Assembly (NCBI GenBank): GCA_049282095.1 | Contig: JBAPTI010000035.1 | Location: 11,927-75,926, forward strand | DNA from: Chthoniobacterales bacterium | GTDB taxonomy: Bacteria; Verrucomicrobiota; Verrucomicrobiia; Chthoniobacterales; UBA6821 | DNA length: 64,000 nucleotides | Direction: 5' to 3' | Shown here: positions 1 through 64,000 of the stretch, piece after piece | Position numbering within the stretch: position 1 is the stretch's first letter | Layout of the letters: every line of letters begins with the position of its first letter | Notes under the pieces: model-generated | What the model saw: only the letters and a program-made list of their open reading frames with translations | Database searches by the model: none | Told to the model about the DNA's origin: nothing | Made by a program: the position numbers and the translations under genes

Positions 1-1
1 C

Positions 2-559
2 CGTTTTTCACGTGACGAGGGAATCCGGTTTGCCCGCGAGATCGCCGGGATCCCGTCGCTGGTGAAAAGGGTAATCGCCCAAAACTCGATGATTGCCGAA
101 CTCGCCGCGAAGTACACCGCGGAGGAGCATGCCTTCTTCATTGGTCGCGGCCCCATGTATCCGGTGGCCCTGGAAGGCGCTCTCAAGCTCAAGGAGATCT
201 CCTACATCCATGCCGAGGGCTATCATGCGGCCGAATTGAAACACGGCCCCATCGCCCTACTCGTCCCCGGTACGCCCGTCATCGCCCTCGCCTGCGACAT
301 TCCCGGCAAGGACAAGACGATCGGCAACATCGAGGAATGCCGCGCCCGTGGGGCAAGGATTCTGGGCATCGTCACCGAGAGGGATCGGGAAACGGCGGAG
401 GCCATGGACGACCACATCCCCATCCCCCCCTGCCACCCCCTGGTCGCCACCATCCCGGCGACCGTTGCCCTCCAGTTGTTTTCCTATCACGTCGCCCGAC
501 TCAGGGGATGCGAGATCGATCAACCCAGGAACCTGGCAAAAAGCGTGACGGTCGAGTGA
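2..559 (+). CDS. glmS: glutamine--fructose-6-phosphate aminotransferase, C-terminal fragment (5' end outside window)
   Basis: Frame stays open from the window edge (no stop upstream of the track start at 62). SIS-domain block EGYHAAELKHGPIALL and family-typical C-terminus NLAKSVTVE. Confidence 0.9.
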   Translation, partial: RFSRDEGIRFAREIAGIPSLVKRVIAQNSMIAELAAKYTAEEHAFFIGRGPMYPVALEGALKLKEISYIHAEGYHAAELKHGPIALLVPGTPVIALACDIPGKDKTIGNIEECRARGARILGIVTERDRETAEAMDDHIPIPPCHPLVATIPATVALQLFSYHVARLRGCEIDQPRNLAKSVTVE

Positions 560-631
560 TGTGCTGATGCCCGAGCGTTGCCAAGAGGCAGGTCCTCGCC
601 GATTCTCTCCGCCACCCCCACCCGCGATCCC

Positions 632-1747
632 ATGAAAGCAGAAGCACCGGCGACCATTTCCAGAGGAGGAAGGGAAGAGGGCCTGCTTGCCAATGTCTCG
701 CCCAAACCCGGACGCCGTGCACCGCTCAAGGAGCAACTGAGAGGGTGGGTGCGTGAAGGCATCGGAAACGGAACCTTCGGGGAGGGAGTTGCCATTCCCT
801 CCATCAACATGCTGAAAAACCGATTCGGCGTGGCCAGGGAGACGGTGCGACAGGCCCTCGAGGATCTGGTCGCCGAGGGGGTGCTGGTTCCCCAGCATGG
901 CCGCGGCTACTTCGTCAACTCCCGGCGTGAGCGGATCCTGCGCGTGGCCCTTGCCGGAAAGGTGGACGGCGTCTACATCGGACCTGTCTACAGGGGCTTG
1001 GTGAATGAACTCGGGGACACCGCCTCTGTCATTGCGGTGGATCCCCGCCAGAAGGCGGAGGTGCTCAGACGTCTGGTCGAGGGATTCGCTCACAGCCACG
1101 GGATCGACCGCCTGCTCGTGATCCCGCCGCGTGGCCATGAGAAGGAGTTCGGCGATGCGGTCAGGCCCTTCCGCCGTTGCTTCCGGGTGGCCTGGCTGGA
1201 TCGCGCGCCTCCCGGAACCAAGGACGCCTGCTTTCTGCCGGACTACCCCGCATGCGTGAAACTGGCCGTCGATCACCTCCGTTCGGTGGGGTTGACCAGG
1301 ATCCATTACTTCACCACCGCGCCCGAGGATCGGTCGGTTTTCTCGGCAATGCGCAGGACATTTCTCAGGATCATGGAGTCGCGTAAGGGCAAGGATCCGG
1401 ATCCGCTTGTTTTGGACGGGAAGCGCGCCGTGGAACTGGCCGCCGCGAATGCCGCGCACGGAATCGGATTCGTCACGGAGAACGACCGTGATGCGCTCCG
1501 CTTGCTGACACTCCTGACCTCGGCGGGGATCCAAGTCCCCCGCGATGCCTCGATCGTCAGTTGCGACAATTCCTCGTGGACAGATGCCGTCAGTCCCGCC
1601 ATCACCGCCGTGGACCCAGGATTCGAGGAGATCGGCAGGGAGGCCGCCAGATGGATCAAAATGAACGATGAAGGCGGCAATACTGGTCGTGGCGCTCCGA
1701 AGATCAAGATTTCCCCCCGCCTCATCCGCAAGGGGACGACCCCCTGA
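632..1747 (+). CDS. chimeric transcriptional regulator: GntR-type winged HTH + LacI/PBP1-type sugar-binding domain (AraR-like architecture)
   Basis: N-terminal block INMLKNRFGVARETVRQALEDLVAEGVLVPQHGRGYFV, then ~270 aa of periplasmic-binding-protein-like sequence. Track ORF starts at TTG 578; first ATG at 632 (MKAEAP) preferred. Confidence 0.7.
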   Translation: MKAEAPATISRGGREEGLLANVSPKPGRRAPLKEQLRGWVREGIGNGTFGEGVAIPSINMLKNRFGVARETVRQALEDLVAEGVLVPQHGRGYFVNSRRERILRVALAGKVDGVYIGPVYRGLVNELGDTASVIAVDPRQKAEVLRRLVEGFAHSHGIDRLLVIPPRGHEKEFGDAVRPFRRCFRVAWLDRAPPGTKDACFLPDYPACVKLAVDHLRSVGLTRIHYFTTAPEDRSVFSAMRRTFLRIMESRKGKDPDPLVLDGKRAVELAAANAAHGIGFVTENDRDALRLLTLLTSAGIQVPRDASIVSCDNSSWTDAVSPAITAVDPGFEEIGREAARWIKMNDEGGNTGRGAPKIKISPRLIRKGTTP

Positions 1748-1801
1748 AGGCATTTTTCAAACCGGCTCTCCGCGGCCTTTGCGGCCTTTGCGTGAAACCT
1801 T

Positions 1802-2512
1802 TCAGTGTTGCCCCGGTGCGATCGCGGCCAGAACGGCCTCGGGATCGGAGAAGTCGTCGAAGACGAAATCGGGCTCGTGGGAGGCGAGTTCCTCCCGTGC
1901 GTATTTGCCCGTGGCCACGGCGACGGTGACCGCGCCGAAAGCCTTCCCGCACTCGATGTCGCGTGGCGTGTCGCCGATCACGTGGATCCGTTCCGGAGGA
2001 AACTCCTCGCCATGCTGCTCCAGCGCACGCGCCTGCGCGACGGGTCCCAGTTCGTTCCTGACATGGTGGTCGTCGGCATAGGCACCGAAGCCGAAGTAGT
2101 GCCAGACGCCATAGTGGGAGAGCTTCACCTCGGCCCCCGCGGCGAGATTGCCGGTGAGGAGTGCAAGGACGCAGTCGGGGCGCTCCCTCATCCGGTCAAG
2201 CAGGGTGATGATTCCCGGCAGGAGGCGTCCCTGATGGCGGTGCATCCGGTCGGCAAGCCTCGAGAGGTAGGCATCGAGCAATGCCATGATCTTCTCCTGG
2301 GTCGGCTCCATGCCGGCCGCCATGAGGACTTCACGGGCGATCCCCGTGTCGGTATTGCCTGCGAAATTGACCCCTTCCAGGGGTGAGAGTCCCCCGCAGA
2401 GTTCCTCTACGGCCTGGTGGAAAGCACGCTCCCCGGCTCCCCCCGAGGTGATCAGGGTGCCGTCGATGTCGAAAAGGTAGAGACGCTTGGAGGCCTTGGG
2501 ATCAACCGGCAT
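1802..2512 (-). CDS. HAD-superfamily hydrolase (phosphoglycolate-phosphatase-like)
   Basis: Motif I LYLFDIDGTL near the N-terminus and a later GDTPRDI acidic motif. ATG at 2512; 11-nt overlap with the infC 3' end. Confidence 0.8.
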   Translation of the reverse strand: MPVDPKASKRLYLFDIDGTLITSGGAGERAFHQAVEELCGGLSPLEGVNFAGNTDTGIAREVLMAAGMEPTQEKIMALLDAYLSRLADRMHRHQGRLLPGIITLLDRMRERPDCVLALLTGNLAAGAEVKLSHYGVWHYFGFGAYADDHHVRNELGPVAQARALEQHGEEFPPERIHVIGDTPRDIECGKAFGAVTVAVATGKYAREELASHEPDFVFDDFSDPEAVLAAIAPGQH

Positions 2513-3143
2513 GGCCGGTCTCCTCGGCTTTCACGGGGTCTTCACCCTCGTCGCCTTCCTCATCATCGTGATCCTCATCCTCGTCCTCGACGTATTCTTC
2601 CTCGATCTTGGCGAATTTCCTCTTCCGCTTGGCGGCGGGGAGGGGGCTCATGGTCATGCCGACGGCGCGGCCCACCAGCTTGGGGGGCATATCGACCAAG
2701 GCCATGGTTTCGAGATCCTTGATGATTTTCTGCATCATGGCGATGCCGAGGTCCTTGTGGGCGTTCTCACGACCACGGAACTGGAGGACCATCTTGAGCT
2801 TGTTGCCCTTCTCGAGGAACTCCTCGGCATGGCGGAGCTTCGTCTCGTAGTCATGCGTCCCGATCTTCACGCGGAACTTGATCTCCTTGATCTTGCTGGC
2901 GCTGTGCTTGCTCTCCTTCTCCTTCTTCGTCAGCTCGTACTTGAACTTGCCGAAGTCGGCGATGCGGCAGACGGGGGGATTGGCCGTGGGGGCCACCTCG
3001 ATCAGGTCGAGGCCGTACGATTTGGCGCGGCGGACGGCCTCGTCGGTCTTGAGGATGCCGAGTTGCTGGCCGGTGGAGCCGATGATGACGCGGACCTCGC
3101 GGGCGCGGATGCGGTCGTTGACGCGGATGAATGCAGGATTAAT
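2502..3143 (-). CDS. infC: translation initiation factor IF-3, initiating at ATT
   Basis: Track ORF (2502-2996) covers only the C-domain (VCRIADFGKFKYE, KFRVKIGTHDYETK). Reading upstream in frame gives INPAFIRVNDRIRAREVRVIIGSTGQQLGILKTDEAVRRAKSYGLDLIEV back to an ATT (complement of 3141-3143), two codons after an in-frame TGA. No ATG/GTG/TTG lies between. C-terminus carries an acidic tail EEEYVEDEDEDHDDEEGDEGED. Confidence 0.9.
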   Translation of the reverse strand: MNPAFIRVNDRIRAREVRVIIGSTGQQLGILKTDEAVRRAKSYGLDLIEVAPTANPPVCRIADFGKFKYELTKKEKESKHSASKIKEIKFRVKIGTHDYETKLRHAEEFLEKGNKLKMVLQFRGRENAHKDLGIAMMQKIIKDLETMALVDMPPKLVGRAVGMTMSPLPAAKRKRKFAKIEEEYVEDEDEDHDDEEGDEGEDPVKAEETGHAG

Positions 3144-3257
3144 GGGACTTCAATGCACCTGACGGTGCGGGGTTGTGCCGGCACGATGGCGCCAGCGGGT
3201 TAGGGACTGCAAAAGAGGGAAAACCAAGGGATTCAGGCAACGTGGTGTCATGCGCGC

Positions 3258-5099
3258 TCAGACTGTGAGCGTGCGGTCACGGATTTCGGATTCGATTCGT
3301 TGGATGAATTCATCTTTCGCGACGGCCCCTTCGTCGCCGCGTTGGCGGCTACGGATGGAGAGCTGGCCTGCGGCCTCCTCCTTGGGTCCGATGACGATCA
3401 TGTAGGGCACCTTCTCGACCTGGGCAAGGCGAATCTTGGCCCCGAGCTTCTCGGGGGAGAGGTCGGCGGTGGCGCGGATGCCCCGCGCGGTCATCTCGGC
3501 AACCACGGATCGGGCGTAGTCGGCCACCTTCTCGGAGACCGGAAGGATGCGCGCCTGCTCCGGGGCAAGCCAGACGGGGAAGTCGCCCGCAAAGTGCTCG
3601 ATGAGGACTCCCGTGAAGCGCTCAAGCGATCCGAAAGGGGCCCGATGGATCATCACCGGGACATGGGCCTTGCCGTCGGCCCCCGTGTAGGAGAGCTCGA
3701 AGCGGACGGGGAGGTTGAAGTCGACCTGGACGGTTCCAAGCTGCCATTCGCGGCCGAGCACGTCCTTGACGACAAAATCGATCTTGGGGCCGTAGAACGC
3801 GGCCTCCCCTTCCTCCTCGGTGAAGGGAACCCCGAGTGTCGCGGCGGCATCGCGGCAGGCCTGCTCGGCGCGATCCCAGTTGGCGGGATCACCCACATAC
3901 TTGTCTGAGGAGGGATCGCGGAGGCTGATGCGGACGCGGTAGTCGGTCATCCGGAAGGTGCCGAGCACGGTCTTCACGAGATCGAGGCAGCCCTTGAGCT
4001 CGCCGGCCATCTGCTCCTCGGTGACAAAGAGGTGGGCGTCGTCCTGGGTGAAGCCGCGGACGCGAGTCATGCCGTTGAGTTCGCCCGACTGCTCCCAGCG
4101 GTAGACGGTTCCGAACTCGGCAAGGCGCACGGGCAGGTCGCGGTAGCTGCGCGGCTGCGACGCGAAGATCTTCACGTGCATGGGGCAGTTCATCGGCTTG
4201 AGAAGGTAGCCGTCGATCTCGCCGGCGGAGACACGGTTGCCGAGGTCGGCGCAGGAGCATCCCTCGTCGGCCAGTTTCTCCATCCTGTCGCGCTCGATGA
4301 GCGGGGGGAACTGGGAATCGGCGTAGTAGGGGAAGTGGCCGGATGTGCGGAAGAGATCGAGGCGCCCGATATGCGGGGTGAAGACCTGCGAGTAGCCCTG
4401 CTTGGCCAGTTCCCCGCTGATGAAGTTCTGCATCTCCTGGCGCATGATCGCGCCCTTCGGGGTCCAGAGAATCAGGCCTTGGCCGACGGAATCGTCGATG
4501 TGGAAGAGGCCGAGTTCCTTGCCGACCTTGCGGTGATCGCGCTTCTTTGCCTCCTCGAGCAGGGCGAAGTGCTTCTCGAGTTCCTCGGCGGAGGCGAAGG
4601 CGGTGCCGTAGATGCGCTGGAGTTGGGGATTCTTCTCATCCCCCTGGTAGAAGGCGCTCGCCACATGGGTCAGTTTGAAGGCTCCGATCCCGGAGGTGGT
4701 GGGAACGTGGGGACCCGCGCAGAGGTCGGTGAAGGCACCGTTGCGATAGAGGGTGATCTCCTCGCCGGCGGGGATGCGGGTGATAATATCGAGCTTGAAC
4801 TTGCTCGGCTGGGGGCGGGGAGAGAGTCCCGCGAGTTCACCCCGTTCCCCCATGGCGAGGGCCTCGTCACGGGTGATGACCTCCCGTTGGAAGGGCTGGG
4901 CCTCGGCGATGATCGCGGCCATCTCCTTCTCGATCTTCTCAAAGTCCTCGGGGCTGATCCGGTGTCCCAGATCGACATCGTAGTAGAAGCCGTTATCGAC
5001 CGGGGGGCCGGCGGCGAACTGTGCCTCGGGCCAGATACGGAGGATGGCATTGGCCAGCACGTGGGCGCAGGAGTGCCGGATGGTTTCGAGTTCGGTCAT
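3258..5099 (-). CDS. thrS: threonine--tRNA ligase (lacks N-terminal TGS domain)
   Basis: HRKVGKELGLFH, YRWEQSGELNGMTRVRGFTQDDAHLF. Starts at the editing-domain block RHSCAHVLANAI; an in-frame TAG 7 codons upstream of the ATG excludes an N-terminal extension. Confidence 0.95.
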   Translation of the reverse strand: MTELETIRHSCAHVLANAILRIWPEAQFAAGPPVDNGFYYDVDLGHRISPEDFEKIEKEMAAIIAEAQPFQREVITRDEALAMGERGELAGLSPRPQPSKFKLDIITRIPAGEEITLYRNGAFTDLCAGPHVPTTSGIGAFKLTHVASAFYQGDEKNPQLQRIYGTAFASAEELEKHFALLEEAKKRDHRKVGKELGLFHIDDSVGQGLILWTPKGAIMRQEMQNFISGELAKQGYSQVFTPHIGRLDLFRTSGHFPYYADSQFPPLIERDRMEKLADEGCSCADLGNRVSAGEIDGYLLKPMNCPMHVKIFASQPRSYRDLPVRLAEFGTVYRWEQSGELNGMTRVRGFTQDDAHLFVTEEQMAGELKGCLDLVKTVLGTFRMTDYRVRISLRDPSSDKYVGDPANWDRAEQACRDAAATLGVPFTEEEGEAAFYGPKIDFVVKDVLGREWQLGTVQVDFNLPVRFELSYTGADGKAHVPVMIHRAPFGSLERFTGVLIEHFAGDFPVWLAPEQARILPVSEKVADYARSVVAEMTARGIRATADLSPEKLGAKIRLAQVEKVPYMIVIGPKEEAAGQLSIRSRQRGDEGAVAKDEFIQRIESEIRDRTLTV

Positions 5100-5101
5100 G
5101 G

Positions 5102-5213
5102 AAATGGGAGCTAGGAGCTAGGAGATAGGGTCTGGGGGAGAGGCTGAAGACTGAAGGCTGTTAGGTCAGAGGATGAGAAAATGGGAGTTGGGAGATAGGG
5201 TCTGGGGGAGAGG
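5102..5213. repeat. direct repeat in thrS leader: AAATGGGAG..GGAGATAGGGTCTGGGGGAGAGG x2
   Basis: 23-nt GGAGATAGGGTCTGGGGGAGAGG is identical at 5121-5143 and 5191-5213. Each copy is preceded by AAATGGGAG (5102-5110, 5179-5187). Confidence 0.9.
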
Positions 5214-5251
5214 GAAAATCAGAAAGCAGAAATCTGAAAACCCAGGATGAA

Positions 5252-5479
5252 TTATGAAGGATGAATGATGAAAGGAATCATCGACTCCGCAAGGAGTGAG
5301 GGGATGCCGTTCTTCACCGGGTAGGCGGCTTGGCCGTCCTCACGGACGAGGAACCCGTCGGCATCCTTCCCGTCGTCGGGGGAGATGGCGCGGAGTTCTT
5401 CCGGTGAGGCGATATGGAGCTGCTGCCCCGTGACGGGGCACCGTAGCAATGCCGAGAGTTCCGAAAGAAAATCCGCCAT
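5252..5479 (-). CDS. Trm112/YcaR-family small protein
   Basis: 75 aa with LLRCPVTGQQL and AYPVKNGIPSLL, the usual Trm112-family pattern. Start is 3 nt downstream of the moeB stop. Confidence 0.7.
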   Translation of the reverse strand: MADFLSELSALLRCPVTGQQLHIASPEELRAISPDDGKDADGFLVREDGQAAYPVKNGIPSLLAESMIPFIIHPS

Positions 5480-5482
5480 GGA

Positions 5483-6673
5483 TCAATACTTGGCGACGGA
5501 TTTGTCGATCCGGTCGGCCCAGGCGAGGATGCCTCCCTGCACGTTGAAGAGCTTGGAGAATCCCGCTCCCTGCAGTTCCCGGAGGGCGTTGGCGGAGCGG
5601 ACGCCCGACTTGCACTGCAGGTAGATCGTCTCGGCGCTGTCGAGTTCGCTCATCCGGCTGTGGAGATCGCCCAAGGGGATCAGCTTGGCGCCGGGAATCC
5701 GGGCAATGTCCCACTCGAACTGCTCGCGCACGTCGATCAGGGTGACTTTTTCCCCGCTCTGGAGCTTGGCCTGCAGTTCCTCGACGGTGATCTCGGGCAC
5801 GGGGGTCTCGGCCTCCTCGGCCGCAGCCGCCTGAGGAATACCGCAGAAGGTATCGTAGTCGATGAGTTCTGTGACGGTCGGGTTCTCGCCGCAGACCGGG
5901 CACTTGGGATCCTTGCGGATCTTGAACTCGCGGAACTTCATCTTCAGCGCATCGAAGTGCATCAGGCGGCCGATTAGCGGCTCGCCGATTCCGACGATCA
6001 GCTTGATCGCCTCGATCGCCTGCATGACGCCGATGATGCCCGGGAGAACGCCCAGGACGCCTCCCTCGGCGCAGCTCGGGACCATCCCCGGTGGCGGTGG
6101 CTCGGGATAGAGGCAGCGGTAGCAGGGCCCGCCGAGGTGTGGTGCGAAGACGGTGCACTGTCCGTCGAAGCGGAAGATGGAGCCGTAGATGTTGGGCTTC
6201 TTCTGGAAGACGCAGATATCGTTGGAGAGGTAGCGGGTCGGGAAATTGTCCGTGCCGTCGATAACGATGTCGTAGGGGGTGACCAGCTCCTCGGCATTCT
6301 CCGAGGTGAAGAGGCAGTCGTGGAGGTCGACCTGCACGTTGGGGTTGATCTCCTTGATGGTGTCCCGGGCGCTGTTGATCTTCTTGCGGCCGACGTCGCG
6401 CGTGCCGTGGAGGATCTGGCGCTGGAGGTTGGAGAAATCGACGGTGTCGAAATCGACGAGTCCGATCCTGCCGATGCCGGCGGCCGCGAGGTAGAGGGCG
6501 ATCGGGGATCCGAGGCCTCCGGTGCCGATGCAAAGAATGCTGGATGCCTTGAGCCGTTTCTGCCCCTCGAGGGTGACTTCGGGCATGATGAGATGGCGCG
6601 AGTAGCGCGCGATCTCGTCGTTGCTCAGTTCGACGGCGGCGGAACGCGCCGGATCAAGGATGCTGTTGCTCAT
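5483..6673 (-). CDS. moeB: ThiF/MoeB-family adenylyltransferase fused to C-terminal rhodanese domain (MoeB/MoeZ type)
   Basis: Nucleotide-binding GTGGLGSPIALYLAAAGIGRIGLVDFD, two CxxC pairs (CYRC, CPVC), C-terminal rhodanese active-site loop QCKSGVRS. Confidence 0.85.
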   Translation of the reverse strand: MSNSILDPARSAAVELSNDEIARYSRHLIMPEVTLEGQKRLKASSILCIGTGGLGSPIALYLAAAGIGRIGLVDFDTVDFSNLQRQILHGTRDVGRKKINSARDTIKEINPNVQVDLHDCLFTSENAEELVTPYDIVIDGTDNFPTRYLSNDICVFQKKPNIYGSIFRFDGQCTVFAPHLGGPCYRCLYPEPPPPGMVPSCAEGGVLGVLPGIIGVMQAIEAIKLIVGIGEPLIGRLMHFDALKMKFREFKIRKDPKCPVCGENPTVTELIDYDTFCGIPQAAAAEEAETPVPEITVEELQAKLQSGEKVTLIDVREQFEWDIARIPGAKLIPLGDLHSRMSELDSAETIYLQCKSGVRSANALRELQGAGFSKLFNVQGGILAWADRIDKSVAKY

Positions 6674-6760
6674 AAAAGGGGGCTAAAATTAGCCGCTGGG
6701 GCCTTCCCTATCAAGGGAAAGAGGCCTCCGCTAACTCTTTTAAGACATGGTTTTTTGCCC

Positions 6761-7975
6761 CTACGACCCGTTCTTTTCGAGTTCCGCGACCTGGGAGACG
6801 TCCTTGTCGCCGCGTCCCGAGAGGTTCACCACGATGATTTCTTCGGGCTTCATGGTGGGGGCTACCTTGATGACCTCGGCGATGGCGTGGGCTGTCTCCA
6901 GTGCGGGAATGATCCCCTCGATGGAGGACAGCTTATGGAAGGCCGCCAGGGCCTCCTCATCGGTGGCGTAGGAGTAATGCACTCGGCCGGCATCCTTGAG
7001 GAAGCTGTGTTCGGGCCCGATTGCCGCATAGTCGAGACCCGCCGAGACCGAGTGGGTGAGTTCGATCTGGCCGTCGGCATCGGCGAGGAGCCAGGTCTTG
7101 GTTCCCTGAAGGACTCCGAGCTTGCCTCCCTGGAAGCGGGCGGCGTGTTTGCCGCGGACGATGCCTCCTCCTCCTGCCTCGACTCCGGTCATGCGGACTT
7201 CCTCGTCGTTCAGGAAGGCATAGAAGAGACCGATGGCATTGCTGCCTCCCCCGACACAGGCCACAAGAAGATCGGGCAACCGTTCCTCGCGCTGAAGGAT
7301 CTGCTTGCGGGACTCGTCACCGATGATGCGGTGGAAGTCGCGAACGATCATCGGGTAGGGATGGGCGCCCAGTGCCGACCCGAGGATGTAGTGGGTGTCG
7401 CGCACATTGGTGACCCAGTCGCGCATCGCCTCGTTGATCGCCTCCTTGAGCGTGGCCTGTCCGGCGGTGACGCCGATGACCTCGGCCCCCAGGAAGCGCA
7501 TGCGGGCTACGTTGAGCGCCTGGCGCTCCATGTCGACCGCGCCCATGTAGATCCGACATTGGAAGCCGAAGCGGGCCGCCGCAGTGGCCGTGGCGACGCC
7601 GTGCTGACCGGCTCCTGTTTCGGCAATGATCCGCTTCTTTCCCATGCGTCGGGCGAGCAGGATCTGGCCGAGGGCGTTGTTGATCTTGTGAGCGCCGGTG
7701 TGGAGCAGGTCCTCGCGCTTGAGGTAGATTTTTGCGCCGCCAAGTTCCTTGGTGAGGCGTTCCGCAAAGTAGAGCGGGGTGGGTCGCCCGACGAATTCCC
7801 GGAGCAGGGAGGAGAGTTCGTTCCGGAAGGAGGGATCCTTGCGGGCCGCCTCGTATTCCCGTTCAAGCTCCAGCAGGGCGGTCATCAGGGTCTCGGGGAC
7901 AAAGCGCCCCCCGTAGGGACCGAAGTGTCCGTGTTGATCCGGTAAGCTGGTGAGGTCGGGAAGCTGGGTTGCCAT
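6761..7975 (-). CDS. trpB: tryptophan synthase beta chain
   Basis: [13 protein letters not shown] (PLP lysine), GGGSNAIG, full length 404 aa. No trpA adjacent. Confidence 0.95.
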
Positions 7976-8005
7976 GGGATGAGAGGATTCAGTATGGACA
8001 GGAAA

Positions 8006-9067
8006 TCATCCCTCCGCAATCGCTCGGAATGCTTTCTCGATGGCTTTCCGGTGAGGGGATGGGATCGGAAGTCCCGGAAGCTCCTCCCTGCTGAAGTCGC
8101 GGACTTTGCCGGGCAAGGCACCCTTCACTGGAAACACCTTCATCGTGATGCTGTAACGGGTGATCGGGTAAGTCAGTTCCGAGATGGACCGGCCCGTGGG
8201 GGTCATGGTACCCAGTTCCGGAAGAATCCAGAGTCCTCGCCAGCGCGGCCCCTCCGATTGCTCAAGATGGAGTTTCTGGCCGCGTTGAAACCATGCACGG
8301 TGCTCTGTGAGCTTGGTGGTTACCCGGCGCGGTGATTTTTTGGGGAGCGTTTCCGGGGCGGTCGCCGAGCAGGTGCTCTTCACCGGGCAGGAGGTGCAGT
8401 CCGGTTTTCCTGCGGAGCAGACCATCGCCCCCAGATCCATGAGGGCCGAGGCGATCTCCCGGCATCCTGTTTCCGGGAAAAAGGATCCCGCGAGATTCGC
8501 GATGGCCTTCTTGCCGGGCGCGGTGTCGATCGGAATGGCGACATTCCCCCAGCGCGCCAGCACCCGGATGATGTTGGTGTCGAGTACCACGGCCGATCGG
8601 TCATGAGCGAAGGCCAGGATGGCCGCCGCCGTATAGGCGCCGATCCCGGGCAGCGCCAGAAGCGGTCCCTCCGTGTCGGGAACGCTTCCCCCGTGCCGCT
8701 CCATGATGGTTTTCGCAGCCGAGTGGAGTCGTCGGGCGCGCGAGTAATAGCCCAGCCCCTCCCATGCCGAGAGAACCTCCTGCTCGGAGGCGGCAGCGAG
8801 GGCCGGAAGGCTAGGGAAACGCTTCATCCAGTCGGCGAAGCGCGCGATCACGGTGGCCACCGTCGTCTGCTGGAGCATGAATTCCGAGACCAGCACGGCG
8901 TAAGGGGTGTTCTTGCGGCGCCATGGAAGATCATGGCGTCCCGCCCGTACGTGCCACGAGAGCAGTGCCCGGCGGGCAGACTTCGCGAGTCGCTCCGTCC
9001 GGATGGCTGTTTGCCCGGTTTTTGTTGTGATGGCTCTCTTCTTGTCCACGGAACGCTCGTAGGGCAC
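8006..9067 (-). CDS. mutY: A/G-specific adenine DNA glycosylase
   Basis: HDLPWRR..PYAVLVSEFMLQQTTV and 4Fe-4S loop CSAGKPDCTSCPVKSTC (C-x6-C-x2-C-x5-C). Track start is a GTG at 9067; start uncertain. Confidence 0.85.
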   Translation of the reverse strand: MPYERSVDKKRAITTKTGQTAIRTERLAKSARRALLSWHVRAGRHDLPWRRKNTPYAVLVSEFMLQQTTVATVIARFADWMKRFPSLPALAAASEQEVLSAWEGLGYYSRARRLHSAAKTIMERHGGSVPDTEGPLLALPGIGAYTAAAILAFAHDRSAVVLDTNIIRVLARWGNVAIPIDTAPGKKAIANLAGSFFPETGCREIASALMDLGAMVCSAGKPDCTSCPVKSTCSATAPETLPKKSPRRVTTKLTEHRAWFQRGQKLHLEQSEGPRWRGLWILPELGTMTPTGRSISELTYPITRYSITMKVFPVKGALPGKVRDFSREELPGLPIPSPHRKAIEKAFRAIAEG

Positions 9068-9071
9068 CTTG

Positions 9072-10022
9072 ATGGAAACCGCAAGCGATCCCGTGCCTCC
9101 CCCGATCCACTCCCAGACCTATCCCCTGACGATGGAGCAGGCTGACAGGCTCAGGGAGGTGCTCCGGGAGAGGGGTTTCACCTTCTCGGAGAAGCCTTAC
9201 ACGCTCTACGCCGCGACGAAGGAGAAGCTCAACGTAGCCGTCTATGAGAAAGGGCCCAAGGTTCTGATCCAGGGAAAGGGACTGGAGGATTTCATCACCT
9301 TCGTCATGGAGCCGGAGATCCTCGGCGAGGCCCGTCTCGGGTACGAGGAGGTTCATGAACCGGAGCAGTTTGAGCCTCATTTCGGCGTGGATGAGAGCGG
9401 CAAGGGGGATCTCTTCGGGCCGCTCGTGATCGCCGGGGTTTATGTGGATGGCGATCTCGCGAGGCATCTGCGCGACGCCGGCATCCGTGACAGCAAGGGA
9501 ATCGGAACGGACAGAAAAATCCGCGATCTGGCGGAAGTCATCCGCAAGTCGGGTGCTCCTTCCGAGCTGATCGTCATCGGTCCGGAAAAATACAACCAGC
9601 TCTACCGTTCCATCGGAAATCTCAACCGCCTTCTGGCCTGGGGCCATGCGCGCATCATCGAGAATCTCTGCGCTCGGGTTCCGGGTTGCCCGCGCGCCCT
9701 CTCCGACAAGTTCGCCGATGCCCGTGTCCTGCAGAAGGCCCTTCTGGAGAACGGCCGCAAGATCCGTCTCGACCAGCGCACCAAGGCGGAGAGCGACTAT
9801 GCGGTGGCGGCCGCCTCCATCCTTGCCCGCGAGGGATTCATCAACTGGCTCGACAAACATGGTGAAGAGCTTGGCGTGGAACTGGCCAAGGGGGTCTCGC
9901 CCAAGGTGAAGGCCGCCGCCGCGGAGATCATCGCCCAATACGGCCCGACCATGCTGCCGAAGGTGGCGAAAATGCACTTCAAGACGGCCGCGGAGGTGCT
10001 GACTGCCGCCGGAACCCTATGA
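9072..10022 (+). CDS. rnhC: ribonuclease HIII
   Basis: Catalytic block FGVDESGKGDLFGPLVIAGV preceded by an ~85-aa N-terminal domain (HIII architecture). First ATG at 9072 (track start is TTG 9069). Confidence 0.8.
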   Translation: METASDPVPPPIHSQTYPLTMEQADRLREVLRERGFTFSEKPYTLYAATKEKLNVAVYEKGPKVLIQGKGLEDFITFVMEPEILGEARLGYEEVHEPEQFEPHFGVDESGKGDLFGPLVIAGVYVDGDLARHLRDAGIRDSKGIGTDRKIRDLAEVIRKSGAPSELIVIGPEKYNQLYRSIGNLNRLLAWGHARIIENLCARVPGCPRALSDKFADARVLQKALLENGRKIRLDQRTKAESDYAVAAASILAREGFINWLDKHGEELGVELAKGVSPKVKAAAAEIIAQYGPTMLPKVAKMHFKTAAEVLTAAGTL

Positions 10023-11077
10023 ACGCACGCATCCACGATGTGGCGGTGATCGGTGCCGGTATCAGCGGGCTTGCAGCTGCCGGGCGACTCCGCGAGGAGG
10101 GCCTCCAGGTTGTCGTGCTTGAAAAAAGCAGGGGCGTCGGCGGGCGTGCCGCCACGCGGCGCCTGGAAATCGCTCCCGGGGTGCAGGTGCCGGTGGACCA
10201 TGGCGCCCAGTTCTTCACCGCCCGTGACATCCGTTTTCAGCGACAGGTCGAGCGGTGGCAGGAGGAGGGAATCTGCTTCCCGTGGTCTGAGGGATTCTGG
10301 ACATGGAAGGAGGGATCGCTTCACGCCCCCGACCCCCAATGGAACGAAACCCGCTATGCCTGCCGCGAGGGGATGAGCCGCCTTGGCAAGCATCTTGCCG
10401 AGGGAATCGAGGTGATCAGAGAATTCCAGGTCGCCTCCGTGGCTCGGGAAGATGACCATTGGGCGCTGGCGGCCATGCCGGAACATCCTGCGGCACCCGT
10501 GGCGGCCCGTGCCCTGTTCCTCTCCGCGCCGCCCCCTCAGGCGCTCAAACTTGCGGGGGAATATCTCTCCGCCGAGCAGCGGGCGCTCGTGGAACGGATC
10601 TCCTGCGAGCCCTGCGTTGCTGTCATTGCCCGCTATCCCGGGGAGACCGGGCCTCCTCCCTGGCGAGGTATCCAGGTGAGGGATCCCGAGTCCAAGCTCT
10701 CATGGATGGCCTGGGATTCCTCCCGGCGGGCAAAGACCCTCTCCACCGCGGGGATCGCCGTCCTACACGGATCGGCGGTCTTCAGCCGCAGGTGGCTTGA
10801 TGCATCCAAGGAGGAACTCACCATGGCGGGCAGGGAGTTGCTGGATGAGGCGGCGATGATAGGCGGCTCATGGATGGGATCGCCTCTGGAGTTTGCTGTT
10901 CATCGCTGGCGTTACGCCCATTCGGAGGGGCCCAATGCCCCCGGTGGATTCCTCAGAGCTGACACAGCAAGCCCTCTTTATCTCATCGGTGACGGGCTCA
11001 ACGGCGGACGGGTGGAGGGCGCTTGGCTCTCCGGAATCGCGGCCGCCGAGGACTTCCTGATCAGTTCTTCACGCTAG
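10019..11077 (+). CDS. NAD(P)/FAD-dependent oxidoreductase (renalase-like)
   Basis: N-terminal dinucleotide fold DVAVIGAGISGLAAAGRL..VVVLEKSRGVGGR. ATGA start/stop overlap with rnhC. Confidence 0.7.
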   Translation: MNARIHDVAVIGAGISGLAAAGRLREEGLQVVVLEKSRGVGGRAATRRLEIAPGVQVPVDHGAQFFTARDIRFQRQVERWQEEGICFPWSEGFWTWKEGSLHAPDPQWNETRYACREGMSRLGKHLAEGIEVIREFQVASVAREDDHWALAAMPEHPAAPVAARALFLSAPPPQALKLAGEYLSAEQRALVERISCEPCVAVIARYPGETGPPPWRGIQVRDPESKLSWMAWDSSRRAKTLSTAGIAVLHGSAVFSRRWLDASKEELTMAGRELLDEAAMIGGSWMGSPLEFAVHRWRYAHSEGPNAPGGFLRADTASPLYLIGDGLNGGRVEGAWLSGIAAAEDFLISSSR

Positions 11078-11932
11078 GGAGCCGCTGCGCCGGGACTCAC
11101 GCCATGTTCCCGGGGTGGTTCCCATGGCGGCGAGGAAGCGGCGGTGAAAATGAGAGAGGTCGTTGTAGCCGCACTCGAAGGCGATCGACTTGATGGGCAG
11201 GGATGTCTCAATGAGAAGGCGCGAGGCGTGGGCGAGTCGAAGCTCATGGATCCGGTCAAGCCAGGTGGTGCCGAAGAGCCGGTGGAACCGCGATGAGAAG
11301 TTCCTCCTGCTGATCCCCAGCCTCGCGGCGACACGGTCCATGCTCTCCCCGACCCAGAAGGAGTGTTCGAGTTCGCGGCCGTATGCCAGGACACGCGCCT
11401 CCGCCCCGGTCTCCGTCGTCGAGTCTGCGCTGGAGCGCGCGAGGGCGACCAGGAGCTGCATGGCAAGGGCCAGCGAGAGTTCCTCGGAGCAGGGGCCGGG
11501 ATTGCGTTTTTCAAACAGGATCTGCCGAAGCATGGCGAGCGATCTCTCAACCAGCATGCTTTCGTCCAGAAAACGGATATGACCCAGGGAGTGATCCAGA
11601 AGTCCCGTTCCTGGAAAAACCGAGGGCCTGAGACAGAGCAGATAGAGCGTCATGGGGCTGCCCGTGGCGTCGACAAAGCGGTGCTCGGTCCCTCGCGGGA
11701 CGGAGAGAATCATCGGGGCGGCGATTGAGGTGATTTCCGCCCCGACATCCCTTGTCTGAAAGGAGCCCTTGCCTTCCAGTACCAGAACCAGCTTGTAGAA
11801 ATCGTCACGCCTCCACTCCATGAAAAACCCCTCGCCGTGATGGCTTTCGATGAGTGCCAGTCCGGGTCCCGAAAATTGCGGCTTTAACGGGCCGGTGACG
11901 CCTGAACCCTTTGACGCACGGGTGGTTCGCAT
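11069..11932 (-). CDS. AraC-family transcriptional regulator (cupin + HTH)
   Basis: C-terminal AraC HTH (IAFECGYNDLSHFHRRF) and N-terminal cupin-like region. Track ORF extends to 12286, but an ATG at 11932 gives a typical 287-aa protein and leaves a divergent promoter region. Confidence 0.75.
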   Translation of the reverse strand: MRTTRASKGSGVTGPLKPQFSGPGLALIESHHGEGFFMEWRRDDFYKLVLVLEGKGSFQTRDVGAEITSIAAPMILSVPRGTEHRFVDATGSPMTLYLLCLRPSVFPGTGLLDHSLGHIRFLDESMLVERSLAMLRQILFEKRNPGPCSEELSLALAMQLLVALARSSADSTTETGAEARVLAYGRELEHSFWVGESMDRVAARLGISRRNFSSRFHRLFGTTWLDRIHELRLAHASRLLIETSLPIKSIAFECGYNDLSHFHRRFLAAMGTTPGTWRESRRSGSLA

Positions 11933-12035
11933 GACCGAAGATCCACAAATATGCCCGATCTGCAAATTCTCTTTTCTGGTTCCGAGACAAAGCGGGATCA
12001 GCATCGGAGGGAGCAAAAGCGCTACCTCAGAGCCA

Positions 12036-13106
12036 ATGAAATCATCCGCAACGCCCGAATTGCCCACCAGTCCGTCGGTCCTCACGGAGGATCTCCCCTT
12101 CAAGTTGCTCCGATCGACCTGGCAACCCGTCATCAATGCCTCGGATCTGCCGCCGGGCAAGGTCTCGGGGGTGACGCTACTGGGGGAGCGTCTGGTGGTG
12201 GCCCGTTTCCCGGACGGTTCCCTGCTGGCCGCGCCGAACGCCTGTCCCCACAAGGGGTTTGACCTGAGCAAAAGCTCGATTTGCAACGGGGTTCTGCAGT
12301 GCGGTTACCACGGCTGGCGCTTCAACAGCTCCGGGGAATGCCAGGACATCCCCTCGCTCGTCAATCCCCCCGCGAACAAACTCGAACTCTCGCACCTCCG
12401 GAACTTCGCCGTGAAGGAACGCTACGGGATGATCTGGGTGCGCCTCGACGAGCATGAGTCGGTGCCCCTGCCCGAGGTGCCCGAGTTCGAGGATCCTAAT
12501 TGGACCTTCGTCGTGGCCCCGCCGATGCGCTTTGCGGCCGGTTTCCGTCGCGAGATCGAAAACTACCTCGACATGACCCACTTCGCCTTTGCCCACAAGA
12601 CGACCCTCGGGGTGGCGGCCAAGCCGGTTGTCCCTCCAATGCACATCGAGGAATACCGGGATGGTTTTCTCATGGACGCTCCCTTTCCAGCACTGGAGGG
12701 CCCCCATGACCAACCGGGCAAACTCCAGCAGGCCCATCGCAGGCGCCAGCGTTGCCATCTCCCCAATTTTACGACGATCCGGCAGAGCTTCGAGGATGGT
12801 GATGAGCGCGTGCTGGTGCACATTCCCAGCCCGGTCGGTCCCGGGGAATGCAATGTCTTTTGGGCGCTGGCCATCTCGCCCGGCTTTCGCGGCCCGTCTC
12901 CCGAATCGCAGATGGAATTCGCCACGGCTGTTCTCAACGAGGATCGCGAAATGTGCGAGAACCAGATTCCACACGAAGTCCCGGTGACTCCGGCCAAGGG
13001 TGGATGGGGCGTGCTGGTGACCCCCGGTGATACCCTTGCCAACACCTTCCAGAAAACATTCCGCCGATGGCTAATCGACACGGCGGGCACATCCCCGCTC
13101 TCATAG
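12036..13106 (+). CDS. Rieske [2Fe-2S] non-heme-iron oxygenase, alpha-subunit type (PaO/VanA-like)
   Basis: Rieske ligands CPHKGFDL...CGYHGWRF and downstream DMTHFAFAHKTTLG. ATG at 12036 (MKSSATPE) preferred over track start 11850. Confidence 0.8.
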   Translation: MKSSATPELPTSPSVLTEDLPFKLLRSTWQPVINASDLPPGKVSGVTLLGERLVVARFPDGSLLAAPNACPHKGFDLSKSSICNGVLQCGYHGWRFNSSGECQDIPSLVNPPANKLELSHLRNFAVKERYGMIWVRLDEHESVPLPEVPEFEDPNWTFVVAPPMRFAAGFRREIENYLDMTHFAFAHKTTLGVAAKPVVPPMHIEEYRDGFLMDAPFPALEGPHDQPGKLQQAHRRRQRCHLPNFTTIRQSFEDGDERVLVHIPSPVGPGECNVFWALAISPGFRGPSPESQMEFATAVLNEDREMCENQIPHEVPVTPAKGGWGVLVTPGDTLANTFQKTFRRWLIDTAGTSPLS

Positions 13107-13148
13107 ACGCACCCTGAAACCTCCCGCTGAATCAAATCAACCCAATCC

Positions 13149-14168
13149 ATGAACACCACCATCCCCACCTCCCCCGAGATCCTCACCACCACCGTCGGCT
13201 CCTACTCCCCGATCGACTGGCTTGCCGCGCTCCCCAGTGAGCAGGCCGTCCTTGATGCCACCGAAGTGGTCATCAGCACGCAGCGCCGCGCAGGGATCGA
13301 TCTGCCCACCGACGGGGAACTCTACCGCTTCGACGTGAATCATCCCGACACCAACGGGATGATCGAGTATTTCATCTCGCGCATGGGTGGCATCTCCACG
13401 GCCGTGGGACTCACGGATGCGAAGGCCTTCCGTGCCAAGCAGGAGATGAGCTTCCGCCGCAAGCCGGCTGGAGTCGTCCGGGGCCCCATTTCTGAGGGAG
13501 TGCTCGACCTGCAGGAGGACTGCGCCCGTTCCGCCTCCGTCGCCGGAGGTTCCTTCAAGTTCACGCTCACCAGCCCCTACATGCTGGCCCGCACGCTTCT
13601 GGACACCCACTACGGGAATTTTGAGGAACTGACGATGGCCATCGCCGATGTTCTGGCCGCCCAGGTGGGGGATCTTCCCGCGGCGTGCATCCAGGTCGAC
13701 GAGGCCAACATTCCCGGAAGCCCCGAGGGAGCCCCCGTCGCGCAGGCCGCCATCAACCGCATCCTCGACGCCGTGCGCGTGGAGAAGTCCGTCCACTTCT
13801 GCTTCGGCAACTACGGTGGGCAGACCATCCAGAAGGGGGAATGGAGCGCCCTCCTAAAATTCCTCAACGGCCTGCACGCCGATCATCTCGTGCTGGAACT
13901 GGCACACCGTCCCGAGTCGGATCTCGAGGTCCTCGCGGAGATTGATCCGCGCATCAAGCTGGGAATCGGAGTGATCGATATCAAGGTGAACCATGTCGAG
14001 ACGCCCGACGAGGTGGCGGCCCGGATCGAGCGCGCCGTCAAAAAGGCGGGTCCCGGACGGATCAAATGGGTGCATCCCGACTGCGGCTTCTGGATGCTCA
14101 AGCGTTCCGTCGCCGACCGCAAGATCGAGGCCCTTGTCAAGGGACGCGATAGGTATCTCGGACGCTAG
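13149..14168 (+). CDS. cobalamin-independent methionine-synthase-like (MetE C-terminal domain family) protein
   Basis: 339 aa with TTTVGSYSPIDWL, GIDLPTDGELYRFD and candidate zinc-ligand blocks VHFCFGNYGG and WVHPDCGFWML. 42 nt downstream of the Rieske gene. Confidence 0.75.
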   Translation: MNTTIPTSPEILTTTVGSYSPIDWLAALPSEQAVLDATEVVISTQRRAGIDLPTDGELYRFDVNHPDTNGMIEYFISRMGGISTAVGLTDAKAFRAKQEMSFRRKPAGVVRGPISEGVLDLQEDCARSASVAGGSFKFTLTSPYMLARTLLDTHYGNFEELTMAIADVLAAQVGDLPAACIQVDEANIPGSPEGAPVAQAAINRILDAVRVEKSVHFCFGNYGGQTIQKGEWSALLKFLNGLHADHLVLELAHRPESDLEVLAEIDPRIKLGIGVIDIKVNHVETPDEVAARIERAVKKAGPGRIKWVHPDCGFWMLKRSVADRKIEALVKGRDRYLGR

Positions 14169-14443
14169 GGAAGCGCTGATTAAATCCCATGATGGCCGCT
14201 GAAGAGCATTTGCTGATTTTTGAAGGCGCGAGCGCTGGGCGATACCCGCAGCGGTCTCGCCCGAGCGAGCAACGCCACAAAAATCGACAAATGGCTTCAG
14301 CCCTGCGGGTTGCGGTGATAACAGGCCGGGGGCTGTGTTGGCTTGGCACTTACAGCCCGCTGAGGGGATGCTCGTGCCAAGCCGCCTTGCCCGCGGCCAG
14401 TTCTTCCCGCAACGGCCTCTATGCGATTTAATCAGCGCTTCCC
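14168..14443 (+). mobile_element. 276-bp MITE-like element, copy A, flanked by TA/TA
   Basis: Perfect 19-nt terminal inverted repeats GGGAAGCGCTGATTAAATC (14168-14186) / GATTTAATCAGCGCTTCCC (14425-14443). TA at 14166-14167 and 14444-14445. Near-identical inverted copy at 55251-55526. Confidence 0.8.
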
Positions 14444-14471
14444 TAAGGCAGAAGAATCAGAGAAAATTTCC

Positions 14472-14497
14472 CCGCAGAGGCGCTGAGACGCAGAGAG
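14472..14497. repeat. CGCAGAG-word repeat (family also at 49212-49402 and 59047-59073)
   Basis: CCGCAGAGGCGCTGAGACGCAGAGAGG shares the GCAGAG/GCGC words with the other two loci. Confidence 0.5.
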
Positions 14498-14615
14498 GTT
14501 AACAGGGATGAAGGGACGGGATGAACCAGATTGGCAAAAATCTTCCCGCACCGTCTTATTTCCTGAGTTCCTGCTTTCCAGATTATCCTCTGCATCACCT
14601 CTTCACCCATCCGAA

Positions 14616-15044
14616 TCAGCGAGACGCGCTTTGTTCGAAGGGATTGATGACCAGAATGCCGTCGTAGTCCTGACCGTTGCTGAAATCCTCCGAGATCAGC
14701 TCCCTTGCTCCACTCGCGCGCGCAGCGGCCAGGATCATCGCATCCCAGAGGGAAAGCTGCCATCTGGACTTCTGCACCAGCCCCGCATGGAGCAGCGGCA
14801 AGGTATTCTCAACAATCGGCCACATGCTGAAATCCTGCATCACCGCATGGATCTCCTCCTTCGCGATGCCCTTGCGCTCCATGTTCACATGCAGTTCCTG
14901 CAGGACCTGCACACTGATGGCTGTCTCACCCAAGGAATGCCATCCCTCCTCGACGATCCCAAGAGCCACTTCTCGTTTATGAGGTGCGTCCAGATCGTAC
15001 GCATAGAGGAGGATGTTGGTATCGAGAAATCTAACGGCGTGCAT
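14616..15044 (-). CDS. vapC: type II toxin, PIN-domain VapC
   Basis: MHAVRFLDTNILLYAYD N-terminus (PIN acidic D). ATG at 15044 overlaps the antitoxin stop by 14 nt. Confidence 0.8.
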   Translation of the reverse strand: MHAVRFLDTNILLYAYDLDAPHKREVALGIVEEGWHSLGETAISVQVLQELHVNMERKGIAKEEIHAVMQDFSMWPIVENTLPLLHAGLVQKSRWQLSLWDAMILAAARASGARELISEDFSNGQDYDGILVINPFEQSASR

Positions 15045-15255
15045 GGATCTCCTCCCGAGCAAGAGGTGTAGCCCTGAGGTTCATCCCCTTCCTGAGACGG
15101 GCGATGGCATGCTCTCGTCCTTGATGTTCCGTGGAGATGCCAAGCACATGATCGAGGCCCGAAAGAACGAGTTCCTTCAGAGTGGTGCGGCGTTGGGCGG
15201 CAACAATCTTGGCCCGATGCAGAATATCCTCGGGAAGATCAATGGTTGTTTTCAT
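15031..15255 (-). CDS. vapB: type II antitoxin VapB-like
   Basis: 74 aa, MKTTIDLPEDILHRAKIVAAQRRTTLKELV. ATG at 15255 preferred over track start 15303; immediately upstream of and overlapping vapC. Confidence 0.7.
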   Translation of the reverse strand: MKTTIDLPEDILHRAKIVAAQRRTTLKELVLSGLDHVLGISTEHQGREHAIARLRKGMNLRATPLAREEIHARR

Positions 15256-15373
15256 GCCATCATTATACAGCAGTATGGCCGTATAGCAATATCTCTTGAT
15301 CAAACCAAGTGGTAGCTTCCATCAGCGTCTCTTTCTGTCGTCGGGTCCAGATGCCCGTGGTAGATAAATCTGC

Positions 15374-16657
15374 ATGAGATTTTCAGAACTCGGAACACGG
15401 CTGGCAGGACAAACCGGCATCAATGCGCTCATGGCCGACCTGGGAGAGGCCTTGGCGGCTTCCGCCGACCCCGCCCCACTGATGCTGGGGGGAGGCAACC
15501 CCGCCCATATCCCCGCGATGGAAAGAGTCTGGGAGGAGCGGATGAGGGAGATCATCTCCGATCCATCAGTACTGCGTCGGACCCTTGCCATCTACGACCC
15601 TCCGCGGGGCAACCCGGGATGCCTTGAGGCCCTGGCCGGACTGCTGAGGAGGGAGTTTGGATGGCCCGTCGGCCCCGAAAACATCGCCGTCACTCCGGGC
15701 GGACAGACCGCCTTTTTCCAACTCTTCAACCTCTTTGGGGGAAAGACGCCCGACGGCGCGGCGGGGGAACAAGGGCGGATCCTCTTCCCTCTCATGCCCG
15801 AGTACATCGGCTACGCGGACCAGTCTCTGGAGAAGGATGCCTTCACCGCACTCAAGCCCCGCATCGAGGTCACCGGACCGCATCGGTTCAAATACGGGAT
15901 CGATTTCGAAAACCTACGCGTCACTCCCGACATCCGGGCTCTCTGCGTCTCCCGCCCCACCAATCCCAGCGGCAATGTCATCACCAACGGGGAGATTAAA
16001 CGCCTCGCCGAACTGGCCGCCCAACACGACATCCCGCTCATCATCGACAACGCCTACGGCTGGCCCTTCCCCGGAATCCTCTTCGACGAGGTCTCCCCCC
16101 TCTGGAGCGACCACACCATCCACGTGATGAGCCTCTCCAAATTCGGACTTCCCGGCACGCGCACCGCCTTTGTCGTCGGCCCTCCCGAGGTGGCCGCCGC
16201 CGTGGCCTCCATGACGGCCGTTACCGGTCTTGCCAATGGCAACTTCGGCCAGGCCATCGCCGGACCGCTGATCGCGAGTGGCGAGATCACCCGTCTGAGC
16301 CGCGACATCATCCGCCCCTACTACCTCGCCAAGAGGGATAAGGCCATGGCCGCCATTGCCGAGTTCTTCCCGGAGGAGGCCCCCTACTCGATCCATGAAA
16401 GCGGAGGGGCCATGTTCCTCTGGCTCTGGGTCAGGGATTCCAAACGAACCTCCAAGGAGATCTACGAATCACTCAAGAAACGCGGCGTGCTCGTCGTGCC
16501 GGGTGAATACTTCTTCTTCGGACTCGAGGATCAGGACTGGCCCCATCGGAAGGAATGCCTCCGCCTCTCCTTCGCCATGGACGACAACGACGTCAGGGAA
16601 GGCATCCGCATCATCGCCCACGAATTATTCGGGGAGTTAACCTCTTTTGATTTTTAA
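15374..16657 (+). CDS. avtA: valine--pyruvate (alanine-valine) aminotransferase
   Basis: Collinear with my recollection of E. coli AvtA: LMLGGGNPAHIP, LFPLMPEYIGYAD, CVSRPTNPSGNVIT, IIDNAYGWPFPGI, PLP-lysine block MSLSKFGLPGTR. Confidence 0.85.
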   Translation: MRFSELGTRLAGQTGINALMADLGEALAASADPAPLMLGGGNPAHIPAMERVWEERMREIISDPSVLRRTLAIYDPPRGNPGCLEALAGLLRREFGWPVGPENIAVTPGGQTAFFQLFNLFGGKTPDGAAGEQGRILFPLMPEYIGYADQSLEKDAFTALKPRIEVTGPHRFKYGIDFENLRVTPDIRALCVSRPTNPSGNVITNGEIKRLAELAAQHDIPLIIDNAYGWPFPGILFDEVSPLWSDHTIHVMSLSKFGLPGTRTAFVVGPPEVAAAVASMTAVTGLANGNFGQAIAGPLIASGEITRLSRDIIRPYYLAKRDKAMAAIAEFFPEEAPYSIHESGGAMFLWLWVRDSKRTSKEIYESLKKRGVLVVPGEYFFFGLEDQDWPHRKECLRLSFAMDDNDVREGIRIIAHELFGELTSFDF

Positions 16658-16683
16658 TCAGGAACTCAAGAACTCAGGAATCA

Positions 16684-16877
16684 ATCCAAGGGAAACTGGT
16701 GCGGCGAAGCCGCAGCCCCAAGCGGCACCACTTGCGGGGAGGCAAGTGACGTCAACTCAGGGAAGAAACAGAAACTCTCGCGCAGAACCAAGCCTGTGGG
16801 AACAGGCGCGGAAGATCCTGCGAAAGCAGGACCCGTAAGGGCGGCACCGTCCGCCGGAAGGCGGATGCCCTCAAACG
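16684..16877 (+). repeat. hairpin-module repeat, locus 1 (one partial + one complete unit)
   Basis: Complete unit 16785-16877: GAACCAAG, CCTGT-GGGA-ACAGG, CGCGGAAGAT, CCTGC-GAAA-GCAGG, CCC-GTAA-GGG, GGCA-CCG-TCCGCC-GGAA-GGCGGA-TGCC, CTCAAACG. Partial unit 16684-16756. Confidence 0.7.
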
Positions 16878-16974
16878 CGGGGGCACAGAGAAGTTTTTGA
16901 ATCAGAACTGAAGCCGGAGGAAGTCGGCAACTAACGCCCTTGACGCGTAATAACATAAGTGGTAACAAGAATCC

Positions 16975-17202
16975 ATGACCCTCTCCCTGAAAGTCCGAAA
17001 AATCGGAAACTCCCTCGGTGTAGTTCTGCCGAAGGAAGCCCTTTCCCATCTCCATGTGGAGGAGGGGGACACCCTGACCCTGACCGAGGCTCAGGACGGA
17101 GTCCGCCTGACCGCCGCTGATCCCACTTTCACCGAGACGATGGAGGTCTTCGAATCCCTGAGCCGCCGCTACCGCAACGCCCTGCGGGAACTGGCCAAAT
17201 AA
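16975..17202 (+). CDS. AbrB/MazE/SpoVT-family antitoxin
   Basis: 75 aa, KVRKIGNSLGVVLPKEAL swapped-hairpin motif; 10 nt upstream of doc. Confidence 0.75.
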   Translation: MTLSLKVRKIGNSLGVVLPKEALSHLHVEEGDTLTLTEAQDGVRLTAADPTFTETMEVFESLSRRYRNALRELAK

Positions 17203-17212
17203 CCCGCGCTCC

Positions 17213-17605
17213 ATGAAGCTGCGATGGATCAGCCGCGAGGTCTGTCTCGCGGTACACGACATGCTTCTCTCCCAATACGGGGGATGTGCAGGCCTTCGTG
17301 ACTCCGGACTGCTCGATTCGGCAATTGCCCGCCCACTCCAGATGCAGGCCTACGGATCCCCTACCACTGCGGAACTCGCCGCCGCCTATGCGACCGGCAT
17401 CATCCGGAACCATCCCTTCCTCGACGGAAACAAACGGACCGGCTTCATGCTCGGATCCGGCTTTCTGGAACTCAACGGAATGGAATTCTTCGCCACCGAG
17501 GCAGATGCCGTGATCAAGACACTGGCCCTCGCCGCCGGGGAACTGACCGAGCAGGCTTATGCGGAATGGCTGGCGAAGAACAGCAGGGCAAAAGCGGGGG
17601 GCTGA
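17213..17605 (+). CDS. doc: Fic/Doc-family death-on-curing toxin
   Basis: Fic motif HPFLDGNKRTG; 130 aa. Confidence 0.85.
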   Translation: MKLRWISREVCLAVHDMLLSQYGGCAGLRDSGLLDSAIARPLQMQAYGSPTTAELAAAYATGIIRNHPFLDGNKRTGFMLGSGFLELNGMEFFATEADAVIKTLALAAGELTEQAYAEWLAKNSRAKAGG

Positions 17606-17822
17606 CAGAGATCCTAGGTTGTGGCCTTCCTCACATCCCGCTGATCGCCTCCTTCATCCGCGTCGTCCTGATGCTCCTCAATGCTCCTCACCCGCCGCAA
17701 GTCACAGGACAATTCCTGCGAGCATTACTCCCCTCTAACGGGTGTTGTCTTCTGCGGACTGATAAGAAAGGGCCTCTCGCGGAGACGCTAATAATGTAGC
17801 CCAAAAAAGAATCTAACTTCTG

Positions 17823-18140
17823 TCAGAAGAGCTGCTTGGGTTCCATTCGCCCGTAGATTCCATTCATCTGGAGATCCTGCGGGAGAAGAAATCTCGGGAC
17901 CCAGTCCATGGGAGCGTGTTCGTAAATCACAACACAAAACATCTCGCATCCCATCATCCAGCCTTTCCCATATTGTCCTTCGTAGTTTTTACAAATGGTC
18001 GAAAACCCCATTTTTTTAAACTCAATCACTTGCTGAATGAGTGACTTAGGTTCCCTCTTGCCGGGAGGTCGGGGTGGTATTGGCGGCGGAGTCTCCTCCT
18101 TTTTTCCGAACAAATATCGGTAAAAACCGTGGGAACCCAT
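17823..18140 (-). CDS. hypothetical protein (low-GC island)
   Basis: 105-aa ORF with proline-rich stretch ETPPPIPPRPPGK. Begins 4 nt after the upstream island gene stop. No family recognised. Confidence 0.4.
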   Translation of the reverse strand: MGSHGFYRYLFGKKEETPPPIPPRPPGKREPKSLIQQVIEFKKMGFSTICKNYEGQYGKGWMMGCEMFCVVIYEHAPMDWVPRFLLPQDLQMNGIYGRMEPKQLF

Positions 18141-18144
18141 ATTT

Positions 18145-18894
18145 CTATTTAACTATGCTTACGGCCGAAAACGCATCTGGAATTAATCTGACTAAATGCT
18201 CTAAGCGATCATCTACCCGCGGCATATCCAACTCAATATATGGAATATCCTCGTTTCGCAATTGCCGCAGGTATAGAGAAGCAGAAAATACTGAAACTTT
18301 ATCGAATTCACAGCTTCTGAGATTTGCGTGATTTATAGAGTCCTGAAAAGGGCTTAAATCATCAATTTCAAAAAACGGCTTTAGCTTTCTCTTCTCTGAT
18401 AGATCTTCATCGTTTGTTATCGGAGACCAAAACGCCAATAGAGCTTTTCTAGGTGTTCTTTCATTATTACCCCTGCTTTTTTCATTCTGCATTTTCTCAA
18501 GAACCTTCCACACCTTTTTAGAGTTTCTTCTGTTATTCAAATATGTATGTTTATTTGTTCCACACGCTTTCAAAAGTAATTTCTCATCGTTCGGCACAAT
18601 AGGCTGTCCTCCCACGGCACTTGCACTCCAGCTTTTAATTTCAACCTGGTAATGTTCTTTTGTGGTATAAACCCACGCATCCAATTGCGCACCACGCCCT
18701 CCTGCTTTAGGGGGCACTCTGCTAATAGAGAGTTCTTTATTTCCCGGCTGTTTTTTGAGGCAATCCTGCAAAATTCCCAGAATAAGATCTTCACCTATTA
18801 AGCCAGTAATTGAAGTAATTGGAGACCCAATTTGTTCCTTCCATTGATGTGTTGAATCATACAATCCAATCAGCTCATCTATTTTGATTTTCAT
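18145..18894 (-). CDS. hypothetical protein with PD-(D/E)xK nuclease-like signature
   Basis: 249 aa with GEDLILGIL (helix Glu), AQLDAWVY (Asp), 12 residues between that Asp and the Glu, then YQVEIKSW (E-x-K). AT-rich codon usage unlike flanking genes. Confidence 0.5.
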   Translation of the reverse strand: MKIKIDELIGLYDSTHQWKEQIGSPITSITGLIGEDLILGILQDCLKKQPGNKELSISRVPPKAGGRGAQLDAWVYTTKEHYQVEIKSWSASAVGGQPIVPNDEKLLLKACGTNKHTYLNNRRNSKKVWKVLEKMQNEKSRGNNERTPRKALLAFWSPITNDEDLSEKRKLKPFFEIDDLSPFQDSINHANLRSCEFDKVSVFSASLYLRQLRNEDIPYIELDMPRVDDRLEHLVRLIPDAFSAVSIVK

Positions 18895-18931
18895 CTTTGG
18901 CTATTTTGGGATCCTCTTGATTTACTAAACT

Positions 18932-19336
18932 CTACTGAACATAGATGGCCACGCCATCGATCGTTTTAATCTTGTTCATGCTGGTGCCGTAAAGCCCGCT
19001 TCCAAAATTCATGGTTGCGGCCCCACTTGCTTCTGATCCAAGAGATTTCACAATAACTCCATTAGCACCTAGCTTGGCTGCCTTTTCACGTATCTCCCGT
19101 ATTACGGTATTCATTTTTGCCTGTTCGTTCCACGCCCATGACCAGTAAGAATTCGCCGAGATAATCGCAATCTCCTCGTAGGGCTTCTGCGGCGGAGTTG
19201 AGTATATTCGCACCTGATCTGGGGAAATCGGAGGGTGTTGCTGGCCCGTGATAATCGCACTTCCGGTGGCACAGCCTCCCATGGAAAACGAGGCGAAAAG
19301 CAATAATATGGCTTGGCAGAAATACTTTATGTTCAT
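18932..19336 (-). CDS. small lipoprotein (RcsF/YbjQ-like size and pattern, unverified)
   Basis: Signal peptide + lipobox LLFASFSMGGC; 134 aa; C-terminal REIREKAAKLGANGVIVKS. Confidence 0.6.
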   Translation of the reverse strand: MNIKYFCQAILLLFASFSMGGCATGSAIITGQQHPPISPDQVRIYSTPPQKPYEEIAIISANSYWSWAWNEQAKMNTVIREIREKAAKLGANGVIVKSLGSEASGAATMNFGSGLYGTSMNKIKTIDGVAIYVQ

Positions 19337-19340
19337 GATG

Positions 19341-20012
19341 TTATGTTAGCGAATGGGTTTTAGGATGTTTTGTGGGATTTGACCATGGTGTCTTTACGGC
19401 AAGCGGAACCACTGCAGGATCTTCAGCCAGGGCCCTTTCCCTGATTGCTTGAGACAACATCTGATGCTCATCAGGGATTTCCCTTTCCAATAGGGAAAGC
19501 GCGTTGCTGAACTGAGATAGTTCTCGGTGAATCTCTGCTGCACAGAGCAGATCATCAGGATTTGAGAGATCCATCATTTTCAGTATCTGTTCAAGGTTCT
19601 GCCTGTCATGTGCCTGAGGCTCCTTTGTTTCGCCATGGCGGAAAGGATCGTTCTCAGCCCACCATATGGCTTTCCGGAGATACAGCAACTTCTCCGCGTT
19701 GTCCGCCATGCCCTCCGCAATGGCACGGTAGTAATCTTCTTTTAGGATGTCACCCGTGCATCTGGCGTCACTCCATCGCTCTTCGATAGTGTCAGTGCCG
19801 GAAGTGTTGATCGATTGCACGATCTCCCATTCACCAGTCCAGAACAGGAGATCTTCAGAAAAGCTTTTAAATAACCTCTCCCGATCGGGGAGCATGGATT
19901 CCTCACTTTTCCCATCTGTCCAATGTGTGAACTCCAGGGGGTGATCTGGGACTATCTTACTGATCACCAGAGGCTTGGTGCCTCCTTTAGGGATGATGAT
20001 TTGAAGCGTCAT
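19341..20012 (-). CDS. hypothetical protein (low-GC island)
   Basis: 223-aa ORF; its stop lies 4 nt upstream of the lipoprotein start. No family recognised. Confidence 0.5.
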   Translation of the reverse strand: MTLQIIIPKGGTKPLVISKIVPDHPLEFTHWTDGKSEESMLPDRERLFKSFSEDLLFWTGEWEIVQSINTSGTDTIEERWSDARCTGDILKEDYYRAIAEGMADNAEKLLYLRKAIWWAENDPFRHGETKEPQAHDRQNLEQILKMMDLSNPDDLLCAAEIHRELSQFSNALSLLEREIPDEHQMLSQAIRERALAEDPAVVPLAVKTPWSNPTKHPKTHSLT

Positions 20013-20125
20013 AGGGGGCTATGCGCGGTGGCTCGACGAGATGGTTTTGGATCCAGAATGAAGAGTCATGTCTCCTATCCATACAAAACAGCTTCAGAAT
20101 CGGAAACGGAGGAAGGAGAAAATTT

Positions 20126-20923
20126 TTATGGAAAGAAATTTTCCTTGAGGACCGGAAAGGCCATGTAGATCAACCAAAGGAGAAAAACTATACCGATAAA
20201 ATTCTTGATGCGATCATCCCAAGAAGGTCTCGATCGGCTCGGTAAGGGGAGATCGTGCCCTGCGTAATTTTCAGGGTTGCCGGGCAGAAACTTGGCACTC
20301 ATGACCCCCCTAGTCCGGACCTCTGGTCGTGTCTGCTCAACTGCTCGCTGCACCATCTGCCTTACTGCCGCCTTGCTCACACCTTTCTCTCTAGCGATCT
20401 CGGCGTACTTATTCCCTTCGGCGTAGGATTGCAGAACTTCTTGCTGTCCGGGAGTCAGTGAGGACATCCCCTCGCGGAGAATCACCCGAATGTCATTGCG
20501 CTCAGCCTCAAGCAATGGTGAAGCTTCAGGAGAAGGAATGGTTGTCTCCTTGCGGCTCTCTCCCTCGACACTCTCGTGACTGACAGGGGCGTCCAAGATC
20601 AGGGACTCCACCTCGGCCCGTCGTGCAGCTTTAGAGAGTGTATTGAGCAAGCGGTTACGGATTACCGTGGAGGCAAACGGCTCAAAGTTTCCTCTGGCGG
20701 GATCGAACGCATTGGCTGCATTCCACAAGGCGATTCGGGCCTCCTGCTCCCGCTCATCGACGTTATGACCGATGATGGAGATGCTTCGCGCAATCTTGAG
20801 GGCCAGATCAAGGTGCGATTCAAAGAGTTGCTCGGGAGTGGATGCGCTCACTGTAAGATAAGGAAAGCAGGCAATACCTTTTATCTGCGAACAAAAGGCA
20901 CAGGGATTTTGATGCCATGGCAT
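20126..20923 (-). CDS. sigma-70-family (ECF-like) sigma factor with C-terminal transmembrane segment
   Basis: Region 2-like EREQEARIALWNAANAFDPARGNFEPFASTVIRNRL, region 4 HTH LTPGQQEVLQSYAEGNKYAEIAREKGVSKAAVRQMVQRA, then a ~70-aa extension ending in hydrophobic IKNFIGIVFLLWLIYMAFPVL. Confidence 0.7.
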   Translation of the reverse strand: MPWHQNPCAFCSQIKGIACFPYLTVSASTPEQLFESHLDLALKIARSISIIGHNVDEREQEARIALWNAANAFDPARGNFEPFASTVIRNRLLNTLSKAARRAEVESLILDAPVSHESVEGESRKETTIPSPEASPLLEAERNDIRVILREGMSSLTPGQQEVLQSYAEGNKYAEIAREKGVSKAAVRQMVQRAVEQTRPEVRTRGVMSAKFLPGNPENYAGHDLPLPSRSRPSWDDRIKNFIGIVFLLWLIYMAFPVLKENFFP

Positions 20924-21043
20924 GGGAGGGCCAAGCGAGTTCTGAATCTGTTTTCCAAGGCTTGGAAGTTTGGATGCAAGTTATGAAGACCAATAACGCT
21001 ATCCTCCAAATACCGCTCTCTACATTGGGGGGCAGGAGTTTTC

Positions 21044-21113
21044 GATGCCGCGCTAGGCGTGCGAGCGAAGCTGTAGTGAACTACTGCGAGCGAGCAGCAA
21101 CAACGCGCGGCGC
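21044..21113. repeat. GATGCCGCGCTAGGCG...GCAACAACGCGCGGCGC repeat, short copy
   Basis: Both ends match 42829-43015 (GATGCCGCGCTAGGCG[T/C]GCGAG and ACTACTGCGAGCGAGC[A/G]GCAACAACGCGCGGCGC). Termini GCCGCGC / GCGCGGC are inverted repeats. Confidence 0.7.
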
Positions 21114-21138
21114 GAAAAGAACCAGCCCAGTCTTTTCC

Positions 21139-22227
<1,089 letters not shown>

Positions 22228-22273
22228 GATGGTGATGATCGGTTGGGAATTATTGGTTGGGAAACTTTCTCGA

Positions 22274-25054
22274 TTATTTCTCTCCGAAGGCCTGGGCAAT
22301 CAGCACGGCCTGCTCGAGCTTGTGGGCGGCGGTCGTGCCGACGGCGGTGCTGGCGCTGGCCTCACGGCCGGCATAGCCGATGGCTCGTCCGAAGAATTGC
22401 ATCAGGATCGGAAGCAGATGATGCCAGGAACCCATGTTCGCGGGCTCCTCCTGACACCAGACGATCTCCTTCGCCTTTGCATACGGTGCGGTGACGTTGC
22501 GCAGTTCCTCTTCGTTGAGCGGATAGATCTGCTCGAGACGCACGATGGCGGAGCGGTCGCCCCAACCGTTCTTTTCGCGGTATGACTGGAGGTCGTAGTA
22601 GACCTTGCCGGAGCAGAGGATGAGACGCTCGACCTTGGCGGGGTCGGCGGGCTTGGGCCCCTCGAGGATCTCGTGGAAACCTCCCTTGGTGAAGTCGTCG
22701 GTCGTGGAGACGGCGGCCTCGGAGCGCAGGAGGCTCTTGGGCGTCATGATGATGAGCGGCTTGCGGAAGTCGCGGAGCATCTGGCGGCGCAACACGTGGA
22801 AATACTGGGCCGGGGTGGTGAGGTTGCAGACCTCCATGTTCTCCTCGGCGCAGAGCTGAAGGAAGCGCTCGAGGCGTGCACTGGAGTGCTCGGGCCCCTG
22901 TCCCTCGTATCCGTGCGGAAGCAGCATGACGAGGGAACTCGGGCGCAGCCACTTGGTCTCGGCCGAGGCGATGAACTGGTCGATGATGATCTGAGCGCCG
23001 TTGGCGAAATCACCGAACTGGGCCTCCCACATGCAGAGCATCTTGGGATAGTCCATCGAGTAGCCGTAGTCGAATCCGAGGACGGCCGCCTCGGAGAGGG
23101 GGCTGTTGTAGACGCAGAAACGGGCCTGATCGGGCGCCAGGTTCATGAGAGGGATGTAGCGCTCGCGGGTCTGCTCGTCGTAGAAGACGGAGTGGCGGTG
23201 ACTGAATGTGCCGCGGCGGCTGTCCTGGCCGGAAAGGCGGATGGGAATGCCCTCCAGCATGAGGGAACCGAAGGCAAGCGCCTCGCCGAAAGCCCAGTCG
23301 TATCCGGAGCCTTTCTCATAAACCTCACGGCGCCGCTCGAGGATGGTCTTGCGGACCTTGGGAAGGATCCGGAAGTCGGAGGGTACCTTGGTGAGTCCGT
23401 CGACGATCGTCCCGAGGGTCTTCGCGCTGATGGCGGTCTTGACCGTCTTGTGGGAGTAAGAAGGCTGGAAGACGGCCGTCGATCCGACGAAGGCCTTCTG
23501 GTTTGCCTTCACGTCGGTGACGATCCCCTTCTTCATCTCGGCAAGGGCCGCCTCGAGATGTCCCTGCGATTTCTTCCAACTGGCATCGAACTCCTCGCGA
23601 GTCAGTGTGCCGAGTTCCGTGGCACGCTGCAGGAAGACCTCGCTCGGGCGCTTGTGGGCGCGGATGACCTTGTAGAGATCGGGTTGGGTGAAGAGCGGTT
23701 CGTCCCCCTCGTTGTGGCCGTAGCGGCGGTAGCAGACGATATCGATGACGATGTCGCGACCGAACTCCTGCCGGTAGGCGATGGCGATGCGGGCGGCCTC
23801 CGCGACGGCGATCGGATCATCCCCGTTCACATGGAAGACGGGAGCCTCGACGGTCTTGGCGATCTCGGTGCAGTAGAGCGTGGAACGCGAATCCTTCGGA
23901 AGTGTGGTGAAGCCGATCTGGTTATTGACGACCAGGTGGACGGTGCCGCCGACCTTGTAGCCGTCGAGTTGCGAAAGATTGAAGCACTCGGCCACGATCC
24001 CCTGCCCCGGGAAGGCGGCGTCTCCGTGGATAAGGATCGGGACGACCTTCCGGCGACCTACGGTGTCCTCGAGGATGCGCTGGCGGGCACGCACCTTGCC
24101 GAGGACGACGGGATTGACAGCCTCGAGGTGGCTCGGATTGGCGGCCAGGTAGACTTCGACCTCCGCGGCATCCTTCCCCTCCCCGATGCGGCGGGTCGTC
24201 TGGTAGCCGAGATGATACTTCACGTCACCGCTCGCCTCCCCCAGGTCGGGCGCGTACTTGTCGCTGAACTCGTTGAAGACGATGGCGAAGGGCTTTCTGA
24301 GGAAGTTGGTGAGGACATTGAGGCGCCCGCGGTGGGCCATGCCGAGCACGATTTCCTTCACCCCAAGTTCCGGGGAGCGGTGCAGGATTTCGGAAAGGGC
24401 GACCATCATCGACTCGCCTCCCTCGAGGGAGAATCGCTTGCTGCCGACGTAGGTGGTGTGGATGAAATTCTCGAAGCTCTCCGCCTTGTGCAGGGTCCGG
24501 AGGATGCGGTGGTGCGGGGTGGACGTGTCGACCTTGCCTCCGCGCGCCTCGACCCGCTCGCGGATCCAGTGGCGGATGCGCGTGTTCTGGATGTGCATGT
24601 ACTCCACCCCGAGGGTGTCGCAGTAGATGGAGCGCAACTCGGCGATGATATCGCGGAGCTTCATGGGCGCACCGTCACGGAAGGAACGGGAACTGACCGT
24701 GGAGTCGAGGTCGGCGTCGGTCAGGCCGAATTCCTTGAGCTCCAACAACGGCTGATAGGGAACCTCGTCGCTCAGGGGATTGAGCCGCGATGCGGTGTGA
24801 CCAAGCGTGCGGTAGGTGTAGATCAGGGCCTCGACCCTGCTCTGGAGCGATGCGTCGCCGGCGGAAGCGCCCCCGGAAACGGCGGCAGCACCGGTCGGCT
24901 TGGCAGGAGCCTTCTGATAACGTGCATAGCCGAGCTCGAATCCCTCGAAGAAGGAGGCCCAGTCGGCCGAAACCGAGGCGGCGTCGTTGCGCCATTTTTC
25001 GTAATTTTCATCGATGGCGGCCTCGTTCCAGCGCGCCGTGAAGGATGTGCTCAT
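22274..25054 (-). CDS. sucA: 2-oxoglutarate dehydrogenase E1 component
   Basis: 926 aa, [19 protein letters not shown], typical E1o length; immediately upstream of sucB. Confidence 0.95.
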
Positions 25055-25242
25055 GAAGTTGGATTGAAAAAATCGTCTCTCTTTTCACGCACCGTCACCG
25101 CCAAGCATCGGGAGTAGCTCTGGAAACAAGCGCGAAAGTCCAATGGTTTACCAGATGAGCGCGGGGGGGCAAGCCGTCAATCGGCTTTCTTGCACCGGAT
25201 CCATCCCGGGGGTAAGATCGGGACCTTTCCTTCCGCCCTGTC

Positions 25243-26238
25243 ATGATATCCGTCCAAGGACTCTCCAAAAGCTACGGCCAAACCGAGGCGGTGCGGGATC
25301 TCTCCTTCACGGTGAACAAAGGGGAGGTGGTCGGGTTCCTCGGCCCCAACGGGGCGGGAAAAAGCACCACCATGAGGATCCTGAGCGGCTATCTGCCCGC
25401 CGACACGGGTGAGGTACGGATCGCGGGATTCGATGTTTTCACGCAGTCGGTCAAGGCGCGTTCCCGGATCGGCTACCTGCCGGAAAACGTCCCCCTCTAC
25501 CCGGAGATGAGGGTCGGGGAGTATCTCTCCTACCGCGCCGCACTCAAGGGAGTCCGGTCACGACGCGTTGCCGAGAAGGTGGAGGATGCCCTGCAACTCT
25601 GCGGACTCACCCATGTGCGTCGCCAACTCATCGGGACCCTCTCCAAGGGATACCGCCAGCGCGTCGGCCTCGCGGACGCCCTGGTCAACGAACCCGACAT
25701 CCTGATCCTGGACGAACCGACCATTGGGCTGGATCCGGAGCAGATCCGCGAGGTGCGCACCCTGATCAAGGGGCTCGCGACGCGCCACACGATCCTGCTC
25801 TCCAGCCATATCCTGAGCGAGGTCGAGATGACCTGCTCGCGTGTCCTGATCCTGAACAAGGGAAGGATCATCGCGAACGGAACCCCCTCCCAACTCCGCG
25901 ATCGCACGGGACTCTCGCTCACGAACCCCGTGCGCCTGGAGGCCATGATTCCCGATGCCGCCGAGGCGGCGAAATCCCTCGCGAAGCTGCCCGGCATTGA
26001 TTCCGCAAGGGTGCTCGGCACCTCGGGGGAATGGAGCACCTTCGAGATCATTCCCTCTGGCAACGACCCGAGATGCGCCCTCTTCGAGGAGGCGGTGCGG
26101 CGCGGGTGGAAACTCCGGGAACTCTCGGCCAGGGAATCCTCGCTGGAGGAGATCTTCACCTCCTTCGTCTCCGGCAGAAGCCGCGAGCCGGAAAATGCCG
26201 GGTCCACCGCCAACCAGTCCGGGGAGGCTCGGCCATGA
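25243..26238 (+). CDS. ABC transporter ATP-binding protein (GldA-like)
   Basis: Walker A GPNGAGKST, signature LSKGYRQR, Walker B ILILDEP. Confidence 0.9.
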   Translation: MISVQGLSKSYGQTEAVRDLSFTVNKGEVVGFLGPNGAGKSTTMRILSGYLPADTGEVRIAGFDVFTQSVKARSRIGYLPENVPLYPEMRVGEYLSYRAALKGVRSRRVAEKVEDALQLCGLTHVRRQLIGTLSKGYRQRVGLADALVNEPDILILDEPTIGLDPEQIREVRTLIKGLATRHTILLSSHILSEVEMTCSRVLILNKGRIIANGTPSQLRDRTGLSLTNPVRLEAMIPDAAEAAKSLAKLPGIDSARVLGTSGEWSTFEIIPSGNDPRCALFEEAVRRGWKLRELSARESSLEEIFTSFVSGRSREPENAGSTANQSGEARP

Positions 26239-26990
26239 GGGTTTTCTGGATCCTTTGGAAGCGGGAAGTCGGCTCCTCCTTCAAGACACCCATGGCCTGG
26301 GTGATCCTCTTTTTCCTGCTGCTCGTGACCGGCTTCAATTTCTACGCCGGAGTCTCGGTCCTCAACCACGGCCCGACGGAAGTCACGGTCGTCGAATCGT
26401 TCTTCAACACGATCTTCTTCTGGTTCCCCTTCCTGCTGCTCTTCCCCCTGCTGACCATGCGCCTCTACTCCGAGGAGTACCGCAGCGGCACTGTCGAACC
26501 GCTGATGACCGCGCCGGTCAGGGATACCCAGGTCGTGCTGGCCAAGTTCTTCGGAGTCCTCTTCCTTTACTCGGTCCTCTGGCTTCCCACCGCCCTTTAC
26601 TTCGTGATTTTCTGGCTGCAGACACGCCTCACGGCCGCGGGGGCGACGGGAGCCTACTTCGGCGCCTACCTGCTCCTGCTGCTCATGGGAATGTTCTACC
26701 TTGCGCTGGGCTGCCTCTGCTCCTCGCTGACGCGCCATCAGATCACTGCGGCGGTGGCGACCCTAGCCCTGATCTCACTCTTCTTCCTCACCGGCCTGCT
26801 CACCTTCCTCTCCGGAAGCGTCGGCGCGCTCATGCAGGGGATCACCGTGACGCTCTCTCCAATCGAACAGATGACCCAGTTCTCCAGGGGCATCATCGAT
26901 ACGCGCCCCGTCGTCTGGTATCTCGTGATGACGGCGCTCTGTCTCTTCCTCACGCTCCACTCCTTCCAGGCGCGCCGCTGGCGCAAGTGA
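26235..26990 (+). CDS. ABC-2-type permease (GldF-like)
   Basis: MRVFWILWKREVGSSFKTPMAW followed by ~6 hydrophobic segments. ATGA overlap with the ATPase stop (26235-26238); the track start at 26031 is inside the ATPase gene. Confidence 0.8.
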   Translation: MRVFWILWKREVGSSFKTPMAWVILFFLLLVTGFNFYAGVSVLNHGPTEVTVVESFFNTIFFWFPFLLLFPLLTMRLYSEEYRSGTVEPLMTAPVRDTQVVLAKFFGVLFLYSVLWLPTALYFVIFWLQTRLTAAGATGAYFGAYLLLLLMGMFYLALGCLCSSLTRHQITAAVATLALISLFFLTGLLTFLSGSVGALMQGITVTLSPIEQMTQFSRGIIDTRPVVWYLVMTALCLFLTLHSFQARRWRK

Positions 26991-26994
26991 CCCC

Positions 26995-28527
26995 ATGAGC
27001 AATCACGATCCGAGCAAGCACGTGCCCCACCGCTTCGTCCGCCTCCGCGTCGCCCTGCAGATCGTGGCGGCCCTGGTCGTGAGCGCCTGCATCATCGGTT
27101 GGTCGCTGGGTCACTACCGGCGCCACGATTTCAGCCGCTCCCACAAGTTCGAGCTCTCCAACCAGACGAGGCAGACTCTCGCCTCGCTCGGATCGCCCGC
27201 CAACGTCATCGTCTACTTTTCCCCCTCCTCGGCCTCCACCGGTTCCGAACTCCACGGGGACATCATGGCACTGCTCAGGGAGTACCAGTTCCTCTCACAA
27301 CAACAGAGTCAGGGCCAGGGCCGACGCAACCTCACCATAGAGAGGGTCGATCCCATGCGAAACCCCGCCCGGGCGCGTGACCTCCAGGCGCAATACAGAT
27401 TCTCAGGGGCCGAGAACGTGCTCATCGTGGAATACGGCGGACGCAGCACCGTGATCCCCGTTCCCGAGATGGGTGAATACGACACGGAGCCCACCCGGTA
27501 CGGAGAGCGCCCGAGGCTCGTCGCCTTCCGCGGCGAGCAGGTCCTGACCTCCGCTTTCATCGGGCTTGTGCAGCCCGCCACCAGTAAGAAGGTCTATTTC
27601 ATGCAGGGCCACGGGGAATGCATGCCCGGCATCCCACCGATGCAGATCATCGGCCAGAACCTCAAGCGCCAGAACATCACCACCGCCCCTCTCAATCTCT
27701 CGGCAGGCACCGCCGCCGTTCCCCCGGACGCGGCCCTCGTGGTGATCGCCGGCGCGCACTTCGACCCGTCGGCGGACGAACTCGCCGCCCTCCGCGCCTA
27801 CTGGCGGGCGGGAGGGCATCTGATGACCCTCCTCGACCCGACCGGTGAGACACCCGGCCTGGATGCATTCCTCGACGAGGAGGGCAGGATCAGGCCCAGG
27901 AACGACAGGGTTCTGCGCCTTGTGAACCTAGGCGGCGCCACGGGAATCCTGCGCGACGTAACCGGCGAGTTCTTCGCAGGCTCGGAGATCACGGCGCGAC
28001 TGGTCGGCCTGAACATCCTCTTCGCCGGCAACACCCGATCGCTTGCCATTAATGACCAACGCGATCGCTCCATCAAGGGACAGGAAACCGGCCCCACCCG
28101 TCCGCTCATTCGCGGCATCCACGGATTCCGCGGTTGCTCCGGATTTGCCAACGCGGACGGCAAGGGAGTGACCTTCGACCCGGCAAAGGATAACTTCTTC
28201 CCGGCCTACATCGCGGCGATCACCGATCTCGGCGGCGTGCATGACGACCGCGTGGCGCTCGGCGCCTCACGGATGGTCGTGGTGGGCAATAGCGAGTTCC
28301 TCAAGGACAAGTTCCTCGCCGGCACGGGGCTGGACTTCTTCTCCAGCGCGGTCAACACGCTCATCGACCGGACGCAACTCGCCGGAACAACCCCCAAGAC
28401 CAAGGAGTTCTTCACGCTCAATCTCGACGAACTTCAGCTCCGGCTCCTGGCTCTCTGGACCATCGTGGCGGTTCCGCTCGCCTCGGCCCTCCTGGGCCTG
28501 ATCTTCCTCTGGAGGAGGCGCTCGTGA
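26995..28527 (+). CDS. GldG-like ABC-transporter-associated protein
   Basis: 510 aa with N- and C-terminal TM anchors; position directly after the ABC-2 permease (4-nt gap). Family call rests on context and length, not on a motif I can cite. Confidence 0.65.
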   Translation: MSNHDPSKHVPHRFVRLRVALQIVAALVVSACIIGWSLGHYRRHDFSRSHKFELSNQTRQTLASLGSPANVIVYFSPSSASTGSELHGDIMALLREYQFLSQQQSQGQGRRNLTIERVDPMRNPARARDLQAQYRFSGAENVLIVEYGGRSTVIPVPEMGEYDTEPTRYGERPRLVAFRGEQVLTSAFIGLVQPATSKKVYFMQGHGECMPGIPPMQIIGQNLKRQNITTAPLNLSAGTAAVPPDAALVVIAGAHFDPSADELAALRAYWRAGGHLMTLLDPTGETPGLDAFLDEEGRIRPRNDRVLRLVNLGGATGILRDVTGEFFAGSEITARLVGLNILFAGNTRSLAINDQRDRSIKGQETGPTRPLIRGIHGFRGCSGFANADGKGVTFDPAKDNFFPAYIAAITDLGGVHDDRVALGASRMVVVGNSEFLKDKFLAGTGLDFFSSAVNTLIDRTQLAGTTPKTKEFFTLNLDELQLRLLALWTIVAVPLASALLGLIFLWRRRS

Positions 28528-29918
28528 GCTGGAGGGGCACCCTTCTGCTGCTGATCCTGGCGGGGCTGGCAATCGGCATCCTGCTCTTCACACAGCGCTC
28601 ACGCACCCGATCCCCCGGAGAACCGTTGCTCGGCTTCGATCCGTCGGCGGCCGACCGGATCACAATCATCGAGGGAGTGGGGGGAGCCGGCCGTGTGGAG
28701 ATGGTCAGGCAGGATGAGGTCTGGAAGCTTGTTTCACCCCTTTCCGACCGCGCTGATCAAGGGGCGGCGCAAGCCCTGCTCGACAAGGCCTCCGCAGTGG
28801 CCTCGCTGGATCGACTCAAGCCCGCCGACCTCAAGGGAAACTTGAGCCTCGAAGCGCTAAACCTCAAGCAGCCTCGGAGAAGTGTGACCATCAGGGCGGG
28901 GAAAACCCATACCCTCCTCTTCGGCGCGGATGGGGCCGCCGCGGGACAAATCTACGCGCGGGTGGACTCCGACCCCTCCGTCTATCTGGTGCCCGCCGAG
29001 ACGGCATCCCACGCCTTCCGCCCGGCGGCTGAGTTCCGCGACACGCGCCTCACGCCACTCTCTGCGGACCATCTCGAGGAGATCACCCTTTCAAAAAATG
29101 CGTCAGGGGGATCCCAGCAACTTCAACTTAAAAAGGGCATGAACGGATGGATGATCGAAAGTCCCGTCTCCGCACGCGGCGAGAACGCCGCCGTCGAGGC
29201 CTGGGTGGGTTCGCTACTCGGAGCCAGGATCGTCCGCTGGATGCCGGAGGGAACCGACCCCGCAGCATGCGGACTGGAGCCTCCGGTGGCGACACTCTCC
29301 GCACATGAGGAGGGTGGCGTGCCCATCGTGATCTCAATCGGATCGGAGGCAGGCGACACTCCCGGCAGTCGCTACGCGCGCTGCAACGGCCGCCCCGGAA
29401 TCTGCATCGTCTCCGGAATCTCCCCGGCGCTTGCGGCCACGCCGGCATCCCTGCGTTCCAAAAATCCACGAACAGTTCCGCTCGACGCCATCGACAGGAT
29501 AGAGATCGGCACGGGAGGCCAAGACGGGGGGCGTCCTCGGTTGCTGCTGGCGCGAAAGAAAGGGGGCGATGACTGGCAGGTCGTCGAGGGGGGGGCGGGC
29601 GATCTTTCCGGAACGAAGATCGAAGAATGGCACAGGAGATTGTCATCGCTGAAGGCTTCCGGATTTGAACCCGCGACTCCAGATCGCCTCGCGGCGCGCG
29701 GAATGAATGCCCCGCAACTCACGATCCGCCTGATCGCGCATCTCTCCGAAAACACCGCCGAGGAAAGCGCCGGCGACATGGTGCTCGGAGAGTATGCCTT
29801 CGGCACGGCGTCGGATGGGATGGTCGCCATGCGCGAGGGAGATTCCTCGGACCTGATGCTCCTTCCGGAGAAAGCACTCGAACTAGCCAAAGGTCCGGAA
29901 GGCCATCTTTCAAATTGA
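28524..29918 (+). CDS. DUF4340-like protein
   Basis: N-terminal anchor LLLLILAGLAIGILLF. GTGA overlap with the preceding stop. The usual partner of GldG-like genes, as I recall. Confidence 0.6.
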   Translation: MSWRGTLLLLILAGLAIGILLFTQRSRTRSPGEPLLGFDPSAADRITIIEGVGGAGRVEMVRQDEVWKLVSPLSDRADQGAAQALLDKASAVASLDRLKPADLKGNLSLEALNLKQPRRSVTIRAGKTHTLLFGADGAAAGQIYARVDSDPSVYLVPAETASHAFRPAAEFRDTRLTPLSADHLEEITLSKNASGGSQQLQLKKGMNGWMIESPVSARGENAAVEAWVGSLLGARIVRWMPEGTDPAACGLEPPVATLSAHEEGGVPIVISIGSEAGDTPGSRYARCNGRPGICIVSGISPALAATPASLRSKNPRTVPLDAIDRIEIGTGGQDGGRPRLLLARKKGGDDWQVVEGGAGDLSGTKIEEWHRRLSSLKASGFEPATPDRLAARGMNAPQLTIRLIAHLSENTAEESAGDMVLGEYAFGTASDGMVAMREGDSSDLMLLPEKALELAKGPEGHLSN

Positions 29919-30043
29919 TGAATTGTTGATTGCTGATTGCGATGGCTTGCTTGCAACATCGGCGTTTAACTCTCCGGCCATTTCCTCACTCAAAGATTTT
30001 CGACCTAACAGCCTAATAGTCTAAACCGCCAGAGCCTATTCCC

Positions 30044-32749
<2,706 letters not shown>

Positions 32750-32816
32750 ACCCAACGGGTCTGATTTCCGCTATCCCCTTTATCCCCCATAATTCATCCC
32801 TCTACATTCAGACAAG

Positions 32817-33863
32817 TCACCGATAGCGCATCGCCGCTTTCTTGAGCGCGGCTCCGATGCTGCGCCGCAGAGCGGCCGGCGCGAGCACCTCGGCGCGCGG
32901 TCCCCAGCCCAAGATCCAGGATTCCAGATCAGGAGCCAGCCCGACCTTGAGCGACAACTCCGCGGATCCATCCTTTCTTCTGGTGATCTTCTGGGACGGG
33001 TGCCAGCGCCGTTCTGAAGCCAGGGCTGCGGCGATGGGATCCAGCAGGATCCTGACCTTCTGCGCGTTCTTCGACTCAAAGGCGGAAAAACTCTGCCCGA
33101 GCATGGCATCGAGGGAGAAGTCCTTGGGACGATCGAATCGTCGCTGGAGGTCCTTCGGTCTGGTGATGCGGGCCAGCGCGAAGGTCCTCACCGACTTGCG
33201 GCCGAGATCGAGGCCGATCAGATACCACTGACCGGCGATACATCCCAGATGATAGGGTTGGATGCGGCGTTCGTTCCGTTCACCGTCGCCGGGTTTCCGG
33301 TAGAGGAAGGAAACCTCATGGGAATCCAGGAGGGCGGAGCTGAGGGTCCGGAAGGCATGGAGATCATTGGCGGGAGGACCGGAAGGACGGAAGGAAAGCG
33401 CCTGACTCAGGTCGTGAAGGGAGATCTCCGCGCGCGAGGGAAGTCCTTCGATCAGCTTGGTGAAGGCGGTCCCTATAGCCTTCTCGAAGGGAGTGCCGCG
33501 GTATTGTTCGGCGGCCTTCTGGGCGACCAGCAGGGCCACCACCTCCCCCTCCTGCAGGGAGAGGGAGGGCAATTCCTTCACCTCGCGGGTGTAGCGGAAC
33601 CCGTGATGAACCGTGTCGTAATCAATCGGCAACCGGAGTTGGTCACGCATGAAATCGATGTCCCGCTGCACCGTCTTGTAGGAGACCTCAAAGACCCGCG
33701 AAAGCGCCTGGCAATTGGGAAACTCCCCCATCTGGAGCAACTGATGGATCTGCATGATCCGGTACATCGGGAGACGGGCGGATCGCCCCTCCTGCCCGCC
33801 AGATTGCAGGGCGGGACGTCTGGGGCGGCGTGGAGTGAGTGATGTCCTAGGCATGGGTGACAT
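32817..33863 (-). CDS. HTH + WYL-domain transcriptional regulator
   Basis: N-terminal HTH (ALSRVFEVSYKTVQRDIDFM) and WYL block GQWYLIGLD. Several in-frame ATGs, so the true start may be 33767 (MYRIMQ). Confidence 0.75.
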   Translation of the reverse strand: MSPMPRTSLTPRRPRRPALQSGGQEGRSARLPMYRIMQIHQLLQMGEFPNCQALSRVFEVSYKTVQRDIDFMRDQLRLPIDYDTVHHGFRYTREVKELPSLSLQEGEVVALLVAQKAAEQYRGTPFEKAIGTAFTKLIEGLPSRAEISLHDLSQALSFRPSGPPANDLHAFRTLSSALLDSHEVSFLYRKPGDGERNERRIQPYHLGCIAGQWYLIGLDLGRKSVRTFALARITRPKDLQRRFDRPKDFSLDAMLGQSFSAFESKNAQKVRILLDPIAAALASERRWHPSQKITRRKDGSAELSLKVGLAPDLESWILGWGPRAEVLAPAALRRSIGAALKKAAMRYR

Positions 33864-34149
33864 GATGCGTGAAAGGGTGATACGTTAAAAAGCTAATTCA
33901 CAAGACTTGGGCACCCGCAATGCGGTGCGCTTTTAACGCAGTTACAAGGTTAGAATGTGAAAGGTTAAAAAAGGTGCAGAGGGCCGAGTTCAGTCCTTCA
34001 ACTTTTCAACTTTCGCTCCAACGGGGCGAGCCCATTGGGGGCGACCGGCCCAATTATCTGCCGGTCGTCCCCGACCAGGCATCCTCTCCCACAGGCGTGG
34101 AATCGGACTACCTTCGGTATGATTAAGCCGCCTTCCTAGGCGCCTTTTG

Positions 34150-34213
34150 CCCAACAGCCCAACAGCCCAACAGCCCAACAGCCCAACAGCCCAACAGCCC
34201 AACAGCCCAACAG
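34150..34213. repeat. perfect tandem octamer array (CCCAACAG)x8
   Basis: Eight uninterrupted CCCAACAG units at 34150-34213, ending 3 nt from the stop codon (34217-34219) of the TPR gene. Confidence 0.95.
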
Positions 34214-34216
34214 CCT

Positions 34217-35644
34217 TTAGCTTTTCGCGTAGGAGGACTCCACCTTCGCCGCCACGTCGCGATACCCGTAATCCACTTCGTAGATCTGCTTGAAGCAATC
34301 GAGCGCCTTTTCCCGATCATCCATCGTTTCGTAGACGGTTCCGAGGTTGTAGAGGAGATCCTTCTTCACCGAATCCATGGCAGAAAGTTCGGAAATGGCA
34401 TCGGCAAAGGTCTTGGCCGCCAGATCGTTCATGCTTCGAGACACATAGCACTGGCCAAGCTTGCTCATCGCCTTTAGGCGGACGCTCGGGTTGCTGCGCG
34501 CCCGCTGGAGGTGTCCGATCGCCTCCTGCGGTTGGCCCGCATCCATGAGTGCCACAGCCAGGTCGAAATGGGCAAGCAGGTCTGTGGGATTGCGCTCCAC
34601 GCGCTCACGCGCGTCACTCAGGACAAAATCGGCACGCTGTTTGGCGAGTTCCTCCATCTCCTGCCGGTAGAGGGGAGCGTCCGGATCGTCCGGTGACGCG
34701 GCAAGGAACTCCTCGCGGGCCTTGTAGGCATCGTTGATGCGGCGGAGTTGCAGATCGCTGATCTTGCGCGCGATGGTGGGATCGGCACCCGCAGTCAGCC
34801 CCAGGACATATCGATACCACTCGAGGGCGTTGTCGATGTCCCCTTTCTGCTCGCAGAGTTCGGCAACCTTGCGCGACTTGTCGATGCTGCCCGGTTCGGC
34901 CTGCACGGCGGCGGAGAGTTCGGCGATCTGGTTGTCGATCATCTCCTCGCTCTTGACCACGCGACCCTGCTGCTCGAGGGAAACGGCCTCCTCCTTGTTC
35001 TTGATGAGGTCGCGGTAGCTGTCGGCCACTTCCCAGCCACCCTTCTGGACGGTCATTGCCGCGGAGGCGTCCTTGCTCCCCTTGATGGCCGTGAGGTCGT
35101 TGGGGGAGATGACAAGGATGCGGTTGTAGATCTCGACAGCGCGGGCGGGATCCCGGGGACTTCCGTTCTCATCCTTCTCCATGCAGAAGGAGGCAAACCG
35201 GGAGAGCTGCTGCTTGTCCTTGGGTTGGCCTTCGAGAATGGTCTCGAAAGCATAGAAGGCGAGCTCCTTCATCGGGGGTTGCCACTTGAGGGCGATCTCC
35301 TGAAGCATCGTGTTCGCCTGAGCATTGCGCGGGTCGTCGGCCAGCACTTCCTCAATGGCAACCAGAGCCGCGGAGAGATCATTCTTCTTGAGAAGGGCCG
35401 AGACCTTCATCAGGGCAATCGAGGATCCTCCGCCGAATCCCGAGAAAAACCCCTTCTTTGCGGTCTTGGATTTCTCAACGGCGGCCTTCCGCGCCATCTT
35501 CCTTCCATCCAGAAAATCGGGAAGGGTCTGCAACAGCCCCTGGCAGAGCTGAATGACATAGGGATAGTTCTTCAGCTCCATGGCGCTCATTGCCTTGAGC
35601 CATGTCTGCTTCTGCTGCGGGGAGAGGTCTTTCTGTGTTTTCAA
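34217..35644 (-). CDS. tetratricopeptide-repeat protein
   Basis: Multiple TPR-like A/Y/L-patterned helices through the C-terminal 400 aa. The track ORF to 35899 would overlap the upstream gene; TTG at 35644 or ATG at 35590 is a more plausible start. Confidence 0.6.
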   Translation of the reverse strand: MKTQKDLSPQQKQTWLKAMSAMELKNYPYVIQLCQGLLQTLPDFLDGRKMARKAAVEKSKTAKKGFFSGFGGGSSIALMKVSALLKKNDLSAALVAIEEVLADDPRNAQANTMLQEIALKWQPPMKELAFYAFETILEGQPKDKQQLSRFASFCMEKDENGSPRDPARAVEIYNRILVISPNDLTAIKGSKDASAAMTVQKGGWEVADSYRDLIKNKEEAVSLEQQGRVVKSEEMIDNQIAELSAAVQAEPGSIDKSRKVAELCEQKGDIDNALEWYRYVLGLTAGADPTIARKISDLQLRRINDAYKAREEFLAASPDDPDAPLYRQEMEELAKQRADFVLSDARERVERNPTDLLAHFDLAVALMDAGQPQEAIGHLQRARSNPSVRLKAMSKLGQCYVSRSMNDLAAKTFADAISELSAMDSVKKDLLYNLGTVYETMDDREKALDCFKQIYEVDYGYRDVAAKVESSYAKS

Positions 35645-35691
35645 GGGAGAGCCGCGGACGATACCAGTCCGCTTATGATTCCGCAAGGGTG

Positions 35692-36636
35692 TCAGGATGC
35701 TGCCGGGGCTCCAAAAAACGAGGGAGTGACCGAAAGCGAGGCGGTGAGTGTTTCGCCGGCCCCGATTCTCTGAATTCCCTTTTTCTGATCGAAGGGGACG
35801 GGAGGATTGCCATCGGGCAGTCCCCAGCAGGGTTCGACGCACAGGAACGGATCCCCGTTGCTCCAGAGCGTGAGGAACGGCGCCTCCGCGTAGTCGCACT
35901 CGACGCGCTGGCCGAGCGCCGGAGCCTCCAGCACGAACCGCCGATCCGGCACTCCGGAAAGGTCGAGCAGGAATGATCCCGGAAGGTCTTTCTTGGCAAA
36001 GGGCATCTCGCCGCCGGCAAAAGGGATCTCCATCACGCTTCCATCGAGAAAATCACCGGGCGCCATCTCTCTCACATAGGTGCCTTCGGGGAGAATCATC
36101 CGGGCACTTTCGAGGGAACCGACGGCGAACCCCGGATGCCACCCGAAGCTCAGGGCCACGGCGTGCTCCTCACGGTTTTCAAAGGCGAAGGTCATTGTCA
36201 TTTTTCCCCCGGATACCGCGTAGGTCAGGCGCATCGCCACCTTGTAGGGATAGGCATCGGCGGGGATCTCGGATGGCTCCACGCAATAGGTGATCGTTCC
36301 TGAGGCAAGATCGACCTCAGGAGGCCGGAAGGCATGGCTGCGGATGAAACCGTGGTTGCCGCCCTTGATCACATGCCCCTCGTAGACCGATTCCTGTTTC
36401 CAGAGGCGATGGACGAAGTACCCCATCACCGTGGCATGATTTCCCCAGCCGGACGCGGGCTTGGCGACCTCGCTATCGCGCCAGAGAAATCCTCGCCATG
36501 CACCTTTGTCATCCCTACGGGCCAGACTCACCGGTTCGGCCCCGGTGCGAGCAATGATCAGGCGGATCCCTCGGGAGGTATCCTCAAGCTGATCAAGGGG
36601 ACCGACTTCGGAATCAATGACAAGGTGGGTAAACAT
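35692..36636 (-). CDS. aldose 1-epimerase-family (mutarotase-like) protein
   Basis: 314 aa with SFGWHPGFAV and overall beta-rich pattern typical of the LacX/YeaD group. Family call from memory. Confidence 0.65.
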   Translation of the reverse strand: MFTHLVIDSEVGPLDQLEDTSRGIRLIIARTGAEPVSLARRDDKGAWRGFLWRDSEVAKPASGWGNHATVMGYFVHRLWKQESVYEGHVIKGGNHGFIRSHAFRPPEVDLASGTITYCVEPSEIPADAYPYKVAMRLTYAVSGGKMTMTFAFENREEHAVALSFGWHPGFAVGSLESARMILPEGTYVREMAPGDFLDGSVMEIPFAGGEMPFAKKDLPGSFLLDLSGVPDRRFVLEAPALGQRVECDYAEAPFLTLWSNGDPFLCVEPCWGLPDGNPPVPFDQKKGIQRIGAGETLTASLSVTPSFFGAPAAS

Positions 36637-36690
36637 GGGAAAAGGATGAATGATGGATTATGTATGATGAAGCTTTAAGAAAAACAACCC

Positions 36691-37050
36691 ATGCAACCAG
36701 CACTCCTCCGCGACGAAGACCTTCGGGAGTCCTTTGCACGCTCTTCGGGGCCGGGAGGCCAGCATGTCAACAAGGTATCCACTGCCGTCACCCTGACCCA
36801 TCTTCCGAGCGGCATCTCGGTCACCGTGAGCGACTCACGCAGCCAGAGCATGAACCGAAAGATCGCCCGTGAGCGACTTGCCGAAAAACTGGAGGAACGC
36901 CGTCTGGCCCGCCGACTCCAGGCACGGGCCGCCACGGCAAAAGCCCGCCGTCAAAAAGCCCGCCGCTCCCCGGGCGAGAAACGGAAACTCGTCGAGGGAA
37001 AACGTCGACGCTCGGAGATCAAGAAGGGGCGCGGCAGGGTGAGCGAGTGA
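36691..37050 (+). CDS. arfB: peptidyl-tRNA hydrolase ArfB (RF-1 domain, GGQ) ribosome-rescue factor
   Basis: GPGGQHVNKVSTAV plus a basic C-terminal tail (KARRQKARRSPGEKRK); 119 aa. Confidence 0.8.
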   Translation: MQPALLRDEDLRESFARSSGPGGQHVNKVSTAVTLTHLPSGISVTVSDSRSQSMNRKIARERLAEKLEERRLARRLQARAATAKARRQKARRSPGEKRKLVEGKRRRSEIKKGRGRVSE

Positions 37051-37136
37051 GCGGGTGGTTAAACCCGGAATTTTGCATTGGGAATTTCTGAGATCATAGG
37101 AGGCCGTGTTAAAAGAGTTAAAACGGTGAAATGTTA

Positions 37137-37483
37137 CAACCAAGGCTCTGAAACGAGACCATGGGGTGGTCGAGTTGTAGCCACCGAAGGTGGACCCAAA
37201 GGGTGAGCCTTGCGGAAGCAAGCGAGTACAAAAGAGCCGCGTAAGATCCCGCGAATGCGGGACCCAAAGGGCGCCACCGCTTGCCGACCGCCGAGTGCCT
37301 GGTGGCACGGCGTAGCCTGTCCCACTAATGCCGGGACAGTCCCGAAAGGGACGAACCAAACACCCGGGAGGGTGTGCGGAAGACTGCGACTCTGTCGCTG
37401 CCCTCAGGGTGCCGCGGCTTCCCGGGAGGGAAGCGGCATCAATGCATCGGGAGATGCTGAGGCAAAGGCAAGTGGCGTCAACG
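37137..37483 (+). ncRNA. candidate structured RNA: ~350-nt array of diverged hairpin modules (locus 2)
   Basis: No credible ORF. Perfect stems with GNRA/GAA loops, all on the + strand: 37181-37193, 37209-37222, 37248-37261, 37340-37351, 37361-37374, 37410-37438, 37444-37457; a 7-bp stem at 37317-37339. Best unit 37353-37444 aligns with units at 16785, 41089 and 45799(-). Confidence 0.45.
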
Positions 37484-37692
37484 TGGATCCGGGAGAGCCC
37501 CGACCTGAGATTAGGGAGAGGGATATCAGGGAAAGTGCCCTCAAAAGATGCCTTCATGAATTCAATTCGGCCTCTGACTTCAGCCCGTTGTAACCTTTTA
37601 ACGGTGTAACCCTTTTAACCTTTTTTACCCTTACCTTCTCGCATCCCCCTTTTTCATTTCATCATTCATCAATCATCATTCATCATTTCCCC

Positions 37693-38589
37693 ATGGATCT
37701 TCTCACCTGCGACCTGCCCGGCATCAAGAAACTCCGCAGCGGCAAAGTCCGCGAGGTCTTCGATCTTGGCGAACACCTGCTACTGGTGGCCACCGACCGC
37801 ATCTCGGCCTTCGACTGCATCCTGCCCAACGCCATCCCGGGCAAGGGGGAGGTGCTCAACGGCCTCTCGACATTCTGGTTCCACCGCCTCGACTTCGTCC
37901 CCAACCACATGATCGAGACCGAGGTCTCGGCCTTCCCCGCCGAACTCAAGCCCTACGCCGACATCCTGCGTGGACGCTCGATGATCGCGAAGAAGGCGAA
38001 GCCGCTCCCTGTCGAGTGTGTCGTCCGCGGCTATGTCGCCGGATCCGGTTGGAAGGAATACCAGGAAAGCGGCACCGTTGGCGGTTACGCCGTGCCGGCA
38101 GGACTCAAGCAATGCGACCGTCTTCCCGAAGATCTCTTCACCCCGAGCACCAAGGCCGACGAGGGACATGACGAGCCGATCACCTGGGCCCAGTGCCGTG
38201 CGCTTCTCGGCGACGAAACAGCGCTCCGCGTCCGCGACATGAGCCTTGAGCTCTACCGCCACGGCCGTGCCTATGCCGCCTCCCGCGGCATCATCATCGC
38301 CGACACCAAGTTCGAGTTCGGCATCCACGACGGCGAGATCATCCTAATCGACGAGTGCATGACTCCGGACTCCTCCAGGTTCTGGCCGGCCGACCAATAT
38401 CAACCGGGCGGCAACCCCCCCAGCTTCGACAAGCAGTTCGTACGCGACTGGCTCGAGAACTGCGGCTGGGACAAGCACCCCCCAGCTCCCGAACTCCCGG
38501 CGGACATCGTCGCCAAGACGGCCGAGAAATACCGCGAGGCACTGATCCGCCTCACGGCTTCGGCTCCCTCAACTGCCTCGGCGACCTGA
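37693..38589 (+). CDS. purC: phosphoribosylaminoimidazole-succinocarboxamide synthase
   Basis: KVREVFDLGEHLLLVATDRISAFD, full-length 298 aa. Confidence 0.95.
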   Translation: MDLLTCDLPGIKKLRSGKVREVFDLGEHLLLVATDRISAFDCILPNAIPGKGEVLNGLSTFWFHRLDFVPNHMIETEVSAFPAELKPYADILRGRSMIAKKAKPLPVECVVRGYVAGSGWKEYQESGTVGGYAVPAGLKQCDRLPEDLFTPSTKADEGHDEPITWAQCRALLGDETALRVRDMSLELYRHGRAYAASRGIIIADTKFEFGIHDGEIILIDECMTPDSSRFWPADQYQPGGNPPSFDKQFVRDWLENCGWDKHPPAPELPADIVAKTAEKYREALIRLTASAPSTASAT

Positions 38590-38627
38590 GCCAGCCAACG
38601 CGCCGCTGGACGCCTAAACAACCCGCC

Positions 38628-39515
38628 ATGCAGGGAGACATTGACCTCTTTCTGCTGTTTCTAGCCACCGAGCGCGGACTCTCGGTCAACTACCAACTCT
38701 CCACGCGCTCCTCGCTGGAGGCTTTTCAGAAATGGGCCTCCGGTTGCGGAGTCATGTCGGCGGGAGAGGTGACCCCGGCTCTCCTCTCAGAGTTCCTGAT
38801 CTCCGAAAAAAAGCGGGGCCTTTCCGCCACCTCGATCAAGCTGGAGGCCGTCGCACTGCGGGTCTTCTTTCGGTTTCTGACGGCTCGGAGCCGCATCCCC
38901 TCGGACCCCGCCGAGAAGCTCCCCCTACCCCGCCTGCCCCAGACACTTCCGCAACCGCTTTCCAAGGAAGAGATGGCTAAGCTGGTTGCGGCCCCCGCAG
39001 GCGACACCCCGCTGGAAATCCGCGACCGCGCCCTGCTTGAGCTTCTCTACGCCTGTGGCCTCCGCATCGCCGAGGCCTGCAGCGTGCGGTTGGAAAACCT
39101 CGACGAAGAGGGAGGCGTCATCCGCGTCACCGGGAAGGGAAACAAGACCCGCATGATTCCCGTCGGAAGCGCCGCGCTCGATGCGCTGAAATTCTACCTT
39201 ACCAATGCCCGCCCCAAGCTCGTCTCGGCACGCTCGGGGGCGGCGATCTTTCTGTCGGTGCGGGGTCATCCCCTCACCCCGGCACGCATCTGGCAGCTTG
39301 TCCGCCATTACGCCAAGCAGGCCGGTATTGAGGAAGCGGTCCACCCCCACCAGCTCCGCCACTCCTTCGCGACCCATCTGCTCTCCGGCGGGGCCGACCT
39401 CCGCATCATCCAGGAGATGCTCGGCCACGCCTCCATCGCCACGACGCAGATCTACACCCAGGTGGATCGGAGCCAGTTGAAGTCCATTCACCAAAAATTC
39501 CATCCGAGAGGGTGA
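38628..39515 (+). CDS. xerD: tyrosine recombinase XerD/XerC
   Basis: Catalytic region HQLRHSFATHLL and LGHASIATTQIYT. ATG at 38628 (MQGDIDLFLLFL); the track start at 38355 lies inside purC. Confidence 0.85.
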   Translation: MQGDIDLFLLFLATERGLSVNYQLSTRSSLEAFQKWASGCGVMSAGEVTPALLSEFLISEKKRGLSATSIKLEAVALRVFFRFLTARSRIPSDPAEKLPLPRLPQTLPQPLSKEEMAKLVAAPAGDTPLEIRDRALLELLYACGLRIAEACSVRLENLDEEGGVIRVTGKGNKTRMIPVGSAALDALKFYLTNARPKLVSARSGAAIFLSVRGHPLTPARIWQLVRHYAKQAGIEEAVHPHQLRHSFATHLLSGGADLRIIQEMLGHASIATTQIYTQVDRSQLKSIHQKFHPRG

Positions 39516-39705
39516 GGAAAAATTTTACCATGAAGAACATGAAGCAATCCTTCAGGACCTAGTTCTCTTCTTCATGATCTCCATGAACTCCATGGTAAAT
39601 CTTTACCGCATCCGTAAGTGACCACCCCCAAACAACAGCTTTTTGCATTTCAGTAAGGGTATCATGATTTGCCAGAGAGCGATTATTGATCTATATATTT
39701 TCTGA

Positions 39706-39945
39706 GTGAGAACTACGTATACAGTGACTCAGGCACAGGCTGCCCTTCCCCGCCTTCTCAAACAGGCCAAGACAGATCTTGTGACCGTGACCCGCCGGGA
39801 CGAGCCCGTGGCTTTTCTCGTATCGCGGGAACGGATGGAAGCCTTCGTCGAAACCCTCGAAATCATGGCTGATCCGGCAGCCATGAAGCAGGTGCAGGAT
39901 TACGAGCGAGGGAAGATGAAGTTCCACCCTCTTCCTGAAGAGTGA
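39706..39945 (+). CDS. Phd/YefM-family antitoxin
   Basis: 79 aa, QAQAALPRLLKQAKTDLVTVTRRDEPVAFLVS. GTGA overlap with the downstream toxin. Confidence 0.75.
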   Translation: MRTTYTVTQAQAALPRLLKQAKTDLVTVTRRDEPVAFLVSRERMEAFVETLEIMADPAAMKQVQDYERGKMKFHPLPEE

Positions 39946-40229
39946 GTCCCGTTGTTTCCCTTCAGGTTCTGGAGTTCCTCCAGAACCTACCCCCCGAACC
40001 CAGGCGGGCACTTCGACTTGGAATCAAACGACTCCCCAAACACCTTGGCGACATCCGCCCCCTCGAGGGGAAGTTGCGGGATTATTACCGACTTCGCGTC
40101 GGCAGTTATCGGGTGATCTTCAAGCGACGCATGGAGAAAGGGAATTCATTGGTGGAATGTCTCTATGTGAATCGCCGATCCATCGTGTACGAAGTCTTTG
40201 AAAAACTGGCAGGGCATCCCGAGGCATAA
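39942..40229 (+). CDS. RelE/ParE-family toxin
   Basis: 95 aa, YYRLRVGSYRVIFKR core typical of RelE/ParE. Confidence 0.75.
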   Translation: MSPVVSLQVLEFLQNLPPEPRRALRLGIKRLPKHLGDIRPLEGKLRDYYRLRVGSYRVIFKRRMEKGNSLVECLYVNRRSIVYEVFEKLAGHPEA

Positions 40230-40291
40230 TCCAAAAAAGGCTCCCACCTTTTTGCGTGACAGGGAGGGGATGAAACAGGCTTCCTATTGGG

Positions 40292-41068
40292 ATGAGCAAC
40301 GGACCCCTCGCAGGTAAAGTCGGCGTCGTTTTCGGCGTCGCCAACAAACGCAGCATCGCATGGGCAATCGCCAAGGCTTGGAAACAGGCCGGCGCCACCC
40401 TCCTCTTCAACTATCAGGGGGAGCGCCTCAAGGAGAACGTCGAGGAACTTGTGGCCGAGTTCGGTGCCGACACCTTCCTTCAGCCCTGCGACGTTGCCAA
40501 TGACGCCGAGATCGCTTCTTTCTTCGGCAAGGTTCGCGAGGTCACTCCGAAGCTCGACCTCATGCTCCACTCTGTCGCCTTTGCCCCGAAGGAAGCCCTG
40601 GAAGGTGATTTCCTCTCTACCAGTCGCGAGGCCTACCGTGTCGCCCACGACATCAGCGCCTACTCGCTCGTCGCCCTCTCCCGCGAAGCCGCGCCGATGA
40701 TGACCGACGGCGGCAGCATCGTCGCCATGAGCTACTATGGCGCCGCCAAGGTCGTCCCCCACTACAATGTAATGGGCGTCGCGAAGGCTTCGCTTGAAGC
40801 CAGTACCCGCTACCTGGCCTACGATCTGGGAGCGAAGAATATCCGCGTGAACTGCATCAGCGCCGGCCCCGTCCAGACGCTTGCCGCCCGAGGCATCTCC
40901 GGATTCGGTGCCATGATCAAGCACTACGAGGAGCACGCCCCGCTCAAGCGCAGCTGCACCACGGACGAGCTCGGCCACACCGGCGTCTTCCTCGCCAGCA
41001 ACGGCGGCAGCGGCATCACCGGTCAAGTGATCTACGTCGACGGCGGCTACGAGATCATGGGGATGTAG
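40292..41068 (+). CDS. fabI: enoyl-[acyl-carrier-protein] reductase (NADH)
   Basis: GVANKRSIAWAIA, SYYGAAKVVPHYNVMGVAKASLE (Tyr/Lys catalytic pair); 258 aa. Confidence 0.9.
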   Translation: MSNGPLAGKVGVVFGVANKRSIAWAIAKAWKQAGATLLFNYQGERLKENVEELVAEFGADTFLQPCDVANDAEIASFFGKVREVTPKLDLMLHSVAFAPKEALEGDFLSTSREAYRVAHDISAYSLVALSREAAPMMTDGGSIVAMSYYGAAKVVPHYNVMGVAKASLEASTRYLAYDLGAKNIRVNCISAGPVQTLAARGISGFGAMIKHYEEHAPLKRSCTTDELGHTGVFLASNGGSGITGQVIYVDGGYEIMGM

Positions 41069-41088
41069 GTTTGAAAAACCTGAAGGCT

Positions 41089-41178
41089 GAACCAAGTCGC
41101 CGGGAAGCGACGCGGAAGACTGCCGAAGGCAGCCCGTCAGCGGTGGCACGGCTTGCCGGGAGGCAAGTGCCATCAACG
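41089..41178 (+). repeat. hairpin-module repeat, locus 3 (single unit, flanked by AAACCTGAA direct repeats)
   Basis: GAACCAAG, TCGCC-GGGA-AGCGA, CGCGGAAGA, CTGCC-GAA-GGCAG, GGCA-CGG-CTTGCC-GGGA-GGCAAG-TGCC, ATCAACG. AAACCTGAA at 41076-41084 and 41182-41190. Confidence 0.75.
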
Positions 41179-42639
41179 TTGAAACCTGAAAAGAAACAGA
41201 AGGGATCCAATAAACGTATTCCCTCCTCACCTCTTCAGGTTTCACGCTTCAAATCTTATCCTTCTCTCGAGCGGGATCTCCGCAAGCTGATCCCCCTCGC
41301 CTCGGGGCTCATCACCGATCCCGCGCGCCTCGCCGAACTGGGGAAGGACAAGTGGTTCGCCGCCTCCCTTCCCGAGATCGCGGTCGCTCCCGGATCCGCC
41401 AAGGAGGTCGCCGCCGTGCTCGGCTATGCCGATCGGCACAACATCCCCGTCACCACCCGGGGCGCCGGCCACGGCTACGTCGGGGGTTGCGTCCCCGTCC
41501 GCGGTGGCATCCTGATGAGCATGCACCGGATGAACCGCATCCGCGAGATCAGCTGTGACGACTTCGTCGCCGTGGTGGAGCCGGCCATCATCACGGGCGT
41601 GCTTCAGACGGAGGTTGTCAAAAAAGGGCTCTTCTACCCGCCCGATCCGCAGAGCTACAAGGACTGCTCCCTCGGGGGGAACATCGCCACCAATGCCGGC
41701 GGCCCTCGTTGCCTGAAATACGGAGTCACCCGCCCCTATGTCCTCGGCCTCCAGGTAGCACTGGCCGACGGCACCCTTGTCCGCGTCGGTGGACGCACCC
41801 ATAAGAACAAGACCGGCTTCGATCTCGTCGGGATGTTCGTCGGTTCCGAAGGAATGCTCGGCGTCATCACCGAAGCGACCCTGCGACTCCTCCCTCTCCC
41901 CCCCGCCCGCGTCACCCTTTCCGCCGGATTCGGATCGATGCGCGATGCCGCCGCCGCCGTGCAGGCGATCTTCAAGGCCGGATACCTCCCCTGTGCCGTG
42001 GAAGTTGCGGACAGTTTCACGCTTCAGTCAGCCAGGGATGCCCACAAGGAGGTGAAGGGAACCTTCATTCCGCCCGGTAAGGCTCATCTGCTTGTCGAGA
42101 TTGATGGCCAGAAGGCTAGCGTCCTGAGCGAAGGAAAGGCCCTCAAGGCCCTCCTCGCCAAGAACAAGGCCCTCGAGGTCGAGCTGGCCACCTCACCCGA
42201 GCGTTGCGACCGGATGTGGGCCCTGCGCCGCGCCTTCTCGGCATCGCTGAAGGCCACCGGCCTCACCAAGCTCAACGAGGATATTGCCGTCCCACGCGGC
42301 CGACTCGTCGACCTTATTGCCTTCGCGGAGAAACTGCAGAAAAAGACTGGCTTCCCGATCGCCTGCTTCGGTCACGCCGGGGATGGCAACATCCATGTGA
42401 ATGTCATGGTCTCCAAGGAACAGCAGGCCAAGCGTCCCAAGGAGATCGAGGGGGTTCTCGATGCGCTCTTCTCGCAGGTCATCAGGTGGGGCGGAGCGAT
42501 TACCGGCGAGCACGGCATCGGCCTCGCCAAGAAACGCTGGTGGAACGCCGCCACGACTCCGGAACTCCGCAACCTGCACATGCGGATCAAATCCGCCGTC
42601 GATCCAAAGGATATCCTGAATCCCGGAAAGTTCGTATGA
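41179..42639 (+). CDS. FAD-binding oxidase (glycolate oxidase GlcD / D-lactate dehydrogenase family)
   Basis: VTTRGAGHGYVGG, CSLGGNIATNAGGPRCLKYG, C-terminal GEHGIGLAK. Start uncertain: the track TTG 41071 would translate the repeat unit; TTG 41179 is the first start after it. Confidence 0.8.
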   Translation: MKPEKKQKGSNKRIPSSPLQVSRFKSYPSLERDLRKLIPLASGLITDPARLAELGKDKWFAASLPEIAVAPGSAKEVAAVLGYADRHNIPVTTRGAGHGYVGGCVPVRGGILMSMHRMNRIREISCDDFVAVVEPAIITGVLQTEVVKKGLFYPPDPQSYKDCSLGGNIATNAGGPRCLKYGVTRPYVLGLQVALADGTLVRVGGRTHKNKTGFDLVGMFVGSEGMLGVITEATLRLLPLPPARVTLSAGFGSMRDAAAAVQAIFKAGYLPCAVEVADSFTLQSARDAHKEVKGTFIPPGKAHLLVEIDGQKASVLSEGKALKALLAKNKALEVELATSPERCDRMWALRRAFSASLKATGLTKLNEDIAVPRGRLVDLIAFAEKLQKKTGFPIACFGHAGDGNIHVNVMVSKEQQAKRPKEIEGVLDALFSQVIRWGGAITGEHGIGLAKKRWWNAATTPELRNLHMRIKSAVDPKDILNPGKFV

Positions 42640-42828
42640 GGGAAGGCTTGCTCTTTTCGCGAGGGGCGGCGTTGCCCTTCGCTTGCCGTAGGTTTTGCTA
42701 CGGCTGCCGCTCGGGCGCCTGGCCCCTCATCGAAAATACCGGCGCCTGCAAGAATAGACTTTGTAGCTGAAGACTTTTAGGTCTGGAAACCACATGCGCC
42801 GATTACTCACCAGAGGCTTGGCAGTTTG

Positions 42829-43015
42829 GATGCCGCGCTAGGCGCGCGAGGGTGGGCGTAGAAAAGGCGTGTGGGAACGCGGCTTTGCTTCTCCTTCGTC
42901 GATGTCATTCGAGGAATAGGCTGAGAAGTCCTTGGATCAGCAGATCCAAAGATGCCTGATCGGGGAAGATCGGCAGACAAAACTACTGCGAGCGAGCGGC
43001 AACAACGCGCGGCGC
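42829..43015. repeat. GATGCCGCGCTAGGCG...GCAACAACGCGCGGCGC repeat, long copy
   Basis: Same termini as 21044-21113, with additional internal sequence. Confidence 0.7.
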
Positions 43016-43042
43016 CAAAATCCCAAGCCTTTAAGCGGTTGA

Positions 43043-43540
43043 TTATTGAACTTTCAAAAGTTCAATATCAAACACGAGCGTCGCGTCTGGAGGTATGACT
43101 CCACCCGCGCCGCGCGATCCGTAGGCAAGATTCGACGGGATGAAGAGCTGGATCTTGCCTCCTTCCTTCATGAGTTGGACACCCTCGGTCCAACCGGGAA
43201 TGACGCCGTTGAGAGGGAAGGAGATCGGCTCGTTGCGCTTGTAGGAGCTGTCAAACTCAACGCCGTCAATCGTGGTGCCGCGGTAGTGGACGAGGACGGT
43301 ATCGGTGGCAGCAGGGCTCTTGCCGGTTCCCTCGGTGATGACCTTGTACTGGAGGCCGCTGGGGGTGGTCTTGACGCCGGATTGGGTGGCGTTTTGCTTC
43401 AGGAAGGCCTGACCGATGGCAAGATTGCCGGAGGGATTTGATTGGGACATGGGAGTGCTGTTGGTGGCTTGGGACTGATGGGAACAACCGAGGGTGAGGA
43501 ATGCCAGGGCAATGGCCGAGGCGGAATTTTTGAGATTCAT
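43043..43540 (-). CDS. FKBP-type peptidyl-prolyl cis-trans isomerase, lipoprotein
   Basis: Lipobox FLTLGC; FKBP core VHYRGTTIDGVEFDSS, GVIPGWTEG, LVFDIELL. Confidence 0.85.
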   Translation of the reverse strand: MNLKNSASAIALAFLTLGCSHQSQATNSTPMSQSNPSGNLAIGQAFLKQNATQSGVKTTPSGLQYKVITEGTGKSPAATDTVLVHYRGTTIDGVEFDSSYKRNEPISFPLNGVIPGWTEGVQLMKEGGKIQLFIPSNLAYGSRGAGGVIPPDATLVFDIELLKVQ

Positions 43541-43554
43541 GCGGATTGCTCCCC

Positions 43555-44802
43555 TTATCCCTCGAAGGAGCGGATGACGACGGAGGAATTGTGACCGCCG
43601 AACCCGAAGGAGTTGCTGAGAGCGACCTTGATCTTGGCCTCACGCGCCGTGTGCGGAACGTAGTCGAGGTCGCACTCGGGATCCGGGTTGTCAAGATTGA
43701 TGGTCGGAGGGATGATCCCGTCTCGCATGGCGAGGGCGCAGGCTGCGAGTTCGATGCCGCCGGCGGCACCCAGCAGGTGGCCGGTCATCGACTTGGTGGA
43801 GCTGATGGGAACCTTGTAGGCTGCATCCCCGAAGGCATCCTTGATCGCCTTGGTCTCGCAGATGTCACCGATCGGGGTGGAGGTGCCGTGGGCGTTGATA
43901 TAATCCACCTCGGCTGGGGTGACCTTGGCGTGCTTCATCGCGATCTGCATGCAACGGCTGGCACCTTCGCCCTCGGGACGCGGAGCGGTCATGTGGTAGG
44001 CATCCGCCGTGGCTCCGTAACCGACCAGTTCGCAATAGATACGAGCGCCTCGCTTCTTCGCGTGCTCAAGTTCCTCAAGGACGACAATACCGGCGCCCTC
44101 ACCCATGACGAATCCGTCACGGTCCTTGTCGAACGGGCGTGATGCCTTCTGAGGTTCGTCGTTGCGCGTGCTGAGTGCCCTCATGCAGGAGAATCCGGCC
44201 ACACCAAGCGGCGTGATGGTCGCCTCGGCACCACCGGCTATGAAGGCGTCGGCATCGCCGAACTTGATGATGCGCCAGGCCTCGCCGATGGAGTTGTTGG
44301 CAGTGGCGCAGGCGGTGACGATCGCCATGTTCGGCCCGCTCAGGCCATACTCCATGGAGATCAGGCCGCTCGCCATGTTGCTGATGATCATCGGGATGGT
44401 GAACGGGGAGAGCTTGGTGGGGCCCTTCTCGATCAGCTTGCGCGCCTCATTCTCCAGGCTCTGAAAACCTCCAATGCCGCTTCCCACGATGACCCCGAAC
44501 CTCTCCCTCTCGGTTGTTTCAGGATCCAGACCTGCATCGTCGAGGGCAAGTTTGGCTCCTGCCATGGCAAACTGGGCAAAGCGGTCGGCGCGACGGGCAT
44601 CCTTAGGAGTCTTGAACCACTGGGCCCCCTCGAAGCCCTTCACCTCGCCCGCGATGAGGCAATCGAATCCCACCGGGTCGAATGCCTGGTATTGGGAAAT
44701 GCCCGATGTGCCTGCCGTCAGGTTTTTCCAGAAGGTAGCTAGATCAGAACCAACAGGACTGATGACTCCGATACCGGTGATGACAACTCTGCGTTCGCTC
44801 AT
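43555..44802 (-). CDS. fabF: 3-oxoacyl-[ACP] synthase II
   Basis: Active-site Cys [30 protein letters not shown]; 415 aa. Confidence 0.95.
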
Positions 44803-45079
44803 AGAAAGAAGGGTGGGCCGAAAATGACGTCCGGAAAGTCAACCGAACGGAAGCCTCCTTGGCAACAATTGAAAAAAGGATGAGGGATGAATTATGAGGG
44901 ATCAAAAGGATATGATAGCGTTAAAAAGTTAAAGGCTTGAAAGGTTTCCCGATCGTTGGCCGCCTCTTACCTTGTCTGCATTGAAGGGTGCAGGAGCCTT
45001 GCGATTCAATACCTACCCGCCCTCGATAAGCGGTAACTTGCGCCTTGCGAAACGGGCGTATCGGATGTCTCTTTGATCC

Positions 45080-45493
45080 ATGGACACTCCTCCTCCCCTG
45101 AACCGCCCGGAAAACTCCCAACCGACCATCGAGATGGTTCCAGCCTCTTCCTCGGAATCGGCCCGTTCATGGTGCATCGGACTCCATCTCTCGGGCCTCT
45201 CGGGACTGATCCTGAGCTTCGCCTTGGCGCATATCGTGGTACCGCTGGTGATCTGGGTCGTGAAGAGAGCCGATAGCCCGGAGATCGATGCCACAGGCAA
45301 GGAGGTGCTTAATTTCCAGATCTCCTACACAATCTACAGCATCATTGCGGGAGCTCTCTGCTTCGTGCTGATCGGCTTCCTGATCCTGCCAATCGTGCTT
45401 ATTGTCTGGCTCGCCTGCATCATCATCGCCGCCGTGAAGACCAGCAACGGCGAGAGCTACCGCTACCCCTACACGATCAGGTTCCTGAAGTAA
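45080..45493 (+). CDS. DUF4870-like small membrane protein
   Basis: Three hydrophobic segments and the KEVLNFQISYTIY block that I associate with DUF4870. Confidence 0.6.
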   Translation: MDTPPPLNRPENSQPTIEMVPASSSESARSWCIGLHLSGLSGLILSFALAHIVVPLVIWVVKRADSPEIDATGKEVLNFQISYTIYSIIAGALCFVLIGFLILPIVLIVWLACIIIAAVKTSNGESYRYPYTIRFLK

Positions 45494-45654
45494 TTGGAAG
45501 CTGGGAGCTTGGAGTTGGAAGCTGGGTATTTGTAACTACTGCCTCCGCCAAATCTCCAAACTCCTATCCTCCAACTCCCGGATTAGCCTTATGGGTCAAG
45601 GTTGTTAGGCTTTCCGTCTTTTAGGCTGTTGGGTTGGGTTTTTTGGATGCCGCA

Positions 45655-45698
45655 TCCAACAGTCCAACAGTCCAACAGTCCAACAGTCCAACAGTCCA
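45655..45698. repeat. tandem octamer array (TCCAACAG)x5 + partial
   Basis: Five perfect TCCAACAG units at 45655-45694 plus TCCA. One base different from the 34150 array unit. Confidence 0.95.
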
Positions 45699-45705
45699 TT
45701 CAGGT

Positions 45706-45799
45706 TTGACGGCACTTGCCTCCCGGCAAGCCGTGCCGCCCTTTTAGGGCTGTTCGCTGCGCTCACAGTCTACCGCGCCCGAACCCTCGGGCTTGGTTC
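45706..45799 (-). repeat. hairpin-module repeat, locus 4 (single unit, minus strand)
   Basis: The reverse complement reads GAACCAAG, CCCGA-GGGT-TCGGG, CGCGGTAGA, CTGT..ACAG, CCC-TAAAA-GGG, GGCA-CGG-CTTGCC-GGGA-GGCAAG-TGCC, GTCAAAC. TTCAGGTTT direct repeats at 45699-45707 and 45797-45805. Confidence 0.75.
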
Positions 45800-45867
45800 A
45801 GGTTTCTTTCCCCGTTTTTATTCACCCTTGCGCATTTATTTGGGCTGCTCCAAATTAAAACCTGACA

Positions 45868-46223
45868 GGGGGCGTACTGGTTTCGACTCGAAGCTCATTG
45901 CGCGTTCTGCATGCCGAGGATGATTCGTTGGCCTCGTAAAAAATCGGATCAAACAAACAAACGCAGATTACGAAGATCTAGCTCTCGCGGCCTAAAGTCC
46001 GCGACGCTGACACACCGACGCCTGCTAGGTGTGAAGGCGACGACAGCAGGCTGATTCCTTGGCGGATTGACCGCGCCGGGGAGTGACTCGATTCCGTGGT
46101 CGATCGGGGGAAAGCAGCGCGCCGCACCGTGGCCGACCCCTTAAATCCCAAGTGCGGTCAAGCATGTGGACGGACGCCTAGTGCGGTTCGGGGACAGGGG
46201 TTCGACTCCCCTCGCCTCCACCA
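45868..46223 (+). ncRNA. ssrA: transfer-messenger RNA (tmRNA)
   Basis: 5' GGGGGCG pairs with 3' CGCCTCC, including the G3:U pair, followed by ACCA. T-arm GGGGTTCGACTCCCC. Internal tag frame GCA GAT TAC GAA GAT CTA GCT CTC GCG GCC TAA (45963-45995) encodes ADYEDLALAA. Confidence 0.85.
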
Positions 46224-46235
46224 TTTTCAACGATG

Positions 46236-46260
46236 CCCCCCTCAGGGGGAGTCTCCTTTT
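46236..46260 (+). terminator. possible intrinsic terminator after ssrA
   Basis: CCCCC-TCA-GGGGG short hairpin followed by AGTCTCCTTTT. The stem is short and the loop tight. Confidence 0.3.
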
Positions 46261-46291
46261 CCGATATACATTTCATGCGGCCTGAACCTAA

Positions 46292-46828
46292 ATGGGTGAC
46301 ATGAACGGATTACTCCGAACCCTTTGTCTCGCGACCATCCCCCTTGCGATCATACTCTGCGGGTGTGCATCGCAGGAGCAGAAAAACCCTGCTGATCCGT
46401 TGGCGCAGGTCAGACTCGGGGACAAGTACACGAAGGGCACATGGACCATCACTAAAAATGACGAGACCGCAGCCGGATGGTACCGCAAAGCAGCCCTTCA
46501 AGGTGATGCCGAGGGGCAATACCATCTGGCACTCTGCTACGACAGGGGACTGGGCGTCCCCAAGGACTCCAAGCTGGCGCTCGAGTGGTACCACAAGGCA
46601 GCCCGTCAGGGGAACGCGGCCGCCCAATACGAACTGGGCACATGCTACAGGCTTGCCAAGGGAGTCGCCCTAGATCTCTGCAAGGCATACATGTGGTTCA
46701 ATCTGGCCGCGGCATCGGGCAGTGAGAATGCCGGGGAAGCAAGGGAAGCCGTGGCTCACCGAATGACGGCGGAGCAGATCCGTAAAGCGGAACTCATGAG
46801 CCGCGAAGTATGGGAGCACTCCCGGTGA
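46292..46828 (+). CDS. Sel1-repeat lipoprotein
   Basis: Lipobox AIILCGC. Three to four Sel1 units (AAGWYRKAALQGDAEGQYHLALCYDRGLGV, ALEWYHKAARQGNAAAQYELGTCY). Confidence 0.75.
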   Translation: MGDMNGLLRTLCLATIPLAIILCGCASQEQKNPADPLAQVRLGDKYTKGTWTITKNDETAAGWYRKAALQGDAEGQYHLALCYDRGLGVPKDSKLALEWYHKAARQGNAAAQYELGTCYRLAKGVALDLCKAYMWFNLAAASGSENAGEAREAVAHRMTAEQIRKAELMSREVWEHSR

Positions 46829-47064
46829 TGAAAACGTTAAAAATGTTAGAACCTTAAAGAGTTACAATTTGGCTGAGGGCAATGTTGATAACGGCACCTT
46901 GCGCCCCAAATGTGTGGCGGCTTTCGCGTTGTGAGTTCCCGGGGACCGGTTCGAACCCTCTTAACCTTCCTACATTTTTAACCTGCTTGCCGCGCACCAT
47001 CTTGGTGAACGCTCTGGATCTGATGGAATGCTTCCATGCGAAATCTGGATTCAATCTTCTCTTC

Positions 47065-47092
47065 TTGACACCCTCCCGTTTCCCGATAAGTT
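47065..47092 (+). promoter_or_regulatory. possible sigma-70-type promoter for rplI-dnaB
   Basis: TTGACA at 47065-47070, 16-nt spacer, TAAGTT at 47087-47092, ~40 nt upstream of the rplI ATG. The -10 is weak and the consensus for this lineage is not known to me. Confidence 0.25.
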
Positions 47093-47132
47093 CTCACCTC
47101 CCGCCACATCACACCAACCGGGATTCTCTTTT

Positions 47133-47669
47133 ATGGCCACTTCCGAAGTCATCCTCACCGAAGCCGTTCCCTCCCTGGGAGCCGAAGCAGATATCGTCAA
47201 AGTCCGTGCCGGCTACGCACGCAATTTCCTGATCCCAGGCGGCAAGGCCCTCGAGGTCACTCCCGCTTCACTCCGCAAGATCAATAACCTCAAGGCCAAG
47301 CGCGCCGAGCGCGAGGCACGCGAACTGAACGCCGCCGAGGCCGTCGCCACCAAGATCAACAAGCTCCGCCTGAGCCTGAAGCTCGAGACCGGCGAAACCG
47401 GCAAGGCGTTCGGATCGATCACCGCCTCCGACCTGCTCGAGCGCCTCGCCGCCGAGATCAAGGACCTCGTCCTTCCCAAGCACGCCATCGTGCTGGACCG
47501 CCCCCTCAAGGAGAGCGGAGAGCACCAGATCCCCGTCAAGATCCACTCAGACGTGACGGCCACCCTCCGCATCGAGATCGCCGCCACGCCGAAATTCGAG
47601 CAGGCCGCCGACGAGGAAGAGGGTGCCCGCAAGCCCCGCCGCAAGTCTGCGGAGACGGCAGAGGCGTAA
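47133..47669 (+). CDS. rplI: 50S ribosomal protein L9
   Basis: MATSEVILTEAVPSLGAEADIVKVRAGYARNFLIP. ATG at 47133 preferred over track start 47028. Charged C-terminal extension. Confidence 0.9.
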   Translation: MATSEVILTEAVPSLGAEADIVKVRAGYARNFLIPGGKALEVTPASLRKINNLKAKRAEREARELNAAEAVATKINKLRLSLKLETGETGKAFGSITASDLLERLAAEIKDLVLPKHAIVLDRPLKESGEHQIPVKIHSDVTATLRIEIAATPKFEQAADEEEGARKPRRKSAETAEA

Positions 47670-47681
47670 TTCCTTCCGCGC

Positions 47682-49169
47682 ATGGCCGAAAGTCCCCAGG
47701 ACGGCCCTGCAGAGGTTCCAGCACCGGCCTCCGTCGCCGGCAACGCACCGCGGAGAAGCTCCGCGGGCGTCAACTCCGGTTTCTCAGGAGGCCAGCGCCT
47801 TCCCGAAACACACCGACCCCTGCCTGCCAGCCTCGACGCCGAGCAGGGAGTCCTCTCCTCGATCCTTCTCTCCCCTCGGGAGACAATGATCACGACGACA
47901 GAGAAGGGAATCACCCCGGAGCATTTTCACCATCCCGCCCACGGCACGATCTACGGGGTTCTTGAAGAACTCTCGAAGACCAACAGCCCGATCGATCTGA
48001 TCACGGTTACACAGGCGATCTCGGACCGGAACCTGCTCGATCAGATCGGAGGCCCCTCGATCCTGGCCCATCTCCAGACCTTCCTTCCGACCGCCACCAA
48101 CGCGGACTACTACATCGACATCATCAGGGAGAAGCATCTCCTTCGACGAATGATCTCCGTCTGCACCTCCTCGGCCGCGAGATGCTACGATGAGCAGGGT
48201 GACGTGAAGGCCCTCATCGACGACGTGGAGAAGCAGGTCTTCACCGTGGCGGAGGACCGCGTGCGCGGCGACCTGCCCGAGATCAAGGACCATGTGAACG
48301 CGGCGCTCGACGCGATCGAACAGCTCTATAAGAACAGGGGCCAGGTGACCGGCGTCCCGACCGGTTACAAGGAGCTCGACAACATGACCAACGGCCTCCA
48401 TCCGAGCGAAATGATCGTGATCGCGGCCCGCCCCTCAATGGGAAAGACCGCCCTGGCCATGAACATCGCGGAACATGTCGCCGTGGACAAGCAGATCCCC
48501 GTCGGAGTCTTCAGCCTCGAAATGAGTTCCCAGCAGCTGGCGACGCGTCTTCTCTGCTCCCGCGCCAGGGTGAACCTGCACCATATCCGCAACGGGATCA
48601 TGCCCAAGAATGCCCAGCAGAATCTCTTCAAGGCGGTGAACGAGTACAGCGCCAGCAAGATGATCATCGACGACACGGCGGGCCTCAGCATCAACGAACT
48701 GCGGGCCAAGTCGCGCCGCATGATGGACAAGAGCGGCCTTGGACTGATCGTCATCGACTACCTCCAGTTGCTCAAATCCCCCTCCAAGCGCGGACAGGAG
48801 AACCGCCAGATCGAGATCGCCGAGATCTCCAACGGCATCAAGGCGCTGGCCAAGGAGCTCAACATCCCGATCATCGTCCTCGCCCAGCTCAACCGTAAAT
48901 CCGAGGACCGCGGTGACGGAAAGCCACGCATCTCCGATCTTCGTGAGTCGGGTTCCATCGAGCAGGATGCCGATGTCGTGGGCCTGCTCTACCGCTCCGC
49001 TTACTACGCCAAGGATGCCGATGACCGGGACGAGAAGGGAGGGGAAGCCGAACTCATCATCGCCAAGCAGCGTAACGGCCCGACCGGCGAAGTCCCCCTC
49101 ACCTTCCTCAACGAGTTCACGCGCTTCGAGAGCCGCGATCTCGCGCACGGCGAATCGGAAGGGAGTTAG
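47682..49169 (+). CDS. dnaB: replicative DNA helicase
   Basis: Walker A ARPSMGKTALA, IVIDYLQLL, ELNIPIIVLAQLNR; ~50-aa low-complexity N-terminal extension. Confidence 0.95.
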   Translation: MAESPQDGPAEVPAPASVAGNAPRRSSAGVNSGFSGGQRLPETHRPLPASLDAEQGVLSSILLSPRETMITTTEKGITPEHFHHPAHGTIYGVLEELSKTNSPIDLITVTQAISDRNLLDQIGGPSILAHLQTFLPTATNADYYIDIIREKHLLRRMISVCTSSAARCYDEQGDVKALIDDVEKQVFTVAEDRVRGDLPEIKDHVNAALDAIEQLYKNRGQVTGVPTGYKELDNMTNGLHPSEMIVIAARPSMGKTALAMNIAEHVAVDKQIPVGVFSLEMSSQQLATRLLCSRARVNLHHIRNGIMPKNAQQNLFKAVNEYSASKMIIDDTAGLSINELRAKSRRMMDKSGLGLIVIDYLQLLKSPSKRGQENRQIEIAEISNGIKALAKELNIPIIVLAQLNRKSEDRGDGKPRISDLRESGSIEQDADVVGLLYRSAYYAKDADDRDEKGGEAELIIAKQRNGPTGEVPLTFLNEFTRFESRDLAHGESEGS

Positions 49170-49211
49170 AGCGGCTTTGGTTTTATTTGACGCATGGACA
49201 AGGGAAGAAGT

Positions 49212-49402
49212 CTCGCGCAGAGACGCAGAGGCGCAGAGTTATTTATGACTAATGGCCACGCTTCTTTAGAAGCATCTCTCTTGGATGGAGTCGTCAGACC
49301 CCATTCTGAATCGATCTAGTGATTCTCCGATTTGAGGGGCGTAACAGTGCCTATCTTACCCGGCCCCGATCCTTTGTCTTTTCCTCCGCGCCTCTGCGCG
49401 AG
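49212..49402. repeat. imperfect inverted repeat built from CGCAGAGN octamers
   Basis: Left arm CTCGCGCAGAGACGCAGAGGCGCAGAG (49212-49238, containing CGCAGAGN x3 at 49216-49239). Right arm CTCCGCGCCTCTGCGCGAG (49384-49402) is its partial reverse complement. AT-richer sequence lies between the arms. Confidence 0.6.
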
Positions 49403-49487
49403 TCCTTTTATCTATCGACCGTCAAGATAATCGCCCAAGGAACGACAGATTAACTAGATGATGCTCTAGAGTCGGGGTTGATCAGGG

Positions 49488-49817
49488 TCAGACAGATTCC
49501 TTTTTTCCTGACGGATCACTCTCCCCGGCGGCAACGGAGCCGGTAACGGAGCCATTTTGACCACTTGAAGGGGGCGGAGTCACGGCGCCACCCGATTGGA
49601 TCACCTGACCCTGCGGGGACTCGATCTTGGGAAGCGGGGGAACCCCGGAGATCTCGCGGTGAAAGTCCTCCTTGGCGCGCTGCAACTCACCGAGCGCCTT
49701 GCCTAGACCACGGGCGATCTCGGGAATCCTCTTCGGACCGAAGAGGACAAGGGCAAGGATGCCGATGAAGATCCACTCCGGAGCTGCGGGCATGCCGAAA
49801 GCAAGGAGGGGAATCAT
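49488..49817 (-). CDS. tatA: twin-arginine translocase TatA/E
   Basis: IGILALVLFGPKRIPEIARGLGKALGE. Alternative start at 49793 (MPAAPEW). Confidence 0.8.
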   Translation of the reverse strand: MIPLLAFGMPAAPEWIFIGILALVLFGPKRIPEIARGLGKALGELQRAKEDFHREISGVPPLPKIESPQGQVIQSGGAVTPPPSSGQNGSVTGSVAAGESDPSGKKESV

Positions 49818-49831
49818 GACAGGAAGTGTGG

Positions 49832-50761
49832 TTACTTGAGCAGGGGCAGGGCCGCCTCAAGCGAGGCGACGTCGGAGACGCTGATCACCTCGGTTCCCTT
49901 GCGGATGCGGCCAACAAGGCCGGCGATGATGCCGCCGGGGCCGAGTTCGAGGAAGCGGGTGATGCCGAGATGGTCGATCATGTACTCGATGCTCGCGGTC
50001 CAGCAGACGGAGCCGGTGACCTGATCAGCCAGTGACTTGCGGATGGCATCGGGGGATTCCGCCGGACGGGCATCGACGTTCCCGACAACGGGCACACGCG
50101 GCATGACGATCGGGGTCTCCGCCAGCACGGTGCTCAGGCGCTGATAGGCGGGCTCCATCAGGCGGGAGTGGAACGCCCCGGCCACGGTGAGCTCGACCGC
50201 CTTGCGGGCTCCGTATTCCTTGGCCATCCCGACGGCGAGGGCAATCTTGGACTTCTCTCCCGAGATGACGATCTGGCCGGGGCTGTTGAAGTTGGCCACG
50301 TCGACATCGGCCGCGGCGGCAAGATTACGCACCCCCTGCTCATCGGCACCGATGATGGCGGCCATGCCCCCCTCGGTCGCCTCGCACGCTTCCTGCATGA
50401 AGCGGGATCGCTTGTCGACCAGACGGAGACCCGTCTCGAAGTCGAAGGTGCCTGCTGCGGCGTGGGCGGTGAATTCCCCGAGCGAGAGCCCAGCGGCAGC
50501 GTCAAAGGAAAGGGATGGCACTTTTTCCTTCAGCACGACCAGAGCGGAGAGTCCGTGAACATAGAGTGCTGGCTGGCAGATAGATGTCCTGGTCAGTTCC
50601 TCTGCCGGTCCCTCGAAGGCGGTCTGCGAGAGGGAGTAGCCGAGAATCGAGTCAGCGTTGGCAAACAGATCGGCGGCGACGGGATAGGCTGCGGCAAGAT
50701 CCTTGCCCATGCCGACGGCTTGGGCTCCCTGACCGGAGAAGAGGAGTGCTGTTTTCATCAA
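49832..50761 (-). CDS. fabD: malonyl-CoA:ACP transacylase
   Basis: FSGQGAQ, active-site GLSLGEF, 309 aa. Confidence 0.9.
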   Translation of the reverse strand: MMKTALLFSGQGAQAVGMGKDLAAAYPVAADLFANADSILGYSLSQTAFEGPAEELTRTSICQPALYVHGLSALVVLKEKVPSLSFDAAAGLSLGEFTAHAAAGTFDFETGLRLVDKRSRFMQEACEATEGGMAAIIGADEQGVRNLAAAADVDVANFNSPGQIVISGEKSKIALAVGMAKEYGARKAVELTVAGAFHSRLMEPAYQRLSTVLAETPIVMPRVPVVGNVDARPAESPDAIRKSLADQVTGSVCWTASIEYMIDHLGITRFLELGPGGIIAGLVGRIRKGTEVISVSDVASLEAALPLLK

Positions 50762-50843
50762 TGGAGGTGGTTAGACTGTAGGCTGTTGGACTATTAGGGA
50801 AAATCAATCCGGGGAGGACTTGGGATCCGCCGACGCTTCCTTA

Positions 50844-50872
50844 AGGAAGCACTGATTTAATCAGCGTTTCCT
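50844..50872. mobile_element. collapsed 29-bp copy of the MITE termini, TA-flanked
   Basis: AGGAAGCACTGATT|TAATCAGCGTTTCCT is the left and right terminal repeats joined without the core. TA at 50842-50843 and 50873-50874, the latter inside the TAA stop of the adjacent gene. Confidence 0.65.
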
Positions 50873-51678
50873 TAGAAATAAAATGGGATTCCGGCTTTGG
50901 CGAAAGCCTCTTTCTGGTCCTTCAGGTAGGTATTCCCGAGACGATCGAATCCACCGGAGACGCGGAAGGATTTCAGGAAGGCATTCACCTGTTCGCGCAA
51001 CTCCGTGTCACCGGGACGGAGGGCGACAGCCCATGATTCGGTCTGCACCGGCTTGAGGAGTGCAACCGTTTCGACCGGGTGCTCCTGATGATGCTTCCAG
51101 ACGCTCATCTGGTCGTAGAGGAATCCGTCGGCCTTGCCCTGAACGACCTCGAGGACTGCGGAGGATTCCTTGTCGAGCACCAGGACCTTCGCCTGCTTAA
51201 GATGTTCCTTGGCCCAGACTTGGGCGGTGGTTCCCTGGCGGACCGCCACGGTTCTGCCGGGGCGGTCGAGATCCGCGGCGGCGTTGAGACCGGAGTTTTT
51301 TCCGGCAAGAAGCGCCAATCCGATGTTGAGGTAGGGATCGGAGAAGGCAATGGCCTTCCGCCGCTCGGGCGTGTCGGTCATCGAGGAGATCACCAGGTCG
51401 ATCTTACCGGTGAGGAGCGATGGAATCAGCCCGGTGAAGGGGATGTTCTCGATGCGGACGGGACGGTGGAGCGACTCGCCCAATGCCCGGGCCAGATCGA
51501 CGCTGACACCGGCGGGCTTGCCCCCGGCATCAATCATCTCGAAGGGCGGGTAAGAGAGATCCATCCCGACCACGAGCGGCTTATCTGCAGACGAAGTCTC
51601 TTTCCTACCGCATCCGCAGACAAGGATCAGGAAAGCCAATGCCAGCAGGAGGATCGGCTGGTTCCCTCCTTTCTGCAT
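50872..51678 (-). CDS. ABC transporter substrate-binding lipoprotein (polar amino acid, PBP type 2/3)
   Basis: Lipobox LILVCGC; VVGMDLSYPPFEMID; DLVISSMTDTPERR. Confidence 0.8.
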   Translation of the reverse strand: MQKGGNQPILLLALAFLILVCGCGRKETSSADKPLVVGMDLSYPPFEMIDAGGKPAGVSVDLARALGESLHRPVRIENIPFTGLIPSLLTGKIDLVISSMTDTPERRKAIAFSDPYLNIGLALLAGKNSGLNAAADLDRPGRTVAVRQGTTAQVWAKEHLKQAKVLVLDKESSAVLEVVQGKADGFLYDQMSVWKHHQEHPVETVALLKPVQTESWAVALRPGDTELREQVNAFLKSFRVSGGFDRLGNTYLKDQKEAFAKAGIPFYF

Positions 51679-51717
51679 TTTTCCTTCAGCCTTCAGTCTT
51701 TAGACTTCAGCCTCTAA

Positions 51718-53097
51718 TCAGAGCTGCGGCGCATGCCATCCGCCCGAAGGGAGGAGGACATCGTTGACCGCGTCGGGCCCCCAAGTGCCGGGCTTGTAGG
51801 GATGGACTGGGACGGAATTGCCGATGATCTTCTCGACGATTCGCCACCCCTCCTCGACGACATCCTGACGGGCGAAGAGGGCCTGATCACCCTGGATGGC
51901 GTCGCCAATGAGGCGTTCGTAAGGGGTCATCTCGTCGGGTTGCTGGTCGACAACCTTCAACTCCATCGGCTCTCCCACCATCCGCTCGCCGTCGATCTTC
52001 ACCTGCATGCAGATGCCGATCTCGATGCGGGGAGAGAAGAGGAAGCGGACGTAGTTGTGCATCGGGGCCTGCTCGTCCGGAAAGACGACCTGAGGCGGGC
52101 GGTGGAACTGGACGCGCACCTCGGTCGCCGAGACGGGCAGATTCTTCCCGGCGCGAATGTAGATGGGGACACCCTGCCAGCGCCAGTTGTCGATGAAGAC
52201 GCGGACGGCCGCGAAGGTCTCTGTCTGGCTGTTGGGGGCCACGCCGGGCTCCTGCAGGTAGCCCTCGAACTGGCCCCGGACGATATCGTTGGTCGAGATC
52301 GTGCGGATCGACTTGAAGAGCTTCACCTGCTCGTCGCGCACGCGCTCCTTGTCGGGCCAGTAGGGGGGCTCCATGCAGAGGAAACCGACCACCTGCATGA
52401 GGTGGTTCTCGATCACGTCACGAAGGCAGCCCGTGGCGTCGTAGAACGCACCGCGTCCCTGCACGCCGAAGGACTCGGCCATGGTGATCTGGATGTTGCT
52501 GATGTAGTTGCGGTTCCAGACCGGCTCGAGGAAGGCGTTGGCGAAGCGGGTGTAGAGGACATTCTGCGTCGCCTCCTTGCCGAGGTAATGATCGATGCGG
52601 AAGACCTGACGCTCCTCGAGGACCTCGTGGAGGGTGCGGTTGAGCGCCTTGGCGGAGGAGGCATCATGGCCGAAAGGCTTCTCGACGACGACACGGGCTT
52701 CGTCGTTGAGGCATCCGGCGGCCTTGAGCCCCTTGGTCACCGTTCCGAAGAGGACGGGCGGGATGGCGAGGTAGAAGAGCGGACGCTTGGCATCGCCAAG
52801 GGCCTTCTTGAGGTTCTGGAAGGTCGCCGGATCCGCGTAGTCGCCGTCGACGTACTGGAACTGGTCGGCGAACTTCTTGAAGATCGCCTCGTCGACCCCG
52901 CGGCCGAAGGTGGTGATCCCCTCCCGTGCGCGGTCGATAACCTGCTCGCGGGTCATGCCGCTCTTGGCGACCCCGATCACCGGCCCCTCGAGCACCCCGC
53001 GACGGTAGAGCGCCTGGATGGTGTCGAAGAGTTTCTTGTGGGCCAGGTCTCCGGTGGCTCCGAAGAGCACCAAGGCGTCGCTTTTTTCAGCAGGCAT
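51718..53097 (-). CDS. zwf: glucose-6-phosphate 1-dehydrogenase
   Basis: [15 protein letters not shown], active-site RIDHYLGKE. Confidence 0.9.
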
Positions 53098-53127
53098 GAG
53101 AACGGGATGGCTGGGGTGTTTCGGAGG

Positions 53128-54147
53128 TTACTTGGAACCGGCCGGCTTCTCGAGGTGACCGCCGAACTCGAAGCGCATCGCCGAACAGATCTTGTCGGCA
53201 TACTCGGCCAGATTGCGGCTCGAGAAGCGCTCGTAGAGGGCGGAGCTGAGGACGGGGGCGGGAACGCCCTCCTCGATCGCGGCAAGGATCGTCCAGCGGC
53301 CCTCGCCGGAGTCGCTGACGCGGCCGCCGAATGTCTTGAGCTCTGGATCGCGGGCCAGCGCGTCGGCGGTGAGGTCGAGCAGCCAGCTGGCCACCACGCT
53401 GCCGCGGCGCCAGACCTCGGTAATCTCGGGGAGATCGAGGTCGTACTGGTAGTTCTCCGGATCACGAAGAGGGGTGGTCTCGGCGTCGATCTCCCGCTTC
53501 ACCTTGCCGGCGTTGGCGTTCTTGAGGATGTTCAGGCCCTCGGCGTAGGCGGCCATCATGCCGTACTCGATGCCGTTGTGGACCATCTTGACGAAGTGTC
53601 CGGCACCGTTGGGGCCGCAATGAAGGTATCCCTCCTCGGCGGTTCCCTTGCGGGTACGGCTCGGGGTCACCGGCGCATCTCCCTTGCCCGGAGCAAGCGC
53701 CTTGAGGATCGGATCGAGGTAACCGACCGACTCCTTGGATCCACCGATCATCTCGCAGTAACCGCGCTCGAGACCCCAGACGCCTCCGGAGGTTCCGACA
53801 TCGACGTACTCGATGCCCTTGGCGGCCAACTCCTTGGCGCGGCGGATGTCATCCTTGTAGTAGGAGTTGCCGCCGTCGATGAGGATGTCGCCCTTGCCGA
53901 GCAGGGGAGCAAATGTGGCGATGGTGTCGTCCACATAGGCCGCGGGAATCATCATCCAGACCGCCTTGGGGCCGGTGAGCTTGGAGACCAGGTCCTTTTG
54001 ATCAAGAGCCGCGATGGCACCCTTTGCTGCGAGATCCTTGACCGCATCCTGGCTGCGGTCCCAGACAACAACTTCGTGACCTGCCTTGATAAGGCGGAGA
54101 ACCATGTTGGCTCCCATTCGACCGAGACCGACCATTCCGATGCGCAT
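53128..54147 (-). CDS. gnd: 6-phosphogluconate dehydrogenase, decarboxylating (short form)
   Basis: [16 protein letters not shown] Rossmann start at ATG 54147 (the track ORF runs to 54498, with an implausible 117-aa leader); GGNSYY. Confidence 0.85.
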
Positions 54148-54297
54148 AATGTGTGTTCCTGGTTGTTCCTTTGTGAGGAGGGGTTTTTGTGAACCCTTCA
54201 AATCACAGAGGAATGCCATTCCGTCAAGCATCGGCTCACAAGAAACGTGACACATTCGCCACTCGCCGCGGAGGAAACGGGTCTTTAACTTGCTGGC

Positions 54298-55032
54298 ATG
54301 AACAACCGCACCGGGATTATCGCCGCCATGGAATCGGAAATCCGCGACCTCTCCTCGTCGCTCGAGCATGAGGGTGCTGAAACGGTAGCTGGGAGGGAAA
54401 TCCGTTACGGCCGCCTGGAGGGAGAACCGGTGGCCCTGATTCTCTGCGGCTGCGGCAAGGTGAATGCGACCCTCTCGGCCACCCTCCTCGCCGCACATGC
54501 GAAAGTCTCAAGGATCCTGGTCACGGGAGTTTCCGGGGGCCTTGCCGAAGGCATCAAGGTCGGGGACATCGTGATCGGGGACTCCTTCGCGCAGCATGAC
54601 ATGGATGCCCGGCCCCTCTTTCCCCTGCACGAGGTTCCCTTCGAGGGGTTCTCAACCATCGAGGCCGATGCCGCACTGCGCTATCTCCTGATGGAGGCCT
54701 CCCGGAGCATGCTCTCCTCCACGAGGCCTCCGGGACTCCAGGAAGCACAGGTCCGCGAGGGACTCGTGGTGAGCGGTGATCAGTTCCTCTCGAGCAGCGA
54801 GGCCCGCAACAACGTGCTGGAAAATCTCCCGAAAGCCTGCGCCGTCGACATGGAATCGGCGGCGGTCGCCCAGGTCTGCCGCGCGGCAGGTCTTCCGCTC
54901 GGGGTCATGCGCGTCATCTCCGACTCGGCCGATGGGAGCGCCCACATCGACTTCGCCAAGTTCGTGGAGGAATCCGCCTCAATAGCCTGCGCCGAGACGG
55001 TGAGGCACGCATTACGCGCCTTGGCGCGCTGA
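54298..55032 (+). CDS. mtnN: 5'-methylthioadenosine/S-adenosylhomocysteine nucleosidase
   Basis: [31 protein letters not shown]. Confidence 0.85.
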
Positions 55033-55250
55033 AGGCCTGCTAACGCAGGCCAAGGCTATTAGCCGTTTAGACTGAAGGCTGTTAGGAAAGCAGGAAACCA
55101 AAGGGGTCGAAAAGTTATTAACTTGGTTCTTTTGCTGGAGCAGAACGTGCCCGATGACCTGCTCCCACTTGCTTTTGGCACCAAAGTCTGCTCCGCAGCC
55201 GACGTGCCAAAAGTGCCGAAGGCATGGGAGTTAGGTCCATCGGCTCGTTA

Positions 55251-55526
55251 TGGAAGCGCTGATTAAATCGCATAGAGGCCGTTGCGGGAAGAATGGGCCG
55301 CGGGCAAGGCGGCTTGGCGCGAGCATCCCCGCAGTGGGCTGTAAGCACCAAGCCAACGCAGCCCCCGGCCTGTTATCTCCGCAACCCGGAGGGCTGAAGC
55401 CATTTGTCGATTTTTGCGGCGTTGCTCGCTCGGGCGAGACCGCTGCGGGTATCGCCCAGCACTCGCGCCTTCAAAAATCAGCAAATGCTCTTCAGCGGCC
55501 TTCATGGGATTTAATCAGCGCTTCCT
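55251..55526 (-). mobile_element. 276-bp MITE-like element, copy B (inverted relative to copy A), flanked by TA/TA
   Basis: Same length as copy A, with about a dozen substitutions by my hand alignment. Termini TGGAAGCGCTGATTAAATC / GATTTAATCAGCGCTTCCT. TA at 55249-55250 and 55527-55528. Confidence 0.8.
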
Positions 55527-55568
55527 TAGGTCTTTTCTGATTTGACGATCTCAGTTCTTATTTCTGAA

Positions 55569-55808
55569 TCATTCATTTTGGAGTGACTGTTCGAAAACAT
55601 AGCGGTGTATCGGGATAATAAATCCGTGCGTCTCGATTCCTCTGAGAATCCACCCGCTGCATCGCATTCGGGCGAGGCTCCGCGAAAGCAATTCATCCGT
55701 CTCTTTGGTCCAAAGGATACCAAACTGAAACTTTCCCTTTTCTTGAAGGATCTGCTCATCAAGAAGCTGCTTGCGTGTTTTGATCTGGAATTCGCTTTGG
55801 TGGTTCAT
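55569..55808 (-). CDS. hypothetical small protein in AT-rich patch
   Basis: 79-aa ORF in a locally AT-rich segment. Overlapping alternative ORFs exist and no family is recognised. Confidence 0.25.
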   Translation of the reverse strand: MNHQSEFQIKTRKQLLDEQILQEKGKFQFGILWTKETDELLSRSLARMRCSGWILRGIETHGFIIPIHRYVFEQSLQNE

Positions 55809-55885
55809 GTTTCGATGTGGCTTTGGCGTCGAAAAGCATCCGTTTCAAGCTACTTCTGACCTAACGCATTTTTGAACGACATGTC

Positions 55886-55937
55886 ATTATATTGCAATAA
55901 AGGATAACGCGTGCAATTTCCTCTTATGCAATATAAT
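55886..55937. promoter_or_regulatory. 11-bp perfect inverted repeat, operator-like
   Basis: ATTATATTGCA (55886-55896) and TGCAATATAAT (55927-55937), 30 nt apart, with a third TGCAAT at 55912-55917. Lies upstream of the 55569-55808 ORF. Confidence 0.3.
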
Positions 55938-56058
55938 CCGTTGATCTCCAAAGGGCACCAAGAGTGAAAGGGGCAGGTTTTTCATGGCCTCCTCCCAACA
56001 GTCTAACAGTCCAACAGCCCTTGGCCTATCCACCTCGTTCTAGCAAGTCGTCGACTTG

Positions 56059-57576
56059 CTAGAAAACCACCCCAATCTGCGCGCCGAGCACAAGGGCATT
56101 GGGGATGGTGCCGGTGCCGCCCGGATTGATCACCCACTGCGCGTCGGGCTGGATGTAGGCGAACTTGGTCATGTTGATGCGGTAGCCCCACTCGTAGACG
56201 AGTTCGTAGGTGGCGTAGCCGCCGAGTGTGGCCTGATTGGCCTGGGCATAGTTGGAGCTGAAGTTTCCGTAGGCCACGCCGAAGATGGAGACATCCTGCG
56301 GACGGAAAGGAATCAGGCCCGTGTAGACGAGACCGCCGTTGTACTGGAAGGGGACTTTGGCCGTATTCTGCTGAGGACAGAGGACAAAGGCACTCCAGGC
56401 GGTAAGGCCCGTGTCCTTGAAGGGGTTCATCCGGTAGAGCATCTGATCGAAGTGCCAGTAGAGGCCGTAGCCGCCGTTCTGCCGCTGCGTGGTGCCCCAC
56501 TGCGGATAGCTGTAGGTGGAGTAGTAGCCGCCCATCCAGTAGTGTCCGGGAAGGCCGTGCGGAATGGCATCGGAAGCCGGCGTGTTGAGATTTTTACCGT
56601 CGACGGTCGATTTGCCGTCGGATGACTTGGAGGCAGGGGCGGCCGGCTTGAAGAACTCGGGTGCCCATCCGTACTGGCCGATGAGCATGAGGCCGTCCCC
56701 GGGATTAAAGTTCCAGTTGAGGCCGTGCATCGAGGGGCGGGAAACCTGCGGGGAGACCTGATAGATGCCGAGCATCGCCTCCGACTCATGGGTGACCAAC
56801 GCGCGCACCCTTGCCCCCCAGACGCCCCACGGATAGGTCGAGAACATCCCGTTGACCGGCAACGACTGCGGATTCCCGTCGATGCCGTTGTTCATGTAGA
56901 GCCAGTAGAGCGGCGAGGAGGCGAACTCGTCGCCCGCGCTCATGCGCCCGAACTTGAAGCTGAAGCGGTCCTCGCAGAAGCGCTGGTTGTAGGCCAGTGA
57001 ATAGAAGATCGCGGTGGAGCCCCCGTACACCTGCTGGACGGTGAACTGGTTGCCGATGTTCTGCGCGGAGAGGTTGCTCCCGTCGCGGTTGAGCATGATG
57101 ACGCTGAGGGTGCCCCCCTTGTAGCCGAAGAGCGGTTGGGACTGGAACTCGAGGTCGAGGGTGAAGTTGTCGCAGTAGGTCATCCCCCGGCTCTTGCCCC
57201 CGGTCACATTGCCCGCGATGTCGCTGGTGTAGTTGAAGGAAATATCGAGGCCCTTCCTCGCCAGAGTGTCACGGAAGCCGAACCAGTTCTGCAGCGCGTA
57301 ATCGGACTTAAACCAGTCGCGGGTATTGACCCGGTTGCTGCGGTAGGGATCCCAGAAGCGCTGATTCCCCCAATTAAGTTCCGGAATCTGGTAGGGAATG
57401 TCGAAACGAAGATCCGCATCCGTGGCCATGAAGGGCATTCGGGGAATGTGGAGATGCACCGACATTTTCCTGCGTGCGGGTGTTGCTGGAGTTGGCTGGG
57501 AGGCTGAAGCTTCCGTGGCGACCGAATCGGGAGCAGCGGTCGAGACGGCGGCCGCCAGAAGGATGGGCAGGATCAT
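56059..57576 (-). CDS. carbohydrate-selective porin, OprB family (outer-membrane beta-barrel)
   Basis: Signal peptide MILPILLAAAVSTAAP (ATG 57576), aromatic/Gly-rich barrel sequence, C-terminal GAQIGVVF ending in Phe. Family call from memory. Confidence 0.7.
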   Translation of the reverse strand: MILPILLAAAVSTAAPDSVATEASASQPTPATPARRKMSVHLHIPRMPFMATDADLRFDIPYQIPELNWGNQRFWDPYRSNRVNTRDWFKSDYALQNWFGFRDTLARKGLDISFNYTSDIAGNVTGGKSRGMTYCDNFTLDLEFQSQPLFGYKGGTLSVIMLNRDGSNLSAQNIGNQFTVQQVYGGSTAIFYSLAYNQRFCEDRFSFKFGRMSAGDEFASSPLYWLYMNNGIDGNPQSLPVNGMFSTYPWGVWGARVRALVTHESEAMLGIYQVSPQVSRPSMHGLNWNFNPGDGLMLIGQYGWAPEFFKPAAPASKSSDGKSTVDGKNLNTPASDAIPHGLPGHYWMGGYYSTYSYPQWGTTQRQNGGYGLYWHFDQMLYRMNPFKDTGLTAWSAFVLCPQQNTAKVPFQYNGGLVYTGLIPFRPQDVSIFGVAYGNFSSNYAQANQATLGGYATYELVYEWGYRINMTKFAYIQPDAQWVINPGGTGTIPNALVLGAQIGVVF

Positions 57577-57789
57577 GGTTCCGAGGGGGGTTGGGAGGGT
57601 GAGTAGAGGAAAACGCGTGATACTGACCAAGGGCAACCTGTTTTTTAACCACACGGAAGCCACGTCTTGTGACCTACGCCCATTCATCTCTCATTTTCCA
57701 TTTTTCATTTTCCCCTCATGGCTCCACCCACTGATCCCGGAGAGTAATTTTTCCATCCCTTGGCTTGCAGTCATCCATCCCGAAGAAGC

Positions 57790-58887
57790 ATGGTTGAGAG
57801 AATGCGTCACATCTTTGTTTCCGGTTGCTACGACATCATCCACGCGGGCCATGTGCAGTTTTTTCGCGAAGCGAAGTCACTGGGCGACTTTCTGACCGTC
57901 TCCTTCGCCTCGGCAGAGGTTCTCTGGGCGCACAAGCAGCGCCGTTCCTCACTGCCAGACGAACACAAGAAGGGGATTCTCGAGGCCATGGAAATGATCG
58001 ACCAGGTCGTGGTGGGAAAAGGCACGGATCACGGACTCGATTTCCTTGAGGACTTCCGCCGTCTTAAACCCGATGTCCTCGCCGTCACTGAGGATGACCA
58101 GTATGGCACAATCAAGCGGGCCCTCTGTGCAGAAGTCGGAGCGGAGTATATCATCCTCCCCAAGACCCCTCCCCAATATGAACCGGTCTCCACGTCACAG
58201 CTGGTGAAGTGGATCCGGGCTCCGAAGGATGCCCCGCTGCGCGTCGATTTCGCGGGGGGGTGGCTTGATGTGCCGCGTCATGCACGGCCCGGCGATTTCA
58301 TCGTGAACTGCGCCATCCAACCCAAGGTCTCGCTCCGAGACTGGGGCTATGAGCGCAACGCCGGACTGGGTGGCAGCGGCGCCTGGGCTCTCTTGAACGG
58401 GAACACGGGAGTCGAGGAGGAGATCGATCTCGGAGTCGGCTGGCAGGATCCGGCCGTCATCCGCGAGACCGGCCTCTGCGTCTGGCGCAGCGGGCAGAAA
58501 CCATCCCTCGAGTTCAAGAATGACGGATCCATGCTGCGCGGACTGATGGCCCTCTGGTGGAGCGGAAAATCCCACGACACCCCCTCCATGGCGGATCAGA
58601 AACGGGATTATGCGGCGATCGGAAAGGCCAGCCACATCGCCCGGGAGGGTGTTCTCAAGGGGGACGTCAACACGCTCGGCAAGGGGATAGCGGCCTCCTA
58701 CGCCGTTCAACTTGGCGAAGGGATGTCACCTCTCCCCGAGGCTCCGGGATGCCTCGGCCGTAAATACTGCGGCGGAGGCTTCGGCGGCTACGCGCTCTAT
58801 CTTTTTGGCACGCAGGAGGAGCGCGCCGCGTTCCTCCGATCCGAGACCACGGCCCGCGCGATCGAACCCTACTCGAATTGGGAATAA
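57790..58887 (+). CDS. fusion protein: cytidylyltransferase-like nucleotidyltransferase + GHMP-kinase-like domain
   Basis: N-terminal HxGH motif FVSGCYDIIHAGHVQFF. C-terminal half has GHMP-like NAGLGGSGAWALL and GGGFGGYALYLF. Confidence 0.7.
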   Translation: MVERMRHIFVSGCYDIIHAGHVQFFREAKSLGDFLTVSFASAEVLWAHKQRRSSLPDEHKKGILEAMEMIDQVVVGKGTDHGLDFLEDFRRLKPDVLAVTEDDQYGTIKRALCAEVGAEYIILPKTPPQYEPVSTSQLVKWIRAPKDAPLRVDFAGGWLDVPRHARPGDFIVNCAIQPKVSLRDWGYERNAGLGGSGAWALLNGNTGVEEEIDLGVGWQDPAVIRETGLCVWRSGQKPSLEFKNDGSMLRGLMALWWSGKSHDTPSMADQKRDYAAIGKASHIAREGVLKGDVNTLGKGIAASYAVQLGEGMSPLPEAPGCLGRKYCGGGFGGYALYLFGTQEERAAFLRSETTARAIEPYSNWE

Positions 58888-59046
58888 GGGAATAGCGAAG
58901 AGGTCAGGGGTCAGTAGATCGGAAATAGGGATTTGGGAATTGGTGATGAAGAATATTTGAATGGGGAGGCAGGGGGTAAATTCATGAAGCTCCTCCTTGG
59001 AAAGGTCATGTCGACACTCGGCAATTCTATATTCAGTTTTTCTCCT

Positions 59047-59073
59047 CTCCGCGCCTCAGCGCCCCTGCGCGAC
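59047..59073. repeat. CGCAGAG-word repeat, complementary orientation
   Basis: CTCCGCGCCTCAGCGCCCCTGCGCGAC; its reverse complement resembles 14472-14497 and 49212-49238. Confidence 0.5.
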
Positions 59074-59099
59074 AACTTTCTGCATTTCCCCCCGGATCA

Positions 59100-60836
59100 T
59101 CACTCTTTTCCAAGAAGCTGGGCGGATACCCTGGAGACCCCCTCGGCAGCAAACACGCTCTGCGGATAACTACGCTGCAAACTAAGGTAGCGGGCCAATG
59201 CGGAAGCCGGTGCCTGCCCCTCAAGCCTCTGCGCTTCGTTTATTCCCTTTGCCAGGGGCTCCACTCCGGGGAGCAATTCCTTCCGCAGGTTTTCCAACTC
59301 CTGCTGACCGGGATAACGGCGGAATACCTCTTCCGCGACTTCCCATCCCCCGACCAATGATCCGAAGTCGCGCAGCCGTCTCCCCCTATCCATCGCCTCC
59401 GTAATCAGGCGGGCCTCCCGGAGATCCCCGAGGAGCTGCTCCTGCCGCCCTGGGAGCGATGCTATCACCGGCTCCAGTCTTCCCCTTTGCCGCTCGATTT
59501 CCATCACCTGTCGGGCGGCGTGCAGGCGGTCGAACTCCTCCACACAGGAACGCTGGATCACCGCATCTCCCATCACCTGCTCGGCAACAACCGGGAGTTC
59601 CGGGTTGTAAGGCCAGATCGCGGAGGCTTCCCGGAGTTCCCTGAGGGCCTCTTCAGGGCGCCCCATGTTCACAGCCTGACGCGCGGCGGCAAGACGGACC
59701 GCGGCAAGAGAGCGCGAGGATCCGATGGAGGCTCGGAGCGCAACGGTGTCGAAATCCCGGCAATTCCGGGAAATCTCATCCAGGGTCGCCAGGGCGGCGG
59801 CGTAATCCTTTTGCGACATGAGTTCCCTGATTCTCTTCTCCGACAGCAACTGTTGACGGATGATTTCCTTCGAGGCGGAGGGATAGGTCCGGAGCGGTAT
59901 CGTCCGGGATCCCAACGCAAAGGCGGCTGTCAACTGCTTGGCGGCACTGACGGGATAACACCCCTCCAGCAGCAGCGAGCATCCGGCAAGAGACTCGGCG
60001 ACCTTGGCATTCGATTGGGAGGCCAGGTTTTCAAGATCTCCCAGTGTGGGTGCCGCCCCCCTTGGAGCAATCTGACTCCGCTCATCAGGACCAAGCCGGA
60101 TCGGGGCGATGCTGTCGGAGAATAGTCCGCGGTAGAAGCGGACAGCCAGAATGGCCTCATCATAATCCCCCCTCTGCAGGAACCGGAACGCAAGATCCTG
60201 AAGTTCGAGACGCACCTGAATATCGGAGACCTCGGCACCCAACTCGATGTTGCTGATTTCCTCGGTGACCTTGGCCAAGCGCTCCTCCGTTGCACTCCTT
60301 GGAGTTGGAGTGGGTGTAGGTTTTCCTTTTACCTTCGACCCCGGATCGGAAGACCGTTCCTCGCTGATCTTCTTCTCTATCCGGGCATTCCACACAAGGA
60401 TCTCCTGCTGCTTGCGCAAGTCCTTCTCGGCGGTTCCGGGATCCTGATTTCTACCGAGAACCCGGGATGCGCGGACCACGGCGTTCAGAAGCATCCTGCA
60501 TCTTCCCTCGTCGATCGGATCGGCCGCCAGTTGCTGAAGCAGTCCGTATGCTTTGCCGAGGTCCTGCGGCGCAGCGACTCCAGGCCCCAGAAGACGGACT
60601 GCCTCCCTGATCTTTCGCGATCTGGAGTCCGCCTCGAGCGGATCCACCTCCCTGGCCTCAAGATAGGCTTCAAAGGCACCCTGCAGTTGATCGGGATCAA
60701 CGATGTCGCAGCGCCCCTCCTTCCAGAGAACCAGCGGTTCTCCGGGTTGCCCCGGGAGAGCCTTGGAAGTCACCGGAGCAAAAGTCGCCAAAAGCCCGGA
60801 GAAGGCAACCGTGCAACTGATAACCGCTCTCCTCAT
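59100..60836 (-). CDS. secreted helical-repeat protein, paralog of 60861-62999
   Basis: Signal peptide MRRAVISCTVAFSGLLATFAPVTSKA. Shares AIWPYNPE, FRRYPGQQELENLRKEL, RYLSLQRSYPQS and AVRFYRGLFSD with its neighbour. Confidence 0.6.
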   Translation of the reverse strand: MRRAVISCTVAFSGLLATFAPVTSKALPGQPGEPLVLWKEGRCDIVDPDQLQGAFEAYLEAREVDPLEADSRSRKIREAVRLLGPGVAAPQDLGKAYGLLQQLAADPIDEGRCRMLLNAVVRASRVLGRNQDPGTAEKDLRKQQEILVWNARIEKKISEERSSDPGSKVKGKPTPTPTPRSATEERLAKVTEEISNIELGAEVSDIQVRLELQDLAFRFLQRGDYDEAILAVRFYRGLFSDSIAPIRLGPDERSQIAPRGAAPTLGDLENLASQSNAKVAESLAGCSLLLEGCYPVSAAKQLTAAFALGSRTIPLRTYPSASKEIIRQQLLSEKRIRELMSQKDYAAALATLDEISRNCRDFDTVALRASIGSSRSLAAVRLAAARQAVNMGRPEEALRELREASAIWPYNPELPVVAEQVMGDAVIQRSCVEEFDRLHAARQVMEIERQRGRLEPVIASLPGRQEQLLGDLREARLITEAMDRGRRLRDFGSLVGGWEVAEEVFRRYPGQQELENLRKELLPGVEPLAKGINEAQRLEGQAPASALARYLSLQRSYPQSVFAAEGVSRVSAQLLGKE

Positions 60837-60860
60837 GGAGGCTCGATCAGGGAAGTGGGG

Positions 60861-62999
60861 TCAGTTCGTGTCGGGAAGGATCTGCTTCACGACACGCTGG
60901 ATGCCCTGTTTGGAGAGATCGCTCATCGGATAGCGACTTTGGGATCGAAGATACCAAGCCAATGAGGAGCCGTAATCCTTCCTCTCCTCCAATGTCTTGG
61001 CCTGACGGATGTCATGGACGAAGTCGGGCGCCTGGGTGGTGAGATCCGCCCTGAGTTGCCCCAGTTTCTGGTCATCCGGATACCGGCCAAACGTGACTTC
61101 AAGCCCCTCCCAAGCTCCCGCAAAATCGCCGCGTCTGGCGATCTCCTGCGCGCGCATTATGGAGGTCTCGATCTCCTGCATCCGGTCGAGAACGGCGCGG
61201 AGATTCTCCTTCCGGACCGTCTTGTTGTCGGAGTCATCCGCAGCAATCGAGGCTATGTACTTTTCCTTCTCGTCGAAGATCCTGCGGAAGCTTTTCTGCC
61301 CATAGAGCTGATCGAAGTCGCTGACCGCCTGAACCTGGGGGCTGGCCTTCTCCGAAACCTTGGTCATGTCTGTGGAAAACGACCGGATCTCGGGGTTGTT
61401 CGGCCAGATCGCGGCGGCGCGGGTGATCTCGGTCTGAACCGTCTGGAGGTCACCCTTGGATGCCGCCACCCGCGCTTGGGAGATGTGCAGGCTGCTGGCG
61501 GTCCTGACCCCCTGGACATTGGCCATGATCTCAGCGTCATCGAAGCCGGGATTCAGGTTCTTCATCTCCGCGACAACGGCGGCGACTGCATCGATATTCC
61601 CGGAGTTGGAGGCGTTGACGAGCTTGTTGCAGAGTTGTGCGTATTTCAGCGTCTTTCTCTTCTCATCCTGAGTCAGGAGACGGACACTCGGAAGATACTC
61701 CCCCTTGGTGAAGAGGGATGCGAGTTGAGTTCCCGCGCTCTCGAGTTCGTTCTGCTCGAGTAGGTATTTGTAGACCTTCACTCCCTCGTTGACATCGCGG
61801 ATGATCTCATTGGCGACCCCGTCGAGTTGGCTCAGGGTCTTGAAGGTCTTGCTCATCGTCCTCATACCGCTGGAGACGGCGTTCATGAGGCTCTCCACGC
61901 TGGCATTTTCCAGTCCGAACTGAATCCCCGAACCAGAGAGCGCCATGCCACCGGCACCATCGTCCGAACCGCCCGCATGGGCTCCGACAGCATTCGCCCC
62001 GGCCGATGCACCGGCCCCCTGCGATCCGTGACCATCGCCGCCCCCTGCAGCCGCCGCCCCCTTGGGATCCCCCTTGGCGATGACTTTCAGTTGCCCGGCA
62101 TCCTTGTTGTAGCCAAGTTTCTCGGCCATCTGCTCGAAACTCCGGATTGATTGGTCCCCGTCATCGAAGATGGCGCGGTAGAAGCGGTTGGCGATGATCA
62201 CATGCTGGTATCGCCGTTGGACGAAGAGCTGAAGGATCAGGGTCTGGAGCTGGAATTTCGCACTCGACTCGGCGCTGGCGATCCGCAGTTTGTTTCGCTC
62301 GATGGTCTGGCCCAGGGAGGCCAGTTCCCGCTTGGTCGGTTCCATGCGCGCCTCACGCTCGACATCCTGATTTTTATTGAAACTGGCCTGCTCGTTTTTC
62401 CCGACGGAAAACTGGTCCATGGGGCGCTCTCTCGCTGCCTGCAGGTTATTATACTCGGCGATCTTGCGTTGCCGCTCCAAGTCGATGTTCTGCTGGATGA
62501 GCCTGGCGATCTCGGTCCGGACATTCGCCGCCGTATAGACGGCATCGTGGATCGTGTTGCAGATATTGGCATCACTCTCGAATTCGGAAGCCTTGGACAG
62601 GAGGTTGAATGCCTCGTCCTGATTCTTCTTCGTGGCGTTGCCGGGCGAAAGCAAGTCCATGATCCTGTCAATCCGCTGGCGGTAGGTCCTGGCGTCATCC
62701 GAGGTCTCCGCGGGGGCGCTCAGGAATTTCTCGAACTGGGCTGCGAATGCGGGATTGTTCCAGAGTGACAGGAAGGTGTTCGGCTTCATGTCCACCACGT
62801 TTTTCCTGCCCGCCAAGCTTGCATCGGCCATTGCCTGCTTTCCGATAACCCTGTTGTCGGATGCCCCGGAGAGTGGGTTTCCCTGCCGATACTGCTGCCC
62901 TCCTTCCTTGATGGTTTCGGCGTTGCCCTGCTGTCCTTGCTGCGCCCGAAGGCCCGCCGGCAAAACAGTCAGGAACATGATGATGATCGGGAACTTCAT
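60861..62999 (-). CDS. secreted helical-repeat protein with Gly/Ala-rich insert, paralog of 59100-60836
   Basis: Signal peptide MKFPIIIMFLTVLPAGLRA. AIWPNNPE, FGRYPDDQKLGQLRADL, WYLRSQSRYPMS, ANRFYRAIFDD. Low-complexity GAAAAGGGDGHGSQGAGASAGANAVGAHAGGSDDGAGG. Confidence 0.6.
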   Translation of the reverse strand: MKFPIIIMFLTVLPAGLRAQQGQQGNAETIKEGGQQYRQGNPLSGASDNRVIGKQAMADASLAGRKNVVDMKPNTFLSLWNNPAFAAQFEKFLSAPAETSDDARTYRQRIDRIMDLLSPGNATKKNQDEAFNLLSKASEFESDANICNTIHDAVYTAANVRTEIARLIQQNIDLERQRKIAEYNNLQAARERPMDQFSVGKNEQASFNKNQDVEREARMEPTKRELASLGQTIERNKLRIASAESSAKFQLQTLILQLFVQRRYQHVIIANRFYRAIFDDGDQSIRSFEQMAEKLGYNKDAGQLKVIAKGDPKGAAAAGGGDGHGSQGAGASAGANAVGAHAGGSDDGAGGMALSGSGIQFGLENASVESLMNAVSSGMRTMSKTFKTLSQLDGVANEIIRDVNEGVKVYKYLLEQNELESAGTQLASLFTKGEYLPSVRLLTQDEKRKTLKYAQLCNKLVNASNSGNIDAVAAVVAEMKNLNPGFDDAEIMANVQGVRTASSLHISQARVAASKGDLQTVQTEITRAAAIWPNNPEIRSFSTDMTKVSEKASPQVQAVSDFDQLYGQKSFRRIFDEKEKYIASIAADDSDNKTVRKENLRAVLDRMQEIETSIMRAQEIARRGDFAGAWEGLEVTFGRYPDDQKLGQLRADLTTQAPDFVHDIRQAKTLEERKDYGSSLAWYLRSQSRYPMSDLSKQGIQRVVKQILPDTN

Positions 63000-63409
63000 G
63001 GCTTGCTTGCCTCCTCGACCTTGAGCAGGCCATCCTCCACGACCTTCACTTTCATCAGGTAGTGTTGTCCCTTCTGGATGGTGAGGCTTCCGAGTACCGG
63101 GGGGACCAGCACGGGCAGAACGACGGGAGCACCTCCCTTGCCTGCCTGTTTCAACACCACGGAAAAGAGCCGCCCTTTGGAGGGTGAGTTGCCTAGCGAG
63201 GAGTCAATCTCGGCATCGATCTTGTAGGTGTTGCCACGGAGCGAGTTCGCGTTGTCGTAATAGAGCGCGGAATCAAGTTCCTCGGTGGTGCGCAGGGAGG
63301 CTTCACCACCCCCCTGCCTCAGGCTCCAATAACCGATGGCTCCCACAATCAGGAGCAGGAGCAGGATTAGCCAAGAGGGGAGGCCTCGGGACTTCTTGTG
63401 GCGCGACAT
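62996..63409 (-). CDS. small N-terminally membrane-anchored protein
   Basis: MSRHKKSRGLPSWLILLLLLIVGAIGYW anchor. ATGA overlap with the downstream 712-aa gene. Confidence 0.55.
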   Translation of the reverse strand: MSRHKKSRGLPSWLILLLLLIVGAIGYWSLRQGGGEASLRTTEELDSALYYDNANSLRGNTYKIDAEIDSSLGNSPSKGRLFSVVLKQAGKGGAPVVLPVLVPPVLGSLTIQKGQHYLMKVKVVEDGLLKVEEASKP

Positions 63410-63440
63410 GGCGAAACCATCGGCTCTCGTGAGGAGAAAT

Positions 63441-64000
63441 TCAAATGGAATCGGGATCCTGTCGCCGTCCGGCCTCTTCCTCGAGTCGGCGGATTCTCTT
63501 GAGGTAGCGGACCCCGGAGGGCCCCAGTGTGGAGGGATCGATCACGGGCGGGCCGAACAGGCGGTCCCAGATCCGCTCGTAGGAATGAGCGGCCAAGTGG
63601 GTGGCCGTTGAGAGTTCCAACGCCCTGCGGTAAAACTTCACCGGCCTGCGGTGGACTGCTTCGCGGGTCACGGCGAACTGGGCCCCTCCCCTGAAGTGGA
63701 AGAACCCGGGGGAGGGTTCCCCGAACAAATCCTCGTAGAGCCCCCCTGTCCGGAGCTCCTCCCGCTTGGGATTCTTGCTCCATGGGACGAAGAGCCGCCT
63801 GCCGAAGGGATCATCCGTCTCCTCGAGGAATCCATACCAGAGAAAGGGTTCCCTCTCCCCTACCCCGCCCTCCAGATCGCTCAACCGAGCATGAAAGTCG
63901 GGGGCGTGATCAAAGGGATGCCCTTGGCAGAAGACCGTGTGGGGAGTCAGGGATCCATATTGCTGAACCAGATGGGTCAGATAGGAATGGGCTTCCCTTC
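63441..64000 (-). CDS. hypothetical protein, partial (5' end outside window)
   Basis: The frame stays open from the track start (a TTG at 63884) to the window edge (…EAHSYLTHLVQQYGSLTPHTVFCQGHPFDHAPDF…). No family assigned with confidence. Confidence 0.5.
   Translation of the reverse strand, partial: REAHSYLTHLVQQYGSLTPHTVFCQGHPFDHAPDFHARLSDLEGGVGEREPFLWYGFLEETDDPFGRRLFVPWSKNPKREELRTGGLYEDLFGEPSPGFFHFRGGAQFAVTREAVHRRPVKFYRRALELSTATHLAAHSYERIWDRLFGPPVIDPSTLGPSGVRYLKRIRRLEEEAGRRQDPDSI

Follow-up and report, generated by a model that had tools for sequence, protein, structure and literature searches.

A block of five genes in a 64-kb window, the whole stretch of DNA analysed here, from a metagenome-assembled genome of the Chthoniobacterales (Verrucomicrobiota; uncultured, from soil or freshwater) is a real, horizontally moving cassette, found in nine independent loci with constant gene order. 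Its predicted products are an ECF-type sigma factor with a C-terminal membrane anchor, a cytoplasmic protein with a TPR-like half, a lipoprotein, a PD-(D/E)xK nuclease and a small partner of that nuclease (Table 1). Comparison of the copies gave dN/dS of 0.21–0.27 for the sigma factor gene, 0.14–0.29 for the 223-aa gene, 0.07–0.20 for the lipoprotein gene, 0.15–0.28 for the nuclease gene and 0.07–0.16 for the 105-aa gene, and this overall range of 0.07–0.29 places all five under purifying selection, in keeping with functional genes. A role as a new anti-phage or exclusion module is plausible because the cassette travels with restriction and abortive-infection genes. Our tentative reading is that the nuclease serves to defend against, or to exclude, DNA arriving with phage or rival elements, and that the sigma factor of the cassette gates the expression or activity of this module.

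Table 1. Features of the cassette and its surroundings (window coordinates)
Feature	Coordinates	Strand	Basis or remark
Mobile block	17806..20869	-	Extent of colinear DNA homology with other cassette copies
ECF-type sigma-70 family factor, 241 aa	20126..20851	-	GTG start conserved
Conserved non-coding element CCGTTTCCGATTCTGAAGCTGTTTTGTATGG	20079..20109	-	Between sigma gene and 223-aa gene
223-aa cytoplasmic protein	19341..20012	-	Degenerate zinc ribbon N-terminal, TPR-like helical C-terminal half
134-aa lipoprotein (predicted)	18932..19336	-	Signal peptide and lipobox (M/V/L)-G-G-C
249-aa PD-(D/E)xK-fold nuclease, predicted	18145..18894	-	Motif and AF2 model
105-aa nuclease partner	17823..18140	-	Starts 4 nt after nuclease stop codon
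Weak terminator-like hairpin	17772..17786	-	Consensus scan; 37 nt 3' of 105-aa gene

A horizontally moving block of five genes

The five minus-strand open reading frames reported by an earlier, sequence-only reading of this DNA are all present where it placed them, with computed gaps of 113, 4, 37 and 4 nt, the last three as it had given them, and its hand counts of 19, 28 and 46 G+C in three 60-mers are exact. The low GC content that these counts hinted at is significant: the block (3,064 bp, or ~3.1 kb, with its five genes colinear) has a GC content of 0.473 (47.3%), against a mean of 0.611 (sd 0.019, minimum 0.562; z = -7.2) for 549 further windows, each of 3,064 nt, within the 64 kb. In 400-nt windows, GC runs at 0.37–0.52 across the island versus ~0.62 in the flanks, and GC3 is likewise lowered, being 0.35–0.58 in the five cassette genes versus 0.71–0.85 in doc, phd, sucB and sucA.

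The sequence-only reading had staked its case on the gene set recurring elsewhere, and it does so, in the same order, at nine loci; all five genes are present in five of these and sub-sets of them on four truncated or short contigs. When compared by blastn, window positions 20869–17806 corresponded to positions 6007–9116 of another locus, L002, at 78% identity over 3,127 nt, with unrelated flanks on either side, and the shared homology stops 18 nt 5' of the start codon and 17 nt 3' of the last stop codon. DNA identity of the block is 72–85% among unrelated contexts, and the break in synteny falls exactly at the sucB stop; together with composition, these observations uphold the horizontal origin that had been proposed.

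The island does lie between the Doc gene and sucB, with VapBC on its low-coordinate side. The genes for Doc (Fic/DOC, E = 7e-18) and its MazE-type antitoxin, like those for VapC (PIN) and VapB, are all on that side, so that the description of toxin–antitoxin modules as the island's border is right for the low-coordinate side and wrong for the other, where sucB stands. The significance attached to this setting did not survive comparison: phd-doc is absent from the otherwise syntenic locus L162, and where copies of the cassette lie on elements, the surrounding regions that were retrieved show no toxin–antitoxin genes. The toxin–antitoxin flanking of the island is incidental.

The sigma factor, the 223-aa protein and the lipoprotein

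The sigma factor gene, earlier drawn at 20126–20923, exists, but it probably starts at the GTG at 20851 (241 aa) and not at the ATG at 20923 (265 aa), because homology to the other copies begins 18 nt before this GTG, the context of which is conserved in 6/6 copies. The NCBI annotation also uses ATG 20923, giving 265 aa. The product matches Sigma70_r2 (E = 1e-13), Sigma70_r4_2 (E = 1e-8) and TIGR02937 (85.3 bits; cut-off 42.9), a domain search found neither region 3 nor region 1.1, and we assign the protein from these domains to the ECF (group 4) type, with sigma2 and sigma4 only. Close to its C terminus is a predicted tail anchor, NFIGIVFLLWLIYMAFPVL, followed by just six residues; the hydrophobic helix is conserved in six copies, and the Kyte–Doolittle maximum (19 residues) is 2.18, at residues 217–235. 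The ECF domains and this conserved helix support the membrane-tethered sigma factor that had been suggested. A periplasmic tail of this length would be too short for extensive contact with the lipoprotein, an observation that counts against the mechanism proposed below.

C-terminal extensions are known from 19 groups of ECF sigma factors, that of ECF263 having five or seven transmembrane helices (PMC7826278). The cassette protein resembles these extended factors in joining a sigma2–sigma4 core to an extension and in having no recognisable cognate anti-sigma gene, and differs from ECF263 in that its extension consists of a linker of ~45 residues and a single predicted tail-anchor helix; we found no numbered ECF group in which to place it. 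Indeed, the product of the +1 gene, the 223-aa protein, has no anti-sigma match in Pfam or NCBIfam and no hydrophobic helix (Kyte–Doolittle maximum 0.94); it could yet be a soluble anti-sigma factor of divergent sequence.

There are precedents for a sigma factor in an antiviral locus, namely DdvS/DdvA (PMC11506125) and MzaA (PMC9523054). In Myxococcus xanthus, the ECF sigma factor DdvS and the transmembrane anti-sigma factor DdvA control an island of CBASS and type III-B CRISPR-Cas, and activation is proposed to occur when regulated intramembrane proteolysis sets the sigma factor free (PMC11506125). The cassette shares with this pair a dedicated, apparently membrane-held ECF-type sigma factor beside effector genes (its own effector being a candidate) and a proposed release by intramembrane proteolysis. 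However, the cassette's sigma factor would carry its own anchor, one helix at the C terminus with six residues beyond it; an additional protein with a zinc-binding anti-sigma domain is not detectable in the cassette; and in place of CBASS or CRISPR the candidate effector is a lone small PD-(D/E)xK nuclease. MzaA is the sigma-70 family component of the mzaABCDE anti-phage system (PADLOC PDLC02203; NCBIfam NF041931; PMC9523054). The cassette likewise encodes a sigma-70 family protein within a gene cluster with a candidate role in defence, but the PADLOC model for MzaA gives no match to this protein, the best 25 NCBIfam matches listed for it do not include MzaA, and MzaB–E-like proteins are absent.

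The zinc ribbon of the 223-aa protein is without its Cys residues, and the TPR-like half spans residues ~90–200. Nothing was found for this protein in Pfam, NCBIfam, PHROG or PADLOC, and a profile search recovered a wider family of 2,191 clusters, the consensus of which has CPxC...CPxC and SGNTFGAxxWTDGK. The AF2 model has a pLDDT of 59.5 overall and of 71–93 over residues 90–200; a structure search with it returned TPR proteins only, all weak, and no structural match for the N-terminal half.

The 134-aa protein is, by its motifs, a predicted bacterial lipoprotein: the lipobox Cys is invariant and the hydrophobic N terminus conserved in seven copies, in agreement with the exported lipoprotein envisaged by the sequence-only reading. 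It is the most conserved protein of the cassette (86–93% identity to the window copy and up to 99% between other copies), and it matches the phage-derived family phrog_27267 over its full length (E = 2e-10). Its similarity to DUF4156, YbjQ_1, RcsF and NF047442 is weak and below threshold; it resembles the DUF4156, YbjQ and RcsF lipoproteins in size, in its lipobox and in weak profile similarity over the mature domain, but all the Pfam scores fall below gathering (13–19 bits versus 23–29). RcsF is an outer-membrane stress sensor, and a sensor role for the cassette lipoprotein is only an analogy.

The conserved non-coding element is nearly invariant across six copies, the most divergent included. 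It occurs once in the window, where no chance matches are expected (0), and its core is confined to the cassette loci (7 locus records) among the 166 loci fetched. Neither a significant RNA fold (z = 0.42), a match in Rfam nor a recognisable ECF-type -35/-10 promoter was found in it, the last of these counting against the mechanism proposed below. It could serve the four downstream genes as promoter or operator. The hairpin beyond the 105-aa gene is a possible end point of transcription; as evidence it is weak, since such sites are no more numerous in the region than in shuffled sequence.

The predicted nuclease and its small partner

By motif and model, the 249-aa protein is placed in the PD-(D/E)xK nuclease superfamily. 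Residues E35, D72, E85 and K87 (E85-x-K87) are invariant in 24 homologues and are candidate catalytic residues. The AF2 model (pLDDT 90.2) has a helix at 26–47, strands at 55–58, 73–77 and 81–87, a helix at 104–120 and a strand at 149–155, and this succession, helix(E35)-strand-strand(D72)-strand(ExK)-helix-strand, reproduces the canonical alpha-beta-beta-beta-alpha-beta core, each motif residue lying in the element where it is expected. The PD-(D/E)xK-like signature first noticed by eye thus stands on both the invariant residues and the topology of the model, and the structure search that had been suggested as a check pointed the same way, though weakly: the named top Foldseek matches are all PD-(D/E)xK or restriction-type (best E = 8e-3, TM 0.29), with TM of ~0.3 and at most 0.31. 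The NERD domain (PF08378) was considered for this protein and rejected, at 14.7 bits against a gathering threshold of 22.1 (E = 0.046).

Defence systems account for many of the structural matches (SduA, Avs3, McrC, LmuA, Can2 and HamA). The E...D...ExK restriction-endonuclease-like core is common to the cassette nuclease, SduA, McrC, Can2, HamA, NERD and the nuclease domains of LmuA and Avs3, and like Shedu SduA, Lamassu LmuA, Hachiman HamA and others the gene is a patchily distributed accessory gene that evolves quickly. Unlike these defence nucleases, however, the cassette protein has no significant sequence match among them and only weak Foldseek similarity to them, has conserved motifs of its own (LLAFWSP and FSASLYLR) and, in the cassette clade, has an obligate 105-aa partner. 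Another check that had been called for, against defence-system models, came out negative: no cassette protein matches any PADLOC-DB v2.0.0 model, MzaA included, and the best score among the five was E = 0.0087, for a helix-turn-helix region to PDC-M14B.

The partner consists of a Pro-rich N terminus and a conserved core of ~70 residues (KSLIQQVIEF..GKGWMMGC..APMDW..NGIY). Only six clusters of it exist in all among 5.8 billion, and its gene directly follows the cassette-type nuclease gene in 9/9 loci. Neither the profile libraries nor the PDB gave a match, and the libraries revealed no DNA-binding, antitoxin-family or immunity domain. In adjacency and co-inheritance the two genes behave as a type II toxin–antitoxin pair. 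They resemble such pairs, and polymorphic toxin–immunity pairs, in their tight coupling and in that the nuclease alleles are very old and recombine beside more conserved DNA, but differ from them in that the nuclease is the less conserved of the two products and the 105-aa protein has no recognisable antitoxin or immunity domain.

Genomic settings, divergence and readings of function

At four loci (L002, L078, L079 and L080) the cassette adjoins the core of one family of integrative mobilizable elements. This core comprises a 91-aa gene, a 370-aa relaxase-like protein, an HTH_17 protein and a tyrosine integrase, the relaxase-like gene being present in 4/4 loci and the integrase in the three that are long enough. 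In L002, L078 and L079 the cassette is next to the integrase, the HTH_17 protein and the weak relaxase and has the position of element cargo, with the integrase/relaxase core on one side and other accessory genes on the other; L080, a short contig, shows only the 91-aa gene and the relaxase-like 370-aa gene. The L002 copy is bracketed by a 189-nt direct repeat. Restriction-modification genes of type I (methyltransferases, E = 1e-277) and of type IIG (an MmeI-like enzyme, E = 0) are found on these elements too, together with Abi_C, a regulator of the WYL family and PDC-S08, a candidate system in PADLOC. At least two loci, the window included, are chromosomal, and L162 shares the window's chromosomal site. 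Beside the window copy there are no restriction-modification or Abi neighbours and element genes are absent altogether, so that it is not in a cargo position; the defence-type setting that had been supposed for it belongs instead to the other copies on mobilizable elements.

From the gene context of these other copies we infer a role in defence. We hypothesize that the regulatory or sensor half would comprise a sigma factor tail-anchored in the inner membrane, the 223-aa protein as a TPR-like adaptor in the cytoplasm, and the lipoprotein after its export, and the effector half a PD-(D/E)xK nuclease, its active-site residues intact, with its translationally coupled 105-aa partner. The tethered sigma factor would be held inactive or local at the membrane until it is released or made active by an envelope-level cue in which the lipoprotein or the adaptor takes part, intramembrane proteolysis being one possible route because the periplasmic tail has just six residues. 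It would then drive the conserved element and so the 223-aa, lipoprotein, nuclease and 105-aa genes; DNA would be cut by the nuclease, which the 105-aa protein would restrain or direct. That the five genes act together, including the link between sigma factor, lipoprotein and nuclease, and that signalling runs in this direction, we likewise infer.

The idea of the cassette as one uniformly co-evolving operon was rejected, there being two sub-modules with very different divergence depths. Values of dS are about 0.3–0.5 for the sigma and 223-aa genes and 0.27–1.07 for the lipoprotein gene, whereas those for the nuclease gene (1.1 to >3) and the 105-aa gene (1.1 to saturated) reach saturation and lie above those of flanking genes. 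Against L162, at the same chromosomal site, dS is 0.67–0.77 for flanking genes, 2.2 for the nuclease gene and saturated for the 105-aa gene. On these values divergence is recent for the sigma factor and the 223-aa protein and intermediate for the lipoprotein, whereas the nuclease and its partner are ancient alleles. Identity matrices correlate well between sigma factor and 223-aa protein (r = 0.89), partly between nuclease and 105-aa protein (r = 0.59) and poorly between nuclease and sigma factor (r = 0.38), and this disagreement points to a recombination mosaic. Nuclease copies are 37–60% identical, two near-identical pairs aside, and DNA homology is lost in the middle of the nuclease gene (window ~18760–18310). 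The nuclease is a candidate hypervariable effector, and the pattern fits diversifying or balancing selection with the nuclease at its centre.

The unequal divergence depths fit two independent modules equally well. It is possible, though we think it unlikely, that two unrelated modules have been joined by linkage, namely an envelope-stress ECF unit (sigma factor, adaptor and lipoprotein) and a toxin–antitoxin or addiction-like pair with the nuclease as toxin and the 105-aa protein as its neutraliser. Besides the contrast in dS and the poor correlation between the halves, such a joining would suit the 4 nt between nuclease stop and 105-aa start, the partly correlated divergence of this pair, the toxin–antitoxin genes common nearby in the window, the L161 pair, which follows a different 209-aa gene, and L077, where a 50%-identical 223-aa homologue stands without the other four cassette genes, as the 223-aa family mostly does. 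It would be harder to reconcile with the order and tight spacing that the five genes keep wherever sequence suffices; since they do so despite saturated dS, very old alleles and recombination, something more than recent common descent keeps the arrangement in place. Moreover, the 37-nt gap before the nuclease gene leaves no room for a promoter, the sole conserved non-coding element sits upstream of the 223-aa gene, and the 105-aa protein has neither a DNA-binding nor a known antitoxin domain.

We regard as improbable a service of the cassette to the integrative mobilizable element itself, in entry or surface exclusion or transfer control, with a TraT-type lipoprotein, a sigma factor switching on element genes and a nuclease that would process competing DNA on its entry, or destroy it. 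In L078 and L079, insertions of variable genes separate the cassette from the core, which fits the status of cargo and argues against such service, and the window and L162 copies remain under purifying selection despite a chromosomal site without element genes. The similarity of the 370-aa protein to MobA/VirD2 relaxases is, moreover, weak and below threshold. These points stand against the place of the cassette directly beside the core in four loci and against the high conservation and phage-derived match of the lipoprotein, which would agree with service to the element. Very improbable, finally, is a solitary restriction-type enzyme (e.g. modification-dependent, type IV-like) with four hitch-hiking genes. 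The wider nuclease family is indeed patchy and, across ~68 genomes of many phyla, usually stands alone, with no conserved partner and with methyltransferases as only 2/131 immediate neighbours, a pattern that also counts against our own reading; the structural matches, moreover, include McrC and several restriction enzymes. But dN/dS of 0.07–0.29 in the four other genes shows that they are maintained, and no 105-aa protein was found apart from this clade of nucleases.

The five-gene block and its genomic setting

The cassette is real, recurrent, horizontally acquired and under selection. Its five open reading frames lie where a sequence-only reading of the window had placed them, with gaps, from the sigma gene onward, of 113, 4, 37 and 4 nt, and the three G+C counts made by hand in that reading (19, 28 and 46 in three 60-mers) were reproduced exactly. 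The low G+C content reported for the island was likewise borne out, at 0.37–0.52 inside vs ~0.62 outside; the computed G+C content of the block at 17806–20869 was 0.473, compared with 0.611 ± 0.019 in 549 windows of equal size (minimum 0.562), i.e. z = −7.2. GC3 was 0.35 for the nuclease gene, 0.53–0.58 for the other four cassette genes and 0.71–0.85 for neighbouring genes. A second, milder low-GC patch (0.51–0.53), mostly non-coding, was also seen in the window. Exact sequence matches assign the window to a metagenome-assembled genome of Chthoniobacterales (Verrucomicrobiota). The region is represented at NCBI by proteins MFZ0434999–MFZ0435004, where three cassette products are named ‘hypothetical protein’ and another ‘sigma-70 family RNA polymerase sigma factor’; the 105-aa product is named ‘hypothetical protein’ from JGI only.

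Features of the window, with synonymous divergence (dS) between copies of the cassette genes
Feature	Window position	Strand	dS between copies
Sigma factor ORF	20126–20923 as annotated	minus	0.3–0.5 (L080: 1.2–1.4)
223-aa ORF	19341–20012	minus	0.3–0.5 (L080: 1.2–1.4)
134-aa lipoprotein ORF	18932–19336	minus	0.27–1.07
249-aa nuclease ORF	18145–18894	minus	1.1 to >3, or saturated
105-aa ORF	17823–18140	minus	1.1–2, or saturated
Conserved non-coding element	20079–20109		
Segment absent from L163	20897–21049		
phd-doc	16975–17605		
Second low-GC patch	55000–56000		
tmRNA gene	45868–46223		

Co-occurrence of these genes elsewhere was the point on which the earlier proposal most depended, and they do recur together: the same gene order is present in the window (the exact contig being L001) and in the database loci L002–L004, L078, L079, L080, L163/L164 and L165. 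Locus L162 has the end of the lipoprotein gene followed by the nuclease and 105-aa genes, and in L161 the latter two are preceded by a different, 209-aa gene. The window and L002 share a single colinear block of 78 % DNA identity between unrelated flanks; it reaches 18 nt beyond the sigma start codon on one side and 17 nt past the last stop codon on the other. All cassette copies found come from uncultured Verrucomicrobiota metagenomes, and the fixed five-gene combination does not extend beyond a narrow clade of such sequences; in a 5.8-billion-cluster index the 249-aa, 223-aa and 105-aa proteins were represented by 24, 7 and 6 clusters, respectively.

In L002, L078 and L079 the cassette lies directly against a conserved set of core genes: a 91-aa gene, a gene for a 370-aa protein weakly similar to MobA/VirD2 relaxases, three small genes, an HTH_17 gene and the gene for a tyrosine integrase. 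This set marks an integrative mobilizable element. The 4.8-kb contig L080 carries the 91-aa and 370-aa genes alone of this core. Other cargo of these elements is of defence type. L002 carries Abi_C and a pair of type I methyltransferases (lowest E 1e-277); L078 has a type IIG enzyme resembling MmeI (E = 0), together with a WYL regulator and a strong homologue of the PADLOC candidate PDC-S08. The last of these (L078 11174–12319; E 1e-127; Pfam 5-nucleotidase) lies 1.1 kb downstream of the cassette, before the element core. In L002 a 189-nt direct repeat, which derives from the 91-aa gene, lies on either side of the cassette and is the only flanking repeat seen; the window copy has neither flanking direct repeats nor att-like sites, and none of the element genes occurs in the window.

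The toxin–antitoxin modules, previously taken to border the island, proved incidental to it. The chromosomal flank avtA–vapBC is common to L162 and the window (81 % DNA identity), yet phd-doc, encoding a Phd/MazE-type antitoxin and a Doc toxin, is missing at L162 1359–1502, and is therefore a separate insertion or deletion outside the island. In the closest contigs, L081 and L082, sucAB is 77–86 % identical to the window, and synteny runs from window position ~32300 down to the sucB stop codon (~21133), where it ends exactly. Because the DNA that follows sucB in L082 (11168–12214) matches window 32820–33866, the alignment implies an inversion or other rearrangement whose breakpoints lie at the two ends of the 21.1–32.8 kb segment, and for this reason no clean empty site could be demonstrated in these two contigs.

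Selection, mosaicism and the wider nuclease family

All five cassette genes have dN/dS values of 0.07–0.29, and therefore none is a decaying pseudogene. Synonymous divergence varies about five-fold along the block (see table). DNA identity is 72–85 % from the sigma start to a point ~130 nt into the nuclease gene, homology is then lost over window ~18760–18310, inside that gene, and it resumes at 70–75 % towards the 3′ end of the nuclease gene, continuing through the 105-aa gene. When the window was compared with L162, which occupies the same chromosomal site, dS was 0.67–0.77 for flanking genes and 2.2 for the nuclease, and was saturated for the 105-aa gene. Pairwise identity matrices conflict between cassette genes, the position of L080 being one example: it stands apart in the sigma and 223-aa comparisons, but its 105-aa protein clusters with those of L162 and L002 and its nuclease with those of L165 and L163. 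These comparisons show the block to be a mosaic shaped by recombination, in which the nuclease alleles are very old, and diversifying or balancing selection on the nuclease fits the data. Long-term allelic diversity centred on a nuclease within an otherwise conserved mobile block may offer a search criterion for other arms-race effectors.

The wider nuclease family occupies 70 loci in GTDB species genomes from many phyla. Comparison of 131 immediate neighbours in 68 genomes with Pfam and PADLOC showed no family more than three times and only two methyltransferases; a classical restriction–modification pairing was rejected for this lack of a recurrent partner. Three metagenome-assembled genomes (one Chloroflexota, one alphaproteobacterial and one Dehalococcoidia) each carry two family copies at distant chromosomal sites (L034/L036, L032/L073 and L059/L068). 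A phage origin was rejected after tblastn of the nuclease and lipoprotein against 50,697 phage records gave no match, as was a plasmid origin after tblastn of the nuclease against 72,556 plasmid records gave none; a search of 2.9 million viral contigs matched one contig. In L005 (271–1997) a distant nuclease homologue (37 % identical) adjoins a NERD-domain gene on a contig with a terminase small-subunit gene as well, which suggests that some family members are carried by phages or prophages.

Gene products and candidate control sequences

Gene-by-gene analysis showed the earlier account of the cassette parts to be right. The sigma factor matches Sigma70_r2 and Sigma70_r4_2, scores above the cut-off of TIGR02937, and ends in a hydrophobic helix conserved among copies, NFIGIVFLLWLIYMAFPVL, with just six residues after it. 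The annotated ATG at 20923 (265-aa product, NCBI) falls within a ~133-nt segment missing from L163; homology to every other copy begins 18 nt 5′ of a conserved GTG at 20851, and the true product is therefore probably 241 aa. The sequence of L163 otherwise matches, and the ~133-nt segment, situated upstream of the sigma gene, is flanked by an imperfect 19–20-nt direct repeat, GGCATCGAAAACTCCTGCC and GGCATCAAAATCCCTGTGCC.

The 223-aa protein had no match in Pfam, NCBIfam, PHROGs or PADLOC. An exhaustive profile search placed it in a family of 2,191 clusters at 50 % identity, the consensus of which combines a zinc ribbon at the N terminus (CPxC...CPxC) with an SGNTFGAxxWTDGK motif and a helical TPR-like tail; the cassette subfamily has lost the zinc-ribbon cysteines. 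Its AlphaFold model is confident for residues ~90–200 only, where the resemblance is weak and generic to TPR folds with no other structural match, and residues 1–88 have pLDDT <50. Some family members are fused to ankyrin repeats, DnaN, L7/L12, methyltransferase, RQC or M54 peptidase domains, and a link through this family to a known defence system was discarded, as PADLOC matches come solely from the fused ankyrin repeats. This zinc-ribbon/TPR family of ~2,200 clusters is without a curated Pfam or NCBIfam model, and the nuclease family likewise has no curated model.

The 134-aa protein starts with a signal peptide, its lipobox Cys is invariant, and it matches phrog_27267 (E 2e-10), with sub-threshold matches to DUF4156, YbjQ, RcsF and a Leptospira salt-regulated lipoprotein family. 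In the 249-aa nuclease family E35, D72, E85 and K87 are invariant, and the model (pLDDT 90.2) places them in the canonical helix–strand–strand–strand elements. The named leading Foldseek matches in PDB and BFVD are PD-(D/E)xK or restriction-type nucleases, including SduA, Avs3, McrC, R2 endonuclease, SfsA, LmuA, Can2, HincII and Cas4, all of them weak (best E 8e-3, TM ~0.3); a NERD match fell under the Pfam cut-off. The 105-aa protein matched nothing in any profile library searched, and sequence searches of the PDB returned nothing meaningful for any of the five products, the 223-aa family and the nuclease being searched as profiles. The PADLOC scan proposed in the sequence-only reading matched no system when run on all five proteins, and the cassette corresponds to no catalogued system.

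Downstream of the sigma gene and ahead of the 223-aa gene, the non-coding element (~31–45 nt) is almost invariant in six copies; it occurs once in the window, and among the 166 fetched loci its core was found in cassette loci only. An RNA element was rejected, as the fold was no better than that of shuffled sequence and an Rfam scan of window 16500–21500 gave no match. Since the downstream gaps are so short, the element is a candidate promoter or operator for the four-gene run, although no ECF-type −35/−10 boxes were recognized within it; counts from generic promoter and terminator scans were not above those for shuffled sequence.

Possible functions of the cassette

The defence interpretation first offered is plausible on the evidence of gene neighbourhood, and on that view the cassette would be defence-island cargo that combines a nuclease effector with a regulator of its own. 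The best-supported reading, a tentative one, is that of a mobile defence or exclusion cassette in two halves: a sensor/regulator half would comprise the tail-anchored ECF sigma factor, the TPR-like adaptor and the lipoprotein, and an effector half the nuclease and its small 105-aa partner. By analogy with RseA–RseP, the sigma factor, with its six-residue periplasmic tail, would be a direct substrate of intramembrane proteolysis unless shielded, giving a concrete release step. If the five genes cooperate, they would form a self-contained defence cassette with its own sigma factor and periplasmic component, in which envelope sensing is tied to a DNA-cutting effector.

The sigma factor CalpS belongs to a type III CRISPR accessory module, and to our knowledge few antiviral loci use sigma factors. 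We know of no tail-anchored sigma factor or lipoprotein in DdvS/DdvA, MzaA or CalpS, and in both features the present cassette differs from them. Precedents for sigma factors in antiviral loci are DdvS/DdvA (PMC11506125) and MzaA (PMC9523054), and among the modes of ECF regulation C-terminal extensions rank second in frequency (PMC7826278).

The main rival, possible but doubtful, is an envelope-stress ECF unit merely linked to a toxin–antitoxin-like nuclease pair. Cassette parts can indeed exist apart, since tblastn and profile searches found no cassette partners at the GTDB nuclease-family loci and a 50 %-identical 223-aa homologue stands in L077 without a sigma, lipoprotein, nuclease or 105-aa gene; the five-gene order nevertheless persists despite the mosaicism. 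A more specific and rather unlikely proposal is that of an undescribed defence system in which the lipoprotein, placed in the outer envelope, and the TPR-like adaptor would gate release of the tail-anchored ECF sigma factor, switching on the hypervariable nuclease and its 105-aa partner; such a system, if real, would act as a restriction or abortive-infection module that senses the envelope and is gated by transcription, travelling as cargo on Verrucomicrobiota mobilizable elements. That the cassette serves the element itself, in exclusion or transfer, seems improbable, and a lone restriction-type nuclease with the other four genes hitch-hiking is about as improbable.

Among the 166 fetched loci, hmmsearch matches to the 223-aa family profile were confined to cassette loci and L077. 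The L077 homologue lies beside a DUF4236 gene (4150–4785), and such a gene is also found near the 223-aa gene in the otherwise unlike locus L002 (4554–5189); an opposite-strand gene call in L077 (4099–4665) is probably wrong. Elsewhere in the window, the tmRNA gene encodes the tag peptide ADYEDLALAA.

Follow-up and report, generated by a model that had tools for sequence, protein, structure and literature searches.

REP/BIME elements are GTAG-tagged repetitive extragenic palindromes mobilized by RAYT Y1 transposases, and the REP itself is a single palindrome of 20–40 nt. BOX elements of Streptococcus pneumoniae and the ERIC/IRU sequences of enterobacteria are modular, structured, transcribed intergenic repeats of ~100–300 nt, non-coding, which fold as one long imperfect palindrome from both ends; module number varies in BOX (boxB), and ERIC is lengthened by inserts at fixed sites within the element. 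GTAG-type REPs are reported to be abundant in the verrucomicrobium Opitutus terrae; most REPs lie downstream of genes, and their frequent G·T pairs have been taken to suggest roles at the RNA level (PMC3733652). The best-supported analogy for a 344-nt block found between arfB and purC in a Chthoniobacterales bacterium would be with these REP/BIME, BOX, and ERIC elements, which its behavior appears to resemble most closely.

The sequences described here share with REP/BIME elements a high-copy, intergenic distribution of GC-rich hairpins, the stems of which covary into subfamilies and tolerate G·T pairs; they lie mostly downstream of genes, in convergent or co-directional settings, form mosaic clusters without terminal inverted repeats, and in the composite element carry GUAG directly before several stems (it abuts them at 37177–37180 and 37312–37315). 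However, the unit is 88 nt long and comprises four distinct hairpins plus conserved linkers, and its usual tag is GAAG(A) rather than GTAG, though G[A/U]AG is partly GTAG; unlike REPINs, copies are co-oriented and not arranged as head-to-head pairs, and direct repeats are present at their boundaries. The likeness to BOX and ERIC lies in a modular, structured, intergenic organization without coding sequence and with a variable number of modules. There is, however, no sequence similarity to either, and the module consists of independent hairpins set in a row, with expansion inside terminal loops.

The arfB–purC spacer and its fold

The window (the whole 64-kb stretch of DNA that was analyzed) carries the block within a 642-nt spacer at 37051–37692, with the following features:

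36691–37050, + strand: arfB, the upstream flank; RF-1 domain peptidyl-tRNA hydrolase, 119 aa (Pfam RF-1, E 4e-28)
37138–37481, + strand: complete composite element, 344 nt; an outer module with nested inserts, blastn coverage rising at ~37138 and falling at ~37481
37482–37604, + strand: additional spacer DNA, missing from orthologous spacers; 92% identity to a single non-orthologous locus (L023)
37693–38589, + strand: purC, the downstream flank; SAICAR synthetase (Pfam SAICAR_synt, E 1e-76)

The repeated unit had been drawn to 37548 in the initial annotation; blastn coverage by other loci places its actual end at 37481. A minus-strand ORF of 240 aa (36835–37557) overlaps arfB in antisense and matched no family in a Pfam search, in agreement with its earlier designation as a shadow ORF.

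The density of hairpins in the block is far above chance. The + strand holds six perfect hairpins with a stem of at least 4 bp and a GNRA or GAA loop, the − strand none; the same count in 500 dinucleotide shuffles has a mean of 0.13 and a maximum of 2. Minimum free energy z-scores are −5.0 (37100–37580) and −4.5 (37137–37482), with 0/100 shuffles folding as well. The complementary strand folds with z-scores of −5.5 and −5.0, equal to the + strand, as expected because the block is an array of hairpins. The initial views of the block as strongly structured and of the + strand as the informative one are both supported.

Every hairpin first listed is exact in the sequence, as are the repeat and linker motifs: the hairpins at 37181–37193, 37209–37222, 37248–37261, 37340–37351, 37361–37374, 37410–37438, and 37444–37457, the stem 37317–37323/37333–37339, both occurrences of ACCCAAAGGG (37194–37203 and 37262–37271), and the linker variants GCGTAAGAT at 37239–37247 and TGCGGAAGA at 37375–37383. 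Three details required correction. GCCACC lies at 37273–37278 and not at 37272–37277; the GAAU loop (37253–37256), which had been counted among the GNRA/GAA loops, is not GNRA; and the long-range pair proposed between GCCACC and GGTGGC is not kept by other copies. GUGCC/GGCAC (37295–37308) is a local hairpin that covaries with GUGAC/GUCAC, and GCCAC pairs long-range with GUGGC at 37473–37477.

A four-hairpin module and its nested arrangement

The basic unit is a ~88-nt module of four mostly GGGA-capped hairpins, GAACCAA-H1-GCGG[A/U]AGA-H2-H3-H4-UCAA, in which GAACCAA, GCGG[A/U]AGA, and UCAA are conserved, purine-rich, single-stranded linkers joining the hairpins. H1 has 6 bp and a GGGA loop; H2 (CUGCC-GAA-GGCAG) is variable in length; H3 is CCC-N3-4-GGG; and H4 reads Y-GGCA, a CSG bulge, then CUUGCC-GGGA-GGCAAG-UGCC-R, followed by the 3′ tail UCAA. 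Scanning one genome per species with the seed GAACCAA-N16-GCGGAAGACTGC yielded 39 loci, 37 of them in MAGs titled Verrucomicrobiota, Spartobacteria, or Chthoniobacterales, several of which hold multiple loci. Another locus (L042) is titled Proteobacteria, yet the match is real; one titled "uncultured bacterium" (L027) looks like a chance match. On the evidence of these titles and matches, the host range of the family appears to be freshwater Chthoniobacterales ("Spartobacteria," Verrucomicrobiota).

A covariance model built from the seed copies (R1) was used for copy counts. The family has many copies: R1 identified 93 in 376 kb of related loci and, among the matches listed, at least 117 in freshwater and bog metagenome contigs totaling 687 kb; as a specificity control, it returned 0 copies in 888 kb of viral contigs drawn from the loose-pattern matches listed. 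The stems covary. In the alignment of 88 distinct copies, standard pairs fill 93.7% of cells, compared with 34–55% when the pairing register is slid, and double-sided changes occur in 24/25 pairs; no shuffle attains the observed values, which come from an alignment fitted to the model structure and a seed pattern that fixed GAACCAA and GCGGAAGACTGC. Among the same copies, G·U pairs number 60 and A·C pairs 30, and the GGGA loop is present in H1 of 59/88 and H4 of 51/88; the conserved strand is therefore the strand shown. GAACCAA is retained in 62/88 and UCAA in 67/88, and the linker before H2 is GCGGAAGA in 49/88 and GCGGUAGA in 12/88.

Within the 64-kb window R1 recovers five strong and two weak copies. 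Beyond a complete module inside the block (described below) and a weaker match at 37215–37308, also within it, the copies are:

41089–41176, + strand: canonical short module; R1 111.4 bits, 21 nt past the fabI stop codon
16785–16874, + strand: short module; R1 80.6 bits
16678–16755, + strand: degenerate module copy adjoining 16785–16874; R1 31.8 bits
45706–45799, − strand: short module in antisense to either neighbor, upstream of the tmRNA gene; R1 84.1 bits
34035–34150, − strand: weak, expanded module copy adjoining a (GCCCAACA)n array; R1 18.4 bits, E 0.0065

The fabI-adjacent module is present in seven relatives and missing in two (L004 and L005); the module upstream of the tmRNA gene is flanked by a 9-nt direct repeat, AAACCTGAA. 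Filled and empty boundaries were compared for fabI (with L004 as the counterpart) and for tmRNA (with L036); sequence divergence at both sites was too great for boundaries to be defined, and the loci recovered contained no clean pair at high identity. The density of 7–8-nt tandem-repeat arrays is 2.7-fold higher at distances of up to 200 nt from a module (p = 0.0015).

The proposal that the block is built from the module at 41076–41190 holds on two grounds: 41079–41176 aligns to 37341–37442 with compensatory changes in stems, and the model matches 37353–37442 at 75 bits. The block had, however, been parsed as three to four diverged tandem copies, and the architecture is instead nested, with copies lying inside each other's hairpin loops and closing helices that covary. 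From 5′ to 3′, its parts are:

37137–37143, + strand: outer 5′ tail (C)AACCAA, counterpart of GAACCAA
37144–37148, + strand: outer H1 5′ strand GGCUC, pairing with GAGCC at 37234–37238; in the centroid fold
37149–37233, + strand: H1-loop insert, 85 nt; a degenerate module-like unit present in 5/12 long copies
37234–37238, + strand: outer H1 3′ strand GAGCC, pairing with GGCUC at 37144–37148
37239–37246, + strand: linker GCGUAAGA, a variant of GCGG[A/U]AGA
37247–37262, + strand: outer H2, U CCCGC GAAU GCGGG A; the H2 position covaries across the family
37263–37271, + strand: outer H3 mini-hairpin CCC AAA GGG
37272–37285, + strand: outer H4 5′ strand C GCCA CCG CUUGCC, pairing with 37467–37477 across 181 nt
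37286–37466, + strand: H4-loop insert ("B unit"), 181 nt; hairpins at 37289–37312, 37317–37339, 37340–37351, and 37444–37457, tail UGAGGCAAA
37353–37442, + strand: complete inner module inside the B unit; R1 75.2 bits, E 3.5e-17
37467–37477, + strand: outer H4 3′ strand GGCAAG UGGC G, partner of 37272–37285
37478–37481, + strand: 3′ tail UCAA, common in the family

The H1-loop insert contains hairpins at 37181–37193 (GAA loop), 37195–37203 (CCC AAA GGG), and 37209–37222 (GGAA loop). The inner module consists of H1 (37360–37375), the linker GCGGAAGA, H2 (37384–37400), H3 (37401–37409), H4 (37410–37438), and a UCAA tail.

Thirteen near-full copies were aligned for analysis of the composite. Across them, 95–96% of cells in the outer H4 helix are paired and compensatory changes affect 6/11 pairs, with the variants CUUGCC/GGCAAG, UCCGCC/GGCGGA, and CUUCU/GGAAG in one part of the helix, GGCA/UGCC and GCCA/UGGC in another, and a closing C–G or U–A; in this copy outer H1 reads GGCUC/GAGCC, where L028 and L037 have GCCCG/CGGGC. 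In 17/17 places found, the 3′ end of the B unit (…GGGAGAUG-CUGAGGCAAA) is followed by an H4-type 3′ strand. Inserts of other copies are always located in terminal loops, including an extra 77 nt inside the GGAA loop of L023 and H2 inserts of 47–95 nt at four loci (L026, L015, L179, and L265). A simple 10-nt target duplication was considered for the B insert and rejected: the left copy keeps the form GCCGAGUG(A/C)C also in elements with an outer UCCGCC/GGCGGA helix.

Distribution across loci and possible signs of mobility

The block is absent from 16/16 recovered orthologous arfB–purC spacers, which measure 67–245 nt (177 nt in L001, with 97% PurC identity; 165 nt in L038; 67 nt in a group at 93–94%; and 245 nt in L004, at 91%). 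The homology of relatives to the window ends at 37034–37063 and restarts at 37586–37648. Near-intact 344-nt elements occur at 12 further loci in at least five genomes, at unrelated positions. The initial annotation had proposed a locus-specific large RNA gene and had named homologous spacers as one touchstone; the absence of the block from those spacers, together with the element at 12 or more unrelated loci, tells against that proposal. Judging from these comparisons, the block appears to be an insertion and not a conserved feature of the arfB–purC locus, and the element plus ~200 nt of other DNA would have entered the spacer in this lineage only.

Long-copy subfamilies are 96–99% identical within a genome, with a mean pairwise identity of 91% over all 13 copies; fabI in the same genomes is 92–97% identical. 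One locus sharing the element and ~140 nt on its right (L023) was rejected as orthologous, since the match is limited to this region and the flanks are unrelated. A contig with 99% identity (L045) starts at the equivalent of 37591, in non-homologous spacer DNA bordering the element, the 3′ end of which (37481) lies 110 nt away, as would be expected if the repeat breaks assemblies.

Genomic context was assessed with a gene map from a codon-usage model, which reproduces known genes and replaced a GC3-based map that had mis-called purC. There are 56 non-redundant module-bearing regions; 17 of these, at a locus edge, were left unclassed, and the remaining 39 are distributed as follows:

Co-directional gene pairs: 21 module regions, background 210
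Convergent gene pairs: 14 module regions, background 64
Divergent gene pairs: 4 module regions, background 57

Modules are enriched between convergent genes (14/39 vs. 64/331) and depleted between divergent genes (4/39 vs. 57/331). Copies sharing one intergenic region are almost always co-oriented, with one inverted pair (L214).

The element encodes no protein in cis, and neighboring genes did not yield a candidate enzyme. All-against-all blastp of neighbor proteins in 8-kb MAG loci returned syntenic orthologues only, with no recurrent family; a phmmer search of ~1.5 Mb of module-bearing loci with an IS200 TnpA query, which is a weak test, returned no match; and no TnpA, TnpB, or reverse transcriptase was seen adjoining copies in the loci compared. 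The direct repeats that flank copies across their boundaries have a mean length of 4.9 nt, compared with 3.65 ± 0.16 nt in permutations, and reach 8–10 nt; around a quarter of copies have 8–10-nt repeats of the form AANNNTGA, the others 3–5 nt. In one clear example, a copy running ACCAAG…GUC lies between two occurrences of AAACCTGA. In statistical terms, these repeats suggest putative insertion boundaries and a putative target-site duplication.

Several known systems share some of these properties. Correia elements (CREE/NEMIS) and MITEs are likewise non-autonomous, polymorphic between close relatives, and co-transcribed with their neighbors. However, the ends (GAACCAAG on the 5′ side, GCCGUCAA on the 3′ side) are non-complementary in every aligned copy, and no fixed TA or other defined target duplication is apparent; a DDE-derived MITE was rejected because terminal inverted repeats are lacking. 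One metagenome copy is read through in frame within a glycosyltransferase-like ORF, a likeness to Rickettsia palindromic elements. For PATE and omega-RNA elements of the IS200/IS605 group, the UCAA 3′ end and the absence of inverted repeats would fit; the copies follow no conserved 4-nt sequence, boundary duplications occur, and the HEARO model is unmatched. An intrinsic terminator was rejected because there is no U tract; modules end in UCAA.

Database searches did not identify the family. In Rfam 15, tmRNA alone passes the gathering threshold in the 64-kb window; the best matches in 36900–37800 and 41070–41195 have E > 1 and score below 19 bits, against unrelated eukaryotic or sRNA models; and six related loci gave nothing relevant, with no riboswitch, HEARO, or large-RNA family. 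Identity with a known Rfam RNA, one outcome the initial annotation had envisaged, thus found no matching family. Additionally, blastn against plasmid and phage collections returned no match, and a literature search found no description of the module family.

Competing explanations and their implications

Taken together, the block is probably a copy of a lineage-specific, non-autonomous, structure-dependent interspersed repeat family that is passively transcribed at this locus. Copies may spread through a trans-acting enzyme that recognizes the folded single strand. Recognition of this kind would account for the one-strand conservation of GNRA loops, linkers, and all four stems; of the possible substrates, single-stranded DNA would be the most REP/RAYT-like. 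At arfB–purC, the element would be co-transcribed with both genes and would probably serve at most as a passive structured spacer, e.g., as a 3′ exonuclease barrier, and not as a purC-specific regulator; the stack of stabilizer or insulator hairpins suggested initially is possible as a passive side effect of this kind. Besides the absence of a mobilizing enzyme among the loci searched, two observations on structure weigh against the repeat interpretation. The conservation of four stems together with their loops and linkers goes beyond what a REP or MITE is known to need, and a folded functional RNA fits it equally; and inserts are tolerated solely in terminal loops, with closing helices kept, as in functional structured RNAs.

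The modules could alternatively be host-domesticated, cis-acting RNA elements of 3′ UTRs and intercistronic regions, with GNRA hairpins that block 3′ exonucleases or terminate transcription in a lineage without U-tract terminators; here, the block would stabilize the arfB message or insulate arfB from purC. Many copies begin 4–30 nt past a stop codon, co-oriented with the gene they follow, and this placement, the enrichment between convergent genes, and the two-to-one ratio of G·U to A·C pairs are consistent with such a role. The spacer is also without canonical terminators: a promoter and terminator scan returned nothing on its + strand, no terminator-like sites were found on the + strand across 36600–37800, and the whole + strand is purine-rich and structured. 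However, the orientation bias in co-directional regions (13 sense, 8 antisense) is not significant, the block is dispensable at 16/16 orthologous loci, and a simple exonuclease barrier needs no conservation of linker or loop sequence. We consider a cis-acting function unlikely, but worth weighing.

The nesting itself admits a more specific interpretation, in which the family would be a self-nesting, fold-dependent mobile element whose new copies or B-type units are placed specifically into GNRA terminal loops, preserving the helices of the host copy; we regard this as quite doubtful. We also judge improbable the proposal of a large "ornate" non-coding RNA, in which the 344-nt composite would be multi-copy and mobile like HEARO/omega RNA, GOLLD, and ROOL, and compacted into a tertiary fold by its GNRA loops and A-rich linkers. 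Such RNAs (OLE among them) likewise measure several hundred nucleotides and combine many GNRA-capped helices with covarying long-range closing helices, and some are multi-copy and mobile. In the composite, the long-range closing helices covary, inserts are confined to terminal loops, MFE and centroid structures both retain the nested fold (the centroid recovering both long-range helices), and the interior is 91% conserved across species compared with 78–90% at third codon positions of fabI. Against this, the block is made of repeats of a small module and not of a unique multi-domain fold, and the composite grades continuously into short 88-nt copies through many intermediate variants; no Rfam family matches, large RNAs included; and long copies have no conserved upstream promoter or flank and no associated protein gene of the kind found with HEARO (IscB/TnpB) or OLE (OapA/B).

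Spread through an RNA intermediate, whether as a SINE-like retroelement or another RNA-level element, would make the RNA fold the signal and the tetraloops of existing copies the landing sites. Variable boundary direct repeats of up to 10 nt, A-rich 3′ ends (UCAA, GGCAAA), the lack of terminal inverted repeats, strand-specific conservation, and self-nesting in loops all point in this direction. However, there is no excess of 5′-truncated copies (of 93 in related loci, 77 are full length, 3 are 5′-truncated, and 2 are 3′-truncated), no reverse transcriptase was detected beside any copy, and the 5′ end of the B unit mismatches a simple target-site duplication in L007-type copies; we accordingly give this route little credence. 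Finally, a role as 5′ leader or riboswitch of purC, or as coding sequence for the 240-aa ORF of the minus strand, is refuted by the comparative data for nearly all purposes. In its favor, the block does precede purC in the same orientation, and the minus strand does contain a long ORF. However, a leader is contradicted by the lack of conservation at this locus: the upstream regions of orthologous purC genes all lack the block, even at 97%, 94%, and 91% PurC identity, and it is present at unrelated loci. Additionally, no riboswitch family is matched, and the ORF, without a Pfam match and antisense over arfB, cannot exist in relatives.

For annotation, these results remove a false lead, as the block is neither a purC riboswitch nor a unique large RNA; additionally, assemblies of this lineage appear to break at the element, as the start of contig L045 illustrates. 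R1 and the consensus can be used directly on public lake metatranscriptomes and time-series metagenomes. The family is a previously undescribed high-copy repeat in abundant, uncultured freshwater bacteria, and its degree of structural constraint, with four covarying stems and with both GNRA loops and linkers fixed, is unusual for a repeat, as is its growth by insertion into its own loops. If a RAYT-like or other enzyme is responsible, REP-type biology would be extended to multi-hairpin substrates. If self-nesting is real, the process would build ever more ornate RNAs and would imply either a retro- or ribozyme-like mechanism of mobility at the RNA level or a bacterial non-coding RNA that is both structured and genuinely mobile. 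Should the structure act as RNA, the family would represent a widespread 3′-UTR element in a phylum with an almost unexplored RNA biology.

Repeats in the intergenic DNA

The intergenic DNA of the lineage is rich in short tandem arrays with a unit length of 7-8 nt, which frequently abut the modules (the ~88-nt, four-hairpin repeat units) or lie shortly 5' of start codons. Array units include GCCCAACA (nine copies), GTCCAACA, TGGGAGC, TTCATCA, CAATCAG, GAAAAGT, GTCGAGC, and ATCAACA, and arrays occur at the following positions:

Window 34149-34225, 45654-45698, 5105-5129, 21853-21876, and 37658-37687: tandem arrays
L022 (a compared contig) 1150-1420 and 2790-2930: tandem arrays

The density of these arrays is 2.7-fold higher within 200 nt of modules. 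In some cases the array unit is itself the boundary direct repeat straddling the ends of the adjacent module, as at locus L044, where GGGAACT lies beside AACTGGGA.

A second repeat family (…GUAGCAGUNCUACGCCGA…GCAGGCCAACNCAGC… / AACTACTGCGAGCGAGCAGCAACAACGCGCGGCGC) is often found 3' of modules; additional copies occur in L020, L029, and L035.

Window 21079-21127 and 42981-43029: two copies, 88% identical
L006 1095-1150 and L004 1780-1900: further copies in compared loci

An AT-rich motif, GGTTAAAAGG/CCTTTTAACC, also recurs in spacers as imperfect inverted repeats:

Window 37108-37141, 37588-37621, and 33930-33975: AT-rich motif
L001 3005-3110, L004 4765-4945, and the L038 spacer: AT-rich motif

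Where arfB-purC spacers exceed 160 nt, this motif flanks a variable central segment, and in the window the long element (the 344-nt nested composite of modules) is located inside the central segment so bracketed.

Accessory genes, a tmRNA gene, and a patchy cassette

The whole of contig L022 (5331 nt) consists of low-GC accessory genes, by eye nucleotidyltransferase-, Fic/DOC-, and PIN-like, separated by kilobase-scale non-coding stretches. These stretches are built of consecutive tandem-repeat arrays and, after them, modules that share one orientation; the modules include a complete long element as well as a deletion variant (5160-5331).

Two neighborhoods in the window contain the following features:

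Window 45868-46223: tmRNA gene (Rfam RF00023, 134 bits)
Window 39724-40229: small two-gene cassette between a xerC-like integrase gene and fabI

A short distance upstream of the tmRNA gene, on the opposite strand, lie a module and a tandem-repeat array. The two-gene cassette is patchily distributed among relatives, being present in L001, L024, and L038 and absent from L004 and L002; in the relative L001, the first of its genes resembles a PhdYeFM antitoxin.

Modules in other contexts

L042 (RFPR01000007.1), titled 'Proteobacteria bacterium WB4_3_0938', contains two modules with high scores, 110.7 and 81.1 bits; this contig or its bin is probably mis-assigned and verrucomicrobial.

Modules are also found within or around coding sequence:

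L263 3092-3179 and 4781-4868: two module copies within a long minus-strand glycosyltransferase-like ORF
L214 7805-7893 (+) and 9102-9190 (-): an inverted pair of modules with equal scores

The glycosyltransferase-like ORF continues in frame through both L263 copies (…SPIDGTFLPETGAAAAELPSAVFRSCSHEFGSQ…), a pattern similar to that of Rickettsia palindromic elements and intragenic REPs inserted in frame. The module-bearing region also represents a ~1.7-kb segmental duplication. In L214, the inverted modules bracket a nucleotidyltransferase (MNT-like) ORF at 8346-8753, and the module pair together with this ORF may constitute a composite mobile unit.

Follow-up and report, generated by a model that had tools for sequence, protein, structure and literature searches.

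Identification of the units

The 64,000-nucleotide stretch of Chthoniobacterales DNA analysed here (the window) carries, between the stop codon of fabI and the conserved start of a glcD-like gene, a short and extensively folded unit that recurs at other loci, which raises the question of whether such a repeat is a structured RNA with a role in its host or an element that spreads by itself. The initial annotation had placed four of these units in the window, and full units were indeed present at all four loci (u16k, u37k, u41k and u45k; Table 1). Each of them was matched by covariance model R1 with about 100 bits (E ~1e-28), and the model also picked up two degenerate tandem neighbours. The pattern CCAAR-N8-24-GCGGNAGA matches exactly the four unit sites in the window, versus 0.75 matches expected by chance. 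As to their surroundings, u45k is antisense to both of its neighbours, a MamF_MmsF-family gene (45080-45493, plus strand) and the tmRNA (45868-46223, plus strand), and u37k belongs to a composite insertion whose 5' end is the 5' end of a unit (CCAAGG) and whose 3' end is the 3' end of a unit (GGCAAGTGGCGTCAA).

Table 1. Units, composite insertion and flanking repeat arrays in the window.
Feature	Position	Strand	Basis or score
u16k core, CCAAG...TCAA, 87 nt	16788..16874	+	model match 16783-16880
Degenerate unit, in tandem, upstream of u16k	16676..16761	+	30.7 bits, E 3e-7
Composite insertion, 342 nt	37140..37481	+	comparison of filled and empty sites
Degenerate unit within the 342-nt composite	37213..37305	+	21.1 bits
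u37k core, CCAAA...TCAA, 87 nt, within the composite	37356..37442	+	model match 37351-37448, alignment
u41k core, 85 nt (copy named in the initial annotation)	41092..41176	+	model match 41087-41182
Heptamers upstream of u41k (..AAACCTGAA GGCTGAA), last TGAA abutting the unit	41073..41091	+	
Heptamers downstream of u41k (CGTTGAA ACCTGAA), same array continued	41177..41190	+	
u45k core, 91 nt	45706..45796	-	model match 45700-45801
ACCTGAA heptamer, then 8-mer array (GGACTGTT)n, directly 3' of u45k	45654..45705	-	
AAACCTGAA (TGAA target motif) directly 5' of u45k	45797..45805	-	

Conserved fold and covariation

The description of units with shared linkers and four helices, whose stems differ in sequence while their pairing is kept, proved accurate. 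The linkers common to the four window units are GAACCAAG, CGCGGWAGA, GGCAC and TGCC-R-TCAA, and the helices are H1, which is closed by CC/GG and has a GGGA loop, H2, the second hairpin, H2b, of the form CCC..GGG, and H3, which has a conserved 3-nt bulge and again a GGGA loop. None of the four window units departs from the terminal TCAA, which is conserved to more than 90% across 99 copies; in the degenerate unit upstream of u16k, H3 and TCAA are retained and H1 and H2 are eroded.

Over 137 distinct copies, 95.2% of stem cells pair, versus 36-48% when the partners are slid, both-sided changes affect 26 of the 28 stem pairs, and the covariation score is 0.449 versus 0.04. The covariation of H1 and H3 is also visible in a structure-blind MAFFT alignment. 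The middle segment folds as two hairpins (H2 and H2b) in 73 of 84 distinct segments, and these two helices covary as strongly as H1 and H3 do. The compensatory stem changes are genuine, and the copies are not recent duplicates of one another. The outer helix of the 37-kb copy, previously read as fully inverted, has only two pairs swapped, and the GC to CG change at one of the swapped positions recurs in 41-51 copies.

GNRA loops on one strand had been taken as a sign of an RNA-level or single-strand function. Judged by RNA and DNA folding energy, however, both strands fold equally well, so that the strand argument comes down to the loop sequence, and the excess of G.U pairs over A.C mismatches in the model-fitted alignment (61 versus 41, p=0.06) is too weak to single out one strand as the functional RNA. 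As single-stranded DNA, all four window units take the four-hairpin fold.

Distribution of the family

The covariance model identified 144 copies in 13 Chthoniobacterales/'Spartobacteria' MAGs, with at least 24-43 copies dispersed in each of three MAGs and with 5' modules exchanged between subfamilies. No copies were detected by covariance-model search in the sampled DNA from other phyla, nor in the viral contigs that were searched. The suspicion that the unit falls outside the named RNA families was supported by covariance-model scans against Rfam, in which tmRNA was the sole match of the whole window at the gathering score, positions 41040-41240 gave nothing at E<=10, and 17 kb of unit-rich loci together with 36950-37720 gave sub-threshold noise only, with no HEARO match. 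A narrow literature search, which is not proof of absence, found no paper on Verrucomicrobia or Chthoniobacter repeats. The unit is a member of an undescribed family of small, gene-less mobile repeats of uncultured freshwater Verrucomicrobia (Chthoniobacterales), and what makes it interesting is that the repeat family is new, not that it would be a regulatory RNA.

Boundaries, target sites and mobility

The boundaries of the unit are 5'-CCAAG...(G/A)TCAA-3', enclosing about 85-105 nt without any gene. That it might be mobile and target-specific had already been suggested, and both filled and empty sites and a strand-specific target motif now bear this out. Neither the close relative L003 nor any of five paralogous empty sites contains the 342-nt composite; L003 reads ATGTTACAA|CGTGG where the window reads ATGTTACAA|CCAAGG...GGCGTCAA|CGTGG. 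L102, L003 and the window represent three successive nested states of this 37-kb locus, and L037 carries part of the composite without u37k, the left flank of u37k being joined directly to the 3' half of its H3. Two copies in L083 were matched to empty sites in the window (14212-14226 and 55468-55482), the empty form being GCGCCTTCAA|AAATCAGC and the filled form ...TTCAA|CCAAGCC...CCGTTCAA|AAATCAGC. In addition, the fabI-glcD locus is present without the unit in L004, and the presence or absence of units differs between near-identical strains. A separate element, with 36-nt inverted ends, also occurs in the window (14166-14445 and 55249-55528).

Directly 5' of CCAAG, the 111 distinct copies show the motif T60% G94% A100% A98% (G at -3 in 104, A at -2 in all 111 and A at -1 in 109), that is, (T)GAA in about 90% of copies and otherwise TCAA or ACAA, always in one orientation and on the same strand. 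Empty sites carry TTCAA and TACAA, and the paralogous empty copy of the L082 pair has TAAAA. A weaker NNNTGAA signal follows the terminal TCAA, a 7/8-mer array lies within 45 nt of 40 of the 111 units (versus 44 of 3000 random windows), and the direct-repeat signal of the flanks is 4.42 versus 3.38 +/- 0.11. Some units are inserted directly after the TCAA of another unit, and tandem units are spaced by one heptamer. The favoured targets are (NNNTGAA)n arrays and the TCAA of an earlier copy, which gives rise to head-to-tail clusters.

The 9-nt repeat AAACCTGAA that brackets units had been noticed before, and it is real, all five of its occurrences in the window abutting units; what did not hold is the idea that insertion had created it. 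It is a member of an (NNNTGAA)n heptamer array that existed before the insertion. Target-site duplication was rejected where it can be scored, given that such arrays explain the direct repeats and that two clean pairs are free of it: in L056 versus L015 and in L053 versus L087/L077, the number of flank bases is equal in the filled and the empty site, and hence nothing was duplicated. In three of the five filled/empty pairs, 3-5 nt (CAA, TTCAA) are common to both junctions, which may represent the target motif plus the element end, or else a short duplication or a recombinase core. Terminal inverted repeats are absent: when the 3' end is read as its reverse complement (TTGAYGGCA..), the alignments show nothing in it that repeats the 5' end CCAAG(C)... 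The family differs from the classical MITEs BOX, RUP, Correia/NEMIS and ERIC, which resemble it in being small, non-coding, dispersed, highly folded and modular but carry inverted repeats at their ends and the short target duplications (e.g. TA) that are typical of DDE enzymes.

Lack of inverted repeats and of a long duplication would also suit mobilisation by a site-specific recombinase, either an IS607-like serine enzyme or a tyrosine enzyme, for which AA (or CAA) would be the crossover core and a circle junction ...TCAA|CCAAG... would recombine with a target ...TGAA.... AA is found at both junctions in every case, since -2 and -1 are nearly always A (100% and 98%) and the element ends in CAA, and the CAA or TTCAA common to both junctions in three pairs would fit as well. 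The two pairs that share no junction bases beyond AA nevertheless fit either model equally, no recombinase recurs near the units, and IS607-type ends are not known to go with strand specificity and a body made up entirely of hairpins; we consider such an enzyme, and the crossover core assigned to it, distinctly unlikely. IS91 targets GAAC/CAAG, and both motifs are found within GAACCAAG. An IS91-type rolling-circle element was nonetheless rejected, because the empty sites put CCAAG inside the element and the flank can be TTCAA or TACAA.

Gene context and host function

Several helices in a conserved arrangement, joined by conserved junction sequences, might be expected of a riboswitch, a leader or a 3'-UTR element, in other words of a cis-regulatory RNA linked to specific genes. 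However, the units are oriented at random with respect to the genes on either side (14 sense, 17 antisense, 20 convergent and 14 divergent, according to a crude GC3-based gene caller), and their neighbouring genes are unrelated to one another; such an element was rejected on these grounds. Head-to-tail clustering, nesting inside other repeats, variable presence between near-identical strains and the lack of an Rfam match also speak against it, and we regard this explanation as effectively refuted.

The decay of orthologous copies points the same way. Among the u41k orthologues of five MAGs there are 8 substitutions in 90 nt, a rate like that of the fabI 3' end and of the spacer (the neutral local rate), and of the three substitutions that hit stem pairs none is compensated. 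A comparison of u16k with L084 for compensation in situ was discarded because the loci are not orthologous, and exact-protein look-ups for further empty sites returned one uninformative contig and one protein without a record. Random orientation, the similar folding of both strands, G.U pairs barely in excess of A.C mismatches and uncompensated stem changes between orthologues together give no support to an RNA-level, gene-linked function; of the proposal of an RNA-level or single-strand function, only the second part survives, as single-stranded DNA in transposition.

It could still be argued that the host keeps the copies for a local role of the folded transcript or DNA, mobility being only the way in which they arrived; such a role might be mRNA 3' end protection, operon insulation or protein binding, as proposed for REP/BIME. 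All four helices are kept in 95% of cells across 13 MAGs, the units lie between genes, with a slight excess at convergent over divergent pairs (20 versus 14), either orientation would work since either strand folds, and five species-level MAGs still carry the fabI-glcD copy. On the other hand, that retained copy evolves at the local rate without compensation, the same locus lacks the unit in L004, the 37-kb locus exists in three states, and no U-tract terminator follows H3 in the sequence. We therefore consider a host role, including the examples given, unlikely. The mobile-element and host-RNA readings are separated here by the orientation statistics, the filled and empty sites and the decay of orthologous copies.

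A possible single-strand transposition mechanism

The reading that we favour, with moderate confidence, is that the family consists of non-autonomous mobile elements of about 85-105 nt of the IS200/IS605 type (PATE-like), moved in trans as single-stranded DNA. Gene-less PATE-like elements moved in trans have been described (PMC10055086), and the right end of IS608 is TCAA (PMC3201880), identical to the conserved 3' end of the present family. In such a scheme, the element would move by IS200/IS605 'peel and paste', TGAA would be the transposon-adjacent motif and TCAA the transposon-encoded end motif, H1 and H3 would act as subterminal imperfect palindromes, and the reactions would be carried out in trans by a Y1 (HUH) transposase whose gene lies elsewhere, after which the inserted copies would decay. 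The family-wide covariation of the stems would then reflect that only copies still able to fold can be moved.

The family resembles PATE and IS200/IS605 elements (with IS608 as the model) in having no inverted terminal repeats and, where it can be scored, no target duplication, in its orientation-specific insertion 3' of a 4-nt motif, in having a hairpin close to either end (H1, 5 nt from the 5' end, and the bulged H3), and in its many copies without a gene, which show polymorphic and apparently precise presence or absence. The top strand of the unit lies on the G-rich strand in 76 cases versus 48 (p=0.02, uncorrected and including linked copies, the local skew being shaped by gene direction as well), a weak bias in the direction expected for insertion into the lagging-strand template.

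There are also clear differences. We infer this transposition mechanism for a family for which no transposase was found in about 720 kb: tblastn of the window and of the unit loci of about 8 kb with approximate IS608 and IS200 TnpA queries gave nothing better than E=1.3 for a Y1 TnpA, clustering of ORFs across unit loci returned only orthologous housekeeping genes, with no recurrent transposase-like ORF or recombinase, pairs of 5' and 3' halves 0.4-3 kb apart enclosed only PIN and other ORFs or were chance matches, and a Pfam search of ten window ORFs identified MazE, Fic, PIN and an ECF sigma factor and no transposase. The geometry differs too, since the target motif is 5 nt from H1 (19 nt in IS608) and TCAA is 1 nt after H3 (10 nt in IS608). 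Guide tetranucleotides were not recognisable on inspection, the CCAA before H1 and the GGGY before H3 having no evident complementarity to TGAA or TCAA by canonical pairing. Moreover, the target TGAA resembles the end TCAA, so that the element targets its own end and heptamer arrays, and the family comprises many compensated subfamilies instead of near-identical copies. Finally, the whole body is structured, with four helices and two invariant GGGA loops, and it counts against the IS200/IS605 reading that H2 and H2b, which are internal and have no known role in IS200/IS605 ends, yet covary strongly.

Most of the evidence for an IS200/IS605-type enzyme would also apply to a REP-like system that depended on a domesticated RAYT (TnpA_REP); this enzyme belongs to the same HUH/Y1 superfamily and is not an insertion-sequence transposase. 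Like REP/BIME, the present element is extragenic, highly repeated, clustered and hairpin-forming, has a conserved single-stranded tetranucleotide beside a hairpin, and is suspected to depend on HUH-type chemistry. A REP sequence, however, has just one hairpin, about 20-40 nt long and headed by a GTAG-type motif, and occurs in inverted doublets, whereas the unit is 90 nt long (3-4 times the REP length) with four hairpins, lacks a GTAG-type 5' tetranucleotide and clusters head-to-tail; in addition, no RAYT was seen in the tblastn of about 720 kb, a search that distant RAYTs could escape. A RAYT-served system is thus quite improbable. Integron attC sites also vary in sequence while conserving a single-strand structure, and are recognised strand-specifically, but they consist of one long bulged hairpin with complementary RYYYAAC/GTTRRRY ends beside gene cassettes, whereas the unit ends (CCAAG and TCAA) are not complementary, the hairpins are four and separate, and neither cassette arrays nor an IntI context came to light.

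The strong covariation of H2 and H2b, which a role in end recognition does not explain, and the two invariant GNRA (GGGA) loops would find an explanation if the 3' two-thirds of the unit (H2-H2b-H3-TCAA) were a compact omega-RNA-like guide scaffold that a TnpB/IscB-type nuclease employed in trans, the guide being the heptamer downstream; the scaffold would then end exactly at the element boundary. At about 65 nt, though, it would fall far below the length of known omega-RNA scaffolds, Rfam gave no match, HEARO included, the G.U versus A.C asymmetry is weak, and a low-sensitivity look revealed no tnpB or iscB. PATE elements 'often encode omega RNAs' that are acted on in trans (PMC10055086), but we consider both the scaffold and its heptamer guide very improbable here. 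More speculatively, with its two invariant GNRA loops, and with structural selection acting on H2 and H2b just as on the ends, the four-helix module might be a functional single-stranded nucleic acid that aids its own spread, either as a compact guide or bridge-type RNA or as a single-stranded DNA scaffold pairing an enzyme with TGAA arrays, or else the element might itself seed or expand the arrays. This too seems quite improbable, but if either the scaffold or the array-seeding reading were true, the family would constitute a new class, a structure-selected, self-targeting mobile element outside the IS200/IS605 geometry.

Implications

The units and the 7-8-mer arrays around them have practical consequences, since they break MAG assemblies, mislead gene callers (the glcD-like ORF was extended through u41k) and pass for structured-RNA candidates in screens based on covariation. 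A host RNA cannot be concluded from strong covariation by itself. If the PATE-like reading holds, freshwater Chthoniobacterales would carry dozens of gene-less miniature elements per genome with clean ends (TGAA | CCAAG...TCAA |), which would offer an example of an element targeting its own end motif and short tandem arrays, and the many structurally compensated lineages would amount to a natural experiment on what a substrate of single-strand transposition requires.

Four-hairpin units in the window and their relatives

Re-reading and aligning the sequences placed the four units of this ~90-nt repeat, which runs from CCAAG to TCAA through hairpins H1, H2, H2b and H3, where the initial annotation had located them and with the build it described, leaving 38 invariant columns. 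The loose pattern CCAAR-N8-24-GCGGNAGA matches the window four times, at the four units, against 0.75 matches expected from shuffles, and R1, a covariance model made from the four, scores each at about 100 bits. Double-sided changes are already present in 12 of 21 pairs upon consensus folding of these four sequences. In the 37-kb copy, the outer helix was read initially as fully inverted; two of its pairs are swapped, and the inversion is not full.

Features of the window and of related loci from other MAGs
Feature	Position	Remark
Unit u16k	16783-16880(+)
Unit u37k	37351-37448(+)
Unit u41k	41087-41182(+)
Unit u45k	45700-45801(-)
Eroded unit copies	16676-16761; 37213-37305	R1 matches just upstream of u16k and u37k, respectively
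342-nt block	37140-37481	within family B; absent from L003
Family B repeat	37056-37139 + 37482-37623	~230 nt, interrupted by the 342-nt composite; CTTTTAAC 8-mer repeats at its end
280-bp inverted-end element	14166-14445; 55249-55528	MITE-like; 36-nt terminal inverted repeats (TAGGGAAGCGCTGATTAAATC...); 80-codon ORF (14189-14431) with no Pfam match
Empty sites in inverted-end element	14212-14226; 55468-55482
Short tandem arrays	34141-34220; 45654-45701; 55985-56024; 5090-5265; 21847-21876; 36651-36671; 44870-44905; 45489-45532
49-nt repeat	21079-21127; 42981-43029	88% identity (AACTACTGCGAGCGAGCAGCAACAACGCGCGGCGC...); a variant unit in L064 is flanked by a related string
PIN-domain gene	14616-15062
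MazE-Fic toxin-antitoxin pair	16975-17202; 17213-17605	directly downstream of u16k
Low third-position-GC ORFs	17823-20923	after MazE-Fic; include an ECF-type sigma factor; three others have no Pfam match
Possible acquired island	16975-21000
glcD-like ORF	41071-42639	FAD_binding_4/FAD-oxidase_C; also in L001-L004
tmRNA gene	45868-46223(+)	Rfam RF00023, 134 bits; 66 nt from u45k, opposite strand
Distant sister family	L024:3986-4074(+); L006:2682-2772(+); L036:107-197(+); L057:5771-5863(+)	same MAGs as the units
Subfamilies with replaced 5' module	L062:344-445; L018:7445-7518; L053:763-843; L037:2879-2977	H2-H2b-H3-TCAA kept

A 22-base gapped pattern scanned against a species-representative genome collection matched more than 101 stretches, and nearly all among the matches listed come from freshwater Verrucomicrobiota MAGs labelled Spartobacteria or Chthoniobacterales. 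With a model covering all four helices (R2; copies counted at E<1e-8), we found 144 copies in the window and 13 Spartobacteria/Chthoniobacterales MAGs, three of which hold at least 43, 32 and 24 copies, whereas 59 kb of DNA that matched the pattern in other phyla contained none; viral contigs carried no unit copies. The window organism is close to MAG JBEIJN01 (97.6% identity in a 164-bp match beside the 37-kb locus). The annotation is also right that the unit is not in Rfam, the window yielding only tmRNA at the gathering score and permissive scans only noise, and no description of the repeat family was found in Rfam or in a single literature search. The observation is confirmed and now covers a clade-wide family, which appears to be undescribed, though its kind is known.

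The sister family shares the plan, with GGGA loops in H1 and in a bulged H3 and with H2 and CCC..GGG between them; it differs in its linkers (..ACCGG.., ..GGGATAGCC.., end GCAA or TCAA) and is sometimes inserted within a unit on the opposite strand. Where the 5' module (GAACCAAG-H1-CGCGG) is replaced, its place is taken by another hairpin (..GCCTGGTCTGGGCAGACCGGCAGATAAAAGA..) or by a heptamer array leading straight into H2, a modular composition also known from BOX elements.

Covariation of the stems

The structure is strongly supported at the family level. In an alignment of 137 distinct copies fitted to the covariance model, standard pairs fill 95.2% of pair cells (36-48% once partners are slid), 26 of 28 pairs show both-sided change (656 cells), and the covariation score is 0.449 against ~0.04, no observed measure being reached by any shuffle. 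Covariation of H1 and H3 is also seen in a structure-blind MAFFT alignment of 99 copies, where one H1 pair occurs as CG44/GC24/UA21/AU4 and one H3 pair as GC52/CG41. On its own, the variable middle forms a pair of hairpins in 73 of the 84 distinct sequences, and the H2 stems comprise more than a dozen sequences differing by whole base pairs. Given these differences and the covariation, the compensatory changes are genuine, and the copies are not recent duplicates lacking independent stem substitutions.

Filled and empty sites and the target motif

The suggestion that units may be mobile or target-specific is borne out by sharp-edged presence and absence between close relatives. Three nested states exist at the 37-kb locus: L102 has neither repeat at the orthologous site, L003 has the 230-nt family B repeat, and the window has family B with the 342-nt block inside. 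This block starts with CCAAGG, the unit 5' end, and ends with GGCAAGTGGCGTCAA, the unit 3' end, so that the empty site ATGTTACAA/CGTGG corresponds to the filled ATGTTACAA/CCAAGG...GCGTCAA/CGTGG. Family B, which has no Rfam match, occurs at seven or more other loci. Two copies of the inverted-end element in L083 (MAG CANKJN01) carry a variant unit at GCGCCTTCAA/AAATCAGC, a site that is empty in both window copies. Flank-base numbers are equal between filled and empty sites in the L056/L015 and L053/L087/L077 pairs. The L004 contig encodes an identical FabI protein and lacks u41k, but its surrounding spacer differs too and the pair is not clean.

Among 111 distinct copies the three bases 5' of CCAAG are G (94%), A (100%) and A (98%), with T before them in 60%, and a weaker NNNTGAA signal lies 3' of TCAA. 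Tandem arrays of 7/8-mers accompany 40 of the 111 units, compared with 44 of 3000 random windows, and the flank before ..AA/CCAAG matches that after TCA/A.. in a fixed register (4.42 against 3.38 +/- 0.11 by chance), as expected if a unit lands between two heptamers of an array. The AAACCTGAA repeats reported to bracket units are real, all five window occurrences touching a unit, and are members of NNNTGAA heptamer runs (ACCTGAA-GGCTGAA-(u41k)-CGTTGAA-ACCTGAA). Some tandem units are spaced by exactly one heptamer (...GTCAA ACCTGAA CCAAG...), others abut directly at a unit's TCAA (...GGCGTCAA/CCAAG...). Flank bases, arrays and tandem junctions together argue that T(G/C)AA is recognised on the element's own strand; its own 3' end is TCAA, and the termini are not inverted. 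The element seems to land preferentially in short tandem arrays.

Such 7-8-nt arrays (GCCCAACA x9, GTCCAACA, GGAGCTA/GGAGTTG and NNNTGAA types) are abundant in intergenic DNA, also without a nearby unit, and are similar to the heptameric STRR repeats known from cyanobacteria.

Gene context

The annotation had argued for an RNA-level or single-strand function; the first is not supported, and the second stands as single-stranded DNA. With orientation scored by a crude GC3-based gene caller, units between co-directional genes are sense in 14 cases and antisense in 17, and convergent and divergent pairs number 20 and 14; u45k is antisense to both its neighbours. Genes adjoining units are unrelated to one another, neither strand folds better than the other, whether as RNA or as DNA, and G.U pairs exceed A.C mismatches only slightly (61 vs 41). 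The u41k copy, between fabI and glcD, is common to five species-level MAGs, 96% identical at the locus. Its orthologous copies differ by 8 substitutions in 90 nt, 3 of them in stem pairs and none compensated, at 0.09 per site against 0.10 in the fabI 3' end and 0.14 in the downstream spacer. Such uncompensated change at the local rate suggests, for this one locus, that the structure is selected elsewhere than where the unit resides. These orientation counts, unrelated neighbours, strand-symmetric folding and uncompensated changes speak against an RNA tied to genes.

Because the glcD-like ORF is open through u41k, gene calls are longer with the unit (522-526 or 494 aa) than in unit-less L004 (476 aa). 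The called start in L004 is a GTG at the first base of the call, overlapping the fabI stop; an ATG in a different frame lies 2 nt upstream of it. In the window the gene probably starts at the TTG at 41179 or the GTG at 41167, in which case the insertion replaced a coupled start.

A proposed PATE-like mode of transposition

Several known kinds fit poorly. REP/BIME differ in size and cluster geometry and have a GTAG head that the unit lacks, classical MITEs (BOX, Correia, ERIC, RUP) require inverted ends and duplication, and attC sites require complementary ends making one hairpin. The IS91 target is GAAC/CAAG; it fits within GAACCAAG, but CCAAG is demonstrably part of the element, and TTCAA or TACAA can also form the flank.

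The element inserts 3' of a tetranucleotide in a strand- and orientation-specific manner, without inverted repeats and without duplication where scorable; it has a conserved end tetranucleotide within it and a hairpin next to each end, exists in many copies that carry no gene, and is present or absent with apparent precision. These properties are the published signature of IS200/IS605 elements, from which we infer that it moves by single-strand "peel and paste" transposition. The top strand lies on the G-rich strand in 76 copies vs 48 (48 vs 33 where absolute skew exceeds 0.03), a weak excess in the direction expected for single-strand transposition. PATEs, gene-less derivatives of IS200/IS605 insertion sequences, are mobilised in trans (PMC10055086).

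The distances between motif and hairpin are 5 and 1 nt here, whereas in IS608 they are 19 and 10 nt, and no guide tetranucleotides were seen in the element. In the 8-kb stretches around units, tblastn with approximate IS608 and IS200 TnpA queries found no Y1 transposase (best E 1.3) and no transposase-like ORF recurred, which, given that scope, is weak negative evidence. CAA or TTCAA is common to both junctions in three filled/empty pairs, as would fit a recombinase acting through an AA/CAA core, a possible alternative mover. With this shared sequence, the differing geometry and the transposase result, the family is filed as PATE-like, working like a PATE, rather than as a proven member.

Conservation of H2, H2b and the two invariant GGGA loops is as strict as that of the ends, for which end recognition alone fails to account. 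It is quite improbable, in our estimation, that the four-helix body itself functions as a guide- or bridge-like nucleic acid or that it drives the heptamer arrays. Under peel-and-paste transposition, covariation would arise because selection in many active lineages favours copies competent to transpose, and copies would decay neutrally once inserted, in agreement with the uncompensated decay of u41k.
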